Source of the DNA: an uncultured Enterobacteriaceae bacterium | GTDB taxonomy: Bacteria > Myxococcota_A > UBA796 > SXON01 | Length of the DNA: 64,000 nt | Assembly (NCBI GenBank): GCA_964457335.1 | Contig: CAYWGD010000017.1 | Span: forward strand, 11,069-75,068 | Direction of reading: 5' to 3' | Part shown: positions 1-64,000 of the stretch, piece by piece | Layout of the letters: every line of letters starts with the position of its first letter | Position numbering within the stretch: the stretch's first letter is position 1 | Notes under the pieces: generated by a model | Told to the model about the DNA's origin: nothing | Databases searched by the model: none | Seen by the model: the letters and a program-made list of their open reading frames with translations, nothing else | Program-made: the position numbers and the translations under genes

Positions 1-2130
1 GTCGACCCGGAGGGCGGGCCGGTCACCTACCGCTACGCCTGGACCGTCACGGAGGCGGGCGTCACGACCGAGGTGTCCACGGACGCGACGGTCGACGGCG
101 CGCTCACCTTCCGCGGGCAGGTCTGGGACGTCGAGGTCTGGGCCAGCGACGGCGTGAACGAGGTCGGGCCCGCGACGGGCACGGCCACGATCGTCAACGC
201 GCCGCCGTACGGCGGCGAGGTGAAGCTCGACCCCGAGGAGCCGGTCCTCACCGACACGGTCACGTGCACGATCTCCGGCGTGTCCGACGCCGAGGCGGAC
301 GCGCTCGTGTACACCTACGAGTGGTACGTGAGCGGCGCCCTCGCCGGCGACGGCACGGAGACCCTCGCCTCCGGCGCGTTCGTGTACGGCGACGAGCTCC
401 AGTGCGTCGTGTACGTCTCCGACGGCACCGACACCGTCGCCTTCAGCTCCGACGTGGTCGAGGTGGGGAACCTGGCGCCCTCCGCGCCGACCGTGGAGAT
501 CACCCCCTCCACCCCCGCCGACACCGACGACCTCGTGTGCGCCGTGACCGCCGAGTCCGTCGACCCCGAGGGCTCCGCCGTCACCTACACCTACGACTGG
601 GAGGTCGACGGGGCCTCCACCTCCTACACGACCGACACCATCCCCGCCGCCGACACCACGCGCGACGAGGTGTGGACGTGCACGGTCACCGCGACCGACG
701 CCGACGGCGGCGACACGTCCGCGAGCGCCTCCGTCACCGTCGGGCTCGCGTGGGAGGACGACGTGTCCGCGTCCGACGCCTGGGTCACCATCGACGGCGC
801 GGAGGCCGACGGCGCGTTCGGGAAGACGGTCGCGCTCCTCGGCGACACGGACGGGGACGGCCTCTCCGAGGTGGCGGTCGGCGCCAACGGCGAGAACGCC
901 CAGGACGGCGCGGTGTACCTCTTCGCCGGCGCCTCGCTCGCCGGCGCGCTCACCACGGCCGACGCGGCCGCGAGCTGGACGGGCGCGTACAACGACGGGC
1001 AGCTCGGCGGCTTCCGCGCCCTCGCGGCCCCCGGCGACCTCGACGGGGACGGCGCGGCCGAGCTCCTCTTCGCCGCGCCGGACGCGGACGCGAACGGCAA
1101 CGGCTCCGGCGAGGCCTACCTCGTGTACGGCGGCGGCACCCTCGCGCTCGGCGCGGCCCCGTCCGACGCCGACTGGCGCGTCACCGCCACGGTCAGCGAC
1201 CAGGTGGGCGCCCGCATGGCCGGCGGGGACTTCGACGGTGACGGCTTCACCGACCTGCTCGTCGCCGCGCCCGGCTCCTCCGAGAACGGGCGCACCACCG
1301 GCCTCGTCGGCCTGTTCTACGGCGACGGCGCGCGGCTCGCGGGCGACGCCTCCGTGCTGGACGCCGACTGGTACGTGATGGGCGACGCGGAAGGTGACGG
1401 CCTCGGCTGGACCACGCGGGGCGTGGGCGACGTGGACGGCGACGGCGTCGACGACTTCGTCGTGGGCGCGCTCTACGCCGACCCCGGCGGCAGCGAGTCC
1501 GGCGCCCTCGGGCTCCTGCTCGGGGGCGCCCGCCGCGCCGGTGACGACGCGCTCGCCGACGTGAACACCGCGCGCTTTTCGGGCGACGCGGCGTCCGACC
1601 GCTTCGGCTACGACGCCGTGGGCGGCGTGGACCTCGACGCGGACGGCGTGGGCGACCTGCTCGTGGCCGCCTACCAGGACGACGCCGGCGCGACCGACGC
1701 GGGCGCCGTGCACGTGTACCTGGGCGGCTCCAGCTGGGCGGCCGAGCTGACGCCGGCCGACGCGGACGCGAGCTTCCTCGGGAGCACCACCACGGCGCGT
1801 TTCGGCCACGTGATGACCTCCCCCGGCGACCTCGACGGCGACGGCACGAGCGACCTCCTGATCGGCGCGCTGTTCGACAGCCCCACGGGGCTCGCGAACC
1901 AGGGCGCCGCCTACCTCCTCCTCTCGCCCGACTGGGCCGGGATCGGGGTCGACACGGACATCTCGTGGCGGGCCGGCGGCGAGGCCGCGCAGGATCTCTT
2001 CGGGGACGCGCTCTCCGCGGGGCGCGGCGACGTCGATGGTGACGGGCGAGAGGACTTCGCGGTGGGCGCGCAGGGTTACGACGGCGCGGCGAGCGCGGCG
2101 GGTCGCGTGTACGTGTGGCGGGGACGATGA
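1..2130 (+). CDS. Large secreted adhesin-like protein (5' end outside the window). It has tandem Ig/cadherin-like modules followed by FG-GAP (integrin-alpha-like) propeller repeats.
   Basis: Frame 1 is open from nt 1 (VDPEGGPVTYRYAWTV...) and runs into listed ORF 73..2130. The VDPEG-x-VTY-x-Y-x-W module recurs. There are at least six repeats of GD[LFV]DGDG-x-x-D[LF][LV][VI][GA]A. Confidence 0.8.
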   Translation, partial: VDPEGGPVTYRYAWTVTEAGVTTEVSTDATVDGALTFRGQVWDVEVWASDGVNEVGPATGTATIVNAPPYGGEVKLDPEEPVLTDTVTCTISGVSDAEADALVYTYEWYVSGALAGDGTETLASGAFVYGDELQCVVYVSDGTDTVAFSSDVVEVGNLAPSAPTVEITPSTPADTDDLVCAVTAESVDPEGSAVTYTYDWEVDGASTSYTTDTIPAADTTRDEVWTCTVTATDADGGDTSASASVTVGLAWEDDVSASDAWVTIDGAEADGAFGKTVALLGDTDGDGLSEVAVGANGENAQDGAVYLFAGASLAGALTTADAAASWTGAYNDGQLGGFRALAAPGDLDGDGAAELLFAAPDADANGNGSGEAYLVYGGGTLALGAAPSDADWRVTATVSDQVGARMAGGDFDGDGFTDLLVAAPGSSENGRTTGLVGLFYGDGARLAGDASVLDADWYVMGDAEGDGLGWTTRGVGDVDGDGVDDFVVGALYADPGGSESGALGLLLGGARRAGDDALADVNTARFSGDAASDRFGYDAVGGVDLDADGVGDLLVAAYQDDAGATDAGAVHVYLGGSSWAAELTPADADASFLGSTTTARFGHVMTSPGDLDGDGTSDLLIGALFDSPTGLANQGAAYLLLSPDWAGIGVDTDISWRAGGEAAQDLFGDALSAGRGDVDGDGREDFAVGAQGYDGAASAAGRVYVWRGR

Positions 2131-2768
2131 ACAGGCTGGAAGGATGGCAGGCGCCCGACCGCGGCGCTCTTTTCGTGGTCAGCGGCGCCTCCGGCACCGG
2201 GAAGACGACCCTGCTCCGCGCGGCGCTCGAGCGCGTGCCGGGGCTCGCGTTCTCCGTCTCGGCGACGACGCGGGCCCCACGCGCCGGCGAGCGCGACGGG
2301 GTGGACTACCACTACGTCACGCCGGACCGCTTCGCCGAGATGCTGCGCAACGGGCAGCTGCTCGAGCACGCCGAGGTCTACGGCACGCTCTACGGCACGC
2401 CGCGCGCGCCCGTGGAGGCGGCGCTCCGGGAGGGCCGCTCGATCGTGCTCGACATCGACGTGCAGGGCGCGTCGCAGGTCCGGCGTGCCTTTCCCGACGC
2501 GGTGACCATCTTCGTGCTCCCGCCGCGGGTCGAGACCATCCGCGAGCGGCTGGAGGCGCGCGGCACCGACCGGCCGGAGGTCGTCGAGCGCCGCATCCGC
2601 GACGCCCACGCCCAGATCGCCCGGTGCGGCGAGTACGACTACCTCGTCATGAACGACGTGCTCGCGACCGCGCACGCCCAGATGCAGGGCGTGTTCCTCG
2701 CCGAGCTCTCGCGGCGCAACCGCCGGGAGTCGTGGGTGCGTGCCCTCGTGGGGGGCGAGGGCTCTTGA
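2127..2768 (+). CDS. gmk: Guanylate kinase
   Basis: P-loop GASGTGKTT and SATTRAPRAGERDGVDYHYV motifs. Start taken at M5 of ORF 2115..2768; this ATG overlaps the upstream TGA (ATGA). Confidence 0.9.
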   Translation: MNRLEGWQAPDRGALFVVSGASGTGKTTLLRAALERVPGLAFSVSATTRAPRAGERDGVDYHYVTPDRFAEMLRNGQLLEHAEVYGTLYGTPRAPVEAALREGRSIVLDIDVQGASQVRRAFPDAVTIFVLPPRVETIRERLEARGTDRPEVVERRIRDAHAQIARCGEYDYLVMNDVLATAHAQMQGVFLAELSRRNRRESWVRALVGGEGS

Positions 2769-2809
2769 CAAATTCCCGACAAGCGCGCATGGACTAAGCT
2801 GGACGCTGA

Positions 2810-4981
2810 ATGCCCGATGCCTCCCCATACGGCGACACAGCGCTGATCCAGGACGTGGTTCAGCGCGTGCAGGAGTACGCGCCCGGCGCGGACGTCGGGC
2901 TCGTGCTGGAGGCCTACCAGTACGCCGCGCTCCGGCACAAGGGCCAGGTACGCAAGAACGGCGAGGACTACCTCGTCCATCCGCTGGCCGTCGCCAACAT
3001 CCTCGCGGGCCTCCACATGGACGTGGAGACCATCGCCACGGGCCTCCTCCACGACACGATGGAGGACACCCTCGCGACGAAGGAGGAGATCCAGGAGCGC
3101 TTCGGGAAGCCCGTCGCCGAGATGGTCGAGGGCGTCACGAAGCTCTCGAAGCTCTCCTACAAGGGGAAGCTCGAGGAGCAGGCGGAGAACTTCCGCAAGC
3201 TGGTGCTCGCCTTCGGGCGGGATCTGCGCGTCATCATCGTCAAGGTGGCCGACCGCCTCCACAACATGCGGACGCTCGAGCACCACCGGCCGGAGAAGCG
3301 GCAGGCCATCGCGCGGGAGACGCTCGACATCTACGCCCCGCTCGTGCACCGGCTCGGCCTCGAGCTGGTCAAGGCGGAGATGGAGGACCTCTGCTTCCGG
3401 TGGCTCCACCCGGAGGCCTGGACCGCGCTGAAGGAGCAGCTCGCCGAGGGCGAGGAGGAGCGCGACGTCTACGTGCGCGACACGATCGCGCTCATCCGCG
3501 ACACGCTGGCGCGCCACGGCATCCAGGCGGACGTGACCGGGCGGGTCAAGCACCTCTACAGCATCTACCGGAAGATGCAGAAGAGCGGGAAGCAGCTCGC
3601 GGACATCCACGACCTGCTCGCATTCCGCGTCATCGTGCCCGACCGGGAGAGCTGCTACGTCGCGCTCGGCTTCGTGCACGCGCACTTCATCCCCGTGGCC
3701 CGGCGGATGAAGGACTACATCGCGGTCCCGAAGTCGAACGGCTACCAGTCGCTCCACACCACGATCGTGGGGCCCGACGGCCGCCAGATCGAGATCCAGA
3801 TCCGCACCGCGGCCATGCACCGCATCGCGGAGTCGGGCATCGCCGCGCACTGGCGCTACAAGAACGGGCGCCTCGCGGTCAGCAACGCCGAGCTCGAGGA
3901 GGTCGCGCGGCTGCGCGGCTTCATCGAGATGGCGCAGGACATCGAGGATCCGGCTGACTTCATGGAGGCCGCCCGGAGCGACCTCGGCGCCACGATCCAC
4001 GTGTTCACGCCGCAGCGGGACGTGATCCTGCTCCCCGAGCACGCGACCGCGCTCGACTTCGCGTACCACATCCACACCGAGGTCGGGAACCACTCCGTCG
4101 GCGCCAAGGTGAACGGCCGGCTCGTGCCGCTCCGCACGCCGCTCAAGCTCGGCGACACCATCGAGATCCTCACGAAGCCCGACGCGCACCCCTCGCGGGA
4201 CTGGCTCGGCTGGGCGTCGAGCCACCGCGCGCTCGAGAAGATCCGCAAGAAGCTGCGGGATATGCTCACCGACCACGGCGTCGCGATGGGCCGGGAGATC
4301 CTCGACGGGGCGCTCCGCAAGGTCGGCTCGAACCTCAAGCGCGAGCTGCAGGAGAAGGGCCTCTCCGAGCGGGTGAAGGAGGCCGGCTACAAGGACGTGG
4401 ACGCGCTCGCCATCGAGGTCGTCGCCGGGCGCGTGAGCCCCGCCGACGCCGCGCGCATCCTGCACCCGACGGAGCCCGAAGCGCCGCCGGTGCTGCCGCC
4501 GACCGGGCTCGCCGCGTGGCTCAACCGCGTCCGGAAGGCCAACGACAGCGCGATCATCGTGAACGGCGAGACCGACATCCTCGTCGACTACGCGCGCTGC
4601 TGCCGCCCGATGAAGGGCGAGGCCATCATCGGCTACATCACGCGCGGGCGCGGGCTCTCCGTGCACAAGGCCGACTGCGCCATGGTGAAGGGCCTCGACG
4701 CAGACCGCGTGGTGCCCGTGGACTGGGACGGCTCGGTCAAGACGCTCCACCAGGGCGTGCTCCGGCTCGTGTGCGACGACCGCCCCGGCATCCTCGCCGA
4801 GATCACCGGCACCTGCGCCTCCGCCAAGATCAACCTCTGGCGCGCCGACATGCGCACCACGGACGACGATCGCGCCGTGTGCGACCTCGGCATCGCGGTG
4901 CACGACGTCAACGAGCTCTCGCTCCTCATCAAGCGGCTCAAGCACCTCAAGGGCGTGGTGCAGGTGGAGCGCGCGGGGTAG
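2810..4981 (+). CDS. rel: Bifunctional (p)ppGpp synthetase/hydrolase (RelA/SpoT homologue)
   Basis: HD hydrolase motifs (HPLAVA, LLHDTMEDT); synthetase core (YRKMQ, FRVIV, NGYQSLHTT, IQIRT); TGS segment (HVFTPQRDV...GDTIEILT); C-terminal ACT-like region. Confidence 0.95.
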   Translation: MPDASPYGDTALIQDVVQRVQEYAPGADVGLVLEAYQYAALRHKGQVRKNGEDYLVHPLAVANILAGLHMDVETIATGLLHDTMEDTLATKEEIQERFGKPVAEMVEGVTKLSKLSYKGKLEEQAENFRKLVLAFGRDLRVIIVKVADRLHNMRTLEHHRPEKRQAIARETLDIYAPLVHRLGLELVKAEMEDLCFRWLHPEAWTALKEQLAEGEEERDVYVRDTIALIRDTLARHGIQADVTGRVKHLYSIYRKMQKSGKQLADIHDLLAFRVIVPDRESCYVALGFVHAHFIPVARRMKDYIAVPKSNGYQSLHTTIVGPDGRQIEIQIRTAAMHRIAESGIAAHWRYKNGRLAVSNAELEEVARLRGFIEMAQDIEDPADFMEAARSDLGATIHVFTPQRDVILLPEHATALDFAYHIHTEVGNHSVGAKVNGRLVPLRTPLKLGDTIEILTKPDAHPSRDWLGWASSHRALEKIRKKLRDMLTDHGVAMGREILDGALRKVGSNLKRELQEKGLSERVKEAGYKDVDALAIEVVAGRVSPADAARILHPTEPEAPPVLPPTGLAAWLNRVRKANDSAIIVNGETDILVDYARCCRPMKGEAIIGYITRGRGLSVHKADCAMVKGLDADRVVPVDWDGSVKTLHQGVLRLVCDDRPGILAEITGTCASAKINLWRADMRTTDDDRAVCDLGIAVHDVNELSLLIKRLKHLKGVVQVERAG

Positions 4982-5036
4982 CCCCGCCGACCGGGCTCGC
5001 CCTGTGCGGACGCCCGCCGGTCCTTAGGGGAAGAGT

Positions 5037-6767
5037 GTGGACCCCCCGCCAAACGGCGGCCGCCCCGGATCCCGCACCCTCGGGACGGTGCCGGCCGTGC
5101 TGCTCGTCGCGCTCGCCTACTGGATCGTCGCGAACGCAGGGCGCGTCCTCGCCAACTACGGCGTGGTCACCGCGGTGTGGCCGCCGACGGGCCTCGCGCT
5201 CGCGCTCCTGACGATCGGCGGCCTCCGGCTCTGGCCCGGGGTGTTCCTGGGCGTGGTCCTCGCCGTGGGCGTCGAGACGCCCCCCGCGCCGCTGCCGATC
5301 ACCTTGCCGCCGCTGGCCGTGCTCACGATGGCGGCGGGCAACACCGCGGAGGCCATGCTCGGGGCGATCATGCTGCGGAGCCTGGCCGGCTTCACCGGCT
5401 GCGTGGACACGGTGCGGAAGGCGCTCGCGCTGCTCTTCGTCCCGCTCGTGGCGTCGGTGGTGAGCGCGACCGTGGGCAACGTGACGCTGCTCGCGGTCGG
5501 GGGCACCACCCTCGAGACGCTCCCGAACACGTGGTGGACCTGGTGGGTGGGCAACGCGCTCGGCATCGTGTGCGTCGCGCCGTTCGTGTTCGCGGTGATG
5601 AGCCCGTGGACCTGCCCCCAGCAGCGGCGGTGGCGCCTGGAAGCGGCCGCGCTGGTGGGCTTCTCGGGCGCCACGGCCGCCTACGCCATGTTCGGGGCCT
5701 TCCCGAGCGCGCCGCGCGCGACCCGCGAGACCTGGCTCCTCTACCCCTACCTCGTCTGGGCCGCGATCCGATTCGGTCCACAGGCCGCCGCGACGGGCGT
5801 GTTCGTCGTGGGCGCCCTGGCGCTGGTCTCGACCGCGTGGCGCCTGGGCTCGTACGCGGACGCGACGATGGCGGACGCCGTCCTGCGCGTGCAGGTGTTC
5901 GTGGGGGTCGTGGCCGCGTCGATCGTGCTCCTGGCCGCGTTCGTGGCGGAGCGGTGGCGGGCCTACGCCGCGCTGTCGGTCCTCAACGACGGGCTCGAGG
6001 GGAAGGTCGCGGCGCGCACCGCGGAGCTGCAGCGGATCAACGAGCTGCTCACGTCCCGCAACGCCGAGCTGGCCGCCGCCAACGAGGAGCTCGACGGGTT
6101 TTCGTCCAAGGTGTCGCACGACCTGCGCGCGCCCGTCCGCGCGGTGAGCGGCTTCACGGAGGTCCTGCGCGCCCAGTACGGCGGGGCGCTGGGCGCGGAG
6201 GGGACCGCGCTGTTGGACCGGATCGCGCGCGCCGGCGTGCGCATGGCCTCCCTCATCGACGGGCTGCTCGAGATGTCGCGCGTCGGGCGCCGGGCCCTCG
6301 ACGTCGTGGAGGTGGACCCGAACCCGCTCGTGGCCGCGATCGTCGAAGACCTCGTCCCGACGGGGGACGTCGAGGTGCGCGTCGGCGCCCTGCCGCGCTG
6401 CCGGGCGGACGCCGTGATGCTCGACACGGTGTTCACGAACCTGCTGCAGAACGCCGTCAAGTACGGCCGCGGCGCCGAGCGGCCCCTGGTCGAGGTCGGC
6501 GGCGAGCGGGGTCCGGGCGTCGTCACCTACTGGGTGCGCGACAACGGCGTGGGCTTCGACATGAAGGACGTCGGCAAGCTGTTCCGCGCCTTCTCGCGCC
6601 TCCACGGGGCCCCGTTCGAGGGGAGCGGCGTGGGCCTCGCCACCGTGCGCCGGATCGTGGAGCTGCACGGGGGCCGCGTCTGGGCCCAGGGCGCCGTGGG
6701 CGAAGGGGCCACGTTCTCGTTCCAGCTCCCCGACGGGCCGGAACCCCCGGATGAGCGTCAGAAGTAG
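5037..6767 (+). CDS. Sensor histidine kinase with an N-terminal MASE1-like multi-pass membrane domain
   Basis: About 300 aa of hydrophobic helices, then a coiled coil. HisKA H-box FSSKVSHDLRAP; HATPase N/G boxes (NLLQNAVKY, DNGVGF, GSGVGLA). Confidence 0.85.
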   Translation: MDPPPNGGRPGSRTLGTVPAVLLVALAYWIVANAGRVLANYGVVTAVWPPTGLALALLTIGGLRLWPGVFLGVVLAVGVETPPAPLPITLPPLAVLTMAAGNTAEAMLGAIMLRSLAGFTGCVDTVRKALALLFVPLVASVVSATVGNVTLLAVGGTTLETLPNTWWTWWVGNALGIVCVAPFVFAVMSPWTCPQQRRWRLEAAALVGFSGATAAYAMFGAFPSAPRATRETWLLYPYLVWAAIRFGPQAAATGVFVVGALALVSTAWRLGSYADATMADAVLRVQVFVGVVAASIVLLAAFVAERWRAYAALSVLNDGLEGKVAARTAELQRINELLTSRNAELAAANEELDGFSSKVSHDLRAPVRAVSGFTEVLRAQYGGALGAEGTALLDRIARAGVRMASLIDGLLEMSRVGRRALDVVEVDPNPLVAAIVEDLVPTGDVEVRVGALPRCRADAVMLDTVFTNLLQNAVKYGRGAERPLVEVGGERGPGVVTYWVRDNGVGFDMKDVGKLFRAFSRLHGAPFEGSGVGLATVRRIVELHGGRVWAQGAVGEGATFSFQLPDGPEPPDERQK

Positions 6768-7222
6768 TAGTGGACCGCCGCGTTCGGCGCCGTGCCGACC
6801 GTCTTCAGGGCCCAGGTGGAGCCGAGGTCGATCGTGACGCCCCACTCCACCGAGAAGCCGAGGTTCTCGAGCCCGAAGAGGAAGAACTCCGCGCCCACGG
6901 CCGGCTGGATGCGCACCACGCCCTCCGTGCCGGTGACGCCGTAGCCACCGCCGGCGCCCAGGTAGAGGTTCATGTTGTCCTCGGCCACCACCGAGTACAG
7001 GAGCCGACCGCCGGCGAAGAACTGGGCCGGGTTGCCCGACGAGAGGTCGAGACCGAGGTCGGCCTCGAGCTGCACGTTGTTGGTCGGCTTCGCGCCCGGG
7101 AAGCCGTAGCGGGCCGAGAGCGCGGTCACGCTGCCGAACTGCTGGTGGAACCCGACGCCGAAGCGCGACCGCAGGTCCTTGGCGTCGGCGGTGGAGATCG
7201 AGAGCAGCAGCGCGAGCAGCAT
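6758..7222 (-). CDS. Small outer-membrane beta-barrel protein (OmpA-like/porin family 8-strand type)
   Basis: Signal peptide MLLALLLSISTADA, alternating beta-strand pattern, and a C-terminal aromatic ...AAVHYYF. Confidence 0.7.
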   Translation of the reverse strand: MLLALLLSISTADAKDLRSRFGVGFHQQFGSVTALSARYGFPGAKPTNNVQLEADLGLDLSSGNPAQFFAGGRLLYSVVAEDNMNLYLGAGGGYGVTGTEGVVRIQPAVGAEFFLFGLENLGFSVEWGVTIDLGSTWALKTVGTAPNAAVHYYF

Positions 7223-7255
7223 GGGGGACCGCTCTAATCCCCCGGTCCCCGCGGG

Positions 7256-8110
7256 TCAAAGCCGGCGGAGCACCAGCGCGGGCGCGAGCGTGGAGACGCC
7301 CGGCCCCTCGACGCGCACGACGGCGCGTCGGGCCTCGGTGATCGGGGGGCGGAAGCCGAACGCGCGCGCGACGAAACGTTCGGCGGCGAGCGTGTGCGCC
7401 CAGCCGTCCAACACGACGGCCTCCCCCGCGGAGCGGAACGTCAGCGTCCAGTCCCCGAGCGTGAGCGCGGTCGAGCGCTCGATGGGGAAGTCGGTCGCGG
7501 CGCCGGTCCACGTGTGATCGCCGGCGCGCACCCAGGCCGGGCAGTCGGAGAGCGGCTCGATGCCCGCGGCGAAGCCGGCGCCGAGCACGTAGAGCGCCGA
7601 CCCCTCCACGTGGCCCGCCGCGCGCGTCCGCACGATGACGCCGGGCCCGGTCAGGAGCCGCCCGTCGACGCGGTCCTCCACCACGCCCGTCATCTCGCCG
7701 ACCTCGGGCGGGCAGCCCGGCGCCGCCCCGCGCACGTGCACGCGCGCCCCGAGGCCGCCCCCGCCGACGCGCAGCTCCCAGCCGTCGGCGCTGGGCACGA
7801 GCGCGTCGGCCCCGGACGCCACGCCTTCGCTGGGAGGGGCGGGGCCCCACTGGGCCCGGTGCTCGATCACGCCCGGGCCGGCCGGCAGGAGCAGGAGCCA
7901 GGTCGTGAGCTGGCCGTCGAGGAGGCCGGTGTTCCCGACGGAGAGCCACGACCAGAGCACGGCGCCGTCGGCGTCCGCGCCCACCAGCGCCCAGGCGTCG
8001 CTCCGCGGCTCCACGCCGAGGCGGACGCCCGCGTAGGCGAGCGTCCCGGCCGCGAGCGCGGCGAGGAGGAGCCTGCGCGGCACGCGATCAGCCGGGGGCG
8101 CCGCGTGCAC
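7256..8110 (-). CDS. Exported hypothetical protein
   Basis: Arg-rich n-region plus hydrophobic stretch (RRLLLAALAAGTLAYAG). An alternative GTG start at 8083 lies 4 nt after the upstream stop. No domain recognised. Confidence 0.55.
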   Translation of the reverse strand: MHAAPPADRVPRRLLLAALAAGTLAYAGVRLGVEPRSDAWALVGADADGAVLWSWLSVGNTGLLDGQLTTWLLLLPAGPGVIEHRAQWGPAPPSEGVASGADALVPSADGWELRVGGGGLGARVHVRGAAPGCPPEVGEMTGVVEDRVDGRLLTGPGVIVRTRAAGHVEGSALYVLGAGFAAGIEPLSDCPAWVRAGDHTWTGAATDFPIERSTALTLGDWTLTFRSAGEAVVLDGWAHTLAAERFVARAFGFRPPITEARRAVVRVEGPGVSTLAPALVLRRL

Positions 8111-8909
8111 GGAACACCGGGTTCCACGGACGGTCGACCTTCCCCGGCGCGCAGCCCGCCGCGACGCCGGCCGCGAGCTCCGCGTCGAGCGCGGCGTCGG
8201 GCAGGTAGAGCTCGCCGACGAGCTCGCGGGCGTCGTCGAGCGTGCCGCGGCAGATGCGGTCGCGCGTGTCGGCGCTCGTCGTGGGGCGGATGAGCATCTC
8301 CACGACGCTCCGGCGCACGTAGGTCCGCGTGCCCGCCTCGCAGCGCCGGCGGTCCGTCTCGCCGGGGAGGCCGGCGCAGGCCGCGAGCACGGCCGGCTTG
8401 TTGCGGGCGTGCGCGAAGTACCACCAGTCGGCCCAGAGCAGCTCCTCGGCCCCGGGCCCGATCGTCTCGACGGCCGACCAGAACGCGACGATCGGCCGCG
8501 CGCGCTCGATCCCGTTGACCGCGCCGCCGTCGAGGCTCTCGGCGGCGAGCTGCAGCTCGAAGGTCCACGCGTGGTACAGGCACTCGTGGTAGTAGGCGCC
8601 CGCCGCGCCGCAGCCGGTCAGCGCCCCCCAGCGATCGCCGGCCTTCGCGCGGGCCTCCGCGATGCCGAACGCGCACTCGGAGCGCCAGCGCTCGGACGAG
8701 AGCCCGGCGCAGTGCTCGATCGGCACGTCCGCGTTCCCGCGGACCACGGTGGCGACGCACTCGTCGGTCTGCTCGCCGGCGAGCGCGCACAGGTCCAGGG
8801 CCTCGTCCACGGGGAGGTCCCCCGCGAGCGCGGCGCGGAAGGCCTCGGCGGGCGTGGGGCCACAGCCGGCGAGCGGCGCCACCAGCGCGAGGATCAACGC
8901 GCGGGGCAC
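8088..8909 (-). CDS. Cys-rich lipoprotein (paralogue B)
   Basis: Internal GTG start of ORF 8088..9461, placed by aa count. Lipobox LAGC. There are 10+ Cys in C-x-n-EC-type spacing. The upstream part of the listed ORF is Arg/Pro junk. Confidence 0.65.
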   Translation of the reverse strand: MPRALILALVAPLAGCGPTPAEAFRAALAGDLPVDEALDLCALAGEQTDECVATVVRGNADVPIEHCAGLSSERWRSECAFGIAEARAKAGDRWGALTGCGAAGAYYHECLYHAWTFELQLAAESLDGGAVNGIERARPIVAFWSAVETIGPGAEELLWADWWYFAHARNKPAVLAACAGLPGETDRRRCEAGTRTYVRRSVVEMLIRPTTSADTRDRICRGTLDDARELVGELYLPDAALDAELAAGVAAGCAPGKVDRPWNPVFRARGAPG

Positions 8910-9550
8910 AGGTCGGTCCGCGCGGCGCGCATCGCGTCGAGCTCGGGGTCGGGGGTGTGGGCGAGCAGCGGGGGGAGGGGGCCGCCGTCGCAGGGGTAGG
9001 CGCCGCGGTCGCGGGCCATGTTGAGGAGGTCCTGGTACATCGCGAGGCCGGTGCGCTCGCAGGCCTCGCGGCGCGCGGCGTCGGGCACCGACGCGCAGGC
9101 GGCGCGGTCGATCGGGCGGGTGGCGCCGAGCACGTGCCGGTAGAACGCGGACCACGGGCGCATGTCGTCCGCGGCGAGCCCGGAGGCGGCGATGCGCCGC
9201 GCCGCCTCGTCTTCCTGTTCGCCCGGGCGCGCGCCGCGCGGAATCCACTCCGGGAAGCCGCGCGAGAGCATGTGGAGCGCGCAGTCGGCGGCGAACGGCG
9301 CCGCCTTTGGGCAGAGCGAGGCGTCGTCGGTCTGCTCGGCGAGCTGGAACCAGCACTCGCCGCGGCTCGTCGCGTCCCGGACGGCCGCGCAGTCCGCGGG
9401 CTCGCGCGCCGTTGCCTCGCGGCACTCGTCGGCGAGCGCCGCGTCGCGGATGCCGTCGCACTCGCCGGACGCGAGCGCCTCCACGAAGCGGGCGCGGTCG
9501 GCGGCGCGGTCGGAGCCGGGGGTGGCGCAGGCGAGCAGGAGGAGGATCAC
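8894..9550 (-). CDS. Cys-rich lipoprotein (paralogue A)
   Basis: Internal GTG start of ORF 8894..10867 that forms a GTGA overlap with the upstream stop at 9547. Lipobox LLAC. Repeated EC/DC motifs resemble those of the neighbouring gene. Confidence 0.65.
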   Translation of the reverse strand: MILLLLACATPGSDRAADRARFVEALASGECDGIRDAALADECREATAREPADCAAVRDATSRGECWFQLAEQTDDASLCPKAAPFAADCALHMLSRGFPEWIPRGARPGEQEDEAARRIAASGLAADDMRPWSAFYRHVLGATRPIDRAACASVPDAARREACERTGLAMYQDLLNMARDRGAYPCDGGPLPPLLAHTPDPELDAMRAARTDLCPAR

Positions 9551-10965
9551 GGGTCGATCGTGTAGTCCGTTACGAACGTCCCGTCCGCGACGTGCCACAC
9601 CTCGATGGGCGCGGTCGTCTCCTCCGTGTCGGGGTCGTAGTCGAGCCGGCCGGACGCGCCGGTCACGTCGATCCCGCGGCCCTCGTCGAAGGTCGCGCGC
9701 ACCTGCGTCCAGTTGATCGGGTTGATGTCGATGGCGTCGCCGTCCGACACCCGGCGGAGGCCGCGGGCCACGCCGAGGCCCGAGATCGCGCCCTCGTTCG
9801 CGACCGACCAGGCCACGCCGTAGATCGCGAGCCACGCGGCGTCCCAGGTGTGGGCCGTGTACACCGAGTCCGACGCGCCGGCCGGGGCGTACTCGGCCGC
9901 GTAGGCGCCCGCGAAGAAGCCGTACACCGGCTGGTCCGTGCGCACCGACGGCGCGGTGCCCCGCACCTGGTCGAACAGGTCCGCGGCGGAGGCGGCGGCG
10001 TCGAGCACCTCCTGGTCCCGCGCGGTGTCGGTGAGGAAGATGCCGACGTCGGCGAGCTCGGCGTACTCGTGCGCCGTGTTGAGGAAGGCGACGATGTCCG
10101 CGGGCTCCGAGGAGATGAAGAGGATCTCCGTGGGCGGCGTCTCGCGCACGGCGGCGACGGCGAGGTCCCGCTCGGTGTCGTCGGAGAAGGGGAGGAGGGT
10201 GATCTGGCCGCCGCCCGTGCGGTAGGCCGTGTCGAAGACGCTCGCGAGGCCGCCCCCGTAGGAGCCCGTCCGGTAGATCACCGACACGTCGTAGACCTCG
10301 CGGTCGAGGATGTCGCCCGCGACCACCTCGCCCTGGAGCGAGTCGGGGGGCGCGGTGCGCCAGAAGAGGCCGGGCGACTCGTCGGTCTTCGTGAGGCCGT
10401 CGATCGAGGAGAGCGCGGGGCTCGTGGCGGACGGCGAGAGGACCACGGTCCCCGCGGGTGAGGCGGCGTAGTACGCGGCCTCGGCCGTGCCGGAGGTGGC
10501 GGGCCCGATGATCGCGGGCACTCCGAGCGTGTCCGCGAGGAAGCTCGCGCCGCGCGCGGCGGCGTCCTCGAGCGAGAGGTCGTCGTAGGCGTAGTCGACC
10601 GCGTAGTCGCACTCGACGAGCACGTACGGGCGGCCGTCGAGGCCGGACACGTCGTCCACCTGCATGAACGCGAGGCGCGCCGCCTGCGTCTCCGGCGTGT
10701 CGGAGCCGTGGTCGAACAGGGAGCCGAGCACGACGGCGTCGCGGTAGTTCTCGGGGCGCGAGAAGAGGTCCTCGGGCCAGGTGGTCTCGCAGCGCGGCTC
10801 GACCTCGACCTCGGCGCAGAGGCCTTCGTCGCCGCAGGTCCAGCCGAAGCCGAAGGCATCGCGGCACTCGGCGTGCGTCTCGCAGGGGGTGTAGTCCGAG
10901 GTCCCGAGCGAGCAGCCGGCCAACAGCGCTGCCAGGGCGGCGGGGACGAGGAGACGCGGCGTCAC
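9547..10965 (-). CDS. Lipoprotein, type-I periplasmic substrate-binding protein (Leu/Ile/Val-binding, Peripla_BP_6-like). No cognate ABC permease or ATPase is adjacent.
   Basis: Internal GTG start (GTGA overlap with the stop at 10962). Lipobox LAGC, then a Cys-rich N-terminal knot, then a LivJ-like body (VLGSLF...GVPAIIGPATSG...VYDVSVIYRTGSYGGG). Confidence 0.8.
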   Translation of the reverse strand: MTPRLLVPAALAALLAGCSLGTSDYTPCETHAECRDAFGFGWTCGDEGLCAEVEVEPRCETTWPEDLFSRPENYRDAVVLGSLFDHGSDTPETQAARLAFMQVDDVSGLDGRPYVLVECDYAVDYAYDDLSLEDAAARGASFLADTLGVPAIIGPATSGTAEAAYYAASPAGTVVLSPSATSPALSSIDGLTKTDESPGLFWRTAPPDSLQGEVVAGDILDREVYDVSVIYRTGSYGGGLASVFDTAYRTGGGQITLLPFSDDTERDLAVAAVRETPPTEILFISSEPADIVAFLNTAHEYAELADVGIFLTDTARDQEVLDAAASAADLFDQVRGTAPSVRTDQPVYGFFAGAYAAEYAPAGASDSVYTAHTWDAAWLAIYGVAWSVANEGAISGLGVARGLRRVSDGDAIDINPINWTQVRATFDEGRGIDVTGASGRLDYDPDTEETTAPIEVWHVADGTFVTDYTIDP

Positions 10966-11795
10966 GGGAGCACGCCCCCGAGGGTGACGATCCCGCCGCC
11001 GCCCCCCACGCTCAGCCCCACCTGCACGGGCTTCTCGCCGGGGAGGAGCGCCGTGACGAGGCCGCCCGCGAGCGCGGCGGCGCCGACGCCGAAGGCGATG
11101 TCCGCCACGAGCGCGTCGGTGCGCTCCCGGGCGAGGGCCGCGCCGGCGCTCTCCGGGCAGCGCCGTGTGTCCCCGGCGTCGACGCAGAGCGCGTCGGCGT
11201 CGGCCCGGGCGTCGAGCGCGCGGAGCCCGAAGACGGTGCCGGTCACCGCGCCGCCGCCGGCGACGCCGAAGAGCACGATCGGGAGCACCGGGACCGCCCG
11301 CTCGCGCGGCGTGGTCGCGGTCGACGCGGTGGACGCGGCGACCGGGGCCGGGGCGGCGGCCACCGGGGTCGCGGGCTCCGCGGGTGCGGGCGTCGGGGCG
11401 ACGACCGGGGCCCCGGCGCCCGCGGCCGCGGTGCCGGCCTCGAGCTCCGCGAGGCGCCGCTCGATGCTGCGGATGCGCCGCTCGAGCGTGTCCCGCTCCT
11501 CGGCGGGCGCGAACGCCCGGTAGCGGCTCAACAGCTCCATCGCCTCGTCCCAGCGCGCGAGGCGCTCGGCCGCGTTCGCGAGGTTGAAGAGCAGGAGCGG
11601 CCGCCCGGACAGGCGCCAGGCCTCCGTCCACGCGACCATGGCGTCCTCGTGGCGGCCCTCCGCGTAGAGCAGCGCGCCGTTCTGGAACAGCTCGCGGGCG
11701 CGCGCGTCGTCCGCGGCCGTCACGGCGGCGGGGTCGGGGGCGGGCGGGAGCGGGGCGGCGCGGGCGAGCGCGAGGAGCACGAGCAGCGGGAGCAT
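10962..11795 (-). CDS. Secreted TPR-like protein with a Pro/Ala linker and C-terminal hydrophobic segments
   Basis: Signal peptide, then TPR-like helices (LFQNGALLYAEGRHEDAMVAWTEAWRL...), a coiled coil (RRIRSIERRLAELEAG), and two hydrophobic stretches near the C-terminus. Confidence 0.7.
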   Translation of the reverse strand: MLPLLVLLALARAAPLPPAPDPAAVTAADDARARELFQNGALLYAEGRHEDAMVAWTEAWRLSGRPLLLFNLANAAERLARWDEAMELLSRYRAFAPAEERDTLERRIRSIERRLAELEAGTAAAGAGAPVVAPTPAPAEPATPVAAAPAPVAASTASTATTPRERAVPVLPIVLFGVAGGGAVTGTVFGLRALDARADADALCVDAGDTRRCPESAGAALARERTDALVADIAFGVGAAALAGGLVTALLPGEKPVQVGLSVGGGGGIVTLGGVLP

Positions 11796-13513
11796 CAGCG
11801 TTCTGCCCAGGGATCCCGCACGTCCGAGCCGGCGGATCCCTTGGACGGGGGCGGGCTCGTGGAGGAGGGGCCTCCGGGCGCGTCCGCACTATCCGACGGC
11901 TTCGAGGTCGGGGAGGTGCCGGGCGCGGAAGGTCCGCCGCGGGGGCGCGCGCCGGCCGGGGGTGCGGACGGAGCCGGGGAAGCCGGGGAAGCCGGGGGCG
12001 TCGGGGCCGCCACGGGCGTCGGGGCCGCCGCGGCGGGCGTCGGGGTCGGCGGGGTCGCCGGAGCCGCCGCCGGCGGGGGAGCCGACATGGCCGGGGGGGG
12101 CGTTGCGGGGGGGCCGTCGTCCGCACGCGCCCCGGGGTCGGGGCCCCCAACCCCGGACCCGGGGCCCCCGCCGGTCCCCCCCAAGGGCGCCCCACCGTCG
12201 GACCCGGGCCGCACGGCGCCGACCCCCGGGCGCGTGCTCCCGCTCCCCCCCGCCCCAAGAGGAATCGGGTCGTCCACCACGCCCGGGCGCGTGTCGGGCT
12301 GGAAGAGCCACCACGCGCCGAGGGCCGCCGCGAGCAGCACGGCGCCGACGATGCCGGCGACGAGCCCGCGCGAGGGGCCGGCGCCTTCGAGCACGAGCGG
12401 GACGTCGGGAGGGATGACCGGCGCGGGCGGGCGGAACCGGGTCGGGGGCAGGAGCGGGGAGGGGCGCGTGATCCCGGAGAGCTCGTCCTGGACGCCCTGC
12501 AGCGCCTGGAGGAGCGCGTCCATCCCGGCGTAGCGGTCCGCGGGCGACTTCGCGAGGCAGCGCAGCACGACCGCCTCGAGCGACGGCACGCGCACCATGG
12601 AGGGACACACGGCCTCCATGGGCGGCGGGGCGTGGTTGAGGTGCCCCATCAACACGTTGAGCGGCGCGCTCCCGGTGAAGGGCGGGCGGCCGCAGAGGCA
12701 GGCGTACAGCAGCACGCCGAGCGAGTAGACGTCGCTGCGCTCATCGAGCGCGTCCGACCGCACCTGCTCCGGCGACATGTAGCTGGGGGAGCCGACCAGC
12801 GCGTCGCCCCGGGTGAGCTCGGAGTCGGCGCGTATCTCCTTCGCGAGGCCGAAGTCGACGACCTTGACGAACTCGTCGTCGCCGCCGGGCCGGGTGAGGA
12901 TGATGTTGGACGGCTTCAGATCGCGGTGGATGAGCCCGAGGGCGTGCGCCTCGCGGAGCGACGACGCGACCTGGCGGCCGATGCGCACCACGCGGAGGGC
13001 GTCCATGGGCGCGTCCGTCTGGATGGCCTGGAAGAGGTTCCGGCCCTCGAGGTGCTCCATGGCGATGTAGAGCACGTCGTCGTCGGCGCGGCCGTAGTCG
13101 AAGACGCGCACGGTGTTGGGGTGGGAGAGCCGCGCGCAGACCTCCGCCTCGCGCACGAAGCGGCGGCGGAACTCCTGGTCGTCGTCGTCCTCGTCGCCCA
13201 CGTCGAGCACCTTCACGGCGACGACGCGGCCGAAGGGCGCCTGCTCGGCCCGGTACACCCGGCCCATCCCGCCCTTGGCGATCAGCGAGAGCACCCGGTA
13301 GCGCTCGTCGAGGAGCTTGCCGATCAGCGGGTCGGCCCGGGGCGTGCGCGGGCGTCGTGCGCCGCTCGCGTCGTCCCGGTCGCCGGAGGAGTCTGCCGAC
13401 CGGTCCGGCGCGCCGCCTGACGGGGGGACGGACGATCGGACCGCGGACGCGTGCCCCTCGGCGTCGTCCGACGGGGGCGTCGGGCTCGGCGGGAGGGGTT
13501 CGTCGGCGGACAC
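11795..13513 (-). CDS. Ser/Thr protein kinase (Hanks type) with one TM helix and a ~190-aa Pro/Gly/Ala-rich extracytoplasmic tail
   Basis: GKGGMGRVY...VAVKVL, HRDLKPSNIIL, DFGLAKE and SPSYMSPEQ motifs. TM helix GLVAGIVGAVLLAAALGAWWLF. The stop overlaps the next gene's ATG by 1 nt. Confidence 0.9.
   Translation of the reverse strand: MSADEPLPPSPTPPSDDAEGHASAVRSSVPPSGGAPDRSADSSGDRDDASGARRPRTPRADPLIGKLLDERYRVLSLIAKGGMGRVYRAEQAPFGRVVAVKVLDVGDEDDDDQEFRRRFVREAEVCARLSHPNTVRVFDYGRADDDVLYIAMEHLEGRNLFQAIQTDAPMDALRVVRIGRQVASSLREAHALGLIHRDLKPSNIILTRPGGDDEFVKVVDFGLAKEIRADSELTRGDALVGSPSYMSPEQVRSDALDERSDVYSLGVLLYACLCGRPPFTGSAPLNVLMGHLNHAPPPMEAVCPSMVRVPSLEAVVLRCLAKSPADRYAGMDALLQALQGVQDELSGITRPSPLLPPTRFRPPAPVIPPDVPLVLEGAGPSRGLVAGIVGAVLLAAALGAWWLFQPDTRPGVVDDPIPLGAGGSGSTRPGVGAVRPGSDGGAPLGGTGGGPGSGVGGPDPGARADDGPPATPPPAMSAPPPAAAPATPPTPTPAAAAPTPVAAPTPPASPASPAPSAPPAGARPRGGPSAPGTSPTSKPSDSADAPGGPSSTSPPPSKGSAGSDVRDPWAER
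12092..12262 (+). repeat. Split copy of the G/C-run repeat family, embedded in the kinase tail coding region
   Basis: The left arm G8-CGTTGC-G7 (~12092-12113) and right arm C7-GCCCCAAGAGGAA (~12246-12262) match the two arms of the intergenic copies. Here they are about 130 bp apart. Confidence 0.4.
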
Positions 13514-13623
13514 GTGTTCCTCGGCCGGGCGGAGGGGCCGGCCGCAGTAGGGTACGCGATCCGCGGCCGCGGAGGTAGCGGGTGTGCGCGTGGAGCGCTC
13601 GCCCGTCCGAGTCGGTGCCCCCC

Positions 13624-13641
13624 TGTCGCCAAGATGTCACA
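13624..13641 (+). promoter_or_regulatory. Pho-box-like direct repeat upstream of the phoB-like gene
   Basis: cTGTCGCcaagaTGTCACa: two TGTC(A/G)C half-sites 11 bp apart, about 35 nt upstream of the ATG at 13676. Confidence 0.35.
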
Positions 13642-13675
13642 CCGGCGCTCCACGGCGGCGGTTACCGGGCGGGCC

Positions 13676-14392
13676 ATGGACACAAAGGCCCCGATCCTCG
13701 TCGTCGAAGACGAGAGTGACATTCGAAGCTTGATCGTCCACCAGCTGGAGCGCGAGGGGTGGACCACGCGCGCGGCCGCCACCGGCACGGAGGCGCTGGA
13801 GATCGCGCGCAAGACGCCCCCCATGCTCGTGGTGCTCGACCTCATGCTGCCCGGGCTGCCCGGCACCGAGGTGTGCCGCCGCCTGCGCGCCGAGGCCGAC
13901 ACGCGGGACGTGCCGATCATCATCCTCTCCGCGCGCGGCGAGGAGATCGATCGCGTCGTGGGTTTCGAGGTGGGCGCGGACGACTACGTCACGAAGCCGT
14001 TCAGCCCGCGCGAGCTCGTCCTGCGCGTGCGGGCGGTGCTCCGGCGCGGCGCCCAGCCCCCCGAGCCGCCGCCGACCGGCCCCGGCCCCCTGGAGGTCGG
14101 CGTGTTGCGCGTCGACGAGGCCGCCCACCGCGTGTTCGTGTCGGGCGAGGAGGTCGCGCTCACCGCGACGGAGTTCAAGCTCCTCCTCACGCTGATGCGG
14201 CGCTCGGGGCGCGTCCAGTCGCGGGCGCAGCTCCTCCAGGACGTGTGGGACCTGCCGCCGGACATGTACACGCGCACGGTCGACACCCACATGAAGCGGC
14301 TGCGCGAGAAGATCGGCGCCGCCGCCGCCCACATCGAGACCGTACGCGGGGTGGGGTACCGCTTCAGCCGCGAGCCCGTGCACGAGGAGTGA
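13676..14392 (+). CDS. phoB: OmpR/PhoB-family response regulator (REC plus winged-helix Trans_reg_C)
   Basis: Start at M76 of ORF 13451..14392. ILVVEDE...DLMLPG...KPF in the receiver; C-terminal RVDEAAHRVFVSGEEVALTATEFKLL...VRGVGYRF. Sits immediately upstream of pstSCAB-phoU. Confidence 0.85.
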   Translation: MDTKAPILVVEDESDIRSLIVHQLEREGWTTRAAATGTEALEIARKTPPMLVVLDLMLPGLPGTEVCRRLRAEADTRDVPIIILSARGEEIDRVVGFEVGADDYVTKPFSPRELVLRVRAVLRRGAQPPEPPPTGPGPLEVGVLRVDEAAHRVFVSGEEVALTATEFKLLLTLMRRSGRVQSRAQLLQDVWDLPPDMYTRTVDTHMKRLREKIGAAAAHIETVRGVGYRFSREPVHEE

Positions 14393-14432
14393 GCGTGACG
14401 GCGGAGGCGGCTGAGGCACACAGGTAGCGCAG

Positions 14433-14460
14433 CCGTCACCGAGCCGTCACGACCCGTCGA
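14433..14460 (+). promoter_or_regulatory. Pho box: three CCGTC(A/G)(C/A) direct repeats upstream of pstS
   Basis: CCGTCACcgagCCGTCACgacCCGTCGA, with repeat starts at 14433, 14444 and 14454 (11- and 10-bp phasing), 30-55 nt upstream of the pstS ATG. Confidence 0.45.
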
Positions 14461-14488
14461 TACCTTCCGAAACCTCCGGAGGGTTTCC

Positions 14489-15409
14489 ATGCTGCTCTCG
14501 CTCCTACTCGTCGCGTGCTCGGGCTCCGAGACGTCCACCACCTCGGCCCCGTCCGCGCCGGCCCCGTCGGCGCCCGCCCCGTCGGCTCCGACGGGCGGCA
14601 CCATCCAGGTGAAGGGCTCGGACAGCGAGGTCAACCTCGTCCAGCGGCTGGCGGAGGAATTCAGCAAGAAGACCCCGGCGGCGAGCATCGCCGTCACGGG
14701 CGGCGGCTCCGGCGCCGGCATCGCCGCGATCATCGACGGGACGACCACGATCGCGAACAGCTCCCGCGACATGAAGGGCGCCGAGAAGATCGAAGCCCAG
14801 CGCAAGGGGCTCGACGTGAAGGCGTTCGTGTTCGCGACGGACGGGCTCGCCGTCATCGTGAACCCCTCGAACAAGCTCGAGAGCATCGACCTCGACAAGC
14901 TCGGCGCGCTCTACCGGGGCGAGGTCTCGACCTGGGACGCGGTCGGGGGCGGGGCCGGGCCGGTGAGCCTGTACGGGCGCCAGTCCAACTCCGGGACCTA
15001 CGACTTCTTCAAGTCGGCGGCGGTCAAGGGCGAGTACGCGCCGGCGCTGAAGCAGATGAACGGCAACGCGCAGATCGTCGAGGGCGTGAAGGCCGACCCG
15101 GGCGGCATCGGGTACGTCGCGGCCGGGTACGTGCAGGGCGAGAACGGCGCCGGGGTGAAGATCCTCCCGGTGTCCTCCGCGGGCGGCCAGCCGGTGTCGC
15201 CGCTCGACGAGGCGGCCGTGCTCTCGGGCGTCTACCCGCTGGCGCGCCCCCTCTACCAGTTCGTGAACGGCACGCCGACGGGGCAGGTCAAGGACTTCCT
15301 CGCGTTCGAGGCGTCGCCGGAGGGGCAGGCCATCGTGAAGCAGATGGGCTTCTACCCGATCACGTCGGCGCACGTCGCGTCGAACCAGGCGCTGGTGGGT
15401 GGGCAGTAG
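14489..15409 (+). CDS. pstS: Phosphate ABC transporter substrate-binding lipoprotein
   Basis: Lipobox LVAC. PBP_like_2 motifs GSDSEVNLVQRLAEEF, GGGSGAGIAA, NSSRDMK and GIGYV. Confidence 0.9.
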   Translation: MLLSLLLVACSGSETSTTSAPSAPAPSAPAPSAPTGGTIQVKGSDSEVNLVQRLAEEFSKKTPAASIAVTGGGSGAGIAAIIDGTTTIANSSRDMKGAEKIEAQRKGLDVKAFVFATDGLAVIVNPSNKLESIDLDKLGALYRGEVSTWDAVGGGAGPVSLYGRQSNSGTYDFFKSAAVKGEYAPALKQMNGNAQIVEGVKADPGGIGYVAAGYVQGENGAGVKILPVSSAGGQPVSPLDEAAVLSGVYPLARPLYQFVNGTPTGQVKDFLAFEASPEGQAIVKQMGFYPITSAHVASNQALVGGQ

Positions 15410-16439
15410 GGTGGAGGCGCTCGAGGCCGTCCCGGCGCAGAAGGAGATGTCCGGCGGCGCCCGCCGCCGGCTCCGCGAGAAGCTGATCGAGGGCGCGCTC
15501 GCCCTCGCGGCCGCCTCGTCGATCTTCGTGCTGCTCGGGATCTTCGGGGTGCTGCTGGTGAACGGCGCCGCGGCCTTCGGCGAGGGCGAGGGCGTCACGC
15601 TCGCGAACCTCACGCCCGAGGAGCGCGCGCTGCTCTCGCCGGAGGAGCTCGCGGAGCTCGGGCGCCACACGCAGGTCGTGCCCGCGGTCGGCGCGGACTT
15701 CCTGGGCTCGGCGGAGTGGAACCCCACCTCGTCGAGCACGCCGAAGTACGGCGTGTTCGGGATGATCCTGAGCACGCTGATGGTCACGGTGGTGTCCATC
15801 GCGATCGCGGCCCCGCTCGGGGTCGGCGTGGCGGCGTGGCTCGCGTTCGTCGCGCCGCCGCGGGTGCGCGAGGTGGTGAAGCCGGCGCTGGAGCTCCTCG
15901 CGGCCATCCCGTCGGTGGTGGTCGGCTTCGTCGGCATCGTGTTCGTGGGGCCGCTCATCGCGCGGACCTTCGGCCTCGGGAACGGGCTCAACGCGCTCAA
16001 CGGCGCGATCCTGCTCGCGGTGATGGCGCTCCCGACGATCCTCTCCATCTCGGAGGACGCGCTCCGCGCGGTGCCGAAGGACTACGTGCAGGCGAGCCTC
16101 GCCCTCGGCGCCGACCGCTGGCAGACGCTCGTGCGCGTGGTGCTCCCGGCGGCCGCGTCGGGGATCCTCGCCGCCGTGATGCTCGGCATGGGCCGCGCCA
16201 TCGGCGAGACGATGACGGTGCTCATGGCCACGGGCAACGCGGTGGCGCTCCCGCACGGGCTGTTCGACAGCGTCCGGACGCTCACGGCCACCGTCGCCAT
16301 CGAGCTCGGCGAGGTGCCGTTCGGCTCCCGGCACTACCACCTGCTCTTCGCGGTGGGGCTCGTGCTCTTCCTCATGACCTTCGCGGTGAACCTCGTGAGC
16401 GACGTGGTGCTGCGCCGAAGCGCGCAGAGGCCGGCATGA
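15399..16439 (+). CDS. pstC: Phosphate ABC transporter permease PstC
   Basis: Multi-pass membrane protein with the EAA-type loop ([26 protein letters not shown]). Position in the pst operon. Confidence 0.9.
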
Positions 16440-17281
16440 CCCTGCGCGAGCGCATCGGGTTCTCGACGCTGGCGTTGGCCACGGCCAGCGCGCTCCTGCT
16501 CGTCGTGGCGCTCCTCGCCTACATCGGGGCGAACGGCGCGGAGCGCATCTCCTGGGAGTTCCTCTCCCAGAGCCCGCGCGAAGGGATGACGGAGGGCGGC
16601 ATCTTCCCGGCCCTGCTCGGGACCTTCCTCCTCACGCTGATCACGGCGGCGAGCAGCGTCCCGCTGGGCGTCGCGGCCGCGATCTACCTCGTGGAGTACG
16701 CCCGGGAGGGCACGTTCATCCGGCTGATCCGGCTCTCGATCCGGAACCTGTCCGGCGTGCCGAGCGTCGTCTACGGGCTCTTCGGCGTGGGCCTGTTCGT
16801 CCACGGGCTGAACCTCGGGCTCTCGATCCTCGCGTCGGGGCTCACGCTCGGGCTCCTCACGCTGCCGACCACGATCACGGCGGCCGAGGAGGCGCTCAAG
16901 GCGGTGCCGAAGTCCTACCGGGACGGCGCGCTCGCGCTCGGGGCGACCCGCTGGGAGGCCATCCAGTCGAACGTGCTGCCGGCCGCGGCGCCCGGGATCC
17001 TGACGGGCGTGATCCTCGGGCTCTCGCGCGCGGCGGGCGAGACGGCGCCGATCCTCTTCACGGGCGTCGCCTTCTCGCTGCCGACGCTGCCGAGCGCGCT
17101 GGGCGACCAGTTCATGGCGCTGCCCTACCACCTCTACATCCTCTCCACCCAGCACCACGACCTCGTGAAGGTGCGGCCCATCGCGTTCGCGACGGCCTCC
17201 GTGCTCATCGGGCTCGTGGCGCTCCTCAACCTGTCCGCCACGCTGCTCCGCGCGCGCGCGCGGGCCCGGATGCACGGATGA
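16436..17281 (+). CDS. pstA: Phosphate ABC transporter permease PstA
   Basis: Internal ATG of ORF 15716..17281 (ATGA overlap with the pstC stop). [24 protein letters not shown] loop. Confidence 0.9.
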
Positions 17282-18027
17282 AAGTCGAGAGCCGGGGCCT
17301 GGACTTCTTCTACGGGAACACCCAGGCGCTGCACGGCGTCACCTTGAGCGTCGGCGTGCGGGAGATCTTCGCGCTGATCGGCCCGTCGGGCTGCGGGAAG
17401 AGCACGTTCTTGCGGTGCATCAACCGCATGAACGACACGCTCGACGGCGTGACGGTGCGGGGCACGCTCCTGCTCGACGGCCAGGACATCTACGCGCCGT
17501 CGGTCGACGTCGTGAAGCTCCGCCGTCGCGTCGGCATGGTGTTCCAGAAGCCGAACCCCTTCCCGAAGTCGATCTTCGACAACGTCGCCTACGGGCTCCG
17601 CCTGGGCATGAAGCTCCCGCGCGCCGAGCTCGAGGCGCGCGTTGAGCAGGCCCTGCGCGCCGCCGCGCTCTGGGAGGAGGTGAAGGACCGGCTGACCGCC
17701 TCCGCCATGATGCTGTCGGGCGGCCAGCAGCAGCGGCTCTGCATCGCCCGCGCGATCGCGGTCGAGCCCGAGGTGCTGCTCATGGACGAGCCCACCAGCG
17801 CGCTCGACCCCGTCGCGACCGCGCGTCTCGAGGAGCTGATGCAGTCGCTCCGCGAGACCTACACCATCGTGATCGTCACGCACAACCTCCAGCAGGCGGC
17901 GCGAGTGTCCGATACAACCGCGTTCTTCCTGCACGGGCGCGTCGTCGAGGTCGCGTCGACGGATACGCTCTTCACGCGTCCTCGGGTAAAGGAGACGGAG
18001 GAGTACATCACCGGGAGGTTCGGCTGA
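17278..18027 (+). CDS. pstB: Phosphate ABC transporter ATP-binding protein
   Basis: Walker [10 protein letters not shown], signature LSGGQQQRL, Walker [12 protein letters not shown]. Confidence 0.95.
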
Positions 18028-18713
18028 TGCTCGGTTCTCGTCACCTGGACTCGAAGTACGACACCGAGCTCAAGGAGCTGGGCGTCCACATGACGCGCAT
18101 GGTCGTGCGCGCCGAGAGCATGGTCCGCGACGCCATCAAGGCGCTGCTCGAGCGCGACGCCGAGCTCGCCCGCGCGGTGATCCGGACGGATCGCGAGCTC
18201 GATCGCCTGGAGATGGAGGCCGACGAGCTGAGCCTCCGCATGCTGGCCCGCCGGGCGCCGTTCGGCGAGGACCTGCGCTTCGTGACGGTCAACCTCAAGA
18301 TCGTCACCGATCTCGAGCGCATGGGCGACCTCGCGGTGAACATCGCCGAGCGCTCGCTCGAGCTCATGCAGGGGTCTGGCCTGTTGCCGGGGCGCGAGGT
18401 CGAGGAGCTCGCGGCGGCCGCGATGTCCGAGGTGTCCGACGCGCTCCGGGCCTACCAGTCGCGGGACAGCGCCGCGGCGCGCCGGGTGCTCGGCACCGAC
18501 CGGAACGTGGATGCCCTGAACCGCTCCGCCTTCGAGCTCCTCATCCGCATCGCGCACGAGCGGCCCGACGAGTTCGATCGCGCGCTCGCCCTCACGAGCG
18601 TGTGCCGCTACCTCGAGCGCGTGGCCGACCACGCCACGAACGTGGCCGAGATGGTCGTGTTCCTGGTCGAGGCCGAGGACGTGCGGCACCAGGGGCTGAA
18701 CAAGCAGCCGTAG
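18027..18713 (+). CDS. phoU: Phosphate signalling complex protein PhoU
   Basis: Two PhoU repeats (E-x3-D...DLERMGD and DHATNVAE). 1-nt overlap with the pstB stop. Confidence 0.9.
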   Translation: MLGSRHLDSKYDTELKELGVHMTRMVVRAESMVRDAIKALLERDAELARAVIRTDRELDRLEMEADELSLRMLARRAPFGEDLRFVTVNLKIVTDLERMGDLAVNIAERSLELMQGSGLLPGREVEELAAAAMSEVSDALRAYQSRDSAAARRVLGTDRNVDALNRSAFELLIRIAHERPDEFDRALALTSVCRYLERVADHATNVAEMVVFLVEAEDVRHQGLNKQP

Positions 18714-18751
18714 GTCGACCGGGCGGCCCCGCGTGAAGACGCGCCGTCGCG

Positions 18752-20386
18752 TCAAGGCGGCGGCAGCCCGAGATCCGTGACCGTCCGGCGCCGCGCCCCG
18801 AGCCCCGGCGCCTCCACCTCGTCGGTCCAGCCGTCCACGAGCGCGGCGAGCTGCGTGGGGTAGCGCCGGGAGAGGGCGCCGAGCTGGTCGGCGTACCGCT
18901 GCGCCCACGCGGCGAGCTGCTCCCCGCGCACGCGCCCGCGGTCGAACCCGCACCACGCGGGCGGGTACGCGATCACCCGGTAGCGGCCGGGCTCCGCGAA
19001 CACGCCGACCACGATCACCGGCACGTCCGCGAGCGCGGCGAGCAGCCACGGGGAGGCCGCGAAGCGCGCGGGTGCGCCGAGGAACTCGACGGGCACGACG
19101 CGATCGTCGACGGCCCGGTCGCCCGCCAGGAGCACGACGCCGCCCGCGCGGAGCACCCGCAACGCGGAGAGCTCGTCCGCGGCGTCGAGGTGCACGTGGG
19201 CGCGGGCCCCGTCGGGCGTCGGGAGCACGGCCGGGTTGCCGAGGTGCCCGGTGAGGAGGATGGCGCCCGAGCCGGAGAAGGCCGCCCGGAGGTGCTCGCG
19301 GCCCTCGAACACGTAGCGGAGATCGCGTGGGCCGCGCGCGGCGAAGGCGGCGGCGTCGAGCGAGGCGTGCAGCGCGGCGCGGTGGGCCTGGAAGGCCACG
19401 GACCGCGCCGTGGCCCCGGGCAACACGCGGGCGAGCGTGGCCGGCGCCGCGCGGGTCCGGAGCGCGCGCGCGGCGGCCACCCCGGTGGCGAGGGCGCCGG
19501 CGACGCGGCGCCCGAAGAGCCGCTGCACGCGCGCGAGGGCCAGCCCCGGGCGCTCCGGCGACCGGAGGCGGAGGAACCAGCGGGGCGGCCACATCAGTCG
19601 CTCCGTGAGCAGCATGGCGTGCATCGCGGCCAGGCGCAGGTACGCGCCGGGCCCCAGACGCCGCGGCGGCCCCGGGCGGCACGGCACGTCCCGGACCGGG
19701 ATCCCCGTCCACACCGACCGCGCGAGGAGCTCGGGCTCGAGCTCGTCGCCCGTCCCGATCAGGCGCAGGCCCAGGACCGGCGCGATCGGCCATGCCCGGA
19801 AGCCGCAGCTCGCGGAGGCCGTGCGCCAGCCGGTCTCGGCCCACAAGAGCAGGCTCGACCCGTGGCTCCGGAGCCCCACCAACGCGCCCGCGTGCACGGC
19901 GAGCGGCTCCTCGCGGAGCGCGGCGACGAAGCGCGGGATGTCGGCGGGGTCGTGGCTGCCGTCGGCCGAGAGGCAGATGACGTGGGTGTGCCCGTACCGC
20001 GCGGCGAGCCGCATCCCCGCGAGCAGCGCGGCGCCCCGGCCGCGCCGGCGGGGGTGCGAGAGGACCTCGGCGCCGGCGGCGCGCGCGGCCTCGGGCGTGC
20101 CGTCGTGGCTCGCGTCGTCGAGCACGAACACGGGCAGGTGCGCGCCGGCCCGGCGCACCACGTCCGCCACGGTGAGGGCGTCGTTCCGCGCGAGCACGAG
20201 CACCGCGGGGTGGGGCGGGGCGGGCGCGGGCGCCTGGGCCGGGCGGCGCCGGCCGGCCAGCAGGTACAGCACCGCGGCGGCCGCGGCGAACACGAGCCCG
20301 ATGGGCGACGCGCCGCCACCGCGCGCGAGGTCCACCGCGACCACCGCGGCCAACAACCCGATCACGACGAGGTCGTCGAGGCGCAC
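18752..20386 (-). CDS. Fusion protein: two N-terminal TM helices, a family-2 glycosyltransferase (DPM1/GtrB-like), and a LpxL/HtrB-type lipid acyltransferase
   Basis: GT2: VLVLARND...VFVLDDASHDGT...RGRGAALLAG...CLSADGSHD. Acyltransferase: LLTGHLGN (HxGN box), LRAGGVVLLAGDR, VEFLGAPARF, DVPVIVV. Confidence 0.75.
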   Translation of the reverse strand: MRLDDLVVIGLLAAVVAVDLARGGGASPIGLVFAAAAAVLYLLAGRRRPAQAPAPAPPHPAVLVLARNDALTVADVVRRAGAHLPVFVLDDASHDGTPEAARAAGAEVLSHPRRRGRGAALLAGMRLAARYGHTHVICLSADGSHDPADIPRFVAALREEPLAVHAGALVGLRSHGSSLLLWAETGWRTASASCGFRAWPIAPVLGLRLIGTGDELEPELLARSVWTGIPVRDVPCRPGPPRRLGPGAYLRLAAMHAMLLTERLMWPPRWFLRLRSPERPGLALARVQRLFGRRVAGALATGVAAARALRTRAAPATLARVLPGATARSVAFQAHRAALHASLDAAAFAARGPRDLRYVFEGREHLRAAFSGSGAILLTGHLGNPAVLPTPDGARAHVHLDAADELSALRVLRAGGVVLLAGDRAVDDRVVPVEFLGAPARFAASPWLLAALADVPVIVVGVFAEPGRYRVIAYPPAWCGFDRGRVRGEQLAAWAQRYADQLGALSRRYPTQLAALVDGWTDEVEAPGLGARRRTVTDLGLPPP

Positions 20387-20454
20387 GCGGACAACATGGG
20401 TCCCGGGAACGCGATCGGCTCGTCCCGCGTGGCGGCGATAGAGGGTCGCCGGCC

Positions 20455-22560
20455 ATGCCGTCGTGTCTCCCGGTCCCGCGCCCCGGCCTCCCCGCGGGCT
20501 TCGCCGGGGCTCCTGCCGCCGCGCCCGGCCGGGTCGGCGTCTCGATCGTGCTGCTCCTCGCGCCCGCCCTGGCCGCCGCCGCGCCGCCCGCCGATCCCGC
20601 CCCGGCCCCGGACTCCGCCGCCGAACCCGCCGCCGAACCCGCCGCGGGCGTTCCCGCGCCCGACGCCACCCCGCTCCCCTCGCGGGCGCGCCTCGCCGGC
20701 CCCGATCTCGCCGCCGTCCCGGGCGCCGGCGAGGACCCCACGCGCGCGCTCCAGGCCCTGCCCGGCGTCACCTCCGACCGCGACGGCCTCGGCGGCTTCT
20801 CCGTCCGCGGCGGCGCGCCGGGCGACGTGCTCGTGCTGCTCGACGGCGTCCCCGTCGCCACGCCCTCCCCGCTCTCCCCGCTCCCCGGCCTCCTCGACCC
20901 CCAGCTCGTCGACAGCCTCACCCTCGACGCCGGCGTCTCCCCCGCCGACGCGCCCACCAACACGGCGGGCGTCGTCGCCCTCCGCTCGTGGAGCACCGCC
21001 ACCACGCTCGACGCGCGCCCCGACGACCTCGACGGCGCGGTCGACCTCACGACCGCCGGCGCCCGCCTCGTCCTGGCCGGCCCGGTCGGCCGCTCGGACG
21101 CCCTCGACTTCGCCGTCGGGGCTCGCCGCAGCTACCTCGGCGTGCACGGCTGGGCGCTCGGCGGGGTCGGCCTCCTCGACACCCCGCGCGCCTTCCCGGA
21201 GCACGAGCAGCTCTCCGCGCGCCTCGCCTGGACGCCCGGCGCGCACGCGCTCCGGCTCACCGTCCTCCACACCGGCGCCCACCTCGCCGCCGCCGCGGAC
21301 GACGATCGCCTCCTCCCCGTCACCGGCGCCTTCACGCTCGACGACGCCTACACCGTCGCCACCCTCGATCACGCCGGGCCCGTGGGCCGCGCGGACATGC
21401 GGAGCGCGGTCTCCGCGAGCTACGCCACCTCCCGCCTCGACCGCGGCGACCCCACCAACGCGACGCTCGCCCAGCTCTACACCCGCTCGGACCTCGTCAT
21501 CCCGGCCTGGGACCACCACACGATGACGCTCGGCGCCTCCGCCCAGCTCCGCGAGCACGGGGTGGACGGGCCCGTCGACGACACCCGCGCCGTCCCCACC
21601 TGGGCCTCCGTCCCGCTCGGCGACCTCGGCCTCTCCACCGTCCCGCTCACCTCCGCCGGCTGGGAGCCCCTGGCCGCCGTGTACGCCGAGCACGCCTGGG
21701 AGGGACCCGTCCACACGCGGCTCGGCGTGCGCGCCACCTGGGTCGGCCGCACCGGCGAGGTGCTCCCCGGCCCCTCCGCCGGCATCGCGATGCCCCTCCC
21801 CACGGGCACCGTCCCCCGCATCGCCGGCGGCCTCTACCACCGCGTCGTCGAGGACCCGCTCGCCGTCGACCCGGTGCACGGCAATCCGGCCCTCGGCGCC
21901 GAGCGCGCCTGGCAGCTCGTCATCGGCGTGGACCAGGCGCTCCCGATCGGCGACGGCGCGCTGGTCCGCGTGGAGGGCCACGTCGCCCGCCACGACGACC
22001 TCGTCGTGCGCTCCGACAGCCCCGACGCCGCCGCGACCTTCACCAACGACGGGACCGGCCGCGACCTCGGCGTCGACGTGGCCTTCCGCGCTCGTGTCGC
22101 CCGCGTCGAGGTGGACGCCACCCTCTCGCTCCTCCGCTCCGAGCGCACGAACCCGCTGAACGAGGCCTTCCCCGACGACGTGGTGCCCGGCCACGCGCGC
22201 GAGGCGGCCTTCGGCTTCGCGGTCGCCTACGAGCCGTCCCCGCGGTGGCGCTTCGTGGGCCGCTACGAGCTCCAGTCGGGCCGGCCCACCTCCTCGATGG
22301 AGGCGGGAGGCGCGGACTTCGCGAGGATCGCGGCCCTGAACGACCAGCGCATGGGGGACCGGCACCAGCTCGATGTGCGCGCCGAGTGGCGGCACGCGGC
22401 CGCGCGGGTGCGCTATGCGGTGTACGTGGACGTGCTGAACGTGCCGAACCTGCGGAGCCCGCTGTTGCCCACCGTCACCGTGTCCGAGGGCCTCCTCGCC
22501 GAAGGCCGCGTGGACCAGCTCCCGATCCGGCCGTTGCTGGGCGCGCGGGCCGAATTCTGA
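20455..22560 (+). CDS. TonB-dependent-receptor-like outer-membrane barrel (plug plus barrel)
   Basis: Signal peptide and a Pro/Ala-rich extension. Plug motif DPTRALQALPGVTSDRDGLGGFSVRGGAPGDVLVLLDGVPV. Long beta-rich body ending in a terminal ...GARAEF. Confidence 0.75.
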   Translation: MPSCLPVPRPGLPAGFAGAPAAAPGRVGVSIVLLLAPALAAAAPPADPAPAPDSAAEPAAEPAAGVPAPDATPLPSRARLAGPDLAAVPGAGEDPTRALQALPGVTSDRDGLGGFSVRGGAPGDVLVLLDGVPVATPSPLSPLPGLLDPQLVDSLTLDAGVSPADAPTNTAGVVALRSWSTATTLDARPDDLDGAVDLTTAGARLVLAGPVGRSDALDFAVGARRSYLGVHGWALGGVGLLDTPRAFPEHEQLSARLAWTPGAHALRLTVLHTGAHLAAAADDDRLLPVTGAFTLDDAYTVATLDHAGPVGRADMRSAVSASYATSRLDRGDPTNATLAQLYTRSDLVIPAWDHHTMTLGASAQLREHGVDGPVDDTRAVPTWASVPLGDLGLSTVPLTSAGWEPLAAVYAEHAWEGPVHTRLGVRATWVGRTGEVLPGPSAGIAMPLPTGTVPRIAGGLYHRVVEDPLAVDPVHGNPALGAERAWQLVIGVDQALPIGDGALVRVEGHVARHDDLVVRSDSPDAAATFTNDGTGRDLGVDVAFRARVARVEVDATLSLLRSERTNPLNEAFPDDVVPGHAREAAFGFAVAYEPSPRWRFVGRYELQSGRPTSSMEAGGADFARIAALNDQRMGDRHQLDVRAEWRHAAARVRYAVYVDVLNVPNLRSPLLPTVTVSEGLLAEGRVDQLPIRPLLGARAEF

Positions 22561-23402
22561 TGCGCCGTCCGCTCCGCGTCTCGCCGACGTTGTCGCGCCC
22601 CGTGTGGGGCGGCACCACGCTCGCCGCCGAGATGGGCAAGGACCCCGATCCCGCCGCCCGCATCGGCGAGAGCTGGGAGGTCTGGCGCGAGAACGTCGCC
22701 CCCGACGGGCGCCCGCAGTCCGCGCTCGTCGACTTCCCCGTCCTCATCAAGCTCCTCGACGTGCGCGAGACGCTCTCCGTGCAGGTGCACCCCGACGACG
22801 CCACCGCCCGCCTCGTCGCCGGCGCGCCCCACGGCAAGCACGAGGGCTGGGTGGTCCTGCGCGCGGAGCCGGGCGCGCGCGTCGCGTACGGGCTCCGCCG
22901 CGAGATGTCGCGCGCCGAGCTGCGGGAGCGCGCGCTCTCCGGCGCCATCGAGGACGACCTCGCGTGGCTCCCCGTGAAGGCCGGCGACGTGATCGACGTC
23001 CCGCCCGGCACCATCCACGCCATCGGCGGCGGCGTGTTGTTCTACGAGGTCCAGCAGCCCTGCGACCTCACCTGGCGGCTGTACGACTGGGGCCGCGGCC
23101 GGCCGCTCCACCTCGAGCAGGCGCTGGAGGTCGTGCGGCCCGGCCCGTGCGTCTCCACCGCGGCGGTCCGCGCGCTCGCCCCGGGGCGCGAGGAGCTGCT
23201 CGACGGCCGGCACTTCCACGTGGAGCGCCTCCGCCTGCCGCAGCCGCGCGTCACCGAGGCCTGGGAAGCCCTCACCGTCGTCGAAGGCGAGCTCCGCGTC
23301 GACGACGAGCGCGTCGGGCTCGGCGGCACCGTGCTCCTCCCGCCGGGCACGTGGCGCCTCGAAGGGGAGGGGACCGTGCTCGCCGCGAGGGGCGGCGCGT
23401 AG
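22560..23402 (+). CDS. manA: Class I mannose-6-phosphate isomerase (cupin)
   Basis: Internal ATG of ORF 20463..23402 (TGATG 1-nt overlap with the receptor stop). VWGG, ESWE, LSVQVHPDD, EGWVVL and GTIHAIGGGVLFYEVQQ motifs. Confidence 0.8.
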   Translation: MRRPLRVSPTLSRPVWGGTTLAAEMGKDPDPAARIGESWEVWRENVAPDGRPQSALVDFPVLIKLLDVRETLSVQVHPDDATARLVAGAPHGKHEGWVVLRAEPGARVAYGLRREMSRAELRERALSGAIEDDLAWLPVKAGDVIDVPPGTIHAIGGGVLFYEVQQPCDLTWRLYDWGRGRPLHLEQALEVVRPGPCVSTAAVRALAPGREELLDGRHFHVERLRLPQPRVTEAWEALTVVEGELRVDDERVGLGGTVLLPPGTWRLEGEGTVLAARGGA

Positions 23403-23494
23403 CGCGGGCACGGCACGATCCGGCGGACTCCCCCGAAAAGCCCGGCGGCATCGACGCGACCTCCACCTTGCGGTCCGGGCCCCCGGCGAGTAGC

Positions 23495-25192
23495 ATGGTG
23501 CCGCCCTCTGGAGGCACCGTGCCCCTCTCCGGTCTCGCGCTCCTCGCCCTGCCCGCCTACGCCGAGGACTGGGCCCACGGCGAGACCATCGAGAAGGCGG
23601 CCTACGCCGACCTCACGCCCGAGGGGCTCAACGCCATCTCGGCGCTCATCCCCGCGCTCCTCCCGTCGGGCATCGAGGTGCCCGACACGAGCGACTCGGG
23701 CGGCACCTGGTGCTTCAACTACGCCTACGGGCTCTCCGGCGCGTGGGTCACGATCCAGGTCGTGGACGCGACGATCACGCCCGGCAACGGCGTGCTCGAC
23801 ATCACCGCGAGCCTCATGGTCTCGCTGAACGACCCGTCCGACCCCTTCCAGCTCTCCTACGAGCTCGCCTGCATCGACGACAGCTGCGACGGCTACGTCG
23901 ACGCCTTCCCGGTCACCGTCACGACCTCGATGGCGCTCGAGGTCGTCGACGTGGGCGGCGGCACGCGCCAGCTCGACGCCACGATCGGCGCCATCAACGT
24001 CTCCTACGACCTCCAGAACGAGGACATCCACCTCGACGGCTGCTCGGTCGGCAGCATCGAGGAGGTGCTCAACTGGTTCGGGCTCTCGCTCTACGACCTC
24101 ATCCTGGGGCAGCTGGACAGCTACCTGCAGGACGCGATCGCGGACATGGGCCCCACGCTCGAGGAGACGATCGAGGAGGCGTTCGCCAGCGCGAGCATCA
24201 ACCAGGAGCTCGATCTCAACGGCGCCGTCGCGCAGCTCTCCCTCCAGCCGAGCGACGTGCTCGTCACGCCCGAGGGTGTGCGCGTGCAGATGTCGGGCTC
24301 GATGGCGGCGGAGGCCTCGGCGTGTGTCGCGGCGTACGACCCCGGCGGCTCGCCCAAGACGCCCACCGAGGCGCCCGCGCTCGGCGCCACCCCGAGCGGC
24401 GTCGGCAGCGACTACCACGTCGCGCTCACGCTCTCCGACGACTTCACGAACCAGGCGCTCTACGCGCTCTGGCGCGGCGGGCTCCTCTGCTACGCGCTCG
24501 AGCCGGGCGGCGACTTCCCGCTCGACACCTCGATCCTCAACGCGCTCACCGGCGATGCGTTCATCGAGCTCTTCCCCGAGTCGAAGCCCATCACGCTCCA
24601 GACGGCGCCCAAGAACCCGCCCACCACGAAGTTCGACGGCGCCCACGCCATCGACGTGAACCTCGACGCGCTCGGGCTCGAGTTCTTCGCCGAGCTCGAC
24701 GGGCGCGAGGCCAAGATGGTGGCGGTCGATCTCACGGGCACCGTCGGTTTGGACCTCGGCTTCGACGGCACCACCGGCGAGCTCGGCGTCGTCGTCGACC
24801 TCGACCCCGCCGCCCTCACCCCGAGCGTGGCCTACAACGAGTTCTACCCCTCCGCGAACGACGCCATCCTGTCCAGCTTCTCCGAGACCTTCGGGAGCCT
24901 CGTGGGCAGCGTGGTCGGCGGCCTCCTCGAGAACCTCGCCTTCGCGCTCCCGGCCTTCAACGGCATCGGCCTGAACGAGCTGCAGACCTCCGCGGTCGGC
25001 GACGACGCCGACTGGCTCGGCGCCTACGCCTGGGTCGGCCCCGTCACCTACGAGGCCGCCGACGGCTGCGGCAGCGACGGCGGCTGCTCCAGCGACGGCT
25101 GCAGCGGCGGTTGCGCCTCCACCCCGTTCGGCCCGGCCGTCTGGGCCGCCTTCGCGGGCCTGGTCCTCCTCCGTCGGCGCTCCGACTCGTAG
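23495..25192 (+). CDS. Secreted BPI/LBP/CETP-like (TULIP superfamily) lipid-binding protein with a MYXO-CTERM-type sorting tail
   Basis: Start at M298 of ORF 22604..25192 (alternative GTG at 23519). Signal peptide [13 protein letters not shown]. Colinear resemblance to human BPI as I recall it: [80 protein letters not shown]. Tail: [32 protein letters not shown]. Confidence 0.7.
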   Translation: [565 protein letters not shown]

Positions 25193-25201
25193 CGCGGGGT
25201 C

Positions 25202-25246
25202 TTCTTCTTGGGGCGGGGGGGCTTACCGCCCCCCCGCAACGCCCCC
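25202..25246 (-). repeat. G/C-run repeat family, copy R1 (reverse orientation)
   Basis: The reverse complement reads GGGGGCGTTGCGGGGGGGCggtaagCCCCCCCGCCCCAAGAAGAA. It lies between convergent genes, downstream of the minus-strand lipoprotein gene. Confidence 0.6.
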
Positions 25247-25316
25247 GCTCTCGCGTGGTGGTGTGCCCCGGCGCGAGGTGCCGCCGGGCGAGGCGCGCCG
25301 TCGGGCCCTGGGGCGC

Positions 25317-25883
25317 CTACCGGAACCGCATCGCGCCCACCACCACGTCCAGGTCCGCCTTCCCGGCCCGGAGCCGCCCCTGCGGCACACGGCCCTCCAC
25401 GTGGAACAGGACGCCCTCCTGCGCGACGACGTACGCGATGATCCGCGGGGCGTCGGGCTCGTCGGGGGTGCAGGTGGCGGCCAGCACGGCGTCGCGCACC
25501 TTCACGGCGCGGTAGCGGCCCACGTCCTGGAAGGTCCAGGCGCAGCCCGGGAGGGGGCGTGGCGCGAGCGTGTCGCCGGGCGTGGCCGCGATGGTCACGC
25601 GCACGTCGCCGTCGGGGTCCGCGAGCACCACGCGCTCCACGGACCCGTCCTCGCCGATCTCGGCGGTCCAGCCGGGCGGCACGGGCACGATCAGCGGCCA
25701 GGTGCCGTCCACGTAGGTGTCGCCCTGGAGCCGGCCGGTCGGCACCGGCGCGACGGCCGGCGCCTGCACGAGCGGCGGCGGCGGCACGCTCGGCTTGCGG
25801 CAGCCCGGGAGCGCGAGCGCGGCGAGGCCGACGAGCGCGACCGTGACGTACGCGCCGGGGCCGGGGCACCCGCCGGAGCTCAC
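25317..25883 (-). CDS. Lipoprotein, function unknown
   Basis: Internal GTG of ORF 25317..26567 (GTGA overlap with the crotonase stop). Lipobox LPGC. Confidence 0.6.
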   Translation of the reverse strand: MSSGGCPGPGAYVTVALVGLAALALPGCRKPSVPPPPLVQAPAVAPVPTGRLQGDTYVDGTWPLIVPVPPGWTAEIGEDGSVERVVLADPDGDVRVTIAATPGDTLAPRPLPGCAWTFQDVGRYRAVKVRDAVLAATCTPDEPDAPRIIAYVVAQEGVLFHVEGRVPQGRLRAGKADLDVVVGAMRFR

Positions 25884-26656
25884 CGCTTCGGCTCGAGCGC
25901 GCGCCGGTGGTCCGGGCCGCCCCAGAGCTCCGCGAACACGGCCAGCTCCTCGTCGCGGCCGCGGGGCGGCGCGGCGGCCCGCACGATGCGCTTCGCGCCG
26001 CGCACCGCCGCCGCGGGCAGCGCGCACACGTCCACGGCGAGCTCCTGGGCGCGGACGCGCGGGGAGGCGTGCACCTCGTCCACGAGCCCGACCGCGCGCG
26101 CCTCGTCGGCGCCGAGCGTGCGGCCCAGGGCCAGGATCTTGAGGGCCTCGCGGGGCCCGACGCGCTCCACGAGGCGCCCGCCCCCGCCGAAGCCCGGCGA
26201 CACGCCGAGCCGCGCGTGCACGAACCCGATGCGCGCGGTCGGGGCCGCCACGACGAGGTCCGCGGCGACCACGAGCTCCGCGCCGCCTCCGAGCGCCGCG
26301 CCCTCCACCGCCGCGATCACGATGGCGTCGAGCTCGGCGAGGCGGTCGACCGCGGCCTGCATGAACCGGCCGAACGCCGCGCCCGCGCCGGGGACCGCGA
26401 GGTGCGACCGCACGGCCCCGAGGTTGCCGCCGGAGCAGAAGGTGCAGTGCTCGCCCGTGAGGACCACCACGCGCGCGTCCCGCACGCGGTCGGCGGCCTC
26501 CGCGAGGGTGAGCATCATGCGCGGGTCGAGCGCGTTGCGGCTCCCCGCGTGGTCGAAGCGGACCCACGCGACGCCGCTCGCGTCGGGCGGATCGACGTGC
26601 ACGCGGCCCTCCCCCTCGGGGAGGCTCGCGGCCCAGGCGCCGAAGTCGGTCATCAT
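25880..26656 (-). CDS. Enoyl-CoA hydratase/isomerase (crotonase) family protein
   Basis: Internal ATG of ORF 25880..27310 (ATGA overlap with the meaB stop). FCSGGNLG, AAVEGAALGGGAEL and GVSPGFGGGGRL motifs. Confidence 0.85.
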   Translation of the reverse strand: MMTDFGAWAASLPEGEGRVHVDPPDASGVAWVRFDHAGSRNALDPRMMLTLAEAADRVRDARVVVLTGEHCTFCSGGNLGAVRSHLAVPGAGAAFGRFMQAAVDRLAELDAIVIAAVEGAALGGGAELVVAADLVVAAPTARIGFVHARLGVSPGFGGGGRLVERVGPREALKILALGRTLGADEARAVGLVDEVHASPRVRAQELAVDVCALPAAAVRGAKRIVRAAAPPRGRDEELAVFAELWGGPDHRRALEPKR

Positions 26657-27594
26657 CGGGCCGCCGCGCGCTCGGGGCGGACGCGCCCCGCGCGGAGGTC
26701 GTCGAGCAGCTCGCTGCCGTCGAGGGCGCGGCGCGCGCGGTCCCGCGCGGCGTCGGCCACGAGGTCCAGGTAGGTGCGCACGCGCCCCTCGGCGCGGCGG
26801 GCCACCCAGGCCGCGCGGCCCTCGCCCACGCACCAGTCGCGGTGGGCCTGGAGCGACGCGAGCGTCGCGTCGACGCCGCGGTCCTCGAGCGCGACCGAGG
26901 TGTGCACCGGGGCCTGCCAGCCGGGGCGGTCGTCCAGGTGCACGGCCTGCTCGAGGTCCCGGCGCAGGTGGTCCGCGCCGGGCCGGTCGGCCTTGTTCAC
27001 GCAGAACACGTCCGCGATCTCGAGCAGCCCCGCCTTCATGGTCTGCACGGCGTCGCCGCTCTCGGGCGTGAGCACCACGAGCACGGTGTCGGCGACCTCC
27101 ATCACGGCGAGCTCGCCCTGGCCGACGCCGACCGTCTCCACGAGGATCCGGTCGAAGCCCACCGCGTCGAGCACGTCGACCACCTGCCCGGCCGCGCGCG
27201 AGAGCCCGCCGAGGTGCCCGCGCGACGCGAGCGAGCGCACGTACACGAAGGGGTCCTCCGCGTGCCGCTCCATCCGGATGCGGTCCCCGAGGATGGCGCC
27301 GCCCGACCACGGCGACGAAGGGTCCACGGCGACCACCGCGACGCGCTCGCCGGCAGCCCGGGCGTGCTGGACGAGCCGGTCCACGAAGGTGCTCTTCCCG
27401 GCGCCGGGCGGGCCCGTGATGCCGATGACGTGGGGGGCGCCGGGGGCGGTCATCCGCCGCGGCGCGAGCGTGTCCAGCGCCTCGGCCACGCCGGGGGCGC
27501 GGCCCTCCACCATGGACACGAGCCGGGCGAGGGCGGGGCGTTCGGCCGCGCGCGCACGGGCGAGCAGCTCTGAGAGGGGTTGCGACGAGGCCAC
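26653..27594 (-). CDS. meaB: MeaB/ArgK-type G3E GTPase (methylmalonyl-CoA mutase chaperone family)
   Basis: GITGPPGAGKST, VAVVAVDPSSPWSGGAILGDRIRM, ETVGVGQ and NKAD motifs. Confidence 0.9.
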   Translation of the reverse strand: MASSQPLSELLARARAAERPALARLVSMVEGRAPGVAEALDTLAPRRMTAPGAPHVIGITGPPGAGKSTFVDRLVQHARAAGERVAVVAVDPSSPWSGGAILGDRIRMERHAEDPFVYVRSLASRGHLGGLSRAAGQVVDVLDAVGFDRILVETVGVGQGELAVMEVADTVLVVLTPESGDAVQTMKAGLLEIADVFCVNKADRPGADHLRRDLEQAVHLDDRPGWQAPVHTSVALEDRGVDATLASLQAHRDWCVGEGRAAWVARRAEGRVRTYLDLVADAARDRARRALDGSELLDDLRAGRVRPERAAAR

Positions 27595-27716
27595 CTCGCC
27601 TCCTATCGTGCGGGGTGGGGCGGCGGGGCCCTCGGCGCGGCGGCGTCCGCCTGTCCGGATCCCCGACGTGCGGACCCGAGCTCCTCGGGATAGCCGTCCC
27701 CGCCGAAGGAGGCTCG

Positions 27717-28208
27717 ATGCGCGCGTTTCACGGGATGGTGGCCCTCTTCGCCCTCGCCGGCTGCGGCGGCGCGAGCGCCGACGTGGCGGGGAGCGCGGGC
27801 GGAGTGGACTTCGGCAAGACCACCAACGTCTACTTCGGCGGGCCCTTCGTCATCATCTCGATGCTCGAGGTCGACTGCGAGGACCTCGACTGGCCGCGCC
27901 GCAACTACGAAGAAGGGCAGGCGCCCACGGAGCTGGACACGGAGCTCCTCCAGTTCGCCTACACGCAGACGGACGACGTGGTGGAGGGCCCGGCCCCCGT
28001 TGCGATCGACGGCGCCGCCTCGGCGACCGTGGTCCGCGTCGCCGGCGGTGCCCTCTACGAGAGCATCGCGACGGGCGGCATCCTCACGATCGACTCGGTC
28101 GAGTCCGAGGACGCCGCGAGCGGCACGTTCGAGGGCATCCTGTTCGAGGACGGCACCCTGGACGGCAGCTTCGACGCGGTCTGGTGCCGCAACCTCAAGG
28201 CCAGGTAG
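27717..28208 (+). CDS. Lipoprotein, function unknown
   Basis: M35 of ORF 27615..28208, with a GAAGGAGG Shine-Dalgarno sequence just upstream. Lipobox LAGC. Confidence 0.6.
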   Translation: MRAFHGMVALFALAGCGGASADVAGSAGGVDFGKTTNVYFGGPFVIISMLEVDCEDLDWPRRNYEEGQAPTELDTELLQFAYTQTDDVVEGPAPVAIDGAASATVVRVAGGALYESIATGGILTIDSVESEDAASGTFEGILFEDGTLDGSFDAVWCRNLKAR

Positions 28209-28212
28209 CGTC

Positions 28213-29676
28213 ATGCTCGGCCTCGTCGCCCTGTTCGCCCCCGCGCAGGCGGCGGACGTGCTGTTCGTCGAGGCCACGCCCGCCACGCTGGACGACTTCT
28301 CCGTGGCCGGCCTCTTCTACGGCATGGTCGTGTCGGCGGCGGAGGAGCAGGGGCTCGACTACCAGGACGCCGACGCGATCCGCCGGTGGGCCGGCACCGA
28401 CGCGGACACCTGCTGGGACGACGACGCCTGCCCGTCCAACCTCTGGGATCGCACGGACGCGCGCCTCGCCGTCGTGATGAGCGTCGGGACCACGGCGAGC
28501 GGGCTCGTCGTGCAGGCCCGCCTCCACGGCGTCGACGAGACGGCGCCCTTCAAGGTGCTCAAGGAGACGGTGCCGCCGGGCGGCGAGCTCGAGGTCGCCG
28601 AGCGGATCGCGCGCGCGGCCGCGGACGCCCTGCCGCTGCTCCCCGTCCGCAAGCCCGTCTCGGGGCCGGTGCTCGTGATCGAGGACGAGGTCGTGCCGCC
28701 CCCGGAGGACCTCCCGGATCCCGACGAGCGGGAGTTGCCGGACGAGCCCGACACCCCCGCGGGCCGCCCCGACGCCGGCGCGGGCCGCGCGAAGGTGGAC
28801 GACCGGCGCCCGCCCGACCGCGACGCGGTGCCCGACCGGCCCGCGGGCCGGGCCGACCCGCGCCGCGACCGCGACGGCGAGGACTCGCTCCGGGAGCACC
28901 TCCGCACCGAGGAGGACCGCCGCCGCATGGGCGTCCCCGCGCCGGCGTACGCGCGCTACGAGGCGAGCGGGCTCTCGCGCGAGGAGTGGCTGGCGAAGGC
29001 GCGCGTGCGCGCCGGGCGCGCGTTCCTCGAGCTCGGCGGCGGCTGGGGCATCGGCGACGTCGACCGCGGCTACGGCGTGCGGCTCCGCATCGAGGAGTCC
29101 GGCGACACCTTCGAGACCGTGGGCACCTCCTCCTGGGAGGGCGCCGGGGCCGGCGCCGCGCCCACCTTCGGCTTCACGCTCGGCTACGCGCCCGCGTGGT
29201 ACCTCGACACCTCCGTGGCGGTCGCGGTCCAGTACGGGACCAAGTACCTCGACACGGGCTGGGAGTGCCCCGCCCAGTGCGACCCGGCCGCGAGCGAGTA
29301 CGTGCACGACCCCGTGGGCGCCGTGCAGGCCTTCGTCGAGCCGCGCGTGCGCTTCTACCCGGTCGCCACGGGCGTCGTGAAGCCCTACGCGCTCGTCGCG
29401 TTCAGCGTGCTCCTGCACGACGGCTTCGAGGTGCCCGACCCCGACTTCGTGGACTACCCGGACGCGCCCGCCGGCGCGTCGTTCGGCCCCACGGGCGGCC
29501 TCGGGCTCGCCATCGACCCCGTCGCCCGCGTCACGATCTTCGGGGAGGTCCCCGCCACGCTCCTGCTCGCGCAGCCGGTGACGCGGGCCGACGGCGAGGT
29601 CTCGCTCGACCCCGGTCGGCTCGAGGGTGGCGGCTACGTGGTCCGCTTCGTGGGCGGGATCGCCGTCCGGCTCTGA
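28213..29676 (+). CDS. Secreted protein: N-terminal alpha/beta domain, Pro/Asp/Arg-rich linker, C-terminal beta-rich (barrel-like) domain
   Basis: M72 of ORF 28000..29676. Signal peptide MLGLVALFAPAQA. The linker is PPPEDLPDPDERELPDEPDTPAGRPD.... The C-terminus shows alternating hydrophobic strands. Confidence 0.55.
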   Translation: MLGLVALFAPAQAADVLFVEATPATLDDFSVAGLFYGMVVSAAEEQGLDYQDADAIRRWAGTDADTCWDDDACPSNLWDRTDARLAVVMSVGTTASGLVVQARLHGVDETAPFKVLKETVPPGGELEVAERIARAAADALPLLPVRKPVSGPVLVIEDEVVPPPEDLPDPDERELPDEPDTPAGRPDAGAGRAKVDDRRPPDRDAVPDRPAGRADPRRDRDGEDSLREHLRTEEDRRRMGVPAPAYARYEASGLSREEWLAKARVRAGRAFLELGGGWGIGDVDRGYGVRLRIEESGDTFETVGTSSWEGAGAGAAPTFGFTLGYAPAWYLDTSVAVAVQYGTKYLDTGWECPAQCDPAASEYVHDPVGAVQAFVEPRVRFYPVATGVVKPYALVAFSVLLHDGFEVPDPDFVDYPDAPAGASFGPTGGLGLAIDPVARVTIFGEVPATLLLAQPVTRADGEVSLDPGRLEGGGYVVRFVGGIAVRL

Positions 29677-29719
29677 CATCGGCGGGCGCGGTCCGCGCCC
29701 GAGGCGTTAGCAGGCGCGG

Positions 29720-30189
<470 letters not shown>

Positions 30190-30193
<4 letters not shown>

Positions 30194-31317
30194 TCCTGCC
30201 CGGCGGCACCATCGGCATCCTCGGCGGCGGGCAGCTCGGGCGGATGATCGCCGTGAGCGCGCGCCAGATGGGCTACGGCGTGGTCGTCCTCGCCCCCGAG
30301 CAGGACGCCCCCGCGTTCGGCCTCGCGGACCGCGTGCTCCACGCCTCCTTCGAGGACACCGACGCGGCGCAGAAGCTCGCGGACACCTGCGACGTGGTGA
30401 CCTACGAGTTCGAGAACGTCCCCGAGGCGACCGTGCGGGCCATCGAGGGCCGCGTGCTCGTCCGGCCGGACGCGAGGCTCCTCGGGATCACGCAGGACCG
30501 CGTGCGCGAGCACGCCTTCCTGCACCAGCACGGCATCCCCACCGCGCCCGGCTGCCCGGTGCGCACCCGCGAGGAGCTCGACGCCGCCGTGGCCCGCTTC
30601 GGCTTCCCCTCGCGGCTCAAGTCCGCGCGCGGCGGCTACGACGGCGGCGGTCAGCACCGGCTGCGCGGGCCCGCCGACGTGGCGACGGCCCCGATCGACG
30701 GCCGCGACTGGCTGTTCGAGCGCGACGTGCCCTTCGTCGCGGAGGTCTCCGTGGTGGTGGCGCGCGGCGCGGACGGGACGGCGCGCGCGTTCCCGGTCTT
30801 CGAGAACGAGCACGCGGACGGCATCCTCCGCGTGACGCGCGCGCCCGCGCGGGTGGAGCCCCGCCTCGTCGCGCGCGCGGAGGCTATCGCCCGCGCGCTG
30901 GCCGAGGCCGCGAACCTCGTCGGCACGCTCACGGTCGAGTGCTTCGTCACGGCCGACGAGGTGCTCGTCAACGAGCTCGCCCCGCGCGTCCACAACTCGG
31001 GCCACCTCACGATCGAGGCATGCGTCACCTCGCAGTTCGAGCAGCACGTGCGCGCGATCTGCGGGCTCCCGCTCGGCGACGTGGCGCTGCGCTCCCCGGC
31101 GGCCATGGTCAACCTGCTCGGGGCCGCCGAACGCCGGAAGGCGCGCCTCGCCGGGGCCGACCGCGCGCTCGCCACGCCCGACGTGCACCTGCACCTCTAC
31201 GGCAAGACCTCGGTGCGCGCCCGTCGGAAGATGGGCCACGTCACCGCGCTGGCCGCCACGACCGACGAGGCCGTGGCCCGCGCGGAGGCGGCGGTCGCGG
31301 CGCTCTCGTTCGCCTGA
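30190..31317 (+). CDS. purK: N5-carboxyaminoimidazole ribonucleotide synthase (ATP-grasp)
   Basis: [21 protein letters not shown] and GGYDGGGQ motifs. ATGA overlap with purE. Confidence 0.9.
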
Positions 31318-31403
31318 GCGCCCGTCGCGAAGCGACCCGCGATCGGCACCGAAGCGCTGACCGAACGTGACGATTTCGCGGACGGAACCTCGTAAGTTTT
31401 CCG

Positions 31404-31658
31404 GTGTCCGGGCGTTTGACGGAGAGCCGCGCGGCCTTCGGGCGCCGGAGGAGGGACGGGATGTGCCGGGAGAACATGGGGACGGTGGACGAGGGGATAA
31501 CGGAGGCGCTCGAGCGGGTGCTCGACGGGGAGCTCCGCGCGATCGGCGCCGCGATCCAGGCCCTGCCCGAGCAGCACCCGCGCAGGCGCATCCTGTTGGC
31601 GAACTACCGACAGGCGCTCGCGCTGTTGACCGACATGCCGCGCATCCTCGCGCGCTGA
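31404..31658 (+). CDS. Small hypothetical protein (start uncertain; may begin at the internal MGTVDEG)
   Basis: The only open frame in the gap that has high G/C third positions. No recognisable domain. Confidence 0.35.
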
Positions 31659-31665
31659 GCGGTCC

Positions 31666-32730
31666 CTACCTGGGGTCCAGGCGCCACACCGCGGGGGTGA
31701 CGGCGTCGGTCACCCACATCTGCCCGTCGGGGCCGATCTCCACGCCGCGGATGGCGCTCTGGCCGAGCTCGCTGTCGAGCTCCGTCGCCCACTCGCCGTC
31801 GCGGGTGTAGGCCGTGAGCACGCCGGTCGCGTGGTCGGCCACGTAGATGTACGTGTCGTCCATCGCGATGCCGCCGGGCTCCTCGATGTCCTCGACGAGG
31901 ACGCCCCACTCGACGTCCACGAGCTCCGAGTACTCGGCCAGCGGCTCGTTCCGCGCCCTGAGCGCGTCGCCGACCTCGCCCGACGCCGTGTCGAGCCAGA
32001 GGACGCGGCCGTTGCCGGTGTCGGCCACGTAGAGGAGGCCGGTCTCGTGGTCGAGGACCATGTGGCCGGGCACGTTCTCCACGCGGGCCACCTCGAGATC
32101 GGCCACGCGGCGCACGACGCCGTCGGAGTGGTCGTCCTGGCCGACGTCGTGGTCGACCGCGAAGTCGTAGCGCACGATGCTGTCGTTCTTGCCGTCGAAC
32201 ACCCAGTAGACGTTGGCCGTCTCCCAGGCGATCCCGACGCAGTTCGGGCTCTGGTGGAGCATGTCGAGGTGGCTCCCGAGCCCGTACGGGTTCTCCTCCG
32301 CGAAGATGTCGAGGTCCGTCGTCCAGAGCACCGGCCCCATGAAGTCGTTCGGGGGGTACTGGTCGTCGTAGGTGTTGCGCGTCTCGCCGCAGGAGCCGAA
32401 CTGCGTCCCGTCGTCGAAGGAGAGCGCGGCGGCCTCCTCCATGAAGTGGTTCGCCGCGGCGTCCTTGCGGCGGTCGACCGCCTGGTCGTCGGTGCCCGGG
32501 TCGGTGACGATGAACGTGCGGTCGTCCATGCGGTTGGACACCCAGAGGTTCCCGTCGGCGTCGAAGCCGAGGTCCGAGGGGTCCGAGAGCTTGTCGTCCT
32601 CGCCCAGGATGAGGGTCCAGTCCATCTCGCCCCCGCCGACGGGCCCGATCGCCGTCTGGGGGACGGCGGGATCGGGCTTGTCCGCGGGGTCGGTACAGCC
32701 GAAGAGCAGGGCGACGACGAACATGGGCAT
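31666..32730 (-). CDS. NHL-repeat beta-propeller lipoprotein
   Basis: M18 of ORF 31666..32781. Lipobox LFGC. Repeated blades (LWVSNRMDDR, LYVADTGNGRVLWLD, IYVADHATGVLTAY, MWVTDAVTPAVWRL). Confidence 0.75.
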   Translation of the reverse strand: MPMFVVALLFGCTDPADKPDPAVPQTAIGPVGGGEMDWTLILGEDDKLSDPSDLGFDADGNLWVSNRMDDRTFIVTDPGTDDQAVDRRKDAAANHFMEEAAALSFDDGTQFGSCGETRNTYDDQYPPNDFMGPVLWTTDLDIFAEENPYGLGSHLDMLHQSPNCVGIAWETANVYWVFDGKNDSIVRYDFAVDHDVGQDDHSDGVVRRVADLEVARVENVPGHMVLDHETGLLYVADTGNGRVLWLDTASGEVGDALRARNEPLAEYSELVDVEWGVLVEDIEEPGGIAMDDTYIYVADHATGVLTAYTRDGEWATELDSELGQSAIRGVEIGPDGQMWVTDAVTPAVWRLDPR

Positions 32731-32852
32731 TCTCGCGGGCGAGGGTGGGAAGATGTACACGCACGAGCCGGGCTGGCGCACCTGTGATTGCGTCAGGAAA
32801 GCGTGTGACGCGCCCGGTCACGCCCGCCGCGCGCGGCGGTTAGGGCCCCGGA

Positions 32853-33524
32853 ATGTGCGGCCGGATGCGCCTCGACACCGACTGGTCGGAGATCGTCCGC
32901 GTCTTCGACCTCGACCCGGACGACCTCGCCGGCTTCACGCCGCGCTGGAACGTCGCGCCCACCCAGCCCGTGCCGATCATCACCGGCCCGCGCGGGCGGC
33001 GGCACGCGCGCTGGGGGAGCTGGGGGTTCGTGCCCTACTGGGAGCGCGGGGCGAAGCCGAAGCAGCGACCGATCAACGCCAAGTCCGAGACGGTCGCCGA
33101 GAGCGGGATGTTCAAGCACGCCTTCCGCGAGCGGCGCTGCGTGGTGCCGGCGACCGGCTTCTACGAGTGGGAGACGCTGCCCGACGGGAAGCAGCCGTAC
33201 CTGTTCTCGCGGCCGGACCGGGGGCTGATGGCGCTCGCCGGCCTCTGGTCGCGGTGGCGCCCCGAGGGCGGCGAGCCCGTCGACACGTTCTGCGTGCTCA
33301 CGACGACGCCCAACGCGGTGACCGGGCGGGTGCACGACCGCATGCCCGTGGTGCTGCCCGACGCGCGGGCGCTCGACCTCTGGCTCGATCCCGACGCCGA
33401 CCCCTCGCTCGTGGCGCGCGTGCTGCACCCGCCTCCCGACGACCACCTCGACGCGCGCCGCGTCCGCAGGGCCATGAACTCGCCCGCGGTGGACGATCCC
33501 GAGGGCTGCGCCGTCCTCCCGTGA
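32853..33524 (+). CDS. yedK: SOS-response-associated peptidase (SRAP/YedK), abasic-site processing protein
   Basis: N-terminal MCGR. Also NVAPTQ, NAKSET, RCVVPATGFYEW, FCVLTT and HDRMPVVL motifs. Confidence 0.9.
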   Translation: MCGRMRLDTDWSEIVRVFDLDPDDLAGFTPRWNVAPTQPVPIITGPRGRRHARWGSWGFVPYWERGAKPKQRPINAKSETVAESGMFKHAFRERRCVVPATGFYEWETLPDGKQPYLFSRPDRGLMALAGLWSRWRPEGGEPVDTFCVLTTTPNAVTGRVHDRMPVVLPDARALDLWLDPDADPSLVARVLHPPPDDHLDARRVRRAMNSPAVDDPEGCAVLP

Positions 33525-33639
33525 CCACACGCATTGGGCCCCGCTACGGTCTCATGGGAAGCCCGTACGCTCCGCGCTCCGGGCGGCGAGACGCGCGGCG
33601 CTCCACGGTGTAGCCTCGCCTTCCCGGAGGCCCCCCCCG

Positions 33640-36594
33640 ATGCTCGAGAGCGACGTCCTGGAGTCCGCGTACGAGGTCACGCGGCTCGTGAGCCGCGCCC
33701 GCGGCGTCGACGAGGCCTGCGAGAGCATCCTCACCGCGTGCACGACCGTGCTGGGCGCCGATCGCGCGGCCGTGCTCCTCGCCGACGGCGCGGGCGGGAT
33801 GCGCTTCGTGGCGTCCCGCGGGCTCTCCGACACCTACCGGGAGCGCGTGGCGGGGCACTCGCCCTGGCCCCGGGACGCGCGGGACCCGGAGCCCGTGGTG
33901 GTGCCCGACGTGGAGGCCGACGACGGGCTCCGGGAGCTGCGCGCGGCCATCCTCGCGGAGGGCATCCGCGCGCTCGTGTTCGTGCCGCTCGTCCACGACG
34001 ACCGCCTGATCGGCAAGTTCATGCTCTACTACGACGCCCCGCGCGTGGTGGGCCGCGCCGAGCTCACGCTCGCGCGCCTGCTCGCCGCGCAGGTGGCGTT
34101 CGCGATCGCGCGCCTCCGCGCCGAGCGCCGGGCCGACGAGGCGCGCGACGAGCTCGACGCGGTCCTCGCGAGCATCCCCGACGGCATCGTCGTGCACGCG
34201 CGTGACGGCCGCATCGCCTATGCGAACGAGGCCATGCTGCGCCTGCTCCCGGCGGGCCGCGAGCAGCTGGTCGGGGCGCCGGGGGCCACGGTCGCGTCGA
34301 CCATGGAGCTCTTCGACGAGGCGGAGCAGCCGCTCCCGGAGGAGGCGCTGCCCCAGCGGCGGGCGCTCCGGGGCGAGCGCGTCACCCGGGTCCTCGGCAT
34401 CCGCGGTCGGGGCACGGCCGGCCCGCTCCGGTGGGTGCGCGTCAGCTCGCAGCCCGCCGAGACGCCGCGGGGCGCGCGCTTCGCCGTGACCATCGCGCAC
34501 GACGTGACGCAGCTCCGCCGGGACGCCGCGGCGCGGCAGTTCCTGCTCGACGCCGGCGGCGTGCTCGCCTCGTCGCTGGACTACGAGGCCACGCTCGCCG
34601 CGGTCGCGCGCCTCGCGGTGCCCTCGCTCGCGGACTGGTGCGGCGTGTACGTGGTCGGCGAGGACGGCCGGGCCGGCATGCTCGCCGCCGCGCACGTCGA
34701 CCCCGCGCGCGTGGAGCTGGTCCGCCGGCTCGACGAGGCGTACCCGGACGACCCCGCGTCGCCGACCGGCCTGCCCAACGTGGTCCGGACGGGCGAGCCC
34801 GAGGTGTACAACGGCCTCACCGACGACATGTTCGTGGCCACCGCGCGGGACGCCGAGCACCTCCGCCTCCTCCGCGAGCTGCGGCTCTCCGCGGTGATGA
34901 TCGTGCCGATGAAGGCGCGCGGGCGGGTGCTCGGGGTCATCACCCTGGCGAGCTCCGAGTCGGGGCAGGCCTTCGACGCCGAGGATCTGCGCGTGGCGAC
35001 GAAGCTCGCGGACCGCGCCGCCATCGCGATCGACAACGCGCGGCTCTACTCCGACGCCCGGGCGAGCCGCGAGCGCCTCGCGGAGGAGCGCGAGCGCCTC
35101 GGCGTCACGCTCGCCTCCATCGGCGACGCGGTGATCGCGACCGACCGGGACGGCCGCGTGACGCTGATGAACGCGGTCGCGCGGACGCTCACCGGCTGGG
35201 AGCCGGAGGAGGCCGTGGGGCGGCCGCTCTCCGAGGTGTTCGCGATCTTCAGCGAGAAGACCGGTCTCCGGGCGCGGGACCCCGTCGACAAGGTGCTGGA
35301 GACCGGGCGCATCGTCGGGCTCGCGAACCACACGGCGCTGGAGGCGCGCGACGGCACGCGCCGCTCGATCGCCGACAGCGCCGCGCCCATCCGCGCGCGC
35401 GACGGCACCACCGTGGGCGTCGTGCTCGTGTTCCGCGACGTGACGCAGGAGCAGCGGCTGGAGCGCGAGCTCGCGAAGGCGAGCAAGCTCGAGTCGATCG
35501 GGGTCCTCGCCGGCGGCATCGCGCACGACTTCAACAACATCCTCACGTCGATCTCGGCGAACGTCTCGCTCGCGGACCGGCGCGTGGGAGCGGAGCACCC
35601 CGCGCACGACCGCCTCGCGGCGGCGCAGGTCGCCTGCTCGCGCGCGCGGGAGCTCACCCGCCAGCTCCTCACCTTCTCGCGCGGCGGCGCCCCGATCCGC
35701 ACCGCCACGTCGGTCGGGGCGGTCCTGCTGGAGTCCTGCGGCTTCGCGCTGCAGGGCTCGCCGGTGCGCGCCCACTTCGACGTCCCCGAGGACACCTGGC
35801 CGGTGGACGCCGACCCCGGCCAGATCGCGCAGGTGATCCACAACATCGCGCTCAACGCCTCGCAGGCGATGCCCGACGGCGGCAACCTGCGCGTGAGCGT
35901 GACCAACGTGGAGCTCGACGAGACCTCGTGGATCCCGCTCCCGGCCGGCTGCTACGTCCGCGTCGCGCTCGCGGACGACGGCCCGGGCATCGAGCCCGAG
36001 AACGCGGGGCGCGTGTTCGACCCCTTCTTCACGACGAAGCCCAGCGGGAGCGGGCTCGGGCTCGCCACCGCCTACTCGATCGTGAAGCGCCACGACGGCC
36101 ACCTCCTGGTCGACAGCGTGCCGGGGCGGGGCACGACGTTCACCTTGTACCTCCCGGTGGCGGAGGCGATCCCCGCGGTGGAGCCCGTGCCCGAACCCGT
36201 GCCGCCGGGGCGCGGCCGCGTGCTCGTGATGGACGACGACGACGCGATCCGCGACCTCGCCGTGGAGTGCCTCGCCGAGCTCGGCTACGAGTGCGAGGCC
36301 GCCTCGGAGGGCGGCGAGGCCGTCGAGCGCTTCCTCGCGGCCCAGGCGCAGGGCCGGCCCTTCGACGTGGTGATGCTCGACCTCACCGTGCCCGGGGGGA
36401 TGGGCGGCCGGGAGACGCTGCGGCGGCTCCGCGAGCGCTTCCCCGACGTGCGGGCCATCGTGTCGAGCGGCTACTCGAACGACCCGATCATGGCGTGCCA
36501 CGCCGAGCACGGCTTCGCCGGCGTGCTCCAGAAGCCGTTCGTCCTCGACGACATCGCGCGCATCCTCCGGGAGATCCTCCCCGAGCGGGACTGA
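33640..36594 (+). CDS. Hybrid sensor histidine kinase (GAF-PAS-GAF-PAS-HisKA-HATPase-REC)
   Basis: H-box GGIAHDFNNILT; N/G boxes (IALNASQAM, DDGPGI, GSGLGLA); C-terminal receiver VLVMDDDD...DLTVPGGMGG...KPF. Confidence 0.9.
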   Translation: MLESDVLESAYEVTRLVSRARGVDEACESILTACTTVLGADRAAVLLADGAGGMRFVASRGLSDTYRERVAGHSPWPRDARDPEPVVVPDVEADDGLRELRAAILAEGIRALVFVPLVHDDRLIGKFMLYYDAPRVVGRAELTLARLLAAQVAFAIARLRAERRADEARDELDAVLASIPDGIVVHARDGRIAYANEAMLRLLPAGREQLVGAPGATVASTMELFDEAEQPLPEEALPQRRALRGERVTRVLGIRGRGTAGPLRWVRVSSQPAETPRGARFAVTIAHDVTQLRRDAAARQFLLDAGGVLASSLDYEATLAAVARLAVPSLADWCGVYVVGEDGRAGMLAAAHVDPARVELVRRLDEAYPDDPASPTGLPNVVRTGEPEVYNGLTDDMFVATARDAEHLRLLRELRLSAVMIVPMKARGRVLGVITLASSESGQAFDAEDLRVATKLADRAAIAIDNARLYSDARASRERLAEERERLGVTLASIGDAVIATDRDGRVTLMNAVARTLTGWEPEEAVGRPLSEVFAIFSEKTGLRARDPVDKVLETGRIVGLANHTALEARDGTRRSIADSAAPIRARDGTTVGVVLVFRDVTQEQRLERELAKASKLESIGVLAGGIAHDFNNILTSISANVSLADRRVGAEHPAHDRLAAAQVACSRARELTRQLLTFSRGGAPIRTATSVGAVLLESCGFALQGSPVRAHFDVPEDTWPVDADPGQIAQVIHNIALNASQAMPDGGNLRVSVTNVELDETSWIPLPAGCYVRVALADDGPGIEPENAGRVFDPFFTTKPSGSGLGLATAYSIVKRHDGHLLVDSVPGRGTTFTLYLPVAEAIPAVEPVPEPVPPGRGRVLVMDDDDAIRDLAVECLAELGYECEAASEGGEAVERFLAAQAQGRPFDVVMLDLTVPGGMGGRETLRRLRERFPDVRAIVSSGYSNDPIMACHAEHGFAGVLQKPFVLDDIARILREILPERD

Positions 36595-36610
36595 GCCTCG
36601 CCGCGGGTCT

Positions 36611-36649
36611 GGGGGGGCGTTGCGGGGGGGGCACCCCCCGCCCCAAGAA
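36611..36649 (+). repeat. G/C-run repeat family, copy R2
   Basis: GGGGGGGCGTTGCGGGGGGGGCaCCCCCCGCCCCAAGAA, 17 nt after the kinase stop. Confidence 0.6.
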
Positions 36650-36661
36650 CATGCGGATCGT

Positions 36662-36677
36662 TGGCACGCTTCCTGCT
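36662..36677 (+). promoter_or_regulatory. Sigma-54 (-24/-12) promoter
   Basis: TGGCACGcttcCTGCT against the consensus TGGCACG-N4-TTGCW: the GG and GC elements are correctly spaced and 12 of 16 positions match. It lies upstream of the kinase/NtrC-type operon. Confidence 0.55.
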
Positions 36678-36954
36678 TGGCGGAGGGCGGAGGAGGCCTC
36701 GACGCGTGCCTGGCTGCTCGCCCCCTCGTGGCGTGGACGGGCGACGCACCGGTCGAAGGCCCGACGTGTCGCGCGTTCAGGAGCCCCCCCGTGCGCGGTG
36801 CCGGGGGGGCACCTCTCTTCGGGGGCCCTCTCGCCGTGATCCGAGGGGGCCCTCGCTGCGCCCGTCGGGACAGGGTGCCGCGGGGCGAAGTGCCTCGCCG
36901 GGGCAGAATGCCCCGCCCCGCCGGCGCGCGCCGGTCGCCGGATAAGGCGGCGCC

Positions 36955-38405
36955 ATGCGGTTCGCGCGCAAGCTCGCCCTCGCGCTCTGGCTGGGCGTGT
37001 GCCTCATCTACGTCGCCAACGCGGCGCAGCGCGTGGTGGTGGAGGTGCGGTCGTTCGAGGCCGACATGCGTCGCGACCACGAGGTCATGGGGCGGGGGCT
37101 CGCGCCGGCCACGGTCCTGATCTGGACCGCGGAGGGCCAGCAGCGCGCGATCGCCGTGGTCGAGCAGACCAACCGCAACGAGAGCCGCATCACGATCCGA
37201 TGGGTCGACCTCGCGGCGCCGGCCGGCCACCCCGACCGGCCCGCGGCCCCGGCCTCGGTCCTCGGGGCGGTTGCCGACGGCGCGACGGTCAGCTGGGCGG
37301 ACCGCCTCGGCGCCAACACGCTCCACACCTACGTCCCGCTGCGCGTCGAGGGCGTGTGGCGCGGCGCGTTGGAGTTCACGGAGTCCCTCGACGCCGAGCA
37401 GGCCTACATCCGGACGAGTATCAAGCGCATGCTCGTCACGACGGCCGGCATGGCCCTCGTGTCCGGCGCGCTCACGCTGTTCCTCGGCATCCGCTTCGTC
37501 GGGCGGCCGATCCGGCAGCTCGTGGAGAAGGCGCGGCGGGTCGGCGCCGGGGACTTCGGGGGCGCGCTCGAGCTCGAGCAGGCCGACGAGATCGGCGAGC
37601 TCGCGCGGGAGATGAACCTCATGTCGGACCGCCTGTCGGACGCGCGCGGGCAGCTCGAGGCGGAGACGGCCGCGCGCATCCAGGCGATGGAGCACCTGCG
37701 GCACGCGGACCGGCTCATGACGGTCGGGCGGCTCTCCTCGGGGCTCGCCCACGAGATCGGCACGCCGCTCAACGTCATCACCCAGCGGGCCAAGATGGTC
37801 GCGCGCGGGGAGGTGGACGGCGAGGAGGCCCGCTCGAACGCGCGGATCATCGCGGAGCAGAGCGAGCGCATCACCCACATCGTGCGGCAGCTCTTGGACT
37901 TCTCGCGGCGGCGGCCGCCGGAGCCCGCGCCGGTCGACCTCGTGGGGGTGGTGGAGCGGGTGTTCCTCCTCCTGACGCCGCTCGCGCGCAACCTGCGCGT
38001 GCGCCTCGAGCTCGGCGACCGCCCTGAGGGGGTGGTGCGCGCCTCGGCCGACCCCGTGCAGATCCAGCAGGTGTGCACCAACCTCGTGCTCAACGCGGTG
38101 CAGGCGATGGCGTCGGGCGGCGTCGTGACGGTGTCGTTCGCCCGGGAGCGCCGCGCGCGCGGCGCCGATCCCGCGCGGGACTGGGTGGTCGTCGACGTGC
38201 GGGACGAGGGGCCGGGCATCGACGCCGCGCACCTGCCGCACCTGTTCGATCCCTTCTTCACGACGAAGGGCATCGGCGAGGGCACGGGCCTCGGGCTCTC
38301 GGTCGCGTGGGGCATCGTCACGGAGCACGGCGGCTGGATCGAGGTGGAGAGCGGGCCGGGCGGCGGCGCGCGGTTCCGGGTGTTCCTGCCGGAAGCGGAG
38401 GGCTG

Positions 38406-38406
<1 letters not shown>
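36955..38406 (+). CDS. Sensor histidine kinase (2 TM, HAMP, HisKA, HATPase)
   Basis: [23 protein letters not shown]...[12 protein letters not shown]; H-box [12 protein letters not shown]; G boxes DEGPGI and GTGLGLS. Confidence 0.85.
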
Positions 38407-39794
<1,388 letters not shown>

Positions 39795-39798
39795 CCCG

Positions 39799-40296
39799 CT
39801 ACACGACCGAGGCCCCGGCCGCCGCCACCGCCGCCAGGAAGCCGGGCACGTCGGCCGGGGTGACGTAGACGCGCCGCTCCCCACGCACCCACACGCCCTC
39901 GTAGGCCGTGGCGGCGGCGTGGTAGCGCCCCTCGGCGTCCACGAAGAGCCCGAGGCAGAACGGCGGGACCGCCGTGCCGCTCAGCTTCCACCCGGAGAGC
40001 GGGCCGGTCGACACGCGCGCGCCGCGGAGCGGGACCCGCACGGCCGCGAAGTGCGCGGGGACGACGAGCACGTCGCCCTCGACGCGGTAGCGGAGCGGGC
40101 GGCGGGCCAGGGTCGCCACCCACGCGATCAGGAGGCAGATGCCGGCCGAGGTCGCGAGGTAGAGCACGAGCGACGATCGCGGCCCCGTGGCGACCACCGG
40201 CAACAGCGCGAGGAACTGGACCGCGAACAGCCCCCCGAGCGCGGCGAACAGCGCGTAGGCCGACTTCGGGAGGGGGACGGAGGGGAACTCGGGCAT
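39799..40296 (-). CDS. Small membrane protein (two TM helices plus a soluble C-terminal domain, possibly bacterial PH-like)
   Basis: Two hydrophobic helices followed by RRPLRYRVEGDVLVVP.... The domain assignment is tentative. Confidence 0.5.
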   Translation of the reverse strand: MPEFPSVPLPKSAYALFAALGGLFAVQFLALLPVVATGPRSSLVLYLATSAGICLLIAWVATLARRPLRYRVEGDVLVVPAHFAAVRVPLRGARVSTGPLSGWKLSGTAVPPFCLGLFVDAEGRYHAAATAYEGVWVRGERRVYVTPADVPGFLAAVAAAGASVV

Positions 40297-40470
40297 CGGG
40301 GGGGTGGACCTCCCTATCCGCTTGAGCCCGGCGTCGGTTAGCTCCGCCGCATGCTGCTCGTCCTGACTGCGTCCGTGCTGGCGGTGGCGCGGTCAGCGGG
40401 CCCAGAGCCTTGCGACGCTCCGTCTTGACCCCCGGATGCCCGTTCGTGTAGAACCCGGGCTCCGGAGTAC

Positions 40471-41739
40471 ATGATGTCTATGGAAACCCTCAAGGCCAAG
40501 CTGCTGGCGATTCAGGCCCGCATCCCGATGGTGCGAGGCCGCGGTGAGGAGGCCACGAAGCAGGCGCTCGTGCTGCCGATGCTCGATGCCCTTGGCTATG
40601 ACATCTGGAACCCGCACGAGGTCTGCCCCGAGTTCGAGGCGGACTTCGCCGTGAAGAAGCAGGGCCAGAAGGAGAAGGTTGACCTTGCGATCTTGCTCAA
40701 CGGAGAGGCCCGGGCGTTCCTGGAGGTGAAGCCGGTCGACGAGCCCCTTGATGGCCACCAGGGGCAGCTCGCCCGCTACTTCAACGGCGCCCCGACGGTC
40801 TCGTTGGGGGTGCTCACCAACGGCGTCGAGTACCGCTTCTACACAGACACGGGGGAGCCCAACATGCTCGACGCGGCACCCTTCTTCGTGTTGCGCCTCG
40901 ACAGCATCGATCTGGGGCTCGACGTTCTGGCGCGGTTCCACCGCTCGGCGTTCTCGCCCAGCGCGATCCGCGAGTACGCTACGGAGCTCAACTACACCGC
41001 CCGCATGACCGCGCTGCTCCGCCAAGAGCTCGACCTCCGGAACCGAGAGCCCTCGGAGGCGCTGGTCCGGTGGGTGCTCGGATCAGAGGGCATGTACGAC
41101 GGGCGCGTCACCGCCGGCGTGGTCGAGCGCTTCCGCCCCATCGTGAAGAACGCTGTGCAGATCGTGTTGCGAGACATCGTGCGGCGCTCCGTCGCCGCGC
41201 TCGACGAAGGAGTGACCGCTCCCCAGGTCGAGAGCGCGCCGCCGGCCCTGCAGCCCGCGATCCAGGCGTCGGCGACGGCGACGCCTGCGGAGGCGGCGCC
41301 CGACGGGGGCGGCAAGGTGATCGTGACCACGGAGGCCGAGCTTGCTGCGTACGCCATCCTGCGGGAGCAATTTCAGAGCAGCGCCCTCGCGGGCGCGCGC
41401 ATCTACGACGCGACAGCGAAGAAGGACGTCGCCATCGAGATCGCGCATAAGGACACAACCGGGTACTTCGGCGTGTACTTCAACAAGCCTGCCTGGTGGT
41501 TCGCGCGCCTCCAGATGGACAGCAAGCAGCCGTGGGTGGCCTTCAACATCGACGCTGCCTCGGCGCCGTCACTGCTCCCCTCGGGCTTCTCGCTCCTCCC
41601 ACCGAGCGCGTTCGCTGACGTTCGGGTGGCCATCCGTAGCCCGGACGACCTCCACGCATTGAATCGGATCGCTTTCGCCGCCATGAGCCGCACGCTCGAG
41701 GAGCGAAACCGCGGTCGGGGAGAGGGCGACGGCGCGTAG
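40471..41739 (+). CDS. Stand-alone PD-(D/E)xK nuclease-fold protein of the type I restriction HsdR N-terminal (HSDR_N_2) type, with an uncharacterised C-terminal half
   Basis: EATKQALVLPMLDALGYD, then D-x11-E-x-K (VDLAILLNGEARAFLEVKP), then LTNGVEYRFY. There is no helicase or methylase partner. Third codon positions are visibly less G/C-biased than in flanking genes. Confidence 0.75.
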   Translation: MMSMETLKAKLLAIQARIPMVRGRGEEATKQALVLPMLDALGYDIWNPHEVCPEFEADFAVKKQGQKEKVDLAILLNGEARAFLEVKPVDEPLDGHQGQLARYFNGAPTVSLGVLTNGVEYRFYTDTGEPNMLDAAPFFVLRLDSIDLGLDVLARFHRSAFSPSAIREYATELNYTARMTALLRQELDLRNREPSEALVRWVLGSEGMYDGRVTAGVVERFRPIVKNAVQIVLRDIVRRSVAALDEGVTAPQVESAPPALQPAIQASATATPAEAAPDGGGKVIVTTEAELAAYAILREQFQSSALAGARIYDATAKKDVAIEIAHKDTTGYFGVYFNKPAWWFARLQMDSKQPWVAFNIDAASAPSLLPSGFSLLPPSAFADVRVAIRSPDDLHALNRIAFAAMSRTLEERNRGRGEGDGA

Positions 41740-41817
41740 GACTTCGATCGCGCCCTCGTCCTATGGGCTCTCGTGCACGCGGGTCGGCTCACCACCGTTG
41801 TCCGCTCGGAGGCGTGA

Positions 41818-42384
41818 ATGGTTGATCGCCGAGGATTCCTGGTTGCCGCCGCCGTCGTCGGGATTGCTGGGCCTGCGTACGGCGGGAGTGACGACGGGAG
41901 CGCGCGAGCAGGTCGCGGAGCGGGAACGCTCCTTGTCCGGGTCCTGAACGCAGCGGCCGTCGCAGCCAGCGCCAGCCCCCTCAAGGCGAAGATCGGAGCC
42001 TTCCTGGGATTCGACCTGGAGCGCGAGGTACTCAATGAGATCGTCGATACCCTCCAGGACGAGCTGCGGGCCCGAGTGGGCCTCACCATCCAGGCGCGCG
42101 TCGTCGAGTCGCGGGAGGCCGCGTGGCGCCAGTGCGACCTGCAGGCGGGGCGGTTCGTGCCGGCAGGGGCCCCTGCCGGCGGCCAGGCGCTCGAGGTCGT
42201 GATCGAGGGGCTGCCGAGCGTGTCCGACGAGGACGCCGCGCTTCGGCCCTTCTTGCGCCGGCTCCTCGCCCCGTTCCACGAGTACGTGGCCGCCAACATC
42301 ATGGCGCAGCTCGCGGAGTACGGCGGCGAGGCGGTCTTCGGGTTCGAGGGCGGAGAGCCGAGGGGCCGCCGGGCGGAGCAATAG
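41818..42384 (+). CDS. Hypothetical protein with a twin-arginine-like signal
   Basis: MVDRRGFLVAAAVVGIAGPAYG. Atypical codons (gtt, gat, cga, gga, att, agt). No domain recognised. Confidence 0.5.
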   Translation: MVDRRGFLVAAAVVGIAGPAYGGSDDGSARAGRGAGTLLVRVLNAAAVAASASPLKAKIGAFLGFDLEREVLNEIVDTLQDELRARVGLTIQARVVESREAAWRQCDLQAGRFVPAGAPAGGQALEVVIEGLPSVSDEDAALRPFLRRLLAPFHEYVAANIMAQLAEYGGEAVFGFEGGEPRGRRAEQ

Positions 42385-42426
42385 GCGACCGGGCGAAGTC
42401 GGTTAAACGACTGGGCTTTTTTCCCC

Positions 42427-42467
42427 ACACCTTCCCGACCTGTACACCTTCGTCGTGTTGGTCGCGC
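42427..42467. repeat. Direct repeat DR-A: degenerate, frameshifted copy of the pyk 3' end (att-like)
   Basis: acaccttcccgacctgtacaccttcgtcgtgttggtcgcgc compared with 45349-45390: 39 of 42 positions identical, 2 substitutions and 1 deletion. Confidence 0.75.
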
Positions 42468-42482
42468 ATCGATTCAACGTCG

Positions 42483-42514
42483 GGTATTGCGGGCGGTATC
42501 AGTGTCGGTATCCG
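42483..42514 (+). repeat. Three phased GGTAT-N-N-G repeats just inside the left islet end
   Basis: GGTATTGcgggcGGTATCAGtgtcGGTATCCG, with repeat starts at 42483, 42495 and 42507 (exact 12-bp phasing). Confidence 0.45.
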
Positions 42515-42653
42515 CGGAAGTGCTCGTTCCCCGGACCCCGGCGAGGACCACATCCTCCTCCTCGAACAGACGCGACGCGGATCAGCGCCCCCTGCTCGCA
42601 GCCGACGAGCGCGAGGGAGAATGCGAGGACCATCGGCCGCTCCGCGGGGAGGC

Positions 42654-43511
42654 TCATACGTCACCGGGTCGCGGGGATTCAGCAAGGCCGAGGGCGCCCC
42701 GGAGGATTGCGAGCCGCTCCGTCTCGGCCTTGGTGACCTTCCCGTCGGCGGCGGCCAGCGCGGCGAGCTCCCCGTACACCGCCTCTCGCGCCTCCCGCGG
42801 CGACTCGGAGATCGCTTTCGCGTAGTCCGTGGCGGAAAACACGTCGGGCGCGACGGTATCGAAGAGGCGGATCACAACGTCCCGGCTCACCATCGCGGGA
42901 ACCGTGTCGGGGAAGAAGCGCTCGACGATGCCGACGGCGGCGAGCCGCTCCTCGTCGCGCACCCGGCGATCGGCCAACGCGACGTACTTCAGCAGGTGCA
43001 CCACCACGGCGAGCTTTGCGCGCGCCTCGTCTCGCCCAGCTTGCTCCGCTGCCTCGGCCTTGAACTTGGCGGCCAGCCGCTCCCGCTCGGCCGCATCACG
43101 CTCGCGGGCCGCCTGCAGATGCTCCTCCTTCAGGCCGCCCGCTCGCTCCTGCTGTGCACCCCACTGGGCTTCCTGCGCCGCCGCAGCGCGCTGCGCCTCC
43201 GTCGCCGTCCGCTGGGTTTCCTCCGCGCGGCGCTCCGCCGCAACCTTCTCGCGCGCCGTGGCCGCGCGCTGCGCCTCAACGCGCCGTTCGGCCGCGGTCC
43301 GCTCGCGCTCGGCCAGCTCGCTCCACCCGCACGCTCGGCAGGTGAGCGGGTTGTCCTTGTAGCGGCGGGTGGGTCCGCCGCCCTTTCGCTGGTGGAGGTG
43401 GAACGCGCGCTGCTTCCCGCACTGAGGGCAGCGTACGGCCCCCGCGTTCATGCCGAGCAGGAGCACGAGCAGGAACAGAGGGACCCCCACCAGAATCCCG
43501 GACCAGTCCAC
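42654..43511 (-). CDS. Membrane-anchored Zn-ribbon, charged coiled-coil and TerB-like domain protein
   Basis: GTG start at 43511, which includes the TM helix ILVGVPLFLLVLLLG (alternative ATG at 43451). CPQCG-x19-CRACG. About 110 aa of ERR/AEA-rich helix. C-terminal TerB-like repeats (VALADRRVRDEERLAAV; AAADGKVTKAETERLAIL). Confidence 0.7.
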   Translation of the reverse strand: MDWSGILVGVPLFLLVLLLGMNAGAVRCPQCGKQRAFHLHQRKGGGPTRRYKDNPLTCRACGWSELAERERTAAERRVEAQRAATAREKVAAERRAEETQRTATEAQRAAAAQEAQWGAQQERAGGLKEEHLQAARERDAAERERLAAKFKAEAAEQAGRDEARAKLAVVVHLLKYVALADRRVRDEERLAAVGIVERFFPDTVPAMVSRDVVIRLFDTVAPDVFSATDYAKAISESPREAREAVYGELAALAAADGKVTKAETERLAILRGALGLAESPRPGDV

Positions 43512-43589
43512 GCGCGATCTCCCGTGCGGTCGTGATGCTCGCTCAACCCGCTCGCGCTGTGCAACCCCGCCCGGTGGACGGAGTCGTCC

Positions 43590-43931
43590 ATGCCGCCTCC
43601 CGCGCTCGGCCCAGTCCGCCCAACCGAGCCCGACGACGCCCCGCGGCTCGACTCCCTCGTCCGCGAGCTCGTGGACGCCTACCGCTCCCAGGCCGACGCC
43701 CAGGACCGGCGGCACCAGGAGCTCCTCGACTCGGTGCGCACGCGGGACGAGCAGTACGCAGCCCGGGAGGCGAAGCGGGACCAACAGCACAGCGCGCTCG
43801 TCGCGTCGGTGAACGGGCTGACGGTGAGTGTCGGGGCGCTCGCCGACAAGGTCCCCGGTCGGCGGGAGCTCTGGGCCGGGGCCCCGTCGGCGCGAGTCGG
43901 CGGGGCCTTCGTGCGTCGACGGCTGGCGTAG
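43590..43931 (+). CDS. Small coiled-coil hypothetical protein
   Basis: High G/C third positions in this frame. Divergent from the TerB gene with a 78-nt spacer. No domain recognised. Confidence 0.45.
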   Translation: MPPPALGPVRPTEPDDAPRLDSLVRELVDAYRSQADAQDRRHQELLDSVRTRDEQYAAREAKRDQQHSALVASVNGLTVSVGALADKVPGRRELWAGAPSARVGGAFVRRRLA

Positions 43932-43977
43932 AGTTTCGGGCGCGGACTTCATCGGAGGGGTACTTGATGCGTCTGTA

Positions 43978-44006
43978 GTAGAAAACCAGCGATAACGCGG
44001 TTTTAC
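43978..44006 (+). other. Imperfect hairpin in an unusually AT-rich spacer (possible terminator, operator or small RNA)
   Basis: GTAGAAAACCAGCG-ATAA-CGCGGTTTTAC: 11 bp with three single-nt bulges. The surrounding 130 nt (43932-44061) are the most AT-rich non-coding stretch I noticed. Confidence 0.3.
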
Positions 44007-44061
44007 GGTTGTTCGTGTAGCATCCAGCCAGCGGCGGATCTCAACCCCCCGTCGCCTTGGA

Positions 44062-44352
44062 GTGACCATGCTGAACGAGCTTCAGCCCATCCACGATTAC
44101 CTCGTCGCCTGCGGCTTCAGCGCCCGCGACCAGGGCGACCACCTGCTCGTCGTCCGCGCCGCAACGCTGGTGGACGACCACCACGCGTCCGGCCTCGTCC
44201 GCGTGGAGGTGCGCGAGGGCGCGCCGTGGGTCGAGGGCGCGACCTTGCCTGCCGAGGACGATCTCCTGAAGGTCCTCCGCGAGGCCTTTCCCGGCGTCCG
44301 GCGCGACGAGGCGCACTGGGACCTCTGCAGGGCCCCGCCGGCAGAGCGGTGA
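44062..44352 (+). CDS. Small acidic hypothetical protein
   Basis: GGAG 8 nt upstream of the ATG and high G/C third positions. Convergent with the NDT/TIR-like gene. Confidence 0.5.
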   Translation: MTMLNELQPIHDYLVACGFSARDQGDHLLVVRAATLVDDHHASGLVRVEVREGAPWVEGATLPAEDDLLKVLREAFPGVRRDEAHWDLCRAPPAER

Positions 44353-44437
44353 GGACGCCGGGCTTGCGCTTGTGGGCGACCGCCGCGGTAAGCCAACCCT
44401 CGGCCGGCAGACGCTGCCCCTCCTAGGCCACCTGCCG

Positions 44438-45157
44438 CTACTCCGCGGCTTCCTCGCCCGTCTCTCCCGTGCCGTCCTTCGGGAGCTGCTCGTACAGGGG
44501 CCCAGGAGGCGACGGTGGGGCATCGGCGGGACGGACCAGGTAGTAGCGCGTTGCCTTGCGCGCCCCCGTGGTGCGGAGGACCCCGGCCGCGGCCAGGGGG
44601 GCCACGACGAGCTGCGCCACGGGCACGCCCACCTGGAGAATCTGGGCGATCGCCTGCATCGTCAGCCCGTCGTCGGTGGTCTCCATGAACGCGCGGAACT
44701 GGCGGCGGAGCTCGTCGAGGTGCTGCTCGATCGAGACGACCTGCGTTCGGCGCGGGTACCGCTGCTCGATGAGCGTGGCGAGCTTGCGGCCGAGCTCGTC
44801 GTAGGAGGCGTACTCGATGCGGTCCAGGCCCCGGAGGTCGGAGGGAACCTCCTTGATCTCCGTCTTCTCGGGGTTCAGGCAGATGTACCAGCTGTCGCTG
44901 TGGGCCATGGCGAAGCCCAGTTCCAGCGTCACGTTGGGGTTCCAGCCGGAGATGTCGAACAGCGAGAAGTCAGACGACCTGATGTAGCTGATGATCTTCT
45001 GCATGATGTGCATGTTCGTGATCTTCTCGTCGGCGAAGATGAACCGCACGTCGTACTGCTTCTCGAGGTCACTGAAGACCCGCCTGTAGTCGGCTTTCGC
45101 GTAGGTCTTGTAGGAGTAGGCAACGAAGACCTGCTTCTTGAGCGGCATGACAGACAT
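44438..45157 (-). CDS. Nucleoside 2-deoxyribosyltransferase/TIR-like (flavodoxin-fold) domain fused to a C-terminal winged-helix domain
   Basis: Start at M55 of ORF 44438..45319 (alternative M58 at 45148). Strand 1 is KQVFVAYSY. The motif SDFSLFDISGWNPNVTLELGFAMAHSDSWYICL matches the aD-x-v-x-a-D-x-s-G...N/D-x-G/N-T/V-x-x-E-I/L-G-Y/F-A signature of the NDT-like fold. The C-terminus (LTMQAIAQILQVGVPVAQLVVAPLAAAGVLRTTGARKATRYYL) looks like a winged helix. Confidence 0.7.
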   Translation of the reverse strand: MSVMPLKKQVFVAYSYKTYAKADYRRVFSDLEKQYDVRFIFADEKITNMHIMQKIISYIRSSDFSLFDISGWNPNVTLELGFAMAHSDSWYICLNPEKTEIKEVPSDLRGLDRIEYASYDELGRKLATLIEQRYPRRTQVVSIEQHLDELRRQFRAFMETTDDGLTMQAIAQILQVGVPVAQLVVAPLAAAGVLRTTGARKATRYYLVRPADAPPSPPGPLYEQLPKDGTGETGEEAAE

Positions 45158-45243
45158 GCGCCGTTGATTACGCGACGCGAGCGCCCGGAGCAAGCGGGTG
45201 CTCGGCCGCAGATCCCCGGGCGCGCTCCCCGTGCCAGCCCGCC

Positions 45244-45333
45244 CCGGTATCAGAAGTATCAGAAGCGCCCGGAAACCCCCTGATACCGGCGGGTACCAGC
45301 GCAGGACCGGATCGTTCACGATCCGCTGATAAG
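45244..45333. promoter_or_regulatory. Repeat cluster inside the right islet end and upstream of the NDT/TIR-like gene
   Basis: A perfect 10-bp inverted repeat CCGGTATCAG (45244-45253) / CTGATACCGG (45280-45289). A tandem GTATCAGAA x2 (45247, 45256). A palindrome GGATCGttcaCGATCC (45309-45324). CTGATAAG at 45326-45333. Confidence 0.45.
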
Positions 45334-45346
45334 CGTGGTTTTCGGC

Positions 45347-46801
45347 CTACACCTTCCCCACCGTGTACACCTTCATCGTGTTGGTCGCGCCCCGCATCGG
45401 CGTGTTCCCCGCGAGCGCGACGACCTCCTGCCCGCGCGAGATGAGCCCGCGGTCGAGGAGGATGGACTCGCCGAGGGCGATGAGCTCGTCGGTGGACGCC
45501 ACGGTGGGCGCGCGGACGGGCGTCACGCCCCACGCGAGCGCGAGGCGGTCGTAGGTGGTCTCGTTCGGCGTGAGCGCGAAGATCGGGCCCGGGGGGCGCG
45601 ACTTCGAGGCGTAGAGCGCGGTGGCGCCCGACCAGGTGAAGACCACGAGCGGCCGCGGGATCTCGCGGACCGCGTAGCAGGCGGAGCGCACCACGGTGTG
45701 CGACGGGCCCGCGAGCACGGAGACCTCCTCGAACGGCTGGCGCATCCAGCGGCTCGACTCGACCTCGCGCGCGATGCGGTCCATCGTCTCGACCGCCTTG
45801 ATGGGGTACCGCCCGCTCGCCGTCTCGCCGGAGAGCATGATGGCGTCGGTGCCGTCGACGATCGCGTTGGCCACGTCGGTGGCCTCGGCGCGCGTGGGGC
45901 GGGGGCTCCGCTCCATGGAGTCAAGCATCTGCGTGGCCGTGATGACGAGCACGCCCGCCCGGTTGGCCGCCGCGATGAGCTCCTTCTGGATGACGGGGAC
46001 GCGCTCCAGGCTCATCTCCACGCCCAGGTCTCCGCGCGCGACCATGATCCCCTCGACCACGCCGAGGATCTCCTGGATGTTCGCGACGGCCTGCGGCATC
46101 TCGATCTTCGCGATGATGGGCAGGTCGGGGACCTCGAGCCGGCGCAGGTGCTCCCGAAGCGTGAGCACGTCGGTGGCCTCGCGCACGAACGAGAGCGCGA
46201 CGTAGTCCACGCCGGCGCGCACCCCGACCTCGAGGTCCGCGATGTCCTGCTCGGTGAGGCAGGGCGCGCTGACGTTCACGCCCGGGAAGTTCATGCCCTT
46301 GTGGTTGCCGAGCGGGCCGCCGTCCTCGATGCGGATGTCGACCTCGGCGGGCGAGACGCTCCGGCGCACCTCGGTCACGTGGCCGGAGAGCGCGCCGTCG
46401 GCGAACAGCACGAGGTCGCCGGCCGTCACGTCGCCGGCCATGCCCGTGTAGGTGGTGCCGATGCGGTTGCCCGCCTGGACGTAGTCCTCGTCCATCACGA
46501 CGGTGAGGATGTCGCCCGTCTTGAGCTGGAGCGGCGTGGGGATGGTCCCCGTGCGGATCTTGGGGCCCTGGAGGTCGAGGAGGATGCCGGCCGGGCGGTC
46601 GAGGCGGGTGGCGCTGCGGCGCACGCGCGCGACGAACTCGCGGATGGCCTCCGCGGTGGCGTGCGAGCAGTTGATGCGGAACACGTCCACCCCCGCGCCC
46701 AGGAGCGCGAGGATCTGGTCGGGTTCCCGCGAGGCGGGGCCGAGCGTGGCGACGATCTTGGTGCGGCGGGGGGGCATGCGTCCTCGTACGTTCCGGGTCA
46801 C
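45347..46801 (-). CDS. pyk: Pyruvate kinase
   Basis: RRTKIVATLGPAS, FRINCSH, IIAKIE, MVARGDLGVE and ATQMLDSM motifs. The more canonical start is M9 at 46777 (MPPRRTKIV). Confidence 0.95.
   Translation of the reverse strand: MTRNVRGRMPPRRTKIVATLGPASREPDQILALLGAGVDVFRINCSHATAEAIREFVARVRRSATRLDRPAGILLDLQGPKIRTGTIPTPLQLKTGDILTVVMDEDYVQAGNRIGTTYTGMAGDVTAGDLVLFADGALSGHVTEVRRSVSPAEVDIRIEDGGPLGNHKGMNFPGVNVSAPCLTEQDIADLEVGVRAGVDYVALSFVREATDVLTLREHLRRLEVPDLPIIAKIEMPQAVANIQEILGVVEGIMVARGDLGVEMSLERVPVIQKELIAAANRAGVLVITATQMLDSMERSPRPTRAEATDVANAIVDGTDAIMLSGETASGRYPIKAVETMDRIAREVESSRWMRQPFEEVSVLAGPSHTVVRSACYAVREIPRPLVVFTWSGATALYASKSRPPGPIFALTPNETTYDRLALAWGVTPVRAPTVASTDELIALGESILLDRGLISRGQEVVALAGNTPMRGATNTMKVYTVGKV
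45349..45390. repeat. Direct repeat DR-B: the functional 3' end of pyk (att-like)
   Basis: acaccttccccaccgtgtacaccttcatcgtgttggtcgcgc. Its antisense encodes ...ATNTMKVYTVGKV-stop. Confidence 0.75.
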
Positions 46802-46811
46802 TTATCGGATC

Positions 46812-48455
46812 GTGCGCACGCCGATCGCCCCTTCGCCGCATCCCGCCGCCGATCTCGCCGAGGTCGTCGAGGGGGCGCTCACGCGCGAGGGGCACCTCTT
46901 CAGCGCGGGGGAGCACGTCGCGCTCCGCCGCCTGCTCGGCCTCGACGACGAGGCCCGCGAGCTCTGGGCCCGGCTCTCCTTGCGGACGGGCAGCGGCGAG
47001 GGGGAGGGGCCCCCCGTGTTCCGCGTCGCGTCGCTCCGCTACGACCTCGACGTCCGCGGGGCCGTCGCGCGCCTCGGCGACGCGGGGCTGGCGCACGTCG
47101 CGATCCCGGACGACCGCTGCGCGCCCGCGTTCGACGTGCCCGCGCTCAAGGCCGCGTGCGCCCGCCTGGGGCTCCCCCTCGGCGGCGCGCGAGCGGCCCT
47201 CGTGAAGCGGCTGGTGGGCCGGCGCTGGGTGGACGAGCCCGTCGTGATGCTCGCCCACACGGGGCTCGTGCGGCGCTGCGAGCTCCTCTACTTCCAGAGC
47301 CCCTACGTCGACCGCACCTCGCTGGTGGTCGAGCGCCTCGGGCAGCTGCGGTGGCCCGCGTACACGCCGACGGGGGGCGTCGGGCTCTTCCCGCACCGCG
47401 CCGCGCTCCGGGCCTACGAGCGCGCCCGCGCCGCCGCGTGGACGGACGACGGCGAGCCCTTGCGCCTCGCGCTCGCCGGGCCGCCGGAGGTCGGCCTCTC
47501 GCCCTGGCGCCGCGCGGTCGAGGCCGTGCTCGCCGCGGACCCCGACGCCGACGTGCTCGGGAAGCTGGCGGGTGCGGGTGCGCCCGTGCGGCCGTCGTGG
47601 GCGTTGCGGCTCGAGCGCGAGGGGCGCGCGCGGGAGGCGCTCGCGGTGTGCCGCGCCGCCACGCGGGACGACGACGTGGACGGCGCCACGGCGGTCGCGC
47701 TGGAGCGCACGGGGCGGCGGCTCGCGCGCGCGCTCGGCGAGGGCTGGGCGCCCCGGACGCCGCTGCGGTCGGCTGCGGTGCGACGGCTGCGCCTCGCGGC
47801 GGGCCCGAAGGGCGGGGCGCGACCGACGTGGGTGGTCGACGGCGAGGCGCTCCCGGTCGAGGCCGCCGTCCTGCGCGCGCTCGCGCGGGCGGACCGGCGC
47901 GCGCTGCACGCCGAGAACTGGCTCTGGACCTCGCTCTACGCGCTCGTGTTCCGGGACCTCTACTTCCTGCCCGTGCCCGGCATGCTCCCGACGGCGCGGC
48001 GGGACGGGCCGCTCGACGTCGGCACGCCCGGCTTCTACGGGCGCCGCCGGGAGGTCGTCGAGGCCCGGCTCGGAGCGCTCGCGGCCGACGGACCCGCGCG
48101 ATTCGTGGAGGGATGGAGCGGCGAGCGGCTCGCGGGGCTCGGCGCGGCCGAGGTCGCCCGCTCGGAGTGCGCCTCGATCCCCGGGAAGACCGCAGCGGCG
48201 GTGCTCGGGCGGCTCGCGCGGGAGGGCTGGGCCGCCGCGCGGGGGCTGCCCGACCTCTACATTTTTCCGGGCCCGCCGATCCGGATCGAGGGCGCGGTGC
48301 CCGCGCGCGTCGACGATCGCGACCTGCTCGTGGAGATCAAGGGACCGACGGACGCGCTGCGCGACGAGCAGCGCGTCTGGCACGCGCGGCTCCTCGACGA
48401 GGGAATTCCCGTGGAGTTGTGGGAGGTTGCGGGGCAGATCCGAGAATCCGCTTGA
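46812..48455 (+). CDS. FAN1-like structure-specific nuclease (SAP, TPR-like and VRR-NUC domains)
   Basis: SAP-like VPALKAACARLGLPLGGARAALVKRLV. C-terminal VRR-NUC with GLPDLYIF...LVEIKGPTDALRDEQRVW (D...E-x-K). The start is uncertain: GTG at 46812 or ATG at 46776. Confidence 0.8.
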   Translation: MRTPIAPSPHPAADLAEVVEGALTREGHLFSAGEHVALRRLLGLDDEARELWARLSLRTGSGEGEGPPVFRVASLRYDLDVRGAVARLGDAGLAHVAIPDDRCAPAFDVPALKAACARLGLPLGGARAALVKRLVGRRWVDEPVVMLAHTGLVRRCELLYFQSPYVDRTSLVVERLGQLRWPAYTPTGGVGLFPHRAALRAYERARAAAWTDDGEPLRLALAGPPEVGLSPWRRAVEAVLAADPDADVLGKLAGAGAPVRPSWALRLEREGRAREALAVCRAATRDDDVDGATAVALERTGRRLARALGEGWAPRTPLRSAAVRRLRLAAGPKGGARPTWVVDGEALPVEAAVLRALARADRRALHAENWLWTSLYALVFRDLYFLPVPGMLPTARRDGPLDVGTPGFYGRRREVVEARLGALAADGPARFVEGWSGERLAGLGAAEVARSECASIPGKTAAAVLGRLAREGWAAARGLPDLYIFPGPPIRIEGAVPARVDDRDLLVEIKGPTDALRDEQRVWHARLLDEGIPVELWEVAGQIRESA

Positions 48456-48494
48456 AACCGAGCTTCAACGCCCCTTCTTCGGCAGGGGAGGGGA

Positions 48495-48506
48495 TTGACA
48501 CGTCAA
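48495..48506 (+). promoter_or_regulatory. Palindrome TTGACACGTCAA overlapping a candidate -35 (TTGACA-N16-TAGGCT)
   Basis: Perfect 5-bp arms (TTGAC/GTCAA), about 90 nt upstream of the HTH gene ATG. Confidence 0.3.
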
Positions 48507-48596
48507 CGGGGGGTGGTAGGCTTGCGGGGTGAAGGGAATTCTCAGCCCTTCGCAGACAGGTACGCGAACAGGACCACCGGACGGAGGAGAACCCCC

Positions 48597-48863
48597 ATGC
48601 CGATCGCCAACGCCAGGAGCCGCGAGCGGGTCGCGCGCAACTTCATCAAGACCTACGGGCGCGCGCGCTTCCGTCGCCTGCTCGAGGCGCTCGCCCGCGC
48701 GGAGAGCGGCCAGGTCGTGGCGGACGAGTTCGGGGTGAGCCGCGAGCGCGTGCGGCAGTGGAAGAACACCTTCGGCACGGTCATCACGATGTACCAGGTG
48801 CACCCCGAGGTGGAGCGCCTCCTCGCCGAGCGCCGCCCGCCCCCGGTCCAGCAGGCGGGCTGA
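48597..48863 (+). CDS. Small helix-turn-helix protein
   Basis: M35 of ORF 48495..48863, with a GGAGGAGA Shine-Dalgarno sequence upstream. HTH-like GQVVADEFGVSRERVRQWKN. Confidence 0.55.
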   Translation: MPIANARSRERVARNFIKTYGRARFRRLLEALARAESGQVVADEFGVSRERVRQWKNTFGTVITMYQVHPEVERLLAERRPPPVQQAG

Positions 48864-48983
48864 GAGGCACGCGGGCCGATCGGCAGGGGGCCGATCGCCG
48901 CGCTCCGTCCGGGTAAACGTGACGGGCCCGAGACGAACCGGGACCTGCGGCAGGCGGCGGGAACCTCCCGACGGCGTTAATCC

Positions 48984-49027
48984 GGGGGGGCGTTGCGGGG
49001 GGGCGTGCCCCCCCGCCCCAAGAAGAA
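48984..49027 (+). repeat. G/C-run repeat family, copy R3
   Basis: GGGGGGGCGTTGCGGGGGGGCgtgCCCCCC(C)GCCCCAAGAAGAA, between the HTH gene and the thiolase gene. Confidence 0.6.
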
Positions 49028-49052
49028 ACCGCTCCTGACCCCGAGGTTTCCC

Positions 49053-50309
49053 ATGTCCCGTCGCGTCTTCCTCGTCGGGGGTGCCAACACCCCGTTCATC
49101 GGCAAGGGCCACCCCGACTTCATCTGGAAGAACCATCCCGACTTCGGGAAGCGGGACAACCCGGGCCTCGAGGAGACGCTCGAGGCGGCGGTGAACGCGG
49201 CCATCACGGCCACGGGCGTCGACCCCGAGCGCATCGACAAGGGCTACATCGGCAACTTCGTCGGCGAGCTCTTCTCGAAGCAGGGCCACCTGGGCGCCGC
49301 GCTCGCGGGCAGCCACCCGGCGCTCGCCGGCAAGCCGATGACGCGCACGGAGGGCGCCTGCGCTTCCGGCGGCCTCGCGCTGCTCTGCGCCGTCGACGCG
49401 ATCCGCGCCGGGTACGACACGATCCTGGTCGCGGGCGTCGAGATCCAGACGAACGAGTCCGCCCGGACCGGCGCCGACTACCTCGCGCGCGCGTCGCACT
49501 ACAAGCGCCAGCGCGGCATCGACGACTTCACCTTCCCCGCGCTCTTCGGGCGCCGGACCAAGGTGTACCGCGAGGCCTACGGCGTGTCCGAGGAGGACAT
49601 CGGCCGCGTCGCGGTGAAGGCGTACGGGAACGCGAACAAGAACCCGCTCGCGCACATGAAGGCGCGGAAGATGGACCTCGACACCGCCGCGGCCGCGAGC
49701 GAGAAGAACCCCTGCTTCCTCGCGAACGCCGAGTACGCGCCCTACATCAAGATGTCGGACTGCTCCCAGGTGAGCGACGGCGGCTCGGCCGCGATCGTCG
49801 TGAGCGAGGCGGGCCTGCGCGCGATGGGCAAGACCGAGGCCGACGCCGTCGAGATCGTGGCCTACGGGCACAGCACCGCGTCGCTCTACGAGGACGGCGA
49901 CCTCACGCAGCTCCACACCACGACCGCCGCCGCCCGCAAGGCGTACGCGGCCGCCGGCATCAGCGCCGGGGACGTGGGCGTGGCCGAGGTGCACGACTGC
50001 TTCACCGTCACCGAGCTGCTCATGTACGAGGCGCTCGGCTTCGCGGCCCCCGGCCAGGGCGCGGCGCTCATCCGCGACGGCGCCACGAACATCGACGGGC
50101 GCATCCCGGTCAACACCGGCGGAGGGCTCATCGGGTTCGGGCATCCGGTCGGGGCGACGGGTGTCAAGCAGGTCATCGAGCTGTTCCGTCAGCTCAAGGG
50201 CCGGGCCGGCGCCTACCAGGTGTCCGGCGGGCCGCGGTACGGCGTGGCCGCCAACATGGGCGGCGACGACCGCACGGCCGTCGTGACGGTGCTCAAGAAC
50301 CTCGTGTAG
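49053..50309 (+). CDS. Thiolase-family protein (SCP-x/non-specific lipid-transfer type acetyl-CoA C-acyltransferase)
   Basis: M21 of ORF 48993..50309. RTEGACASGG (active-site Cys), EVHDCFT and NTGGGLIGFGHPVGATG motifs. Confidence 0.85.
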   Translation: MSRRVFLVGGANTPFIGKGHPDFIWKNHPDFGKRDNPGLEETLEAAVNAAITATGVDPERIDKGYIGNFVGELFSKQGHLGAALAGSHPALAGKPMTRTEGACASGGLALLCAVDAIRAGYDTILVAGVEIQTNESARTGADYLARASHYKRQRGIDDFTFPALFGRRTKVYREAYGVSEEDIGRVAVKAYGNANKNPLAHMKARKMDLDTAAAASEKNPCFLANAEYAPYIKMSDCSQVSDGGSAAIVVSEAGLRAMGKTEADAVEIVAYGHSTASLYEDGDLTQLHTTTAAARKAYAAAGISAGDVGVAEVHDCFTVTELLMYEALGFAAPGQGAALIRDGATNIDGRIPVNTGGGLIGFGHPVGATGVKQVIELFRQLKGRAGAYQVSGGPRYGVAANMGGDDRTAVVTVLKNLV

Positions 50310-50334
50310 CAGGGCCCGCGGGCCGGAGGCAGCG

Positions 50335-50973
50335 ATGAAGAAGTGGCTCCCGTACATCGTCGCGGCGGTGCTCGGCATCGGCGTGGCCGTCGTCGCCTTC
50401 GGTCCCGGCATGGGCGGCGCCTCCAAGGAGGCGCCGGCCAAGGCCGAGAAGCCCGGGAAGCGCAAGGTCCAGACCGCCGTGGACATGGGCAAGGACGGCG
50501 TGGACGTCGTGCGCACGGAGGGCGAGACCAAGACGCCCGCCGAGGTGATCGCCGAGGGGCGCGCCAACCCGCCGCCCCCGCCGGGCACGCTCCGCCCGAT
50601 GAACCAGGCGGAGATCGACCACCAGGCGCGGCTCGCCCGTCCCTTCAACCAGCACTACGCCTACGTGGCCGCGTTCTGGAACCGGGCGGCCCAGCTCGCC
50701 GGCCCCGCGGACTCGGACCTCTCGCGCGAGTGCTCGGCCATGTCGCGCTACCTGCGCGACCAGGGCAACCTCGAGAACGAGGAGCTCGACGTGGCCGCCG
50801 TGATCGCCAAGGAGAAGGCGCTCGCGGCGAAGGTGCGCGCGGCCGTCCCGGGCAACGAGGAGCTCGGGGGCGTGCTCGACTACATCGAGGAGTCCGGCCA
50901 GGCCGTGCTCGACGGCCAGGACCCGACCAAGGTCCTCAAGCCGAGCCAGAAGAAGGCGGCGGCGGGCCAGTAG
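50335..50973 (+). CDS. Membrane-anchored hypothetical protein
   Basis: N-terminal TM helix WLPYIVAAVLGIGVAVVAF, a Lys/Pro-rich linker, and a helical C-terminal domain. Confidence 0.55.
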   Translation: MKKWLPYIVAAVLGIGVAVVAFGPGMGGASKEAPAKAEKPGKRKVQTAVDMGKDGVDVVRTEGETKTPAEVIAEGRANPPPPPGTLRPMNQAEIDHQARLARPFNQHYAYVAAFWNRAAQLAGPADSDLSRECSAMSRYLRDQGNLENEELDVAAVIAKEKALAAKVRAAVPGNEELGGVLDYIEESGQAVLDGQDPTKVLKPSQKKAAAGQ

Positions 50974-51024
50974 GCCGAAGGGGACGGGCTCCGCGCCGTA
51001 CGAGCGGAGCCCCCCGGTGGCGGC

Positions 51025-52107
51025 CTACTCGATCAGCTTGCCGTCGGTGCACTTGCCGTCAGCGTAGCCGCCCTCGGGCTGCGACATCTTCCCGGCCTCG
51101 TCCAGCGCGATGCGCTCGACCCAGTCGCACACGAACTCGTACTTGCGGAGCTTGCCCTTCACGAAGAGGGCGGAGATCTGGCGCGCGGCGAGGATGCGGG
51201 GCGCCAGCTTCTTCACGAGCGTGGCGGCCTCGAAGCGGGCGTGGACCGGGACCTCGCACTTGGTGACGCCGTTGATGGTGATCCCGCAGGCCAGCTCCTC
51301 GCCGACCGTCAGGTCGGTCCAGGCGAGCCGGTCGTCGAAGCCCTGCAGCGACTGCTGCGACCACTGGGCTTCCTCGTTGGGCGTGAGGCCCTTGTAGATC
51401 ACCTTCCGCATCTCGCCGCCCACGTGCGGCCACCAGCCGCCGTTGTTCCCGACCTCCGGGTAGTCGTCGTGGGCCTGGTCGAGCACCTTGTCCACGTGCG
51501 CCTTGACGGCGGCGGCGTCGGGGATCGGGATGTCGGGGGGCAGCACCTTGATCCGGATCGTCGCGAGCGGGTTCGGGCCCTTGTCGCGCCAGGCCGTCTC
51601 CGCGATCGCGCGGTTGCCGCGGTAGGTATAGCTGCCCGTCGTGTGCGACTCCATGTACGACGCGGAGAAGGTCAACATGTCGCCGGCCTTCAAGTTGCGC
51701 GCGAACCGATCCCAGGAGTCGCCGAGCAGCCCCGTGGGGATGATGTGCCCGGTCGCCTGCGTCCCGTCGCTCATGTTGGACCAGGTGCCGAGGCCGCCGA
51801 GCTCGGGCGTCGACCGCTCGCGTGTCACCTGCAGGGAGACGGCCCACCCGGCGGCCCGCGGATCGGCGCCCGTGACGATGCTCGCGATCTTGCCCCCGAA
51901 GAGCACGCCCACGTAGAGCTCGTGCAGCCGGTTGGACGGCACCGCGGGGACGTTCTTGGTGCCGGCGATGTCATCGACACCGCGGATGTCTTCGCGGCTC
52001 ACGACCATCGTGGGCTTGGCGAGCGCCTGGGCAGGGAGCGCGAGCGCGATCCCGAGCGCGAACGTGAACATGCGGCGCACGGGCGACGCCGACGGGACGA
52101 GGGACAT
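51025..52107 (-). CDS. Secreted hypothetical protein
   Basis: Signal peptide FTFALGIALALPAQALA. A 330-aa mature part with no domain I recognise. Confidence 0.6.
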   Translation of the reverse strand: MSLVPSASPVRRMFTFALGIALALPAQALAKPTMVVSREDIRGVDDIAGTKNVPAVPSNRLHELYVGVLFGGKIASIVTGADPRAAGWAVSLQVTRERSTPELGGLGTWSNMSDGTQATGHIIPTGLLGDSWDRFARNLKAGDMLTFSASYMESHTTGSYTYRGNRAIAETAWRDKGPNPLATIRIKVLPPDIPIPDAAAVKAHVDKVLDQAHDDYPEVGNNGGWWPHVGGEMRKVIYKGLTPNEEAQWSQQSLQGFDDRLAWTDLTVGEELACGITINGVTKCEVPVHARFEAATLVKKLAPRILAARQISALFVKGKLRKYEFVCDWVERIALDEAGKMSQPEGGYADGKCTDGKLIE

Positions 52108-52139
52108 GTGGAGTCTCCGTTTGGATGGGGAGGGGGGGG

Positions 52140-52415
52140 CTACTCTTCGTCGTCACAGCTGCCGTCCACGACCTGGACGGGGTAGCAGCAGAGCGGGTAC
52201 TCGCCGGACCCGTCGTCGACGTAGGTGCCTTCCCCGGTGATCTCCACGATGTCGGCCCCGCACGCCTCGAAGAGCTCCGTGGTGTTGAGGCTCTCGTAGG
52301 AACGGCAGGTGGTGGTCCCCGCGACCTCCATGCAGGCCTCGCCGTCGACGTGCTTCTCACAGCCGACGAGGAGGAACAGGGAGGAGAGTAGTCCGGCACG
52401 GACGAACGACGGCAT
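52140..52415 (-). CDS. Small acidic Cys-rich lipoprotein
   Basis: Lipobox LVGC. There are 8 further Cys in about 70 residues and an acidic tail DDEE. Confidence 0.55.
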   Translation of the reverse strand: MPSFVRAGLLSSLFLLVGCEKHVDGEACMEVAGTTTCRSYESLNTTELFEACGADIVEITGEGTYVDDGSGEYPLCCYPVQVVDGSCDDEE

Positions 52416-52544
52416 GCAAGCTCCTTTGCGCGCGGGAGCTTAGCGCGCGCGCGGGAGGCCGGAAGCGTCCGGAGCCAGATTTGTCACGAATTGCGAGCAC
52501 GGCGTTTCGGACCGTAGTAAGCCCAACGCGCCGAGGGAGCGTCG

Positions 52545-53636
52545 ATGGGAATGTTCGTCCTGATGTTGGGTGCGTGCGCCGGGGGAGAAGAGGAGCCGCT
52601 GACCGCCGAGGAGCAGCAGGCGAAGGACATCGCCGACTACGAGGCGCTGAGCACGCAGCTGGCCGGGGCGCTGTCCGAGTTCCTGCCCGAGCGCGGCGCC
52701 GCGGCCATCTCGGCGCAGGGCGACCGCTTGTTCTGGGTCGACGACTCGGAGTGGGACTTCAAGGTCCGCTCCTGGGACTCCACGACGGACGCCACGGTCG
52801 CCTACGACTTCACCATCGGCGATGCGTACGACAACTACGTCGTGAGCGACGACCTCATCGCCACCGCGCGCGAGGCGGGGGACATGATCGAGTACGACGT
52901 CTATGACGTCGGCGCCGCCAGCCAACACCTCGGCACACTCACGATGGAGGCGCCGACGGACGGCCAGCGCTGGTGGGCCTACGCCGCGCACGGCGCGGAC
53001 CTGTACGTCGCCCCGACCGAGCCCGAGCCGGCCATCCAGCGCTGGTCCCCCGCCGGGGGCCCGACGCCGACGGAGGTGTTCACCTTCGCGGACGTCGGGG
53101 TCGACATCGGCGAGTTCTGGGGCTTCGGGCTCGACGCGGACCACCTGATCTTCGCGGAGTCGGGCCGGATCTGGTCGCTCGACCGTGACACGAACCAGGC
53201 GACCTGGCTGGAGAACGAGACACAGGTCGGCGGCGAGGTCGATCTGCGTCCCGACGGCGTGTTGTACGCGACCGCGGAGTCCATCGACTTCTGGAGCTAC
53301 GCCTCGAGCACCCGCCGCAACGTCACCGAGGAGATCCTGGCGAGCGACTACCAGCTCAGCCAGACCTACGCGGCCGCGCACGAACCCGCGAGCGCCGAGT
53401 TCGCACGCTATCGCGACTGGATCGTCTACCACGGGCAGAACGGCATCTTCGCGTGGAACATGAGCACGGACGAGATCGAGCCCATCCTGCTCGAGCCCCG
53501 CGACATGCCGCGCACGGTCTACCAGAACCCGCAGGTGCTCGACGACGGCACGCTCTTCGTCGAGGCGCTCGTGAGCGAGTCGGGCTCGGTGGGCTACGAC
53601 GGGCCGATCTACCGGGTGGACACCGACATCTGGTAG
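52545..53636 (+). CDS. Lipoprotein, probably beta-propeller-like, function unknown
   Basis: Lipobox LGAC. Repeated W/Y-rich strand motifs (LFWVDD, IWSLDRD, IFAWNMS, IYRVDTD). Confidence 0.6.
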   Translation: MGMFVLMLGACAGGEEEPLTAEEQQAKDIADYEALSTQLAGALSEFLPERGAAAISAQGDRLFWVDDSEWDFKVRSWDSTTDATVAYDFTIGDAYDNYVVSDDLIATAREAGDMIEYDVYDVGAASQHLGTLTMEAPTDGQRWWAYAAHGADLYVAPTEPEPAIQRWSPAGGPTPTEVFTFADVGVDIGEFWGFGLDADHLIFAESGRIWSLDRDTNQATWLENETQVGGEVDLRPDGVLYATAESIDFWSYASSTRRNVTEEILASDYQLSQTYAAAHEPASAEFARYRDWIVYHGQNGIFAWNMSTDEIEPILLEPRDMPRTVYQNPQVLDDGTLFVEALVSESGSVGYDGPIYRVDTDIW

Positions 53637-53639
53637 CCC

Positions 53640-54776
53640 CTACTGGAAGAGCCGCAGCTGCACGGCCTCCCGCCGGAACGCCGCGACCGCGGCGCGCGCG
53701 GCGTCCGCGTAGGGCCGATCCACGTAGATGCGGCGCATCTCGACGTGGGGGTCCATGCGGCGGAGCACGGGCGACGCGGCGAACACGCTGCGCGTGCGGC
53801 CGGCCTCGAGGATCGGGATGTCGCCTTCGGGGCGGAAGGTGACGAGGCGCGCCGAGCTGTCGACGCGCGGAGGCACGCCCAGCACGTTCCCGAGGTGCGC
53901 GGCGATGGCGTCGGCCTCGGAGCGCTGGGCGGGGTCCGCGCTCACCTCGAGCTCCGCGACACAGGCGGGCACGCGCCGCTCCCAGACGGCCCGGGCGGCC
54001 GGGCGGGGGTCGACGCGGAGCAGCTCGCCGGCGCGCGCGTCGTCCCAGTCGAGGAACGCCTCGGGCTCGGTCGGCCAGTCCGGGAGCACCTCTTCGAGCA
54101 ACAGATCGAGCACCCGTCGCGTGCGGTGGAAGTACACCTGCTGGAACATCGAGTAGCGCGCGAGCAGGAGGCCCTCGACCGCGTGGAGGCCGGCCCCGCG
54201 CACGGCCACGCCGCCGTCGGGCCCGGGCACGATCGACTCGACCAGCCGCGGCAGGTCGTACTCGCCGTAGCGGACGCCGCACATGCGCGCGTCGCGGAGC
54301 AGGTAGTCCATGCGGTCGGCGTCGAGCTGGCCGCTCACGAGGTCGTGGGCGAGCGGGTCGCCGGTGCCGGCGATCACGCCGGCGACCTCCTCGGGGTCGG
54401 TTCCGTGGGCGCGCAGCACGTCGGCGACATCGCCCTCGCGCACGAGGCGGAGGGTCATCTCCTCGTGCGGGACCCCGCGCTCGCCCGCGTGGGAGAAGGG
54501 CGGGTGCCCGAGGTCGTGGAGCAGCGCGGCGACCCGCACCACGCCGGCGTCCCCGGACCAGCCCGCGCGCGTGAGCGACGCGGCGAGGAGGCCCGCCACG
54601 TGGCAGGCGCCGAGGCTGTGGACGAAGCGGCTGTGCTCCGCCCCCGGGTAGACGAGGTGCGTGAGGCCGAGCTGCTTGACGCGGCGGAGCCGTTGGAAGG
54701 CGCGAGTGTCGACCAGCGCGGCCTCGACGGGCCGGAGATCGACGAAGCCGTGGATGGGATCGCGGACGCGGTGCAC
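53640..54776 (-). CDS. HD-domain phosphohydrolase of the SAMHD1/dGTPase-like type
   Basis: DPIHGFV...FQRLRRVKQLG...EHSRFVHSLG...LLHDLGHPPFSH...DADRMDYLLRD. Confidence 0.85.
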   Translation of the reverse strand: MHRVRDPIHGFVDLRPVEAALVDTRAFQRLRRVKQLGLTHLVYPGAEHSRFVHSLGACHVAGLLAASLTRAGWSGDAGVVRVAALLHDLGHPPFSHAGERGVPHEEMTLRLVREGDVADVLRAHGTDPEEVAGVIAGTGDPLAHDLVSGQLDADRMDYLLRDARMCGVRYGEYDLPRLVESIVPGPDGGVAVRGAGLHAVEGLLLARYSMFQQVYFHRTRRVLDLLLEEVLPDWPTEPEAFLDWDDARAGELLRVDPRPAARAVWERRVPACVAELEVSADPAQRSEADAIAAHLGNVLGVPPRVDSSARLVTFRPEGDIPILEAGRTRSVFAASPVLRRMDPHVEMRRIYVDRPYADAARAAVAAFRREAVQLRLFQ

Positions 54777-54874
54777 GGGGCCACCTATCCCCGCGTGGCG
54801 TCCGAATCGCGCCTCGGTCGGGACGGAAGGTGCGCCTTCGCAGATGAGTTAGCATGCGGGCGCGAGGAGAGCGG

Positions 54875-55975
54875 ATGCGGTTCGGCGTACGAGTGCTGGC
54901 TTCGGTCGCCGCGGGGCTCCTGTGCAGCGCCGGATGGGCGGACGCCCAGGAGCCCGAGGAGAAGCGGATCGCGCTGGTCATCGGGATCTCGAGCTACGCG
55001 CGGCTTCCCGCCGAGCTCCAGCTCGACAACGCGCGCACCGACGCGGCCCGCGTGGCCGCCGCGCTCGAGCAGTCCGCGGGGTTCGACCAGGTGCGCCTCC
55101 TCACCGACGCGAGCGCCACGCTCGAGAACGTGCAGTCTGTGCTGCGCGAGCAGGTGTCGAAGGAGGTCGCCTGGCGCGACCTGTTCGTCGTCTACTTCGT
55201 GGGCCACGGCGTGGGCGGGGACTACGGCGAGCCGCGCCTCCTCTTCTACGACACCGACCCCGACGCGCTCGAGAGCACCTCGCTCACCGTGGCGGCGCTC
55301 TCGGAGCAGCTCCAGAAGTTCGTCCCGGCCAGCCGCTACATGGTGGTCACCGACGCCGCGAACGAGGGCCAGCTCAACGGCCTCGCGCTGCTCGGGCCGA
55401 CGGGCAACGACTGGCCGGTGCTCGGCCAGCGCAGCTTCGTGATGTCGAGCGCCGCGCCCCGGCAGGTGGTGCGCCCGGGCGTGTTCGCCAAGTCCTTCAT
55501 CGAGGGCATGAGCGGCGCGGCGGACAGCAACGGCGACGGCACGATCACCGGCTCCGAGCTCAACGGCTACCTCGTCGTGGCCGTGCCCAACGCCACCGGT
55601 GGAGCGCAGCTCCCCACGGTCCAGGGCAAGTACGACCCGAACCTGGAGCTCGCGCGGAAGCGCAAGGCGCCCGTCGAGGCGGCGGCCGCGGCGCCGGCGG
55701 TGCCGGCCCCCGCGCCCGTGTCGAACATCCGCGTCGACAAGGCCAAGTTCGTGGTCCAGGGCGGCTCGGCGGGCAAGGTGCAGTGCGTGCAGTCCGCGCC
55801 GGTCGCGTGCGACCCCACCTGCTACGTCTGGGACGTGCCGGCGGGCGCGTGCAAGGTCACGATGACCGTCGAGGGCAAGGAGGTCGTCGGCGACGTCGAG
55901 GTCCTCTACCGCGGCGCCTACACCTGCGGCGTGTTCGGCGACGCGGTGAAGTGCTCGAGCCCGCCTCCTCCCTAG
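54875..55975 (+). CDS. Secreted caspase-fold (peptidase C14-like) protein lacking the catalytic Cys, with an EF-hand-like loop and a Cys-rich C-terminal beta domain
   Basis: M8 of ORF 54854..55975 plus a signal peptide. IALVIGISSY and the His box YFVGHG are present. The expected D-x-C box reads VVTDAANEG (Cys replaced by Ala). DSNGDGTITGSELNGY follows. Confidence 0.75.
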   Translation: MRFGVRVLASVAAGLLCSAGWADAQEPEEKRIALVIGISSYARLPAELQLDNARTDAARVAAALEQSAGFDQVRLLTDASATLENVQSVLREQVSKEVAWRDLFVVYFVGHGVGGDYGEPRLLFYDTDPDALESTSLTVAALSEQLQKFVPASRYMVVTDAANEGQLNGLALLGPTGNDWPVLGQRSFVMSSAAPRQVVRPGVFAKSFIEGMSGAADSNGDGTITGSELNGYLVVAVPNATGGAQLPTVQGKYDPNLELARKRKAPVEAAAAAPAVPAPAPVSNIRVDKAKFVVQGGSAGKVQCVQSAPVACDPTCYVWDVPAGACKVTMTVEGKEVVGDVEVLYRGAYTCGVFGDAVKCSSPPPP

Positions 55976-55984
55976 CTCTTTCTC

Positions 55985-56085
55985 GGCAGGCCGTGCCGCG
56001 CTGGTGCCGGCCCCGGTCTTCAAAACCGGTCGGGGCGCCTCGAGAGGGGCCGCCCGGTGGGTTCGATTCCCATGGCCTGCCGCCA
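55985..56085 (+). tRNA. selC: tRNA-Sec (anticodon UCA)
   Basis: 8-bp acceptor stem GGCAGGCC/GGCCTGCC, discriminator G and an encoded CCA. Anticodon stem CCGGT/ACCGG with loop CT-TCA-AA. About 27-nt variable arm. 5-bp T stem GTGGG/CCCAT with loop TTCGATT. This is the 8/5 geometry typical of bacterial tRNA-Sec. Confidence 0.8.
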
Positions 56086-56174
56086 CTTCTCCCCGAATCC
56101 ACCGATCGACCATCGGTGACGATCTCCGTCGGCTCCAGCAAGTGGCCGGCGTCGGCGGTGACTACCGCACTGAC

Positions 56175-58883
56175 ATGTCGCACGGGCCCCGCCTACGCTA
56201 CTGGCCCGCGCTGGTGGCGCTGATCGCGGGCTTCCTGTTCTCGATCGTCGCCTTCTGGGCGATGTTGGGTTGGGAGCGCGCGACCGACCTCCGGCGGGTC
56301 GAGGGCCGCTTCGAGGAGCGGGCCGAGCACGTCATCCTCCAGGTCCAGCAGGAGGTGTCCGGGCACCTCGCGGCCGCCGAGGCGGTGGAGGCCCTGTACG
56401 AGGCGTCGGTCGACGTGACCCGCGCCGAGTTCCAGACGTTCACCCGCGGCGTGTTCCGGCAGAACCCGCACATCCGGCGGATCGCCTGGGCCCCGCGGGT
56501 GGACCCGGCGGATCGGGAGGCGTTCGAGCGCCGGGTGGAGCAGGAGGTCCCCGGCTTCGCCGTGCATCCGGGCGACCGCGCGCTCGGAGAGCTGCTCTTC
56601 CCCATCGAGTTCACGTCGCCCGCGGGCGACGGGGAGCTCGGGCTCGACATCGCCAGCGTCTCCGCCCTGCGGGAGGCGGCGACCCACGCCGCGGCCACCG
56701 GACGCGGGGCGACGGTCGGGCCGCTCCCCCTCGGCCCCCTCGGGGGCGGGGACGGCGTAGGGGTGGCCGTGCTGCTCCCGTTCTACCGGTCGGCGGCCCC
56801 CGGCGTCGCCCCGGTCCTGGAGGGCTTCGTGCTGGAGCTCCTCGACGTGGAGTCGCTCGTCGGCGGGGCGGTGCAGGACCTCGACGTGTGGCTGTCGGAT
56901 GCCGCCGGCCGCCCGGCGATGGCGTGGCGTGAGGGCGAGCCGGCGCGGCCCGGGGTCCCGCCCGCCGAGGGGCTGGTCCGACGCGCGGGCCTCCTGGTGG
57001 GGGACCAGGTCTGGACCCTCGCCGTGTCGACCCCGCACGTCGTGGCGGCGCCGGGGGCGTCTGCGTGGGGCGTGCTGGCGCTCGGGCTCGCCGCGTCCGT
57101 GGTCGGCGCGGCGTACCTCGGCCGCCTCCGGAGCTTCGCCGCGGAGCTCGCATCCGCCAACGTCGCGTTGGGCGCCGAGATGACACGGCGCGAGGAGGCC
57201 GAGCGGACACGCGAGCGCCTCTCGGGTGTCCTGGAGGCGACGAGCGACCTGGTCGCGATGGCCGAGCCGGGCGACCACCTGCTCTACCTCAACCGCGCCG
57301 GGCGCACGTTGCTCGGGATCGGCGAGCGGGAGGAGGTCGGCCGCACGCTCTTGACCGACCTCTTCGGCCCGCGGACGCGGCCCGGCGTCGCGGCGTTCCT
57401 CCGCTCGTCGGAGAGCCTGTGGAAGGGCGAGGTGGAGCTTCGCCGCAGGGACGGAGAGGAGATCCCGGCGCTCGGGATCCTCCAGGTCCACCGAGGGAGG
57501 GGCGACGTGGTGGAGTACCGCTCCGCCATCGCGCACGACATCCGCGATCGGAAGCAGGCCGAACGCGAGCTCGAGCGACACGCCTACTACGACGAGCTCA
57601 CCGGGCTCCCGAACCGGCGCCTCCTGGAGCGCCGCCTCGGCGAGGCGATCGAGAAGACCGGGCCCCGGCAGCGAACGGCCGTCCTCCTCGTGAACCCCGA
57701 CCGCTTCCGGTTCGTCAGCCTCACGCTCGGCCCCGCCTACCGCGACCTGGCCCTGCACGCGCTGGCGCGTCGCCTGGAGGCGATCACGCGCCCCGGGGAG
57801 ACGGTCGCGCACTACGTCGGGGAGACCTTCGCATTGATCCTCCCGTCGGTCGAGGCCGCGGGGGTACACCGCGTCCGCGACGCCCTGTTCGAGGCCGTCG
57901 CCCAGCCGCTCGACGTGGAGGGCGCGGAGATCCGGCTCGGCATCAGCATCGGCGGCTGCTACTACCCCGAGGACGGCGCCGACGTCCCCTCGCTCCTGCG
58001 CCACGCCGACGCGGCCCTGCACGAGGCCACCGAGCTGGGCGGCGGGGTGTGCCGCTTCTTCACCGCCGAGCTCCACCGGCGCCTCGAGGACCGGGTGACG
58101 ATGGAGGCGGAGCTCCGGCAGGCGATCGAGCGGGACGAGCTCACCCTCTACTACCAGCCCCAGCTCGATCTCGAGACCGGGCGCGTCGCCGGGGTGGAAG
58201 CGCTCCTGCGGTGGCGCCATCCCCGCCTGGGGCTCCTGGGTCCCAAGGACCTGGTCAAGGTCGCCGAGGCGAGCCGCCTCATCCTCCCGATCGGCGAGTG
58301 GGCCATGGCCAGCGCGTGCAGGCAGGCCCACGCCTGGCGGGAGGCCGGGATGCCGGCGCTCGCCCTCGGCGTGAACGTCTCCTCCCACCAACTGGGCCAG
58401 GCCGACCTGGAGGCGCGCATCCGCCGCGGGATCCGGGAAGGCGGCCTCGCGGCCGGGGAGCTCGAGATCGAGCTGACGGAGTCCGCGTTGATGGCCGACC
58501 CGGTCGAGGTGCGCGAGCTCCTCGGCCGGCTGCGCGACAGCGGCTGCCGCATCGCCATCGACGACTTCGGGACCGGCTACTCCTGCCTGGACTACCTCAG
58601 GCAGCTGCCGGTGGACCGGCTGAAGATCGACCAGTCGTTCGTCCGCGACGTGACCACCGACCCGCGATCGGCGGGCATCGTGCGCACCATCCTCGCCCTC
58701 GCGCGCCACATCGGCCTCGACACGATCGCCGAGGGGGTGTCCGACGCCGCGCAGGCGCGGTTCCTCCGCGACGAGGGCTGTCACCAGATCCAAGGGTACC
58801 TGGTCAGCCGCCCGGTGCCGGCCGACGAGATCCCGGGCCTGGAGCGCGCGCTCCGCGCGCAACCGCTCCTCACCCCCGCCTGA
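56175..58883 (+). CDS. CHASE-TM-PAS-GGDEF(degenerate)-EAL signalling protein
   Basis: M58 of ORF 56004..58883. A CHASE-like periplasmic domain lies between two TM helices. The GGDEF site reads VGETF. EAL-domain motifs are ELTLYYQPQ, DDFGTGYS, KIDQSF and EGVS. Confidence 0.9.
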   Translation: MSHGPRLRYWPALVALIAGFLFSIVAFWAMLGWERATDLRRVEGRFEERAEHVILQVQQEVSGHLAAAEAVEALYEASVDVTRAEFQTFTRGVFRQNPHIRRIAWAPRVDPADREAFERRVEQEVPGFAVHPGDRALGELLFPIEFTSPAGDGELGLDIASVSALREAATHAAATGRGATVGPLPLGPLGGGDGVGVAVLLPFYRSAAPGVAPVLEGFVLELLDVESLVGGAVQDLDVWLSDAAGRPAMAWREGEPARPGVPPAEGLVRRAGLLVGDQVWTLAVSTPHVVAAPGASAWGVLALGLAASVVGAAYLGRLRSFAAELASANVALGAEMTRREEAERTRERLSGVLEATSDLVAMAEPGDHLLYLNRAGRTLLGIGEREEVGRTLLTDLFGPRTRPGVAAFLRSSESLWKGEVELRRRDGEEIPALGILQVHRGRGDVVEYRSAIAHDIRDRKQAERELERHAYYDELTGLPNRRLLERRLGEAIEKTGPRQRTAVLLVNPDRFRFVSLTLGPAYRDLALHALARRLEAITRPGETVAHYVGETFALILPSVEAAGVHRVRDALFEAVAQPLDVEGAEIRLGISIGGCYYPEDGADVPSLLRHADAALHEATELGGGVCRFFTAELHRRLEDRVTMEAELRQAIERDELTLYYQPQLDLETGRVAGVEALLRWRHPRLGLLGPKDLVKVAEASRLILPIGEWAMASACRQAHAWREAGMPALALGVNVSSHQLGQADLEARIRRGIREGGLAAGELEIELTESALMADPVEVRELLGRLRDSGCRIAIDDFGTGYSCLDYLRQLPVDRLKIDQSFVRDVTTDPRSAGIVRTILALARHIGLDTIAEGVSDAAQARFLRDEGCHQIQGYLVSRPVPADEIPGLERALRAQPLLTPA

Positions 58884-58963
58884 CCGCGCGGCGCCGACCG
58901 GGTCGGTGCCGCGCGAGAGCGTGAGCGAGCGCCCCCGTAGGAGGCGCCCGCTCCGCGGGTGGC

Positions 58964-59293
58964 CTACTCGACCTCCTCCTTCTGTCGGCTCGACGGTGCA
59001 CCCGTGCGCTGCTGCTGCGCCGCCGCGGCACGCGCCCGCCCGCTCGCCTGTCCACCCTTGCGGCCGGCCTCGCGGGCCTCCTCGGGCGTGAACTCGTGGG
59101 CCGTGCCCTTGGCATGCGCCGCCTTGCCGCCCTTTCGGCCGGCCTCGCGTGCCTCCTCGGGCGTGAACTCGTGCGCCGTGCCCTTCTCGTGGGAGGCCTT
59201 GCCCCCCTTGCTGGCGATCTCCTTCTGCTTCGCCGGATCCATGCCCGCGAAGCCCCGACCGCCGCGGCTCCCCCCTTCCTTCTCTTGTGGCAT
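58964..59293 (-). CDS. KGG-repeat general stress protein (YciG/GsiB-like)
   Basis: Repeats of KGG-x-A-x-H-x-KGTAHEFTPEEAREAGRKGG. Confidence 0.8.
   Translation of the reverse strand: MPQEKEGGSRGGRGFAGMDPAKQKEIASKGGKASHEKGTAHEFTPEEAREAGRKGGKAAHAKGTAHEFTPEEAREAGRKGGQASGRARAAAAQQQRTGAPSSRQKEEVE
59061..59210 (-). repeat. Two tandem 75-bp (25-codon) repeats inside the KGG gene
   Basis: cggccggcctcgcg(g/t)gcctcctcgggcgtgaactcgtg(g/c)gccgtgccctt occurs at about 59061 and about 59136. Confidence 0.7.
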
Positions 59294-59320
59294 GACACGT
59301 TCTCCTCTGTGTCGTGTTTG

Positions 59321-59340
59321 CCCGATCCCCCCGGATCGGG
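59321..59340 (-). terminator. GC hairpin between pckG and the KGG gene (possible terminator or attenuator; no U-tract)
   Basis: CCCGATCC-CCCC-GGATCGGG: a perfect 8-bp stem, about 60 nt after the pckG stop. Confidence 0.35.
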
Positions 59341-59397
59341 AACCCTACCGGGGACGAACGTAGCGACACGGCTGAGGCGGTCTACGCCGATGCCAGC

Positions 59398-61164
59398 TCA
59401 CACAGGGGAACGTGACAGAGCGCGACGCATCGCTCTGAGCTCCTCCCAGAGGGCCTCGGGCACGCGCGACCCGTAGCCGCGCAGGTAGTCGGCCTGCTCG
59501 TCGAACGCGTCGCGCCACGCCTCGGCGTCGACCGTCAGGAGGTGTCGCAGGGTGTCAGGCGCGATGCGGGAATCCGAGAGGTCGATCGCCCCGTCCGTGG
59601 GGACGCGGCCGATCGCGGTCTCGCGGGCCGCCCCTCCGCCCCGGCAGCGGTCGGCGATCCACGCGAGCACGCGCAGGTTGTCCCCGAAGCCCGGCCACAG
59701 GAACGTGCCATCGCCGCCGGTGCGGAACCAATTCACGGAGTAGATGCGCGGCGCGTGCGAGAGGCGCGCGCCGACCCGCAGCCAGTGGGCCCAGTAGTCG
59801 CCGAGGTGGTACCCGCAGAAGGGGAGCATCGCCATGGGGTCGTGGCGCAGCACGCCGACCTTCCCGGTGGCCGCCGCGGTCGTCTCCGAGGCGAGCATCG
59901 CGCCCATGAGCGTCCCGTGGGCCCAGTCGCGCGCCTCGTACACGAGCGGCACGGTGTCGGCGCGGCGCGCGCCGAAGAGGATCGCGTCGATCGGCACGCC
60001 GCGCGGGCTCTCCCAGGCCGGCGAGATCGACGGGCACTGGCTCGCGGGGGCGGTGAAGCGGCTGTTGGGGTGCGCGGCGGGGGCGCCGCTCCCCGGCGTC
60101 CACGGCCGGCCCTGCCAGTCGAGCGTCCCCTCCATGGGCGGATCGTCGTGCCCTTCCCACCAGGGCATCCCGTCCGGGCGGAGCGCCACGTTGGTGTAGA
60201 GCGTGTTCCGCTGCATCGTCGCGAGCGCGTTCGGGTTGGTTCGGCTGCTGGTCCCGGGCACCACGCCGAAGAAGCCGTGCTCGGGGTTGATCGCCCAGAG
60301 GCGGCCGTCGGGGCCCGGGCGGAGCCAGGCGATGTCGTCGCCGATGGTCCAGACGCGCCAGCCGGCCCGCGACATCTCGGGGGGCGGCACCAACATCGCC
60401 AGGTTGGTCTTGCCACACGCGCTCGGGAACGCGCCGGCCACCCAGGTGGTGTGTCCGCTCGGGTCCTGGATCCCCACGATGAGCATGTGCTCGGCGAGCC
60501 AGCCCTCGTGCCGCCCGATCCAGCTCCCGAGGCGGAGCGCGAGGCACTTCTTGCCCAGCAACGCGTTCCCGCCGTAGCCGGAGTTCACGCTCCAGATCTC
60601 GTTGGACTCGGGGAAGTGGCAGATGTAGCGGCGGTCCGGATCCAGGGTGCCGACGGAGTGGAGGCAGCGCGTGAACGCGCCGTCCGGCCCGAGCGCCTCG
60701 AGCGCGATCGCCCCCATGCGCGTCATGATCCGCATGGAGAGCGCGACGTACGCGCTGTCCGTGAGCTCGATCCCCACCTTGGCCAGCGGCGAGCCGGGCA
60801 TCCCCATGAGGAAGGGGACGACGTACATCGTCCGGCCGCGCATGATGCCCGCGCACAGCTCCGTCAGCGTGGCCCGCGCCTCGTCGGGGGCGATCCAGTT
60901 GTTGTTCGGGCCCGCGTCTTCGCGGTCCCGGGTGCACACGAAGGTGGACTTCTCGGTGCGCGCCACGTCGGAGGGGTCGCTCCGGTGCAGGTAGCAGCCG
61001 GGCAGCCGCTCCTGGTCCAGCGGGAGGAGCGCCCCCGACCGGACCGCGCGGCGCGTGAGCCGCTCCCGCTCCCCCTCCGAGCCGTCGCACCAGACCACCT
61101 CGTCCGGCTGGCACAGCTCCACCATCCGCGAGACCCACTCCCTGACGCTCTGCGCGACCTCCAT
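59398..61164 (-). CDS. pckG: Phosphoenolpyruvate carboxykinase (GTP)
   Basis: 588 aa. FPSACGKTN, WIGDDIAW and NPNSRFT motifs typical of GTP-dependent PEPCK. Confidence 0.95.
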   Translation of the reverse strand: MEVAQSVREWVSRMVELCQPDEVVWCDGSEGERERLTRRAVRSGALLPLDQERLPGCYLHRSDPSDVARTEKSTFVCTRDREDAGPNNNWIAPDEARATLTELCAGIMRGRTMYVVPFLMGMPGSPLAKVGIELTDSAYVALSMRIMTRMGAIALEALGPDGAFTRCLHSVGTLDPDRRYICHFPESNEIWSVNSGYGGNALLGKKCLALRLGSWIGRHEGWLAEHMLIVGIQDPSGHTTWVAGAFPSACGKTNLAMLVPPPEMSRAGWRVWTIGDDIAWLRPGPDGRLWAINPEHGFFGVVPGTSSRTNPNALATMQRNTLYTNVALRPDGMPWWEGHDDPPMEGTLDWQGRPWTPGSGAPAAHPNSRFTAPASQCPSISPAWESPRGVPIDAILFGARRADTVPLVYEARDWAHGTLMGAMLASETTAAATGKVGVLRHDPMAMLPFCGYHLGDYWAHWLRVGARLSHAPRIYSVNWFRTGGDGTFLWPGFGDNLRVLAWIADRCRGGGAARETAIGRVPTDGAIDLSDSRIAPDTLRHLLTVDAEAWRDAFDEQADYLRGYGSRVPEALWEELRAMRRALSRSPV

Positions 61165-61215
61165 GACCGCTCCTTCGATAGGCGGCGCAAGCTAGGACCC
61201 GTCCGGGGGGTGGTC

Positions 61216-61250
61216 AACGAAAATCGTCGTTCGACTTACGAAACTTTCGT
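61216..61250. promoter_or_regulatory. AT-richer palindromes upstream of pckG
   Basis: AACGAaaatcgTCGTT and ACGAAActTTCGT lie in the 85-nt gap between the YceI-like stop and the pckG start. Confidence 0.25.
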
Positions 61251-61951
61251 CATGAGCCGGAGGCGCCCTCCGCCTGCGGGGCGCCCCGCACGTCGACCGT
61301 GAACGTCATCTCGTCCCGGTTCCGCAGCGCCCCGAGGAGCGCGGAGTACGGCTCGAAGCCGAAGTCGGTGGCGCGCGCGGTGAACGTGCCGGCGGCCGAG
61401 AAGCCCTCCCGGTCGGCGGCGACCTCGAACACGGCGGACACGGGCCGCGTGGTCCCGTGGATCGTGAGGTCGCCGGTCACGCGCACGCCCGCGTCGGCGG
61501 CCTCGCAGCGCCGGGCGACGAAGGTGATCGTGGGGAAGCGCGCCGCGTCGAGCTGCCGCTCCCCGCGCATGTCCTCGCCGATCTGCGCGCGCTGGCGGTC
61601 GCCGAGTTTCCGGTCGTACCCGACGCGCCGTCGGAGCGCGTCCTCGTCGGGGCGCAGGCCGGACACCGGGACGACGATCCGGACGGCGCAGGCGGACGGG
61701 TCGGCGGGGTCCCAGGTGACCTCTCCGGACCAGCCCGTGGCGGCGACCACGTGGTCGTGGGACACGCTGGACCCGATCGTGCGGGGATCCTTCAGCACCT
61801 GGACGTAGAGCGCGCTCCGGTCGGGGTCGAGCGTGTAGGCGAGCGGGCCCGCCTCGGCGCTCGCCGTGTCCCCGCCCGCCGGACCCGCGCTCGCCGGCGC
61901 GACGACCGCCGGGAGCAACCACGACCACGACCACGCGACGATCCGTCCCAT
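61250..61951 (-). CDS. YceI-like periplasmic (polyisoprenoid-binding) protein
   Basis: Signal peptide. SVSHDHVVAATGWSGEV and LTIHGTTRPVSAVFEV motifs. Confidence 0.85.
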   Translation of the reverse strand: MGRIVAWSWSWLLPAVVAPASAGPAGGDTASAEAGPLAYTLDPDRSALYVQVLKDPRTIGSSVSHDHVVAATGWSGEVTWDPADPSACAVRIVVPVSGLRPDEDALRRRVGYDRKLGDRQRAQIGEDMRGERQLDAARFPTITFVARRCEAADAGVRVTGDLTIHGTTRPVSAVFEVAADREGFSAAGTFTARATDFGFEPYSALLGALRNRDEMTFTVDVRGAPQAEGASGS

Positions 61952-61973
61952 GGAGGGATCGTAGGCGCGCGGA

Positions 61974-63365
<1,392 letters not shown>

Positions 63366-63489
63366 GGGGCGGGAACGTAGCACACGCGCCCGCGCCCCGC
63401 GTCGGCCGATCCTCGTCGGGACGGATGCGGGCAGGCTGAAGACGGGGATAGGCTTGCGCGTCCCAACGCTCGCCCCCCTGGAGGCCCCG

Positions 63490-64000
63490 TTGTCCACCCC
63501 GCGCGCGCTCTGGCTCCGAATCGCCCTCCTCGCCGCCCTCGTCGTCGGCACGGCCGACGCGGCCGGGAAGCAGGCCCCCAACTTCACCCTGCGGGACCTG
63601 GCGAACGCCTCCCACAGCCTCGCGGACTACAAGGGCAAGGTCGTCCTGCTGAACTTCTGGGCCACGTGGTGCGGCCCCTGCCAGGTCGAGATGCCGCACC
63701 TCGAGGCGATGGCGAAGGAGCTCGGGCCGAAGGGGCTCGTGGTCCTCGGCATCTCCGCGGACGCCGCGCGTGACGCCTCGAAGGTCAAGCCGCTCGTGGT
63801 CAGCAAGGGCCTGACCTACACGGTGCTGCTCGATCCGCAGACCACGGTGGTCGCGCAGTTCAACCCCACCAAGACGCTCCCGTACAACGTCCTGGTGGAC
63901 CGCGACGGCAACATCGACCAGGTCTTCAGCGGCTACAACCCCGGCGACGAGGTGAAGCTGAAGGCCGCGATCGAGAAGCTCCTCGCCACGCCCACGCCGT
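63490..64000 (+). CDS. TlpA/ResA-like periplasmic thiol:disulfide oxidoreductase (3' end outside the window)
   Basis: Not in the ORF track because it has no stop in the window. The frame reads LSTPRALWLRIALLAALVVGTADA...FTLRDL...VVLLNFWATWCGPCQVEMP.... The start (TTG near 63490) is uncertain. Confidence 0.8.
   Translation, partial: MSTPRALWLRIALLAALVVGTADAAGKQAPNFTLRDLANASHSLADYKGKVVLLNFWATWCGPCQVEMPHLEAMAKELGPKGLVVLGISADAARDASKVKPLVVSKGLTYTVLLDPQTTVVAQFNPTKTLPYNVLVDRDGNIDQVFSGYNPGDEVKLKAAIEKLLATPTP

Follow-up and report, generated by a model that had tools for sequence, protein, structure and literature searches.

Positions 23495–25192 (+) of the 64-kb stretch of DNA analyzed here, which we call the window, are a real gene, and its product, judged from an AlphaFold2 model, has a two-barrel lipid-binding fold as in the bactericidal/permeability-increasing protein of humans (BPI). 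The protein is strongly acidic, ends in a MYXO-CTERM-type sorting tail, and belongs to a large, well-conserved family of sequences that were all called "hypothetical" among the members seen, and for which neither Pfam nor NCBIfam has a model. Its C-terminal barrel is remotely homologous to that of BPI, and the gene keeps conserved housekeeping neighbors across related genomes.

Results

Gene structure and export signal

The open reading frame begins with an ATG at 23495 and runs for 565 codons to a stop at 25190–25192 (Table 1). The gene caller's product (P0001, 557 aa) starts instead at the GTG at 23519, and in the family alignment the first residues of the nearest homologues are the corresponding M-P-L; on this sequence evidence, the GTG, with a product of 557 aa, is the more likely start. 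Third-position GC content (GC3) of the gene is 0.98, the same as in the neighboring genes. A consensus scan for terminators near the stop codon found two overlapping sites against 0.3 expected, which is weak evidence.

Inspection of the family alignment bears out the signal peptide claimed in the initial annotation, since the A-x-A end is conserved across the family: the N-termini consist of a short hydrophobic stretch up to A-x-A, followed by a conserved [ED/T]W-P-x-G. With the start at 23519, the signal peptide is only about 15 residues long. Only 4 of 260 family members have an N-terminal lipobox-like motif. That the putative signal peptide, if the GTG is the start, is unusually short and has no basic n-region counts against the export proposed below.

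Table 1. Features of the double-TULIP gene and of the two lipoprotein genes in its vicinity.
Feature	Positions	Strand	Basis
Whole ORF, BPI-like double-TULIP protein (565 codons plus stop)	23495..25192	+	ORF and translation
GGAGG Shine-Dalgarno-like motif (23510-23514), then alternative start GTG (23519)	23510..23521	+	sequence; gene caller; homologues
Signal peptide, A-x-A end (PAYA, then EDW)	23495..23563	+	inspection of family alignment
N-terminal TULIP barrel, residues 24-280	23564..24334	+	AF2 secondary structure; Foldseek
Pro/Gly-rich inter-barrel linker, residues 281-305	24335..24409	+	hhalign; AF2 model
C-terminal TULIP barrel, residues 306-520	24410..25054	+	hhalign; PF02886 sub-threshold; pLDDT
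MYXO-CTERM-type sorting tail	25055..25189	+	TIGR03382; family pattern
Weak terminator-like hairpin over stop codon, then TTCTTCTT	25184..25201	+	consensus scan; weak evidence
Small lipoprotein, 176 aa, lipobox LPGC, family unassigned (context only)	25320..25847	-	convergent with TULIP gene
Another small lipoprotein of 163 aa with lipobox LAGC and two more invariant Cys, family unassigned (context only)	27717..28205	+	synteny

Predicted fold

The AlphaFold2 model (pLDDT 86, pTM 0.82) was compared with the PDB by Foldseek, a check that the initial annotation had proposed for its claim of a two-barrel TULIP protein like BPI, LBP and CETP, and the outcome agreed with that claim. The best match was human BPI (1BP1; E 9.4e-24, 505 columns), with TM-scores of 0.64 (on the query) and 0.77 (on the BPI structure); LBP (4M4D) and CETP (2OBD) ranked next, and the top matches 1BP1, 1EWF, 4M4D and 2OBD had E-values of 9e-24 to 7e-17 over 505–543 aligned columns. 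All structural matches with E up to 0.05 were TULIP proteins, and OrfX/P47 and the single-domain TULIPs scored far below BPI, LBP and CETP. In the model, both halves contain the long helix and curved sheet of the TULIP fold. The N-terminal barrel consists of a strand, helix A (42-55), a long twisted sheet, helix B (199-231) and strands of the central sheet, with pLDDT values mostly of 84–97 that fall to 71–77 at residues 181–210; the C-terminal barrel has pLDDT above 90 across most of its length, and bears the family signature Y-A-x-W-R-G-G-L-L-C. The linker is unstructured in the model, and hhalign pairs it with BPI residues ~238–250, which form the proline-rich linker of BPI. The two-barrel "boomerang" with central sheet and proline-rich linker is thus found in the Foldseek matches, in the model and in the linker alignment.

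BPI has a single disulfide, Cys135-Cys175, that ties the hairpin of the N-terminal barrel to the helix B region, whereas the family described here has at least two nearly invariant Cys pairs. Cys131, which lies in a hairpin C-x-x-x-x-C and pairs with BPI Cys135 in weak local alignments, is present in 127 of 134 members of the family alignment, and Cys183 in 133. Cys332 of the C-terminal barrel is invariant, as is Cys277 in the part preceding it, its presumed disulfide partner. Conservation of these pairs across the family is consistent with an oxidizing compartment, and we counted it in favor of export.

Sequence relationship to BPI

The initial annotation had aligned five stretches of the protein with strings from BPI. 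All five strings are present in the BPI sequence that we used (identical to PDB 1BP1 at 456 of 456 positions, bar one engineered residue), and they are colinear, at protein/BPI positions 40/9, 60/32, 76/51, 260/218 and 306/251. For four of the five, no other site in BPI gives a better ungapped BLOSUM62 match, and three score better than shuffled BPI: the 11-residue pair and the 30-residue pair (12 of 30 identical) were each equalled by none of 500 shuffles, and one 10-residue pair had P = 0.018. The other 10-residue pair was at chance level against shuffled BPI (P = 0.48), and the pair of 32 and 31 residues scored negatively when ungapped. Pairwise BLASTP aligned 245 colinear residues of the two proteins with E = 0.004, and identity to BPI is 16–23%.

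Profile-profile comparison by hhalign reached significance only when a query of 134 family members was compared with an alignment of 105 tetrapod BPIs: the full-length comparison gave E 1.4e-6 (residues 256–500 against BPI 214–442), and the C-terminal domain alone gave E 3e-7 at a probability of 93% over 224 columns. The N-terminal domain against that of BPI was not significant (E 0.067), nor were the cross-domain comparisons, nor that of family alignment A1 with a single BPI sequence (E 0.095). The colinearity with both barrels that the initial annotation had claimed holds in structure, over 505 columns; in profile comparison of sequences it is significant for the C-terminal barrel and not for the N-terminal one, and a relationship to BPI can be demonstrated from sequence for the former alone.

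Used singly, the protein was searched against Pfam, NCBIfam and PDB sequences with no significant match, and a 68-member profile against PDB sequences gave none either. A search for PF01273 and PF02886, which had also been proposed, did not reach Pfam thresholds. PF01273 gave no match to the protein at E up to 10, and was not among the families listed when 148 members were scanned with E-values up to 1 allowed. PF02886 alone among Pfam families recurred in both member scans (4 of 68 and 7 of 80, best E 0.0015); it was sub-threshold in these 11 of 148 members and reached the 23-bit gathering score in none. As far as such profiles can tell, the similarity in the PF02886 region shows superfamily-level homology, not Pfam membership.

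The sorting tail

The tail (residues 521-565) comprises a spacer rich in Cys, Gly, Ser and Asp (25055-25114), a hydrophobic helix (25115-25168) and RRR (25169-25177), followed by SDS; its pLDDT is low, as expected. A tripartite tail of Cys motif, transmembrane helix and Arg cluster thus lies at the extreme C-terminus of a protein that also has an N-terminal signal peptide. When scanned alone, the tail matched TIGR03382 (GC_trans_RRR) with 19.6 bits and E 0.001 (cut-off 15.85); the score for TIGR03901, a stricter MYXO-CTERM model, was 13.0, below the cut-off of 20. The NCBIfam scan of the whole protein returned no match, presumably because of speed filters. A strict tail pattern was present in 224 of 251 full-length members, and by eye 23 of 25 listed exceptions also have the tail, the remaining two being a truncated and a frameshifted-looking sequence. 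Cys525, Cys536 and Cys540 of the tail are nearly invariant, Cys540 occurring in 133 of 134 members. The MYXO-CTERM assignment of the initial annotation is accordingly upheld by TIGR03382 and by the near-universal presence of the tail in the family, at a score that falls short for TIGR03901. Motif scans of the 64-kb window found neither other MYXO-CTERM tails nor a CPBP/myxosortase-like ORF, and the sorting machinery is therefore assumed.

Family distribution and gene neighborhood

The family comprises 1498 clusters at 50% identity; a word-indexed search recovered at least 182 homologues, and members were found in 77 species-level genomes. All members seen come from uncultured Myxococcota-type metagenome-assembled genomes (MAGs; Myxococcota, Deltaproteobacteria or similar), and divergence within this lineage extends down to 26% identity. 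A homology search that started from the most divergent member (locus L076) returned nine matches, all "hypothetical" proteins of MAGs, and none of them led to Bdellovibrio or to any family with an annotation.

Examination of the gene neighborhoods revealed conserved synteny with the housekeeping genes PMI, ECH, MeaB and PurE. Native codon usage, presence in 77 species-level genomes and this synteny indicate that the TULIP gene belongs to the core genome. Only 15 of the 77 loci have PMI upstream, the downstream gene is convergent, and no same-strand neighbor is conserved across the 77 loci. None of the neighboring genes points to a particular lipid or process. Two small lipoprotein genes recur in the vicinity. 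In 37 of 77 related loci, the TULIP gene is followed directly downstream, on the other strand, by a homologue of the one at 25320..25847, which has no Pfam match. The second, at 27717..28205, is found close to the TULIP gene at 36 of the 77, even where the intervening ECH and MeaB genes are missing; it has no Pfam match either, including in scans of 21 members, and its single-sequence AlphaFold2 model (pLDDT 32) was unusable.

Discussion

The TULIP fold is established as a lipid binder, and BPI and CETP carry lipids in their lumen. We consider it probable that the protein is a Sec-exported, myxosortase-processed tube for binding or transferring lipids, anchored by a lipid at the cell surface; its processing, surface location, lipid binding and direction of transfer are inferred from the features described above. 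It would be an envelope protein of two barrels, each a long helix wrapped in a twisted beta-sheet, joined through the central sheet and the proline-rich linker. A short, cleavable signal peptide would direct it to the Sec pathway, and it would fold with disulfides, probably Cys131-Cys183 and Cys277-Cys332, with the C-terminal tail helix initially keeping it in the inner membrane. The steps that may follow are drawn by analogy with TraA of Myxococcus xanthus: the Cys adjoining the tail helix would be lipidated, the myxosortase (MrtX) would cut away the helix along with the Arg cluster, and the protein would travel to the cell surface through the type II secretion system. There it would hang from the outer membrane by its C-terminal lipid and a flexible Cys/Gly-rich stalk, and lipids or further hydrophobic molecules could enter the hydrophobic interior of the tube, to be passed between the outer membrane and a second membrane, a vesicle or a particle.

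The analogy rests on a published pathway, in which a tail of Cys motif, transmembrane helix and Arg cluster leads to MrtX cleavage, type II secretion (T2SS) and surface anchoring, and in which the tail Cys of TraA is needed for MrtX cleavage and surface display (PMC11980579). TraA and the protein described here are alike in having an N-terminal signal peptide and a C-terminal tripartite tail; their passengers are unrelated, TraA being a kin-recognition receptor and ours a TULIP. The myxosortase paper mentions no TULIP passenger (0 occurrences of BPI, TULIP or lipid-binding; PMC11980579).

A less probable alternative, though the best of those that we weighed, is that the protein retains its helix, or is lipidated and left unsecreted, and acts in the periplasm as a carrier or bridge, tethered to the inner membrane and shuttling lipids between inner membrane and outer membrane, in the way suggested for other TULIPs of bacteria. 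The bacterial TULIPs DUF4403, YceB and DUF2993 have been placed in the intermembrane space (Levine 2019, PMC6791001), and the core-genome context would suit a housekeeping role in the envelope. The tail has a genuine transmembrane helix and Arg cluster, scores below threshold for TIGR03901, and is seen in a window where the sorting machinery is not. However, the tail does meet TIGR03382, and its nearly invariant Cys lies directly before the helix, a feature that TraA requires for MrtX cleavage and surface display.

It is improbable that the ligand is not a membrane lipid at all, in which case the protein would carry or sense a carotenoid, sterol or hopanoid, quinone or signal in the manner of Takeout/JHBP-type TULIPs, or would be an adhesin at the surface for which the fold is just a scaffold. 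The structural matches do include single-domain TULIPs with juvenile hormone or carotenoid as ligand, and nothing in the gene context specifies phospholipid. The two-barrel build, however, resembles BPI, LBP and CETP, which carry phospholipid, LPS and neutral lipid, much more closely than it does the single-domain carriers, and no biosynthetic genes for such ligands lie nearby.

Still less credit can be given to an antibacterial weapon that binds the LPS of prey and permeabilizes the prey outer membrane during predation, a role that the initial annotation had raised. Many Myxococcota are predators, BPI itself is the best structural match, and Bdellovibrio, a predator, has in TipA a protein that sticks to membranes and destabilizes them. 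However, the LPS-binding part of BPI (pI 9.4) is its cationic N-terminal domain (pI 9.7, net charge +14), whereas the protein described here has a pI of about 4 and a net charge of -63. Its N-terminal domain contains 1 Lys and 1 Arg against 23 Asp and 16 Glu (2 basic residues and 39 acidic), so that a cationic lipid A-binding domain of the BPI/LBP type is absent, and the whole family is similarly acidic, with a median pI of about 4. Such extreme acidity makes a BPI-style attack on LPS unlikely. The setting is not that of a weapon or toxin locus either, the gene being monocistronic amid housekeeping genes, and genes for toxins, immunity or secretion being absent from its vicinity. We rejected recent horizontal acquisition from a eukaryote, to which the vertebrate origin of the closest solved structures and the profile homology of the C-terminal barrel to tetrapod BPI might point, as very improbable given the low identity to BPI, the native GC3, the in-lineage divergence and conserved synteny across 77 species genomes, and the bacterial sorting signals at both ends of the protein.

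Relationship to known double-TULIP proteins

The view that the BPI-like branch of the superfamily is essentially eukaryotic, which the initial annotation had adopted, is out of date, since DUF4403 (2019), bacterial structures in the AlphaFold database (AFDB; 2023) and TipA of Bdellovibrio preceded our finding; what is described here is thus a useful new family, not a surprise. DUF4403 (PF14356) is a predicted full-length bacterial homologue of BPI, a pseudo-dimeric TULIP (Levine 2019, PMC6791001), and shares with the present family a bacterial two-TULIP architecture like that of BPI and predicted export to the envelope. PF14356 matched our protein with 10 bits and E 0.32 over one helix only (cut-off 28.3 bits), and matched 2 of 68 members with E 0.074 or worse, which is chance level. 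DUF4403 proteins are mostly N-terminal lipoproteins of ~460 aa, whereas the present family uses a C-terminal sorting tail. The best bacterial-eukaryotic link in that study had a probability of 63% over 167 residues (PMC6791001), compared with 90–93% over 213–224 residues for the link of our family to BPI, with methods and databases that differ.

Clustering of the AFDB grouped bacterial structures with human BPI, for example UniProt A0A2D5ZNG0 (TM 0.81), whose source the figure legend gives as 'Deltaproteobacteria bacterium' (Barrio-Hernandez et al. 2023, PMC10584675). That score is about as high as the 0.77 of our protein; the study gives no family definition, tail or context for A0A2D5ZNG0. 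One of our family members, MAA80516.1 (CL916_14775; locus L053), comes from a MAG of a Deltaproteobacteria bacterium and shares 38% identity with the protein in the window. From its isolate name, we take it to be from the same generation of ocean MAGs as A0A2D5ZNG0.

TipA (Bd2538) of Bdellovibrio bacteriovorus is a crystallized bacterial BPI-like double TULIP, which was annotated as DUF2785, is secreted into prey, forms a hairpin-locked homodimer, shares an operon with the gene of the beta-sandwich adapter TipB, carries lipid in its lumen, and has the effect on membranes noted above (bioRxiv 10.1101/2025.09.09.675085). By that description it stands apart from our protein, which has a membrane-anchor tail and no same-strand partner gene, and whose sole Pfam match is the weak one to DUF4403. 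No TipA-like chain was among the matches of the PDB sequence and fold searches. OrfX1/2/3 and P47 of the Clostridium botulinum toxin clusters are also bacterial TULIP folds (Foldseek E 1e-7 to 1e-9); they superpose poorly on the whole protein (TM 0.18–0.31), and their toxin-cluster context is absent here. Human BPI (1BP1/1EWF), LBP and CETP share two barrels, central sheet, proline-rich linker and signal peptide with our protein, which differs from BPI in being ~40 residues longer, strongly acidic rather than cationic, equipped with a C-terminal MYXO-CTERM anchor, and bacterial.

Detection of the whole C-terminal barrel by profile-profile comparison, colinearity of both barrels, a hairpin Cys that pairs with one of BPI in weak local alignments, and the shared proline-rich linker led us to consider that, among bacterial sequences, this family may be the nearest to BPI, LBP and CETP, the extracellular proteins of eukaryotes, a reading that we regard as doubtful; if true, it would imply an ancient link between Myxococcota and eukaryotes for double-TULIP lipid carriers. 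The same doubtful reading would make the protein the first TULIP shown on a bacterial surface by means of a C-terminal lipid anchor, possibly for contact-dependent lipid exchange or for extraction of lipids from other cells.

Bacterial double TULIPs have barely been characterized so far, TipA being the first with a structure. The family adds to them a large, conserved and unannotated group that would justify a new Pfam or NCBIfam model, with a high-confidence structural model and a sequence link to eukaryotic BPI that is clearer than the one published for DUF4403, and it could serve as a useful outgroup for the origin of eukaryotic BPI, LBP and CETP. Its C-terminal MYXO-CTERM anchor, undescribed for TULIPs, predicts display at the cell surface. 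The family is a candidate for surface lipid handling by uncultured, mostly aquatic Myxococcota.

Predicted fold and relationship to BPI

The product of the TULIP gene is predicted to be a BPI-like double TULIP, as judged from the Foldseek matches of its AlphaFold2 model and from the secondary structure of that model, in which the TULIP pattern of strand, helix A, long sheet and long helix B occurs twice. The model was built from a 68-sequence family alignment (A1) and had a mean pLDDT of 86 and a pTM of 0.82; apart from residues 1-3, segments of at least three residues with pLDDT below 50 occurred only in the C-terminal tail (529-552 and 554-565). The top matches in the PDB were human BPI (1BP1, E 9.4e-24, query/target TM 0.64/0.77, 505 columns, 16% identity; 1EWF, E 4.9e-23, TM 0.61/0.73, 515 columns, 16% identity), LBP (4M4D, E about 1e-19, TM 0.50/0.60, 518 columns, 14% identity) and CETP (2OBD, E 7e-17, TM 0.44/0.50, 543 columns, 13% identity), bearing out the BPI/LBP/CETP-like fold proposed in the initial annotation. 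Clostridial OrfX/P47, in contrast, lay far below these proteins (TM 0.18-0.31), followed by the single-domain TULIPs Der p 7, JHBP, Takeout and SPLUNC1, and all matches with E up to 0.05 were TULIP proteins.

Neither the protein nor the A1 profile had a significant match in Pfam, NCBIfam or the PDB sequences. When 148 members were scanned singly, PF02886 (LBP_BPI_CETP_C) was the sole family to recur in both scans (4/68 and 7/80 members, best E 0.0015), and all of these matches fell short of the 23-bit gathering score. As defined, the BPI Pfam families do not include this protein. We then used hhalign to compare two alignments, one of 134 family representatives at 50% identity (A2) and one of 105 tetrapod BPIs, with E-values that apply to single comparisons. 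At full length, residues 256-500 matched BPI 214-442 (E 1.4e-6, probability 90%), and the C-terminal halves alone gave E 3e-7 (probability 93%, 224 columns), supporting shared ancestry of the C-terminal barrel and linker with BPI. The N-terminal halves alone gave a non-significant E of 0.067, with the C-x-x-x-x-C hairpin as the only aligned part; for this barrel, it is structure and colinearity that point to kinship.

The initial annotation had paired five segments of the protein with strings of BPI. All of the strings are genuine, as checked in a human BPI sequence that agreed with PDB 1BP1 at 456/456 positions except one engineered residue. The five pairs are colinear. Four represent the best ungapped match anywhere in BPI, and three surpassed the top match in shuffled BPI (0/500, P = 0.018 and 0/500); one pair scored no higher than chance, and another aligns only with a gap. 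Taken with a BLASTP alignment to BPI (E = 0.004, 245 colinear residues, 20% identity), these results indicate that the alignment is real, yet by itself marginal evidence.

Conserved cysteines in the family alignment are compatible with disulfides in an exported protein. Cys131/Cys183 are nearly invariant, Cys277/Cys332 are invariant, and Cys73/Cys126 occur in about half to two-thirds of members. Cys131 lies opposite BPI Cys135, the hairpin half of the single BPI disulfide, in weak local alignments.

C-terminal tail

The MYXO-CTERM-type tail reported earlier was confirmed. Scanned alone, the tail (residues 521-565, [43 protein letters not shown]) scored 19.6 bits on TIGR03382 (GC_trans_RRR; cut-off 15.85), a model named "MYXO-CTERM sorting domain-containing protein", and 13.0 on TIGR03901, under the cut-off of 20. 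The tail architecture is family-wide: a strict pattern found it in 224 of 251 full-length members, it is visible by eye in 23 of 25 listed exceptions, and of the remaining two, one is truncated and the other looks frameshifted. Cys525, Cys536 and Cys540 are each kept in 128-133 of the 134 members of A2.

A Cys motif, a transmembrane helix and an Arg cluster together form the MYXO-CTERM signal; the Cys is the presumed site of lipidation, the helix is removed by the myxosortase MrtX, and the T2SS puts the protein onto the cell surface (Guo, Haft and Wall 2025, PMC11980579). A motif scan of the window found no second MYXO-CTERM-type tail and no CPBP-motif ORF, and the sorting machinery is therefore assumed.

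Three loci encode a divergent subfamily of 26-29% identity (L075, L076 and L077; targets ~2577-4550, 7623-9578 and 6780-8717), in which a spacer of ~100 residues, rich in Cys, Gly, Glu and Asp, separates the second barrel from the transmembrane helix, compared to ~20 residues in the window protein. This spacer looks like a stalk of variable length. A few members (those of loci L069, with LPAC, and L073, with LVAAC, and proteins P0184, P0255, P0390 and P0392) have an N-terminal lipobox-like motif besides the tail, which would mean a protein anchored at both ends.

Gene structure and neighborhood

The frame has 565 codons, ends in TAG, and bears the coding signature of real genes in the window, with a GC3 of 0.98 compared to 0.98 and 0.97 in the two genes upstream. 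Because the window is ~74% G+C, long spurious ORFs occur in every frame: the TULIP frame stays open for 890 bases 5' of the true start (22604-25192), and several overlapping Arg/Pro/Ala-rich ORFs of 500-600 codons (e.g. 23042-24646 on the minus strand and 23710-25515 on the plus strand) were rejected as compositional artefacts. The start is ambiguous. ATG 23495 is possible and has just a weak GGCGAG upstream; GTG 23519, chosen by the gene caller (P0001, 557 aa), is preceded by a perfect GGAGG at 23510-23514 and lies where the sequences of the closest homologues begin. With either start, inspection of the family alignment reveals a short hydrophobic peptide with an A-x-A end (PAYA|EDW), followed by a conserved W-P/A-x-G-x-x-I motif, and the N-terminus resembles a cleaved Sec signal. 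Signal peptides across the family are unusually short (~14-17 residues), and the basic n-region is mostly missing.

Genes surrounding the TULIP gene in the window
Gene	Position	Strand
TonB-dependent-receptor-like	20455-22560	+
Type I phosphomannose isomerase (PMI)	22563-23402	+
BPI-like TULIP	23495-25192	+
176-aa lipoprotein, family without assignment (no Pfam match)	25320-25847	-
Enoyl-CoA hydratase (ECH)	25883-26656	-
MeaB	26656-27594	-
163-aa lipoprotein, no Pfam match	27717-28205	+
488-aa protein, no Pfam match	28210-29673	+
PurE	29720-30190	+

The gene looks monocistronic, having its own spacer after the PMI stop codon (23400-23402), a tail-to-tail neighbor, and a weak terminator-like hairpin at its stop. 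Among 77 loci in related genomes, the convergent lipoprotein gene follows it in 37, and nearby are the second lipoprotein in 36, ECH in 36, MeaB in 19 and PMI in 15. Both lipoprotein genes adjoin the TULIP gene without ECH and MeaB between them at several loci (L024, L025, L036, L037 and L057). A clade of 50-59% identity (L007-L009, L011, L013 and L014) has none of these neighbors, which counts against a strict functional link. We read the conservation as lineage synteny, with a possible link to the two lipoproteins, which could be partners of the TULIP protein.

The TonB-dependent-receptor-like protein is divergent (Plug 29.6 bits, barrel under the Pfam cut-off), has an Ala/Pro-rich N-terminal extension, and lies upstream in the closest seven loci only. 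The 488-aa protein, kept downstream of the second lipoprotein in 13 loci, has an N-terminus resembling a signal, a central part rich in Pro, Asp and Arg, and a beta-rich-looking C-terminal half, and may be an outer-membrane protein.

Distribution

A word-indexed search returned at least 182 relatives; none of the 120 listed had a Pfam domain, and those with names were "hypothetical", save one JGI "TIGR03382 family" label. In an exhaustive profile search, clusters at 50% identity numbered 1498 up to an E of 1e-3, 640 up to 1e-10 and 268 up to 1e-30; the best 150 of the 1498 were inspected, and the low-complexity protein tail may lie behind part of the weak matches. With one genome per GTDB species, 77 loci contained a relative (26-77% identity), and even the most divergent members still have a signal peptide, two barrels and a tail. 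Nearly all of these loci are from MAGs, with believable titles of Myxococcota, Myxococcales or Deltaproteobacteria and many sample names suggestive of lakes or other aquatic settings; none of the hosts found was identified as a cultured organism. Several contigs that carry the family alongside other Myxococcota-type MAGs are titled Bifidobacterium breve, Klebsiella pneumoniae, uncultured Enterobacterales or Rickettsiales (e.g. L008, L015, L045, L019 and L060); these MAG records seem to be taxonomically mislabeled. One MAG (JAERSX01, isolate BH17) carries two paralogues, at L040 and L046, whose identities to the window protein are 46% and 41%; a scan by a single peptide motif found one copy in each of the other genomes.

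Proposed role

The protein is most likely an exported double-TULIP lipid carrier displayed at the cell surface; what the analysis shows is its predicted fold, a partial homology, the tail, the charge, the distribution and the gene context. By analogy with the Myxococcus xanthus MYXO-CTERM protein TraA, sorting would leave it hanging from the surface by a lipid at its C-terminus, on a flexible stalk rich in Cys and Gly. The analogy with BPI, CETP and TipA suggests lipid binding: hydrophobic molecules would enter the tube and be exchanged with the outer membrane. A transfer direction or partner would likewise be inferred. The main alternative is a periplasmic role for the same protein, with a tether to the inner membrane.

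Attack on prey envelopes, suggested in the initial annotation, is disfavored as an attack on LPS by the housekeeping gene context and by extreme negative charge. In the mature protein, 43 Asp and 30 Glu stand against 6 Lys and 4 Arg (net -63, pI about 4, also the family median), unlike in BPI, which has a pI of 9.4 and an LPS-binding N-domain of +14. Recent acquisition from a eukaryote is likewise disfavored: the codon usage is native, the family has diverged deeply within its lineage, synteny is conserved, and the sorting signals are bacterial.

Known bacterial TULIPs are already established, and the structures of P47/OrfX and YceB have been solved. DUF4403 was predicted in 2019 as a full-length bacterial BPI homologue (PMC6791001), and TipA of Bdellovibrio, with its adapter TipB, is a solved BPI-like double TULIP (Caulton et al., 2025 preprint, bioRxiv 10.1101/2025.09.09.675085). 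Human BPI also clusters with bacterial AlphaFold models, e.g. A0A2D5ZNG0 (TM 0.81), in a study whose figure legend lists "Deltaproteobacteria bacterium" (Barrio-Hernandez et al. 2023, PMC10584675). The family described here includes MAA80516.1, from a Deltaproteobacteria MAG. Judging from the isolate name, this is presumably an ocean MAG of the generation behind such UniProt accessions, and A0A2D5ZNG0 may therefore belong to the same family. Our literature search found no paper linking Myxococcota or MYXO-CTERM to the TULIP/BPI fold. A bolder reading, which we think unlikely, makes this family nearer to eukaryotic BPI/LBP/CETP than any other bacterial one, and its members the first case of a surface-displayed TULIP. 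What the analysis adds is an unannotated new family of a kind already known, modestly new in carrying a C-terminal surface-sorting tail on a TULIP and in a sequence link to the C-terminal domain of eukaryotic BPI that is clearer than usual.

Follow-up and report, generated by a model that had tools for sequence, protein, structure and literature searches.

The 64-kb stretch of DNA analysed here (the window) comes from the metagenome-assembled genome of an uncultured Myxococcota bacterium. Immediately downstream of the pyruvate kinase gene, pyk, lies a 2.9-kb islet of four genes (D to G), delimited by two direct copies of the pyk 3' end, while genes C, B and A follow beyond the distal copy. The features under discussion are listed below by position.

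39799-40296, minus strand: gene A, bPH-like, with a native GC3 of 0.988; outer limit of the putatively inserted block
40471-41739, plus strand: gene B, 422 aa, HSDR_N / 'type IV restriction endonuclease'-like (phrog_4225, 5e-75)
41818-42384, plus strand: gene C, 188 aa, with a Tat-like signal; no family match
42427-42467, minus strand: distal repeat copy, a displaced, frameshifted and non-coding pyk tail; either attL-like or an attI junction between two stacked elements
42483-42514, plus strand: left inner-end cluster (GGTATTGC / GGTATCAG / GGTATCCG), three direct copies spaced by 12 nt, located 16-47 nt inward of the distal copy
42654-43511, minus strand: gene D, 285 aa, with an N-terminal membrane helix, a CxxC zinc ribbon, an Ala/Glu/Arg-rich coiled-coil-like middle and a C-terminal TerB domain
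43590-43931, plus strand: gene E, 113 aa, charged/helical; no family match
44062-44352, plus strand: gene F, 96 aa; no family match
44438-45157, minus strand: gene G, 239 aa, with an N-terminal TIR-like / nucleoside 2-deoxyribosyltransferase (DNPH1-like) fold and a C-terminal winged helix
45245-45299, no strand assigned: right inner-end cluster (CGGTATCAG, AGTATCAG, inverted CGGTATCAG, GGTACCAG), 48-103 nt inside the pyk stop
45347-45390, minus strand: proximal repeat copy plus stop, the functional pyk end; attR-like, restoring KVYTVGKV*
45347-46777, minus strand: pyk (pyruvate kinase), the target gene; intact, with PK and PK_C domains (E 2e-108)

The pyk gene, whose GC3 is 0.992, encodes the same C-terminus as its counterparts in relatives (...GATNTMKVYTVGKV; the normal end, KVYTVGKV*), and no mosaic or donor signal was found in its 3' part.

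Gene content and composition of the islet

Genes D to G are foreign-looking. Their reading frames are intact and show coding-type GC3, with values of 0.864, 0.912, 0.918 and 0.929 for D, E, F and G, respectively, against a window mean of 0.96 (sd 0.03), and all four, gene E included, are singletons at 90% identity. This weaker third-position bias had been pointed out in the initial annotation and stands, unlike the accompanying statement that the islet holds the most AT-rich spacers of the window: the lowest-GC 300-nt intervals of the 64 kb were located at 44.7-45.1 kb, which falls within gene G rather than a spacer, and at approximately 40.4 kb. Furthermore, genes B (GC3 0.887) and C (0.852) are as atypical as the islet itself. 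Composition therefore separates the islet from pyk and gene A, but not from its left-hand neighbours.

The TerB domain of gene D corresponds to PF05099 (9.6e-8), while its zinc ribbon is a hint. A k-mer search returned no homologues of this gene, and an exhaustive HMMER search returned distant ones only (14 representatives at E<1e-10), which points to a rare family. In PHROGs, gene E produced one marginal match of unknown function (E=0.02), gene G produced matches of unknown function only, and genes D and F produced none; a structure of the gene F product predicted from its single sequence was unusable (pLDDT 45). The fold of gene G is nearest to DNPH1/NDT. Its match to PF10137 (3e-5, 24.4 bits) falls just below the curated cut-off of 24.7, its PADLOC TIR effector matches are weak, and its family comprises widespread solitary genes that are 55-67% identical across phyla. 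A role as a CBASS or Pycsar effector was rejected, as the PF10137 match is sub-threshold and no cyclase is present in the islet or beside the G homologues.

Homologues of G and B occur as solitary genes in unrelated contexts, with neither recombinases nor att-like repeats nearby, and no case of D, E, F or C co-occurring with them elsewhere was found. The islet cargo plausibly consists of stress or defence genes, albeit of no recognised system. A small ORF at 42499-42657 contains a lipobox and overlaps the gene D stop by an ATGA; it is not counted as a gene because its GC3 of 0.74 is not coding-like. An Rfam search over 40-46 kb returned nothing meaningful.

The islet had been described as devoid of any recombinase or transposase, and this was borne out by Pfam, PHROGs, NCBIfam and PADLOC, in which neither D-G nor B-C matched any family of recombinases, relaxases or transfer genes. 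No recombinase was present among the approximately 52 predicted genes scanned across the window. A transposon or insertion sequence was rejected, there being no transposase, no terminal inverted repeats between the ends, and a duplication of 42 bp, which to our knowledge far exceeds known target-site duplications. A prophage or phage satellite was also rejected, as PHROGs revealed no phage structural, replication or packaging genes. Phage and plasmid records contained no match for the islet DNA or gene G, viral contigs contained none for the pyk-tail core or gene G, and the search for a second occurrence of the islet or its att was negative.

The duplicated pyk tail and the inner-end motifs

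The proximal copy of the repeat (ACACCTTCCCCACCGTGTACACCTTCATCGTGTTGGTCGCGC, 45349-45390) represents the last 42 nt of pyk, while the distal copy (ACACCTTCCCGACCTGTACACCTTCGTCGTGTTGGTCGCGC) is located at 42427-42467. The alignment confirmed the direct repeat that the initial annotation had reported: the copies are identical at 39 of 42 positions (93%), differing by two substitutions (45359 C versus 42437 G, and 45375 A versus 42452 G) and a 1-nt deletion (45363 G). The repeat is indeed the end of pyk; however, its extent had previously been given as the last 14 codons plus the stop, whereas it covers the final 13 codons, two bases from the preceding codon and one base of the stop codon (45347-45349). 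If the stop codons are included (TAG versus TGG), the match extends a few bases further, while the inner edge, at 42467/45390, is abrupt. No third copy of the pyk tail is present in the window. That the distal copy reaches deeper into pyk appeared plausible against one relative, L091, but was dropped, since the best value among eight targets (P=0.011) was not significant after correction.

Could such a repeat be a chance match or an artefact? Contigs of metagenome-assembled genomes may be chimeric at repeats, yet the 26-nt core of the repeat (with at most three mismatches) occurs exactly twice in the 64 kb and in none of 100 shuffles, and the local alignment score of the copies (67-69) compares with a shuffle maximum of 24-30 (z ~20). 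In addition, two independent Logan assemblies (L001 and L002) display the identical arrangement and the identical repeat on contigs that span both copies, which excludes an assembly chimera. We consider this explanation very improbable indeed.

The distal copy is frameshifted (...ATNTTKVYRSGRCGEK...). It is intergenic, being situated between gene D and a terminator-like hairpin of gene C (42397-42412, followed by a T-run to 42422), and is overlapped by shadow ORFs only, which lack coding-type GC3. The earlier description of a dead gene end is accurate insofar as the copy is frameshifted, intergenic and non-coding. The differences between the copies need not reflect decay, as the reading frame need not be kept upstream of the crossover in an attP.

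Short motifs are clustered near the two inner ends. Across the 64 kb there are three occurrences of the 9-mer CGGTATCAG and four of GTATCAG, all within these two clusters, although this enrichment was noted post hoc and the islet's lower GC accounts for part of it. The right cluster contains a perfect 10-nt inverted repeat (CCGGTATCAG...CTGATACCGG). Relative to the core of a reconstructed attP, the clusters would occupy positions of roughly -100 to -48 and +16 to +47, and they fit the description of candidate arm-type recombinase sites. Alternatively, the right cluster is possibly an operator in the gene G promoter; the idea that GGTATCAG is an operator conserved across the G family was rejected, since the G homologues examined lack the motif in their upstream sequence. 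Taken over all k-mers, the two islet ends share no more than background.

These motifs also bear on whether the islet is still active, that is, a minimal element with a complete attP that is mobilised in trans by an integrase from another locus of the genome, in the manner of a satellite and its helper. The good preservation of the repeat copies, the same rare 9-mer at both inner ends and the intact coding frames of D, E, F and G are consistent with such activity. Conversely, no helper was identified, neither a second islet nor a second att was found, the genes are singletons at 90% identity, and there was no sign of a circular form. Continued activity is, in our estimation, improbable.

The pyk-purK interval in related genomes

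In the closest relative for which flanks are available (L087-L090, from the same 90% pyk cluster), the orthologue of gene A is located 43 nt downstream of pyk. This adjacency defines a lineage-specific block at 40297-45346 (5.05 kb), with the distal repeat copy inside it, so that L087-L090 provide an empty site for the entire block but not for 42468-45346. The empty site predicted initially, in which pyk would be followed directly by the sequence left of 42427, was thus not encountered, as pyk meets gene A instead; neither an islet-only empty site (pyk-C-B-A) nor a pyk-C junction was found in the relatives' loci. Genes B and C lie outside the repeat pair and within the same low-GC3 block. A third pyk-tail copy at the A-B border (40297-40470) was rejected, with alignment scores at or below the shuffle means, and no other significant repeat joins any pair of junctions or spacers. 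B-like genes adjoin an integrase in a temperate-phage lysogeny module, which fits with B-C as the att-proximal stump of an older element.

Genes D-G are absent downstream of pyk in all of the approximately 165 relatives' loci. Nor was an integrase-bearing element, or other cargo between pyk tails, found in these loci. Because no such user of the site was found among the relatives or the viral contigs, site-specific recombination as the cause is something that we infer, and the same holds for the order of accretion, for what the CGGTATCAG clusters do and for any mobility at present. Each lineage sampled has a different pyk-purK interval, a pattern that would be expected of an insertion hot spot; in the window it includes a 6.2-kb block (33640-39794) of native composition and without repeats. 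A pyk-tail duplication was seen in one relative only (L019, pyk 74% identical) and is of a different kind, namely a direct duplication of ~90 nt that comprises pyk tail and downstream sequence, encloses only 67 nt and is free of cargo.

These observations are relevant to an origin without any site-specific recombinase. A short stretch of the pyk tail could first have been duplicated locally by slippage or unequal crossing-over, or an incoming fragment could have been joined illegitimately inside the tail at one end and by homologous recombination in pyk at the other (homology-facilitated illegitimate recombination); the foreign genes would subsequently have gathered between the copies through ordinary hot-spot turnover. 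The duplication in L019 shows that tail duplications occur in the clade without a visible element, although it is equally readable as the scar of an element that was almost fully deleted. Every lineage shows a mosaic of indels in this interval, the repeat-free block at 33640-39794 included, and both the solitary insertions of G and B elsewhere and the scan of the window for recombinases would suit this origin. However, the duplicated stretch matches a gene end and pyk is perfectly intact, illegitimate joins usually delete rather than duplicate recipient DNA, and the 3' part of pyk exhibits no mosaic signal. Furthermore, the CGGTATCAG clusters at both inner ends would be left unaccounted for. 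It seems that this origin is possible but unlikely.

Origin of the islet and comparison with known elements

We favour, with moderate confidence, the reading of a decayed CIME-like islet that was integrated site-specifically at the pyk 3' end and stacked on an older remnant. Segment 42468-45346 (2.9 kb) would be what remains of an element that entered the pyk 3' end by site-specific recombination, most likely of the tyrosine-recombinase type. The attP of this element would have carried a pyk-tail look-alike of ~42 bp, so that recombination would have rebuilt the pyk end exactly (the proximal copy) and displaced a hybrid copy, which is non-coding today, to the opposite end of the element (the distal copy). 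The recombinase would since have been lost and the att sites kept, as in CIMEs, and movement would be feasible only with a cognate integrase from elsewhere in the genome. The islet would form a tandem with an older foreign remnant (genes B and C at 40297-42426) that has lost its outer att site, for which reason the distal copy may best be read as attI, the junction of two successive insertions. The attL/attR footprint proposed in the initial annotation is in agreement with the repeat, the restored pyk and the foreign genes, but the searches for a matching empty site and for an integrase-bearing user of the site lent it no support.

The concept of the CIME (cis-mobilizable element) and the tandem accretion of such elements at a gene 3' end are documented (PMC5704250). 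The present islet likewise is flanked by a repeat derived from the 3' end of its target gene, lacks integration and transfer genes, and is in tandem with a decayed segment, as the three-step accretion model predicts. ICESt1/ICESt3-related elements reportedly occupy the fda 3' end in Streptococcus thermophilus (Pavlovic et al. are said to have described these in 2004). As in those cases, the direct repeats hold the end of a protein-coding glycolytic gene, which is reconstituted. In contrast to CIMEs, the islet has no known ICE, IME or integrase that shares its att, and none was found; unlike in the CIME and fda cases, the older segment lacks an outer att, the host lineage is an uncultured one of the Myxococcota and mobilisation is only putative. 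A limited literature search did not uncover pyk as an attB.

The islet also resembles tyrosine-recombinase islands and prophages at tRNA genes, tmRNA genes and gene 3' ends in its target-end repeats, foreign composition and accessory cargo, and the short motifs on both arms lie at the distances of arm-type sites in a lambda-type attP (core plus arm-type sites). Unlike such islands, it is very small (2.9 kb) and carries no integrase of its own next to an att; no empty site matching its repeat boundaries was found in the relatives' loci, and the binding of a recombinase to its arm motifs is putative. With recombinase-free defence or accessory hot-spot islets it shares an interval, pyk-purK, in which accessory genes vary by lineage, and a cargo that includes the restriction-like endonuclease of gene B and the TIR-like protein of gene G, each of which is found elsewhere as a solitary insertion. 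Such islets usually have no flanking repeats derived from a neighbouring gene, whereas a 42-bp repeat is present here.

The islet seems to be an ordinary case of a known kind, probably in decayed form, and reveals no new mechanism. A more far-reaching proposal, to which we attach little weight, is that the pyk 3' end serves as the attB of an unsampled family of Myxococcota integrative elements and that the islet is a minimal recombinase-free cassette, with a complete attP (42-bp core plus CGGTATCAG arm sites) and a helper integrase acting in trans; if true, this would amount to a satellite-like spread of small stress or defence genes into a hot spot at a glycolytic gene. For annotation purposes, the variable block measures 5 kb rather than 2.9 kb, and the whole pyk-purK interval is to be regarded as a flexible hot spot. 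If the favoured reading of a decayed CIME-like islet is right, pyk would join the list of protein-coding genes with an attachment site at their 3' end, and the locus would represent a clean case, in a poorly studied uncultured myxobacterial lineage, of small accessory or defence genes accreting beside a core gene after loss of the machinery that had brought them in.

The repeat pair at the 3′ end of pyk

Direct reading of the sequence located both copies of the repeat where the initial annotation had placed them, one at the 3′ end of the pyruvate kinase gene pyk (proximal copy) and one to its left (distal copy), and the divergence between them was reproduced by alignment. The segment between the copies is referred to here as the islet.

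pyk and the repeat pair
45347-46777, minus strand: pyk, pyruvate kinase (PK barrel, E 2e-108; PK_C, E 3e-26)
45349-45390: proximal copy, antisense of the pyk gene end, by direct reading
42427-42467: distal copy, 39/42 positions shared, with 2 substitutions and a 1-nt deletion relative to the proximal copy

With up to three mismatches allowed, the 26-nt core of the repeat occurs in only two places in the 64 kb, while 100 dinucleotide-preserving shuffles yielded 0 matches, and local alignment of the junction regions gave a z of ~20. On the outer side, a weak match extends for another ~10 nt if the stop codon (TAG vs TGG) and the adjacent T-rich stretch are included, and on the inner side the match ends abruptly. 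An inner-side extension, obtained against the pyk of one relative, was not significant after correction. Furthermore, two independently assembled public contigs (L001 and L002) agree with the window in both gene content and repeat pair, which makes an assembly artefact very unlikely. The repeat pair is real and non-random, and both a chance match and an assembly artefact are excluded for practical purposes.

The C-terminus of pyk (...NTMKVYTVGKV*) is identical to that of its relatives. The distal copy, taken initially for a dead gene end, is indeed frameshifted and intergenic, being overlapped only by shadow ORFs without coding-type GC3, and is directly preceded by a terminator-like hairpin and T-run that close gene C, its left neighbour. 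The best available explanation of the repeat is an att-type footprint of integration into the 3′ end of pyk, and we consider it somewhat probable that the islet is a decayed relic of such an event.

Gene content and end motifs of the islet

The four ORFs first proposed for the islet are supported as genes (D, E, F and G) by GC3 framing.

Islet genes with domain matches
42654-43511, minus strand: gene D, 285 aa; membrane helix at the N-terminus, zinc ribbon of the CxxC type, TerB domain at the C-terminus
44438-45157, minus strand: gene G, borderline CAP12/Pycsar-type TIR match (24.4 bits vs a cut-off of 24.7)

The middle region of the gene D product is Ala/Glu/Arg-rich and coiled-coil-like; k-mer search returned no relatives of this gene, and an exhaustive HMMER search returned only 14 representatives below 1e-10. 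Genes E (113 aa) and F (96 aa) matched no family. A 52-aa ORF (42499-42657, minus strand) with a lipobox-like LVGC motif overlaps the stop codon of D at its start (ATGA) and has its end within the left motif cluster (see below); with a GC3 of 0.74 it is not coding-like and was rejected as a gene.

Gene G gave weak matches to the PADLOC TIR-effector profiles. Its AlphaFold model (42 homologues as input, pLDDT 84) predicts a flavodoxin-like fold at the N-terminus and a winged helix at the C-terminus, the N-terminal domain being closest to DNPH1/nucleoside 2-deoxyribosyltransferase (TM ~0.7 on the target). The G family is large (529 hits; 55-67% identity across Leptospira, Verrucomicrobiota, Proteobacteria and Myxococcota) and strongly conserved, with 39 invariant columns and a DNPH1/TIR-like domain joined to a winged helix. 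In the six contexts examined (loci including L083-L086, L174 and L175), its members are solitary and surrounded by unrelated or hypothetical genes; neither a recombinase nor D, E or F lies nearby. At one of these loci (L085, ~7970-8000 and 8655-8675; also L086), the G homologue lies between the arms of a perfect 11-nt inverted repeat, GTTATGCGTAC / GTACGCATAAC; one arm covers part of the ribosome-binding region and the other falls just past the stop, a layout that may be regulatory or cassette-like.

In line with the initial annotation, none of D, E, F and G is a recombinase or a transposase, and a scan of essentially every plausible gene revealed no recombinase in the window. That the islet is still active and mobilised in trans appears improbable; neither a second copy, nor a helper, nor a circular form was detected.

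A feature absent from the initial annotation is the clustering of a 9-mer, CGGTATCAG, at both inner ends of the islet. The window holds three occurrences of this word and four of GTATCAG, every one of them within the two clusters; the pattern was recognised post hoc, and the lower GC of the islet favours such words.

Motif clusters at the inner ends of the islet
Left cluster, 16-47 nt inward of the distal copy: GGTAT-type motif in three direct copies with 12-nt spacing
Right cluster, 48-103 nt inward of the pyk stop: motif in direct (two copies), inverted (one) and degenerate (one) form

The right cluster includes a perfect 10-nt inverted repeat. Joined through the core, the clusters would flank a reconstructed attP at arm-site distances, an arrangement that is suggestive only; tyrosine-recombinase attachment sites have this same architecture of a core with flanking arm motifs, for which the clusters are candidates. 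The motif was not found upstream of G homologues elsewhere and is, therefore, not a conserved operator of the G family. Overall k-mer sharing between the two islet ends was not above background.

Extent of the foreign block and the pyk-purK interval

The GC3 of D, E, F and G (0.864, 0.912, 0.918 and 0.929) lies below that of the native genes of the window (0.96 ± 0.03; 0.992 for pyk and 0.988 for the bPH-like gene A, 39799-40296), which agrees with the compositional distinctness claimed for the islet. However, the left neighbours B (40471-41739; 0.887) and C (41818-42384; 0.852) are as atypical, and the compositional unit therefore spans ~40.3-45.35 kb and not 42.4-45.4 kb. The lowest-GC 300-nt windows of the 64 kb are found within G (44.7-45.1 kb) and where B begins (~40.4 kb), and the tetranucleotide deviation is modest (z ~2). 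The boundaries drawn initially would delimit the presumed younger half of a 5-kb composite.

For comparison, loci around pyk relatives were drawn from species-representative genomes (80) and from metagenomes (80), together with contigs of the same 90% pyk cluster. Upstream synteny (thiolase, SAP/VRR-NUC gene, then pyk) is conserved among them, and none of B, C, D, E, F and G lies downstream of pyk in any fetched locus. In the closest species representatives, synteny picks up again at purK (~31.3 kb in the window), before which lie 1.5-5.2 kb of lineage-specific content (nothing extra, a 128-aa ORF, a 576-aa membrane protein, a KaiC-like ATPase or a lipoprotein), followed by a DUF21/CBS (CorC) gene that is absent from the window. 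Among relatives with flanking sequence, the closest (L087-L090, whose pyk falls in the same 90% cluster, at 85% nt identity) shows the order pyk, 43 nt, A orthologue, SRAP, purK, purE.

Pieces present in the window and absent from the closest relative
40297-45346, 5.05 kb: between pyk and A, low GC3
33640-39794, 6.2 kb: two-component-system genes, native composition
NHL-repeat gene

It follows from the lineage differences and these three extra pieces that the pyk-purK interval is a flexible hot spot. No relative showed the empty site predicted initially, in which pyk would adjoin the sequence left of 42427; the empty site that was found corresponds to the larger 40297-45346 block, within which the distal repeat lies.

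The purK-pyk interval (31318-45346) is a patchwork with different genes in every sampled lineage; in the window, it holds the NHL-repeat gene, SRAP, the 6.2-kb two-component block and the 5-kb foreign block. In L087-L089 (8381-9868, vs 46797-48455 in the window), an FG-GAP protein replaces the SAP/VRR-NUC gene that the other relatives keep upstream of pyk, which means that rearrangement between close lineages has affected either side of the gene. Several public MAG records with close relatives of this high-GC, myxobacterial locus (L009, L016, L020, L037 and others) are titled 'Klebsiella pneumoniae', 'Enterobacterales' or 'Cognaticolwellia', which look like taxonomy mislabels in the deposits. 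The window has a single tRNA gene, tRNA-Sec (55985-56085, anticodon TCA), which sits directly upstream of a CHASE/PAS/GGDEF/EAL gene (56004-58883) and has a slight overlap with its predicted start.

Origin of the composite block

An origin without a recombinase, in which a tail duplication or illegitimate join was followed by hot-spot turnover, seems rather unlikely. It would accord with the abundance of repeat-less indels in the pyk-purK interval, with the solitary occurrence of G and B elsewhere and with a more distant locus (L019) in which ~90 nt of pyk tail and downstream sequence are duplicated around only 67 nt, but it leaves the exact preservation of pyk and the end motifs unexplained, and pyk carries no mosaic signal. 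At L019 (1665-1910), where pyk is 74% identical, the duplication takes in the final 47 nt of pyk at 100% identity and a further ~43 nt downstream of pyk with 4 mismatches, the copies lying 157 nt apart with ~67 nt enclosed; a second repeated module lies further along the contig (1928 / 2218). Either slippage or the scar of an almost fully deleted element at the same site could account for this duplication.

Returning to site-specific integration, the accretion of decayed cis-mobilizable elements (CIMEs, which keep att sites and lack integration genes) through successive insertions at the end of a target gene has been documented, in the order older element, hybrid att, newer element, restored gene end (PMC5704250). 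The internal position of the distal repeat would be best explained by successive site-specific insertions at the end of pyk, a process that yields exactly this layout; B-C would then be what is left of the att-proximal part of an older element, and D-G would have arrived later at the same site. Gene B matches the phage endonuclease family phrog_4225 over its full length (5e-75) and is HSDR_N, 'type IV restriction endonuclease'-like, with 668 homologues. Distant B-like genes are located in temperate-phage lysogeny modules; in the one phage inspected, Streptococcus phage IPP25 (L176), such a relative is directly flanked by the repressor operon on one side and the integrase on the other. The close homologues of B are, however, solitary chromosomal genes, which counts against B-C as an older stump, and no third copy of the pyk tail is present at the A-B border; therefore, either the older outer end was deleted or B-C arrived otherwise.

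Among the papers listed by our literature search, none linked a pyruvate kinase gene to an attB, which is a weak negative. The islet would belong to a known kind, that of CIME-like decayed islets in hot spots, and pyk is possibly an undescribed integration target.

Follow-up and report, generated by a model that had tools for sequence, protein, structure and literature searches.

The 2.9-kb islet at positions 42481–45338 of the window (the whole 64,000-nucleotide stretch of DNA that was analysed) is, in our judgement, fairly likely to be a cargo-only insertion which holds at least two unrelated, independently mobile accessory units together with two lineage-specific orphan ORFs, rather than one co-evolved system. 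The first unit would consist of gene A, which encodes a TerB protein, and a small lipobox ORF that overlaps the stop codon of A; the second would be gene D, a self-contained protein. Both units are probably defence-related. A sequence-only reading of the same DNA had instead joined A and D, with the two small genes between them (B and C), into a single module.

Structure and borders of the islet

The features are listed by position in the window, with the strand where one applies.

42481–45338: 2.9-kb islet, inserted at the pyruvate kinase 3′ end
42397–42412: terminator
42417–42480, minus strand: left direct repeat, duplicating the pyruvate kinase 3′ end in decayed form (reverse complement ...ATNTTKVYRSGRCGEK)
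42494–42514, plus strand: left-end motif pair CGGTATCAG / CGGTATCCG
42499–42657, minus strand: 52-aa lipobox ORF with the lipoprotein signal MSLPAERPMVLAFSLALVG/C; its ATG overlaps the TGA stop of A as ATGA
42654–43511, minus strand: gene A (membrane anchor, CPxC...CxxC zinc ribbon, Ala/Glu/Arg coiled-coil linker, TerB domain)
43590–43931, plus strand: gene B, 113 aa, basic (pI 9.5), N-terminal half helical
44062–44352, plus strand: gene C, 96 aa, mildly acidic (pI 5.0); the independent call starts at 44068
44438–45157, minus strand: gene D (TIR/NDT-fold domain, then C-terminal winged helix); the independent call starts at 45148
45244–45289: inverted repeat CCGGTATCAG-N26-CTGATACCGG, which encloses a tandem GTATCAGAA; placed between the start of D and the stop codon of pyruvate kinase
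45309–45326: palindrome CGGATCGTtcACGATCCG, immediately 3′ of the pyruvate kinase stop codon
45339–45403, minus strand: right direct repeat, the functional pyruvate kinase 3′ end (...ATNTMKVYTVGKV followed by the stop codon, which starts at 45347)

All four ORFs are present where the sequence-only reading had placed them. They show the codon-position GC pattern of coding sequence, with GC3 values of 0.86, 0.91, 0.92 and 0.93 for A, B, C and D, and an independent gene caller, applied to the identical public contig, made the same calls, with products of 285, 113, 94 and 236 aa. Three features had been missed in that reading: the 52-aa lipobox ORF, the 64-nt direct repeat and the GGTATCAG motifs, which are found at both ends of the islet.

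The suggestion that the islet looked mobile is borne out, since it is one insertion bracketed by a direct repeat. The left and right copies of the 64-nt repeat are 80% identical over 65 nt (E = 1.3e-10, BLAST within the window) and enclose exactly genes A, B, C and D; inside the islet the G+C content is reduced. As in a site-specific integrative element, the 3′ end of the target is directly repeated at both junctions. An integrase or recombinase of its own, the other mark of such an element, was not found among the enclosed ORFs, none of which has an integrase or recombinase domain. The genes are arranged as three separate transcription units of alternating orientation.

The four genes are not found together in other genomes

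Gene D is very rare and patchy. We recovered 529 homologues, and the relatives whose surroundings were compared lie at 41 loci, in 41 of 185,579 species genomes from many phyla, at 36–75% identity. No relative of A, B or C (nor of E or F) lies within 8 kb of D at any of the 41 loci, and clustering of all the flanking ORFs gave no conserved neighbour. The 129 immediate neighbours match 129 different Pfam families, with no TerB domain among them, and at E ≤ 1e-5 about a tenth of these neighbours have a PADLOC match. In a minority of loci, D relatives adjoin integrases, TIR genes and further genes of defence type. In a Limisphaerales genome, the D relative has a citrate synthase gene on one side and an ATP-grasp/CoA-ligase gene on the other, and other relatives are also placed among housekeeping genes.

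The A family gives the same result. Besides the window, seven A-family loci were readable, most of them on short contigs, and these contain no relatives of B, C or D. SRR28926444 and SRR26786828 are among the samples in which A relatives occur. A survey of gene neighbourhoods for co-occurrence of A and D thus found none, which is the outcome that the sequence-only reading had itself named beforehand as speaking against its module. Because the four genes are never together in other genomes, the islet seems to combine accessory genes that are independent of one another.

It is nevertheless conceivable that the genes form one system in this lineage, in which the TerB protein in the membrane would detect envelope perturbation and then switch on the NDT/TIR enzyme, with B and C as regulators or antitoxins. 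The four genes share a repeat-bounded insertion and were apparently gained in one 2.9-kb event, which counts against a mosaic, as a single system would look alike; in addition, TerB and TIR/NDT domains are both known from defence systems, and no known system matches the islet. We consider this quite unlikely, however, given the zero co-occurrence at the 41 D loci and seven A loci, the division into three transcription units of alternating orientation, the mobility of D as a one-gene integron cassette and the recurrent partner that A has of its own. The earlier scheme of a TerB sensor, an NDT/TIR effector and small-ORF regulators is not supported: besides the missing co-occurrence, D is solitary or a one-gene cassette, and A has another partner. 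The four-gene system is therefore not worth pursuing as a unit, and what the analysis isolates is two small testable candidates.

Genes B and C are, as judged from their sequences, real-looking orphan ORFs that appear to be lineage-specific. No homologue of B was found, the D-relative loci, the A-family loci and 50,697 phage records included, nor any of C, for which metagenome contigs and the PDB were also covered; tblastn of the same phage records with all four genes gave no match. As neither gene has relatives to compare, B or C may yet be linked to A or D. Residues 67–85 of B form a weakly hydrophobic stretch. For C, the single-sequence AlphaFold model is unusable (pLDDT 45), and the idea of a HicA-like alpha-beta-beta-beta-alpha protein was dropped when no such Pfam match was obtained at E ≤ 1.

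Gene D encodes a TIR/NDT-fold protein with a winged helix

The AlphaFold model of D (mean pLDDT 84) and the Foldseek comparison show that the earlier description of an NDT/TIR-like fold joined to a winged helix was correct. The best match is DNPH1/Rcl of the NDT superfamily (TM 0.72 to the target, probability 1.0, rmsd ∼3.3 Å), followed by the TIR domains of SPARTA, and the C-terminal half, in which three successive helices precede a beta hairpin, is a winged helix. By sequence, the nearest family is the CAP12/Pycsar TIR domain of CBASS and Pycsar effectors (PF10137), which D matches just under the Pfam threshold (24.4 bits, cut-off 24.7); some homologues carry a precomputed PF10137 match. The D family is marked by the motifs FADE and GWNPNVTLELG, including Glu79, a glutamate that is almost invariant. 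In a weak hhalign match to a DNPH1 sequence (E = 0.14), the ELG motif is aligned with the motif of the catalytic Glu104 of DNPH1, so that Glu79 lies opposite it. The overall identity to DNPH1/Rcl is 14–17%, and DNPH1 differs from D in having no DNA-binding domain. In D, as in the TIR domains of CBASS/Pycsar effectors and of SPARTA, the equivalent helix carries a conserved glutamate, but D is without a cyclase, SAVED, Argonaute or APAZ partner, its partner domain being the winged helix. No nucleotide cyclase was found in the window flanks or among the listed families of D neighbours.

As the sequence-only reading had anticipated, no known defence system is recognised in the islet: PADLOC returned weak TIR-effector matches for D (E = 5.5e-5) and none for A, B or C, and the D family is absent from the 2023 PADLOC models. 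It was also right that a helicase, ATPase, reverse transcriptase or cyclase partner is missing, as there is none among the genes of the islet and its flanks in Pfam or in the independent annotation. Thoeris, which pairs a ThsB-type TIR with a ThsA-type SIR2/Macro protein with SLOG, does not describe the islet, since D has no match to ThsB models at E ≤ 1 and there is no SIR2, Macro or SLOG gene.

Type II retrons have effectors that join an NDT-like domain to a winged helix at the C-terminus (PMC7736814). On its model and Foldseek matches, D has this architecture, as in the effectors of Retron-Sen2 and Retron-Eco1/Ec86. There is, however, no detectable sequence similarity, with no retron model in the PADLOC matches and no retron effector in a PDB profile search, and neither a reverse transcriptase nor an msr/msd RNA is present in the window or beside D relatives. 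A reverse transcriptase is absent from the window genes and from the top Pfam families of the 129 D neighbours; the single RTasPolA match of PADLOC among these is most likely a DNA polymerase A gene. Rfam found nothing over 39500–46000, and comparison of D with plasmids gave only remote NDT-like matches, with no retron nearby. A conserved non-coding RNA beside D was also considered and rejected, the sole conserved flanking DNA being attC sites. Unlike retron effectors, D is solitary or an integron cassette.

The cassettes are found at four loci (L004, L012, L014 and L016), where the D relative is an ORF with an attC site that has R″/L″/L′/R′ boxes and a hairpin, in an array. The attC site lies directly 3′ of the D relative at L004, L012 and L016, and on both sides of it at L016; at L014 and L016 the sites form arrays of one orientation. 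The attC hairpins fold with z-scores of −4.8 and −5.3. Integron cassettes have been described as reservoirs of compact phage-defence genes, the BRiCs (10.1101/2024.07.02.601719), and the D relatives are likewise one-gene cassettes with attC in cassette arrays. The D gene of the window differs, in that no attC-like site was found beside it; homologues of BRiCs are known outside integrons as well, where they lack attC (10.1101/2024.07.02.601719). The terms TIR, deoxyribosyltransferase and winged are absent from that mobile-integron paper.

Gene A is a membrane-anchored TerB protein with a partner of its own

The domain order that had been proposed for A, a membrane anchor, a zinc ribbon, a coiled coil and a TerB domain, proved correct. 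Residues 170–278 match the Pfam TerB family (PF05099) with E = 9.6e-8 and 32.8 bits against a cut-off of 24.4, and the domain is also precomputed for an identical public protein. A hydrophobic helix spans residues 3–21, and cysteines C28, C31, C58 and C61 are all invariant or nearly so in the family alignment, in which the relatives have the same architecture as A; the linker that follows the zinc ribbon has 99 residues and is rich in Ala, Glu and Arg. In 16 of 17 aligned members there is no Lys or Arg ahead of the helix and there are three to eight behind it. This charge distribution predicts an N-out/C-in topology, in which the zinc ribbon and the TerB domain would be on the cytoplasmic face of the inner membrane. 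A four-cysteine zinc ribbon fits the cytoplasm, and so agrees with this orientation.

The family is rare. An exhaustive HMMER search of 1.84 billion cluster representatives gave 62 members at E ≤ 0.001 and 14 at E ≤ 1e-10, and was the only search to recover it, as word-indexed searches, with A alone or with a linker-trimmed alignment, were swamped by low-complexity candidates. A alone had no match in viral contigs, and a narrower A-family alignment found none there and one locus in metagenomes.

In five of the seven readable loci (L048, L050, L051, L052 and L055), a lipoprotein-like gene lies directly downstream of the A relative, in the position taken by the 52-aa lipobox ORF in the window; L047 and L056 are without such a partner. 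The window ORF has the lipobox LVGC and ends inside the left-end motif, and its coding statistics are weak, with a GC3 of only 0.74; it may be decayed, truncated or a remnant. At two loci the relative of A and its lipoprotein-like gene are flanked by phage structural genes and run on the strand opposite to these, in the manner of a moron-type accessory insert: at L048 beside Baseplate_J and GP46, and at L050 beside portal, large terminase and small terminase genes. The large proteins beside the A relatives at L051 and L055 have no PHROG match, so these two were not counted as phage loci.

The direct repeats, only 80% identical and with no integrase between them, might instead enclose what decay has left of a larger integrated element (e.g. 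a prophage) at the pyruvate kinase 3′ end, with leftover genes that have no current role; the eroded look of the lipobox ORF, its end within the motif and the phage-borne relatives of A would be in keeping with this. We regard it as very unlikely, since A and D each keep every invariant residue of their families and the coding GC3 of A–D is strong (0.86–0.93); an origin as a remnant would moreover be compatible with a current function.

TerB domains are found in the defence systems Shango (SngA), Bunzi (BnzA) and Dionysus (DinB), and the preprint on Dionysus proposes that TerB and membrane association serve membrane surveillance (10.1101/2025.09.30.679545). A likewise combines a TerB domain with membrane association, but it matches no PADLOC model of their TerB proteins, and it differs from them in its zinc ribbon, its own membrane anchor and its lipoprotein-like gene partner. 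Moreover, the islet lacks the ATPase, helicase, MAEBL protein or pore-forming partner of these systems. For Shango (SngA-SngB-SngC), no ATPase or helicase is present in the islet or its flanks, and the only PADLOC match of A is a chance one, to LmuB (E = 0.28). Dionysus (DinA-DinB-DinC) was taken, as defined in 10.1101/2025.09.30.679545, to be a TerB protein with a MAEBL/TM protein and a four-TM pore-forming toxin, and the latter two are absent from the neighbouring ORFs.

We also considered that A and the lipobox ORF might be a two-component spanin. This would need an N-in/C-out protein of the inner membrane with a periplasmic coiled coil, and was rejected on the predicted N-out/C-in orientation of A.

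Phage genomes carry superinfection-exclusion morons, which are small inner-membrane proteins or lipoproteins, such as gp15 of HK97 and Llp of T5. The two-gene unit of the A relatives resembles these in its placement, but is unrelated in sequence to the named exclusion proteins, and its function is suggested by context.

Possible roles of the two units

We infer that the A unit acts at the cell envelope; from its context, the most likely function is prophage-type superinfection exclusion or membrane-level phage defence. In D, the winged helix would bind nucleic acid and control the N-glycosidase, which would destroy NAD+ or a nucleotide, so that D would resemble a type II retron effector working without a retron. 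A more specific proposal, which we put forward only tentatively, is that D stands for a hitherto undescribed family of immune sensor-effectors made of a single protein, TIR/NDT-fold N-glycosidases switched on when their own winged helix binds invading nucleic acid and carried as a one-gene integron cassette across bacterial phyla (apparently also in an archaeon), and that A and its lipoprotein-like partner form a new phage-borne TerB envelope exclusion pair.

Roles outside defence are unlikely in our view. D could be a DNPH1-like nucleotide sanitising or salvage enzyme or a ligand-sensing transcription factor, and A a TerB/DjlA-type envelope or metal stress protein, both being ordinary accessory genes moved horizontally. 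The best structural matches of D are indeed the DNPH1/Rcl nucleotide hydrolases, some of its relatives are annotated as ArsR-type regulators or lie inside metabolic gene clusters, the D of the window adjoins pyruvate kinase, and D is strongly conserved across phyla; the first descriptions of TerB, in turn, concerned resistance to tellurite and stress (10.1101/2025.09.30.679545). Against this stand the very rare and patchy occurrence of D, its presence in integron cassettes, the integrases, TIR and defence-type genes near it in a minority of loci, the defence TIR effectors as its nearest sequence families, and the place of A relatives in phage genomes.

Of the two candidates, the first is a protein of ∼220 aa with a TIR/NDT domain and a winged helix, unusually conserved across phyla and mobile as a single-gene integron cassette. 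Should D defend against phages, it would show that a retron is dispensable for this effector architecture. The 36–75% identity between phyla is, for a defence gene, unusually high, and was counted against reading D as a defence unit. The second is the membrane-anchored TerB protein with its lipoprotein-like gene, found twice in phage genomes. A preprint of 2025 that deals with a defence system containing TerB still calls the role of the domain at the membrane unclear (10.1101/2025.09.30.679545), and this pair could give a simple handle on it.

Further motifs at the islet ends

The motif GGTATCAG occurs three times in 64 kb, against 0.4 expected, and all three copies are at the ends of the islet. 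It was considered as an operator for the winged helix of D, but its GTATC/GATAC core is not conserved 5′ of D relatives, so this reading is unsupported. The region of the inverted repeat at 45244–45289 folds as a long hairpin (z = −2.0) and may be a terminator, an operator or a recombination site.

A repeat-bounded insertion at the pyruvate kinase 3′ end

Genes A to D had been proposed, in the sequence-only reading, to form a four-gene defence module, with a TerB sensor, an NDT/TIR effector and two small ORFs as regulators or antitoxins. The islet that holds them (42481–45338) and its flanks contain the following features.

Features of the islet and its flanks (window positions, strand)
40471–41739, plus: gene E, 422 aa, just outside the repeat-bounded islet
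41818–42384, plus: gene F, 188 aa, weak twin-arginine signal
42397–42412: terminator of F, adjoining the decayed pyruvate kinase 3′ remnant
42417–42480 and 45339–45403: direct repeat, 64–65 nt, 80% identical, E=1.3e-10
42494–42514 and 45244–45289: GGTATCAG-type motifs, within the 64 kb at the islet's two ends alone
42499–42657, minus: lipobox ORF, signal MSLPAERPMVLAFSLALVG|C, absent from the sequence-only reading
42654–43511, minus: gene A, N-terminal helix, zinc ribbon, linker, TerB
43590–43931, plus: gene B, gene-like composition, independent call
44062–44352, plus: gene C, gene-like composition, independent call
44438–45157, minus: gene D, TIR/NDT-type domain plus winged helix

The right repeat copy is the genuine pyruvate kinase 3′ end, and the left is a decayed duplicate adjoining the terminator of the upstream gene. 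Because these repeats of the pyruvate kinase 3′ end enclose exactly the lipobox ORF and A–D, the islet came in one piece at this site; the mobile-looking islet described earlier is thus a real insertion. The contact between terminator and remnant after F marks the pre-insertion junction. There is no recombinase between the repeats, and the islet either moved in trans or is the residue of a larger element. Three copies of GGTATCAG occur in the 64 kb, against 0.4 expected, all at the islet ends; those on the right fold into a long hairpin with pyruvate kinase on one side and D on the other. The motif may be a recombination site, an operator or a terminator. Its GTATC/GATAC core shows no conservation in the DNA upstream of D relatives.

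G+C is 0.64–0.72 across ∼40.5–45.5 kb, with a single exception (a 0.74 bin at 43.0–43.5 kb), against 0.72–0.77 upstream and 0.71–0.81 downstream. Gene E matches the phage endonuclease family phrog_4225 over its full length (E=4.7e-75) and carries a restriction-type nuclease domain, HSDR_N (Pfam, E=1.2e-12), as well; since it shares the low-G+C stretch, older cargo of phage origin may be present in the neighbourhood. The twin-arginine signal of F (Pfam E=0.12, NCBIfam E=0.021, each under the cut-off) is its only family match. The window's sole tRNA gene, tRNA-Sec (55985–56085, plus), does not adjoin the islet.

As the window has a G+C of ∼73–75%, long spurious ORFs are common, and each candidate ORF was therefore checked by codon-position G+C. 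All four genes show a coding-type pattern (GC3 of 0.86, 0.91, 0.92 and 0.93 for A–D), which the ORFs overlapping them as alternatives lack, and the same calls are made on the identical public contig (products of 285, 113, 94 and 236 aa), so the four ORFs stand as first described.

The islet genes are not found together elsewhere

For D, 529 homologues were detectable, commonly ∼60% identical to it, and scanning a single genome from each species gave 41 loci, in Myxococcota, Gemmatimonadota, Pseudomonadota, Verrucomicrobiota, Acidobacteriota, Spirochaetota, Chloroflexota, Bacillota, Planctomycetota, Actinomycetota and one Thermoplasmata assembly. Within 8 kb, none of these loci encodes anything related to A, B, C, E or F, and clustering of all flanking ORFs found no common neighbour. 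The two closest ORFs on each side (129 proteins) match 129 different Pfam families, TerB not among them. A minority are integrases or defence-type proteins (ThsB, TIR-TM, PD-Lambda-3, caspase), and some D relatives lie amid housekeeping genes. At one Limisphaerales locus (L046, 6857–10826), the D relative is flanked by genes for citrate synthase and an ATP-grasp/CoA-ligase, the gaps being just 7 and 4 nt, as if it belonged to their operon. In Leptospira langatensis (L045), a 296-aa gene (13119–14009) ∼4.4 kb downstream of the D relative has a product with weak similarity (28% over 75 aa, E=0.018) to the TIR/NDT domain of D; with DUF4145 and ParE-toxin genes close by, the surroundings look like a variable or defence-type islet.

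An exhaustive search of 1.84 billion cluster representatives returned 62 relatives of A, 14 of them at E≤1e-10. At none of the seven A-family loci read besides the window is there a gene related to B, C or D. Relatives of B and C were absent from the fetched loci, phage records, Pfam, NCBIfam, PHROGs and PDB, those of C also from metagenome contigs, and each is the one member of its 90% identity cluster.

The co-occurrence survey, named beforehand as one able to refute the sensor–effector module, found its genes apart, and the module is not borne out. The single insertion fits a mosaic of two units, independent everywhere else, and two orphans. What remains is two modestly novel candidate units: D, and A with the lipobox ORF. 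For both, the data show architecture, distribution and mobility, and the roles proposed below are inferred.

Gene D as a single-gene mobile unit

Integron attC sites are the sole conserved DNA flanking D relatives. In Chiayiivirga flava (L016), a 59-nt attC lies on both sides of the D relative, in a cassette of ∼750 nt with no other gene, and the hairpins fold as expected (z=−4.8 and −5.3); at L004 and L012 attC immediately follows the stop codon. From their single attC orientation, the arrays at L016 (5670–9450) and in Cognatiluteimonas sedimenti (L014, 6090–15600) are chromosomal integron cassette arrays. Given these single-gene cassettes and the lack of a shared neighbour, D is a self-sufficient mobile unit. 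Integrons are documented to carry a reservoir of compact defence genes in their cassettes, and homologues lacking attC are found outside integrons too (10.1101/2024.07.02.601719); the distribution of D, inside cassettes and outside integrons, agrees with this.

The fold earlier ascribed to D is upheld by modelling. The Pfam CAP12/Pycsar TIR model scores 24.4 bits (cut-off 24.7), and PADLOC gives weak TIR-effector matches and nothing else. The structure model (25 homologues as input, mean pLDDT 84) has a five-stranded alpha/beta domain, then three helices and a beta hairpin forming a winged helix. Foldseek against PDB places DNPH1/Rcl, a nucleotide N-hydrolase that belongs to the nucleoside deoxyribosyltransferase (NDT) superfamily, first (TM 0.72 to target) and SPARTA TIR domains second; matching viral structures include NDT, CMP/hydroxymethyl-CMP hydrolase and winged-helix proteins. 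FADEKITNMHI, FDISGWNPNVTLELG and VPSDLRGLDRI are strongly conserved in the family. A weak profile alignment pairs Glu79 with the catalytic Glu104 of DNPH1. As to function, we infer that D would be an enzyme complete in itself, with a winged helix that binds nucleic acid and controls N-glycosidase activity on NAD+ or a nucleotide via Glu79. In one integron-cassette relative (P0049; L003, L044), Gly replaces the near-invariant Glu79 (VTLGLG), and this copy may be inactive.

In architecture, D comes closest to the effector of type II retrons, which is NDT-like and has a winged helix at its C-terminus (PMC7736814). Unlike in type II retrons, there is no reverse transcriptase or retron RNA around D in the window, and PADLOC and a PDB profile search found no sequence similarity between D and these effectors.

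Gene A and its lipoprotein-like partner

The earlier description of A also holds. Residues 170–278 are Pfam TerB (E=9.6e-8, exceeding the curated cut-off), residues 3–21 form the most hydrophobic 19-residue window, the CPQC...CRAC cysteines are kept in all relatives in the family alignment, and a 99-residue linker, largely Ala/Glu/Arg, separates ribbon from TerB; 16 aligned relatives share this layout. As 16 of 17 aligned members have no Lys/Arg before the helix and 3–8 in the next 25 residues, the positive-inside rule predicts a cytoplasmic ribbon and TerB. Shango, Bunzi and Dionysus contain TerB proteins, whose role there is still unclear (10.1101/2025.09.30.679545); A does not match their TerB models in PADLOC.

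At five of the seven other loci (L048, L050, L051, L052, L055), the next gene overlaps or begins ≤60 nt away, and its product starts with a short hydrophobic segment that ends in cysteine, with a canonical lipobox in three (LAGC, LVGC, LFGC) and a non-canonical one in two (AMSC); another gene follows at L047 and L056. The window was searched for such a partner on this account, and the lipobox ORF (52 aa) was found, its ATG sharing ATGA with the TGA stop of A. With a GC3 of just 0.74 and its end within the islet's end motif, this ORF may be eroded.

Baseplate_J and GP46 genes adjoin the pair in L048, portal and terminase genes lie on either side of it in L050, where it is on the opposite strand, and a divergent XRE-type pair lies beside it in L052. 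Together with the membrane topology, this setting as a phage insert suggests that A and the lipobox ORF act in exclusion or defence at the envelope. Large proteins (601–935 aa) adjoin two A relatives (L051, 973–5590; L055, 1369–4053). The 601-, 673- and 935-aa proteins have no Pfam or PHROG matches; the directly adjacent 601-aa (L051) and 673-aa (L055) proteins resemble each other by eye in their N-terminal parts, and these large proteins may be uncharacterised phage tail proteins.

Follow-up and report, generated by a model that had tools for sequence, protein, structure and literature searches.

The effectors of type II retrons combine an N-terminal NDT-like domain with a C-terminal winged helix (PMC7736814). 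Among them, the Retron-Eco1 effector is an N-glycosidase with NAD(P)+ hydrolase activity that is regulated by the binding of nucleic acid, and it has been suggested that this protein might ADP-ribosylate DNA (PMC12673091). Swarozyc is a single-gene system whose product comprises a TIR-like NADase with a catalytic Glu, a helical stalk and a C-terminal HTH or winged auxiliary domain; neither the Glu nor the auxiliary domain is dispensable for defence, which proceeds by NAD+ depletion and abortive infection, and the auxiliary domain recognises a phage portal protein (bioRxiv 10.64898/2026.05.01.722283). The effectors of the PF10137 type, such as CBASS Cap12 (TIR-SAVED) and PycTIR, likewise join a catalytic TIR-like domain and a separate sensor in one polypeptide, the sensor of these CBASS and Pycsar effectors being a SAVED or cNMP-binding domain. 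DNPH1 (Rcl) and the NDT enzymes, on the other hand, are metabolic and non-mobile and carry no DNA-binding domain.

The window analysed here (the whole stretch of DNA, 64,000 nucleotides) encodes a protein that has in common with retron type II effectors (Retron-Eco1/Ec86 and the Sen2/St85 class) the NDT-like plus winged-helix layout, and that carries a winged helix where the PF10137 effectors carry SAVED or cNMP-binding sensors. A first-pass annotation, made from the sequence alone, had called this fusion unusual; the layout is, however, already known from retron type II effectors and Swarozyc (PMC7736814; bioRxiv 10.64898/2026.05.01.722283), and the new findings include the mobility of the gene in integron cassettes and the alternative fusions of its N-terminal domain. 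A single, self-contained gene for the two-domain protein is passed among distantly related bacteria, in some cases within an integron cassette, and the protein would most likely be an NAD-degrading anti-phage suicide enzyme.

Gene and domain organisation

The features of the locus are collected in Table 1. The reading frame is a real gene, as evidenced by its GC3 and by its homologues, which form 529 clusters at E ≤ 1e-3 and share 55-67% identity across phyla. The public gene call (P0001) begins at an alternative start, Met4 at 45148, and the alignment favours neither this start nor the one at 45157. A longer reading frame reaching back to 45319 is not supported, because the homologue alignment begins only at about Lys7.

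Table 1. Coordinates of the gene, its domains and motifs, and the upstream element in the window
Feature	Position	Strand	Basis or remark
Complete CDS	44438..45157	-	239 aa + stop; translation, GC3 0.93, 529 homologue clusters
TIR/NDT-like flavodoxin-type domain, residues 8-118	44804..45136	-	PF10137, AF2 model (pLDDT 82.7), Foldseek
Signature loop and helix, W72-N-P-N-V-T-L-E79-L-G81	44915..44944	-	Conservation
Glu79 codon, candidate catalytic residue	44921..44923	-	Conservation
Second motif, P105-S-D-L-R-G-L-D-R113	44819..44845	-	Conservation; within the stretch matching the end of the PF10137 model
Two linker/stalk helices, residues 119-133 and 143-160	44678..44803	-	DSSP on model
Winged-helix domain, residues 161-210	44528..44677	-	Models, Foldseek, HTH_24
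Pro/Glu-rich tail, residues 211-239	44441..44527	-	pLDDT 50-55; absent or different in homologues
Upstream element, between pyk stop and start codon	45244..45289		GTATCAG x3 in inverted repeat

The N-terminal domain belongs to the TIR/NDT superfamily, in which it appears to form an outlying branch of the PF10137 type ('CAP12/Pycsar TIR'). PF10137 is its best Pfam match (24.4 bits and E 3e-5, against a gathering cutoff of 24.7): residues 10-117 align with positions 2-118 of 119, that is, with the whole domain model, and the match takes in the N-V-x-x-E-L-G and P-S-D-L-x-G regions of the family. The same model was matched by all 30 homologues (best E 3.1e-6), two relatives exceed its curated cutoff (P0127 with 25.3 bits and P0235 with 39.3 bits), TIR_2 was matched by 7 of the 30, and PADLOC returned only TIR-effector matches for the window protein, namely CBASS-type TIR and PycTIR. 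Matches to FecR_C, seen in 21 of 30 members at residues 24-51, were discarded as spurious, all of them being below the cutoff and inside the TIR-like fold. DUF4062 distinguishes Swarozyc, which has a similar layout and another TIR-like family, from the protein described here: the window protein has no match to DUF4062 at E ≤ 10, and among the 25 Pfam families most often matched by the 30 homologues it does not occur (another 12, each matched by few homologues, lie outside this list).

In the model, the domain contains strands β1 (8-14), β2 (37-43), β3 (64-68), β4 (90-94) and β5 (112-115) and helices αA (21-35), αB (49-61) and αC (74-84). Human DNPH1 ranked first in Foldseek (TM 0.72 on the target, E 1.7e-4), and DNPH1 chains, with TM up to 0.73 on the target, make up most of the best 50 matches, among which there is no retron effector chain; a SPARTA TIR is also listed. 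DNPH1 is thus the closest solved structure, with a sequence identity of only 12-18%, and sequence searches against solved structures found nothing significant for the N-terminal domain. A Gly-rich 5'-phosphate-binding loop is a defining feature of NDT and DNPH1. It follows β1 in DNPH1 (YFCGSIRGG, with the loop G-S-I-R-G-G), whereas the window protein reads FVAYSYKTY at this place, with Y-S-Y-K-T-Y-A-K after β1, and has no such loop.

These comparisons bear on the possibility that the protein is a housekeeping or salvage enzyme, a nucleotide N-hydrolase or deoxyribosyltransferase similar to DNPH1 and NDT, whose winged helix merely autoregulates expression. The leading position of DNPH1 in Foldseek speaks for it, as do weak matches to Nuc_deoxyrib_tr (PF05014) in 4 of 30 homologues (best E 0.093), the relative P0235 lying just above the cutoff of that family, and the annotation of a distant plasmid relative as a nucleoside 2-deoxyribosyltransferase. 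The profiles nevertheless prefer the TIR clan (PF10137, TIR_2) to NDT, and the window protein itself has no match to PF05014 or PF15891 at E ≤ 10 in the Pfam scan. A rare and patchy spread and integron cassettes are unlike a salvage enzyme, the gene is never found beside nucleotide-metabolism genes in 35 loci, and no common operator was detected upstream of 30 homologues; we consider a salvage function very unlikely.

The signature motif is invariant at W72, N73, P74, N75, T77 and G81 in 120 homologues and is also retained in relatives carrying other fusions; in the second motif, P105, D107, G110, D112 and R113 are invariant. Position 79 is occupied by Glu in 119 of the 120 close homologues and in 130 of 130 motif instances among distant homologues (50%-identity representatives), and a natural variant (P0049) has Gly instead. 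In the model, Glu79 lies within αC, after β3, where the catalytic Glu residues of TIR and NDT domains lie, and hhalign placed it opposite the DNPH1 nucleophile Glu104 (Y-E-L-G) in an alignment that was not significant (E 0.16). Both stretches quoted in the first-pass annotation, KQVFVAYSY (residues 8-16) and SDFSLFDISGWNPNVTLELGFAMAHSDSWYICL (residues 62-94), are present, and its proposal of an NDT/TIR-like fold with an intact candidate Glu in LELG holds: neither structure nor profile searches placed the domain in an unrelated family, and the Glu proved to be near-invariant among homologues. Many TIR domains are adaptors, and a non-catalytic TIR-type scaffold serving protein assembly only would accommodate the Glu-to-Gly variant as well as the very high surface conservation, which could mean multiple protein interfaces. 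This alternative appears highly improbable: a dozen polar residues around the Glu are near-invariant, as is the Glu itself, and no conserved partner gene was found in the 35 loci.

The linker or stalk that follows has a mean identity of 42% and a conserved hinge, Q132-R-Y-P-[KR]-R137. Beyond it, the model (pLDDT 89) predicts a canonical winged helix, in agreement with the winged HTH proposed earlier for this region, with helices H2 (167-174) and H3 (178-190) and wing strands 194-197 and 204-207. Its Foldseek neighbours are MarR, ArsR, Fur, Z-alpha and eS25 proteins, none at E < 1e-3; HTH_24 was matched by 15 of 30 homologues, and there are weak profile matches to ArsR-type PDB chains. In the presumed recognition helix, hydrophobic residues are unusually frequent, and polar and basic ones scarce (consensus V-x-V-A-Q-L-x-V-x-P-L), and the mean identity among the 120 homologues is 45% in the HTH domain versus 76% in the N-terminal domain. 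The tail is not conserved and, as judged from the model, probably disordered.

The C-terminal module is swapped within the wider family: in relatives, the N-terminal domain is fused instead to TM helices, S1 domains (P0268), a TPR-like region or unknown domains. Effector-plus-sensor immune proteins typically swap modules. Two of the fusion partners, the winged helix and S1, are nucleic-acid-binding folds, and all proteins structurally similar to the winged helix bind nucleic acids. This would suit a nucleic-acid-directed N-glycosidase or ADP-ribosyltransferase whose winged helix (S1 in relatives) guides it to DNA or RNA, where it would remove or alter bases, for example modified phage bases, instead of consuming free NAD+. 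The closest solved fold, DNPH1, hydrolyses 5-hydroxymethyl-dUMP, and the DNA ADP-ribosylation raised for the Retron-Eco1 effector (PMC12673091) points in the same direction. The other partners, TM helices and the TPR-like region, are not nucleic-acid binders, however, and the Gly-rich phosphate loop of DNPH1 is missing after β1. No TIR or NDT protein is known to be a DNA glycosylase, and we regard an activity on nucleic acids of this kind as quite unlikely.

Distribution, mobility and genomic neighbourhood

The family, of some 530 clusters, is rare and patchy, being scattered over more than 10 bacterial phyla and one archaeal MAG. In L024, L020 and L022, an integron cassette bounded by attC sites (R'' RYYYAAC ... 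R' GTTRRRY, internally complementary) contains no gene other than this one, and an IntI-type recombinase lies in the vicinity. No attC site was found in the window, and hence the copy there is not an integron cassette. The one-gene cassettes provide a natural argument for autonomy, indicating that the gene functions, or is at any rate passed on, by itself, unlike retron effectors, and they also offer a simple test construct. In its mobility and in its winged helix the window family differs from DNPH1 and NDT. A recent preprint describes chromosomal integron cassettes as rich in anti-phage systems (bioRxiv 10.1101/2024.07.02.601686).

Phage or plasmid origin was rejected: the phage search gave no match, sequenced plasmids carry only distant relatives of the N-terminal domain (28-32% identity), and the family turned up in just 2 of 2.9 million viral contigs. 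A conserved partner gene was likewise rejected, by an all-against-all BLAST of the ORFs within ±4.5 kb in 35 loci, each from a different genome, which revealed no conserved neighbour: apart from the gene and the reading frames antisense to it, all that recurred was a tyrosine integrase, present in 4 loci. No retron RT or msr/msd adjoins the gene in these 35 loci (±4.5 kb) or in the annotated contexts; with no RT, no PADLOC retron-effector model for the window protein and nothing in Rfam, membership in a retron was also rejected. CD-NTases and pyrimidine cyclases are absent from the Pfam-annotated contexts and no signal-generating gene adjoins the gene in the 35 loci, which makes a second-messenger trigger unlikely.

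Individual neighbourhoods are diverse, and in some of them restriction, Thoeris-TIR or other TIR genes adjoin the family member. The gene is accompanied by ThsB_TIR with SLATT, a type I RM system and Mrr in L008, by a methyl-directed REase, a TIR_2 protein and a resolvase in L006, by an HNH REase-like gene and PDC-S64 in L044, and by a TIR_2-Xre protein in L034; recognisable defence islands are absent in most genomic contexts. In L003, spacers of 4-7 nt are all that separates it from the citrate-synthase and citrate-lyase-like genes on either side, in L007 it lies in the context of a hydrogenase/complex-I operon, and in L001 in that of Fe-ADH and ALDH. The neighbours in the window are pyruvate kinase (pyk), a TerB protein and a two-component system, for which PADLOC gave nothing except an RtcR-like match to the NtrC-type regulator.

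Proposed activity

The explanation that we favour, with a probability of about 45%, is that of a stand-alone N-glycosidase (NADase-type) abortive-infection effector switched on by the winged helix. Most likely, the N-terminal domain would cleave the N-glycosidic bond of NAD(P)+ or a related nucleotide via Glu79. The linker helices and the winged helix would constitute a sensing and assembly module, which would hold the enzyme inactive until foreign nucleic acid or a protein of the phage is bound as the trigger, whereupon the enzyme would deplete NAD+ and the infection would be aborted. The fold and family, the conserved Glu, the winged-helix fold, the lack of a shared partner gene in the 35 loci, the one-gene cassettes and the exchange of C-terminal modules are shown by the data and favour this explanation, as do the patchy spread and the defence genes beside some copies. 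NAD+ as the substrate, the nature of the trigger, activation driven by oligomerisation and the immune role are all features that we infer, and they are consistent, by analogy, with NAD(P)+-hydrolase precedents of the same layout, the Retron-Eco1 N-glycosidase and Swarozyc.

Several observations weigh against a suicide effector. The PF10137 score is 24.4 versus 24.7 bits, recognisable defence islands are few, phage genomes hardly ever contain the family, and sequenced plasmids carry only distant relatives of the N-terminal domain. The window context of pyruvate kinase, TerB and a two-component system is not one of defence, and the position among citrate-synthase and citrate-lyase-like genes in L003 is odd for a suicide enzyme. 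The cross-phylum identity of 76% in the N-terminal domain is far above that of usual immune effectors, and P0049 is a natural variant with Gly for Glu.

In a related reading, which we hold to be rather unlikely, the protein would be an integron-borne minimal immune system of ~220 aa, in which the winged helix directly senses foreign nucleic acid and the protein assembles there into an active TIR-like N-glycosidase, leading to NAD+ collapse or base attack; the S1 domains would then be the sensors in sister architectures, and neither a second messenger nor a retron nor a partner would be involved.

If the favoured explanation of an NADase-type abortive-infection effector is true, the protein would be among the smallest TIR-type immune effectors and a clean model of a winged-helix sensor that needs neither second messenger nor retron nor partner protein to activate a TIR/NDT site. 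Located where the TIR and NDT clans meet, the family would help, through its chemistry, to map the evolution of substrate choice in the superfamily, the chemistries at issue being NAD+ hydrolysis, cyclic ADPR production, and nucleotide or nucleic-acid deglycosylation.

Upstream repeats and base composition

The GTATCAG repeats mentioned in the first-pass annotation are real: upstream of the gene, the heptamer is present in two direct copies (45247-45253 and 45256-45262) and one inverted copy (45280-45286); the window contains 4 copies versus 1.3 expected. They lie within a perfect 10-nt inverted repeat (45244-45253 / 45280-45289; CCGGTATCAG N26 CTGATACCGG). The fold of the intergenic RNA is better than that of its shuffled versions (z = -2.7), scans for sigma-70 promoters and intrinsic terminators found none, and Rfam gave nothing at 43800-45600. 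The element is possibly an operator or an RNA hairpin, with a tentative link to the gene. The regions upstream of 30 homologues, together with control windows, were scanned for perfect inverted repeats (8 nt or longer) and for clustered triples of 6- or 7-mers; no repeat or palindrome is common to the homologues, and such repeats are no commoner upstream of them than in the controls. A shared operator was therefore rejected, the GTATCAG repeats are specific to the window copy, and the autoregulation through these repeats that had been suggested finds no comparative support.

The local repeats are one point in favour of a one-component transcription factor, in which the TIR-like domain would sense a nucleotide or NAD(H) in a Rex- or receiver-like manner, with GTATCAG as an example of an operator to which the winged helix would attach. 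A flavodoxin-like domain followed by an HTH is the layout of response regulators, Foldseek lists FixJ and RcsB over both domains, and central-carbon or redox genes are found nearby in the window (pyk), L003 (citrate synthase), L007 (hydrogenase/complex-I) and L001 (Fe-ADH and ALDH). Such a regulator would, however, have no conserved target or neighbour in the 35 loci and no upstream motif common to the 30 homologues, and a lone integron cassette is unexpected for a regulator with nothing to regulate. The full catalytic-type motif is kept, the N-terminal domain is far more conserved than the HTH (76% vs 45%) and is also found without any HTH, and the recognition helix has few residues that are polar or basic. 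Altogether, we consider a role in transcription unlikely.

With respect to composition, the GC3 of the gene (0.93) lies within the range of the genome's genes (0.80-0.99). It is not the lowest in the window, as had been stated earlier, since the TerB gene has 0.80 and a 188-aa ORF 0.85. What is low is the overall G+C of the N-terminal half (0.59), which traces to codon positions 1-2 (0.41) and so reflects the amino-acid composition. Recent horizontal transfer into the host genome was rejected, the GC3 indicating that the gene is largely host-adapted. The whole stretch of 38.0-45.3 kb has a GC3 somewhat below that of the flanking core genes.

Domain anatomy and the candidate catalytic glutamate

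The gene at 44438-45157 (TIR-wHTH gene) encodes a TIR/NDT-superfamily domain with a near-invariant Glu at the catalytic position, connected by helices to a winged helix, and is partnerless and mobile on its own. Translation of the window yields a frame that contains the peptides quoted in the first-pass annotation (residues 8-16 and 62-94). This frame is coding, since its GC3 (0.93) falls in the range of the genome's genes (0.80-0.99) and 529 clusters of homologues were found at E<=1e-3, with identity of 55-67% across 84-97% of the length. The public gene call starts at Met4, three codons downstream of the listed start, and a longer ORF reaching back to 45319 gains no support from the homologue alignment. 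The gene had been credited with the lowest third-position G/C bias, which is incorrect, as nearby genes have lower GC3; the low G+C of its 5' half is due to codon positions 1-2 (0.41).

The domain boundaries (Table) derive from an AlphaFold2 model based on 30 homologues (mean pLDDT 82.7). Among Pfam profiles, the N-domain approaches PF10137 (CAP12/Pycsar effector TIR) alone, scoring 24.4 bits at a cutoff of 24.7 over model positions 2-118 of 119; the 30 homologues match PF10137 (30/30), TIR_2 (7/30) and, weakly, Nuc_deoxyrib_tr (4/30). PADLOC returns for the window protein TIR-effector models alone, all of them weak (CBASS TIR, PycTIR, PDC-S35). In a Foldseek search of the PDB the top hit is human DNPH1/Rcl (E 1.7e-4, TM 0.72 on the target), and a SPARTA TIR is listed as well. 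The NDT/TIR-like fold proposed earlier is thus borne out, and the domain is at the TIR/NDT boundary, because profile matches point to TIR and the closest solved fold is of the NDT type. The predicted C-terminal winged HTH likewise holds: modelled separately it reaches pLDDT 89.4, and HTH_24 is found in 15/30 homologues, although the Pfam scan does not detect it in the window protein itself. Its Foldseek neighbours comprise MarR, ArsR, Fur, Z-alpha, Hop2 and ribosomal eS25, none at E<1e-3.

The candidate catalytic residue, Glu79, is Glu in 119 of 120 homologues and in 130/130 recognisable motif copies among the best 148 representatives, so the claim of an intact Glu stands. Y14, Y16, D23, D43, T47, N48, K54, D68, W72, N73, P74, N75, T77, G81, W90, T99, P105, D107, G110, D112, R113 and Y116 are also invariant or nearly so in these 120 proteins. 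When 1.84 billion representatives were searched with a profile, 1931 clusters reached E<=1e-3, of which 111 reached E<=1e-30. In an hhalign comparison with DNPH1 that is not significant (E 0.16), Glu79 falls on the nucleophile Glu104 and Asp68 on Glu93. That the domain is a non-catalytic scaffold is highly improbable. The sole exception at Glu79, P0049, is a natural Glu-to-Gly variant (NVTLGLG) present in two independent assemblies, which may have been inactivated or serve as a decoy.

Table. Positions of features in the window, in its protein and in loci with homologues (L numbers)
Feature	Position	Strand	Remarks
TIR-wHTH gene	44438-45157	-	239 codons + stop
Alpha/beta domain	residues 8-118		five strands
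Two helices	residues 119-133, 143-160
Winged helix	residues 161-210		three helices, two strands
Tail	C-terminal		Pro/Glu-rich, low model confidence
Histidine kinase	36955-38406		flanking core gene
165-aa ORF	39799-40296		core-like GC3 0.99 within low-GC3 stretch
HSDR_N-only protein	40471-41739		422 aa
188-aa protein	within 38000-45330		Tat-like signal
96-aa ORF	within 38000-45330
TerB protein	42654-44069	-	471 aa, C-terminal TerB domain
Intergenic RNA	45158-45346		pyk to TIR-wHTH gene
GTATCAG inverted repeat	45244-45289		perfect, 10 nt
pyk (pyruvate kinase)	45347-46801		flanking core gene
SAP + VRR-NUC protein	46503-48455	+	650 aa
L024 cassette	5893-6703		attC (CCTAAC...GTTAGGC) end 27 nt before start codon
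L020 cassette	5876-6667		attC sites directly flank gene
L022 cassette	2570-7065		117-nt attC sites, divergent IntI-like integrase nearby
P0049	L001 8001-8654		also L002, L011
L003 arrangement	6857-10826		Limisphaerales MAG; also L004, L014
L034 TIR_2 + Xre-type HTH fusion	4635-5492		~0.5 kb upstream of homologue
L006 TIR_2 protein	10502-11113		1.8 kb downstream of homologue

Modular relatives, genomic contexts and integron cassettes

Relatives retain W-N-P-N-V-x-x-E-x-G and V-P-[AS]-D-x-R-G-x-[DE] with the winged helix swapped: for transmembrane helices in P0174, whereas P0268 carries two TIR-like copies with S1 RNA-binding domains, P0235 tandem TIR-like copies behind a TPR-like N-terminus, and P0186, P0212 and P0191 unknown domains of 200-250 aa. 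A constant enzyme-like domain with a variable appended module is the pattern expected of an effector-plus-sensor protein. A subgroup of 315-344 aa (P0006, P0030, P0080, P0011) bears an extra C-terminal extension of ~90 aa (…LNEKEAAVLALL…HLEEIGA…ANSWARNSLRKL…GIY), which by eye looks like a putative second winged helix.

The flanks of 35 genome loci from Myxococcota, Gemmatimonadota, Pseudomonadota, Verrucomicrobiota, Acidobacteriota, Desulfobacterota, Spirochaetota, Chloroflexota, Bacillota, Planctomycetota, Actinomycetota and one Thermoplasmata MAG hold no gene common to them, and each of the eleven Pfam-annotated contexts is unlike the others. Defence or mobility genes lie near the homologue at L008 (ThsB_TIR + SLATT, type I RM, Mrr), L006 (methyl-directed restriction enzyme, TIR_2 protein, resolvase), L044 (HNH restriction-like gene, PDC-S64), L034 (TIR_2-Xre fusion) and L005 (ParE, DUF4145); many other loci have none of such kinds nearby. 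TIR-HTH fusions seem to recur in the islands at L034 and L006. Phage genomes almost entirely lack the family, and on sequenced plasmids only distant N-domain relatives occur.

The sole recurrent neighbour, at 4 loci, is a tyrosine recombinase whose Phage_integrase and SAM_4 domains are those typically seen in IntI/Xer. Following it up revealed that three genomes, two of Xanthomonadales type and the third a MAG labelled delta proteobacterium, carry the homologue as a one-gene integron cassette between attC sites; in functional terms the protein is thus self-contained. L024 has three attC copies spaced 892 and 755 nt apart, and the stop codon lies within the R'' box of the next attC site. The 5' leaders of L020 and L022 match but for 1 nt just before the ATG: CACTCACAGGGGAGATCACCA. 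Movement as a lone cassette speaks against a ligand-sensing transcription factor, as do the lack of an operator common to 30 homologues and of a conserved target gene among the 35 loci, and a catalytic-type domain far more conserved than the winged helix (mean identity in the 120 homologues 76% vs 45%, linker 42%); such a regulator is unlikely.

Proposed function

Our tentative reading, to which we give a probability of about 0.45, is that the protein is an N-glycosidase, most likely of NAD(P)+, that would stay inactive until its winged-helix module binds a trigger and would act in abortive-infection immunity. This reading is drawn from the behaviour of the nearest families, Cap12/PycTIR, the Retron-Eco1 effector and Swarozyc. 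Cap12 and PycTIR are NADases. The Retron-Eco1 effector, which like the window protein combines an NDT-like domain with a wHTH, hydrolyses NAD(P)+ (PMC12673091; PMC7736814), and Swarozyc, a single-gene NADase activated by a phage portal, shares the arrangement of TIR-like domain, stalk and winged domain (bioRxiv 10.64898/2026.05.01.722283). Given these well-studied precedents, the fusion is not in itself unusual, contrary to the first-pass annotation. A nucleic-acid-directed glycosidase or ADP-ribosyltransferase is a rather improbable alternative.

The main evidence against an immune enzyme is that most contexts lack a clear defence signature, that the conservation of the N-domain is unusually high for an immune effector, and that the L003 copy is embedded in a central-metabolism operon. 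A metabolic nucleotide hydrolase has only a slim chance of being correct. At L003 the homologue is flanked by a citrate-synthase gene and by ATP-grasp/CoA-ligase (citrate-lyase-like) genes, all of them on one strand; with spacers of just 7 nt and 4 nt, it appears to be co-transcribed with them; this arrangement occurs in eight contigs of NCBI and Logan assemblies.

No publication on the family was found in the literature around PF10137, COG4271 and TIR-HTH, and public annotations of its members read "hypothetical", "predicted nucleotide-binding protein" or "ArsR family regulator". We classify it as a distinct, uncharacterised, stand-alone TIR-like effector branch with a winged-helix module. 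The gene is a good, cheap-to-test candidate for a minimal defence gene, which would be unsurprising to specialists.

Neighbourhood of the gene in the window

The gene is located at the edge of a ~7-kb stretch (38.0-45.3 kb) between a histidine kinase/NtrC-type pair and pyk, the NtrC-type regulator also being counted inside. Most genes called there have GC3 of 0.80-0.93, whereas the core genes on either side have 0.96-0.99, and this suggests a small, older acquired island; no recognised defence system was found in it. The minimum (0.80) belongs to the TerB gene, whose product combines a zinc-ribbon-like CxxC...CxxC segment with a hydrophobic one and with a repeat region rich in Ala, Glu and Arg. 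The GTATCAG repeats reported upstream of the TIR-wHTH gene are real, with 3 copies in <=40 nt, and their inverted repeat forms one of three hairpins of the intergenic RNA, which is more stable than shuffles (z = -2.7). This region has no Rfam match and no U-tract, and may serve as the terminator of pyk or have a regulatory role. Divergent from pyk lies a gene for a FAN1-like nuclease with SAP and VRR-NUC domains; as its listed start overlaps the 5' end of pyk by ~300 nt, the coding sequence probably begins further downstream.
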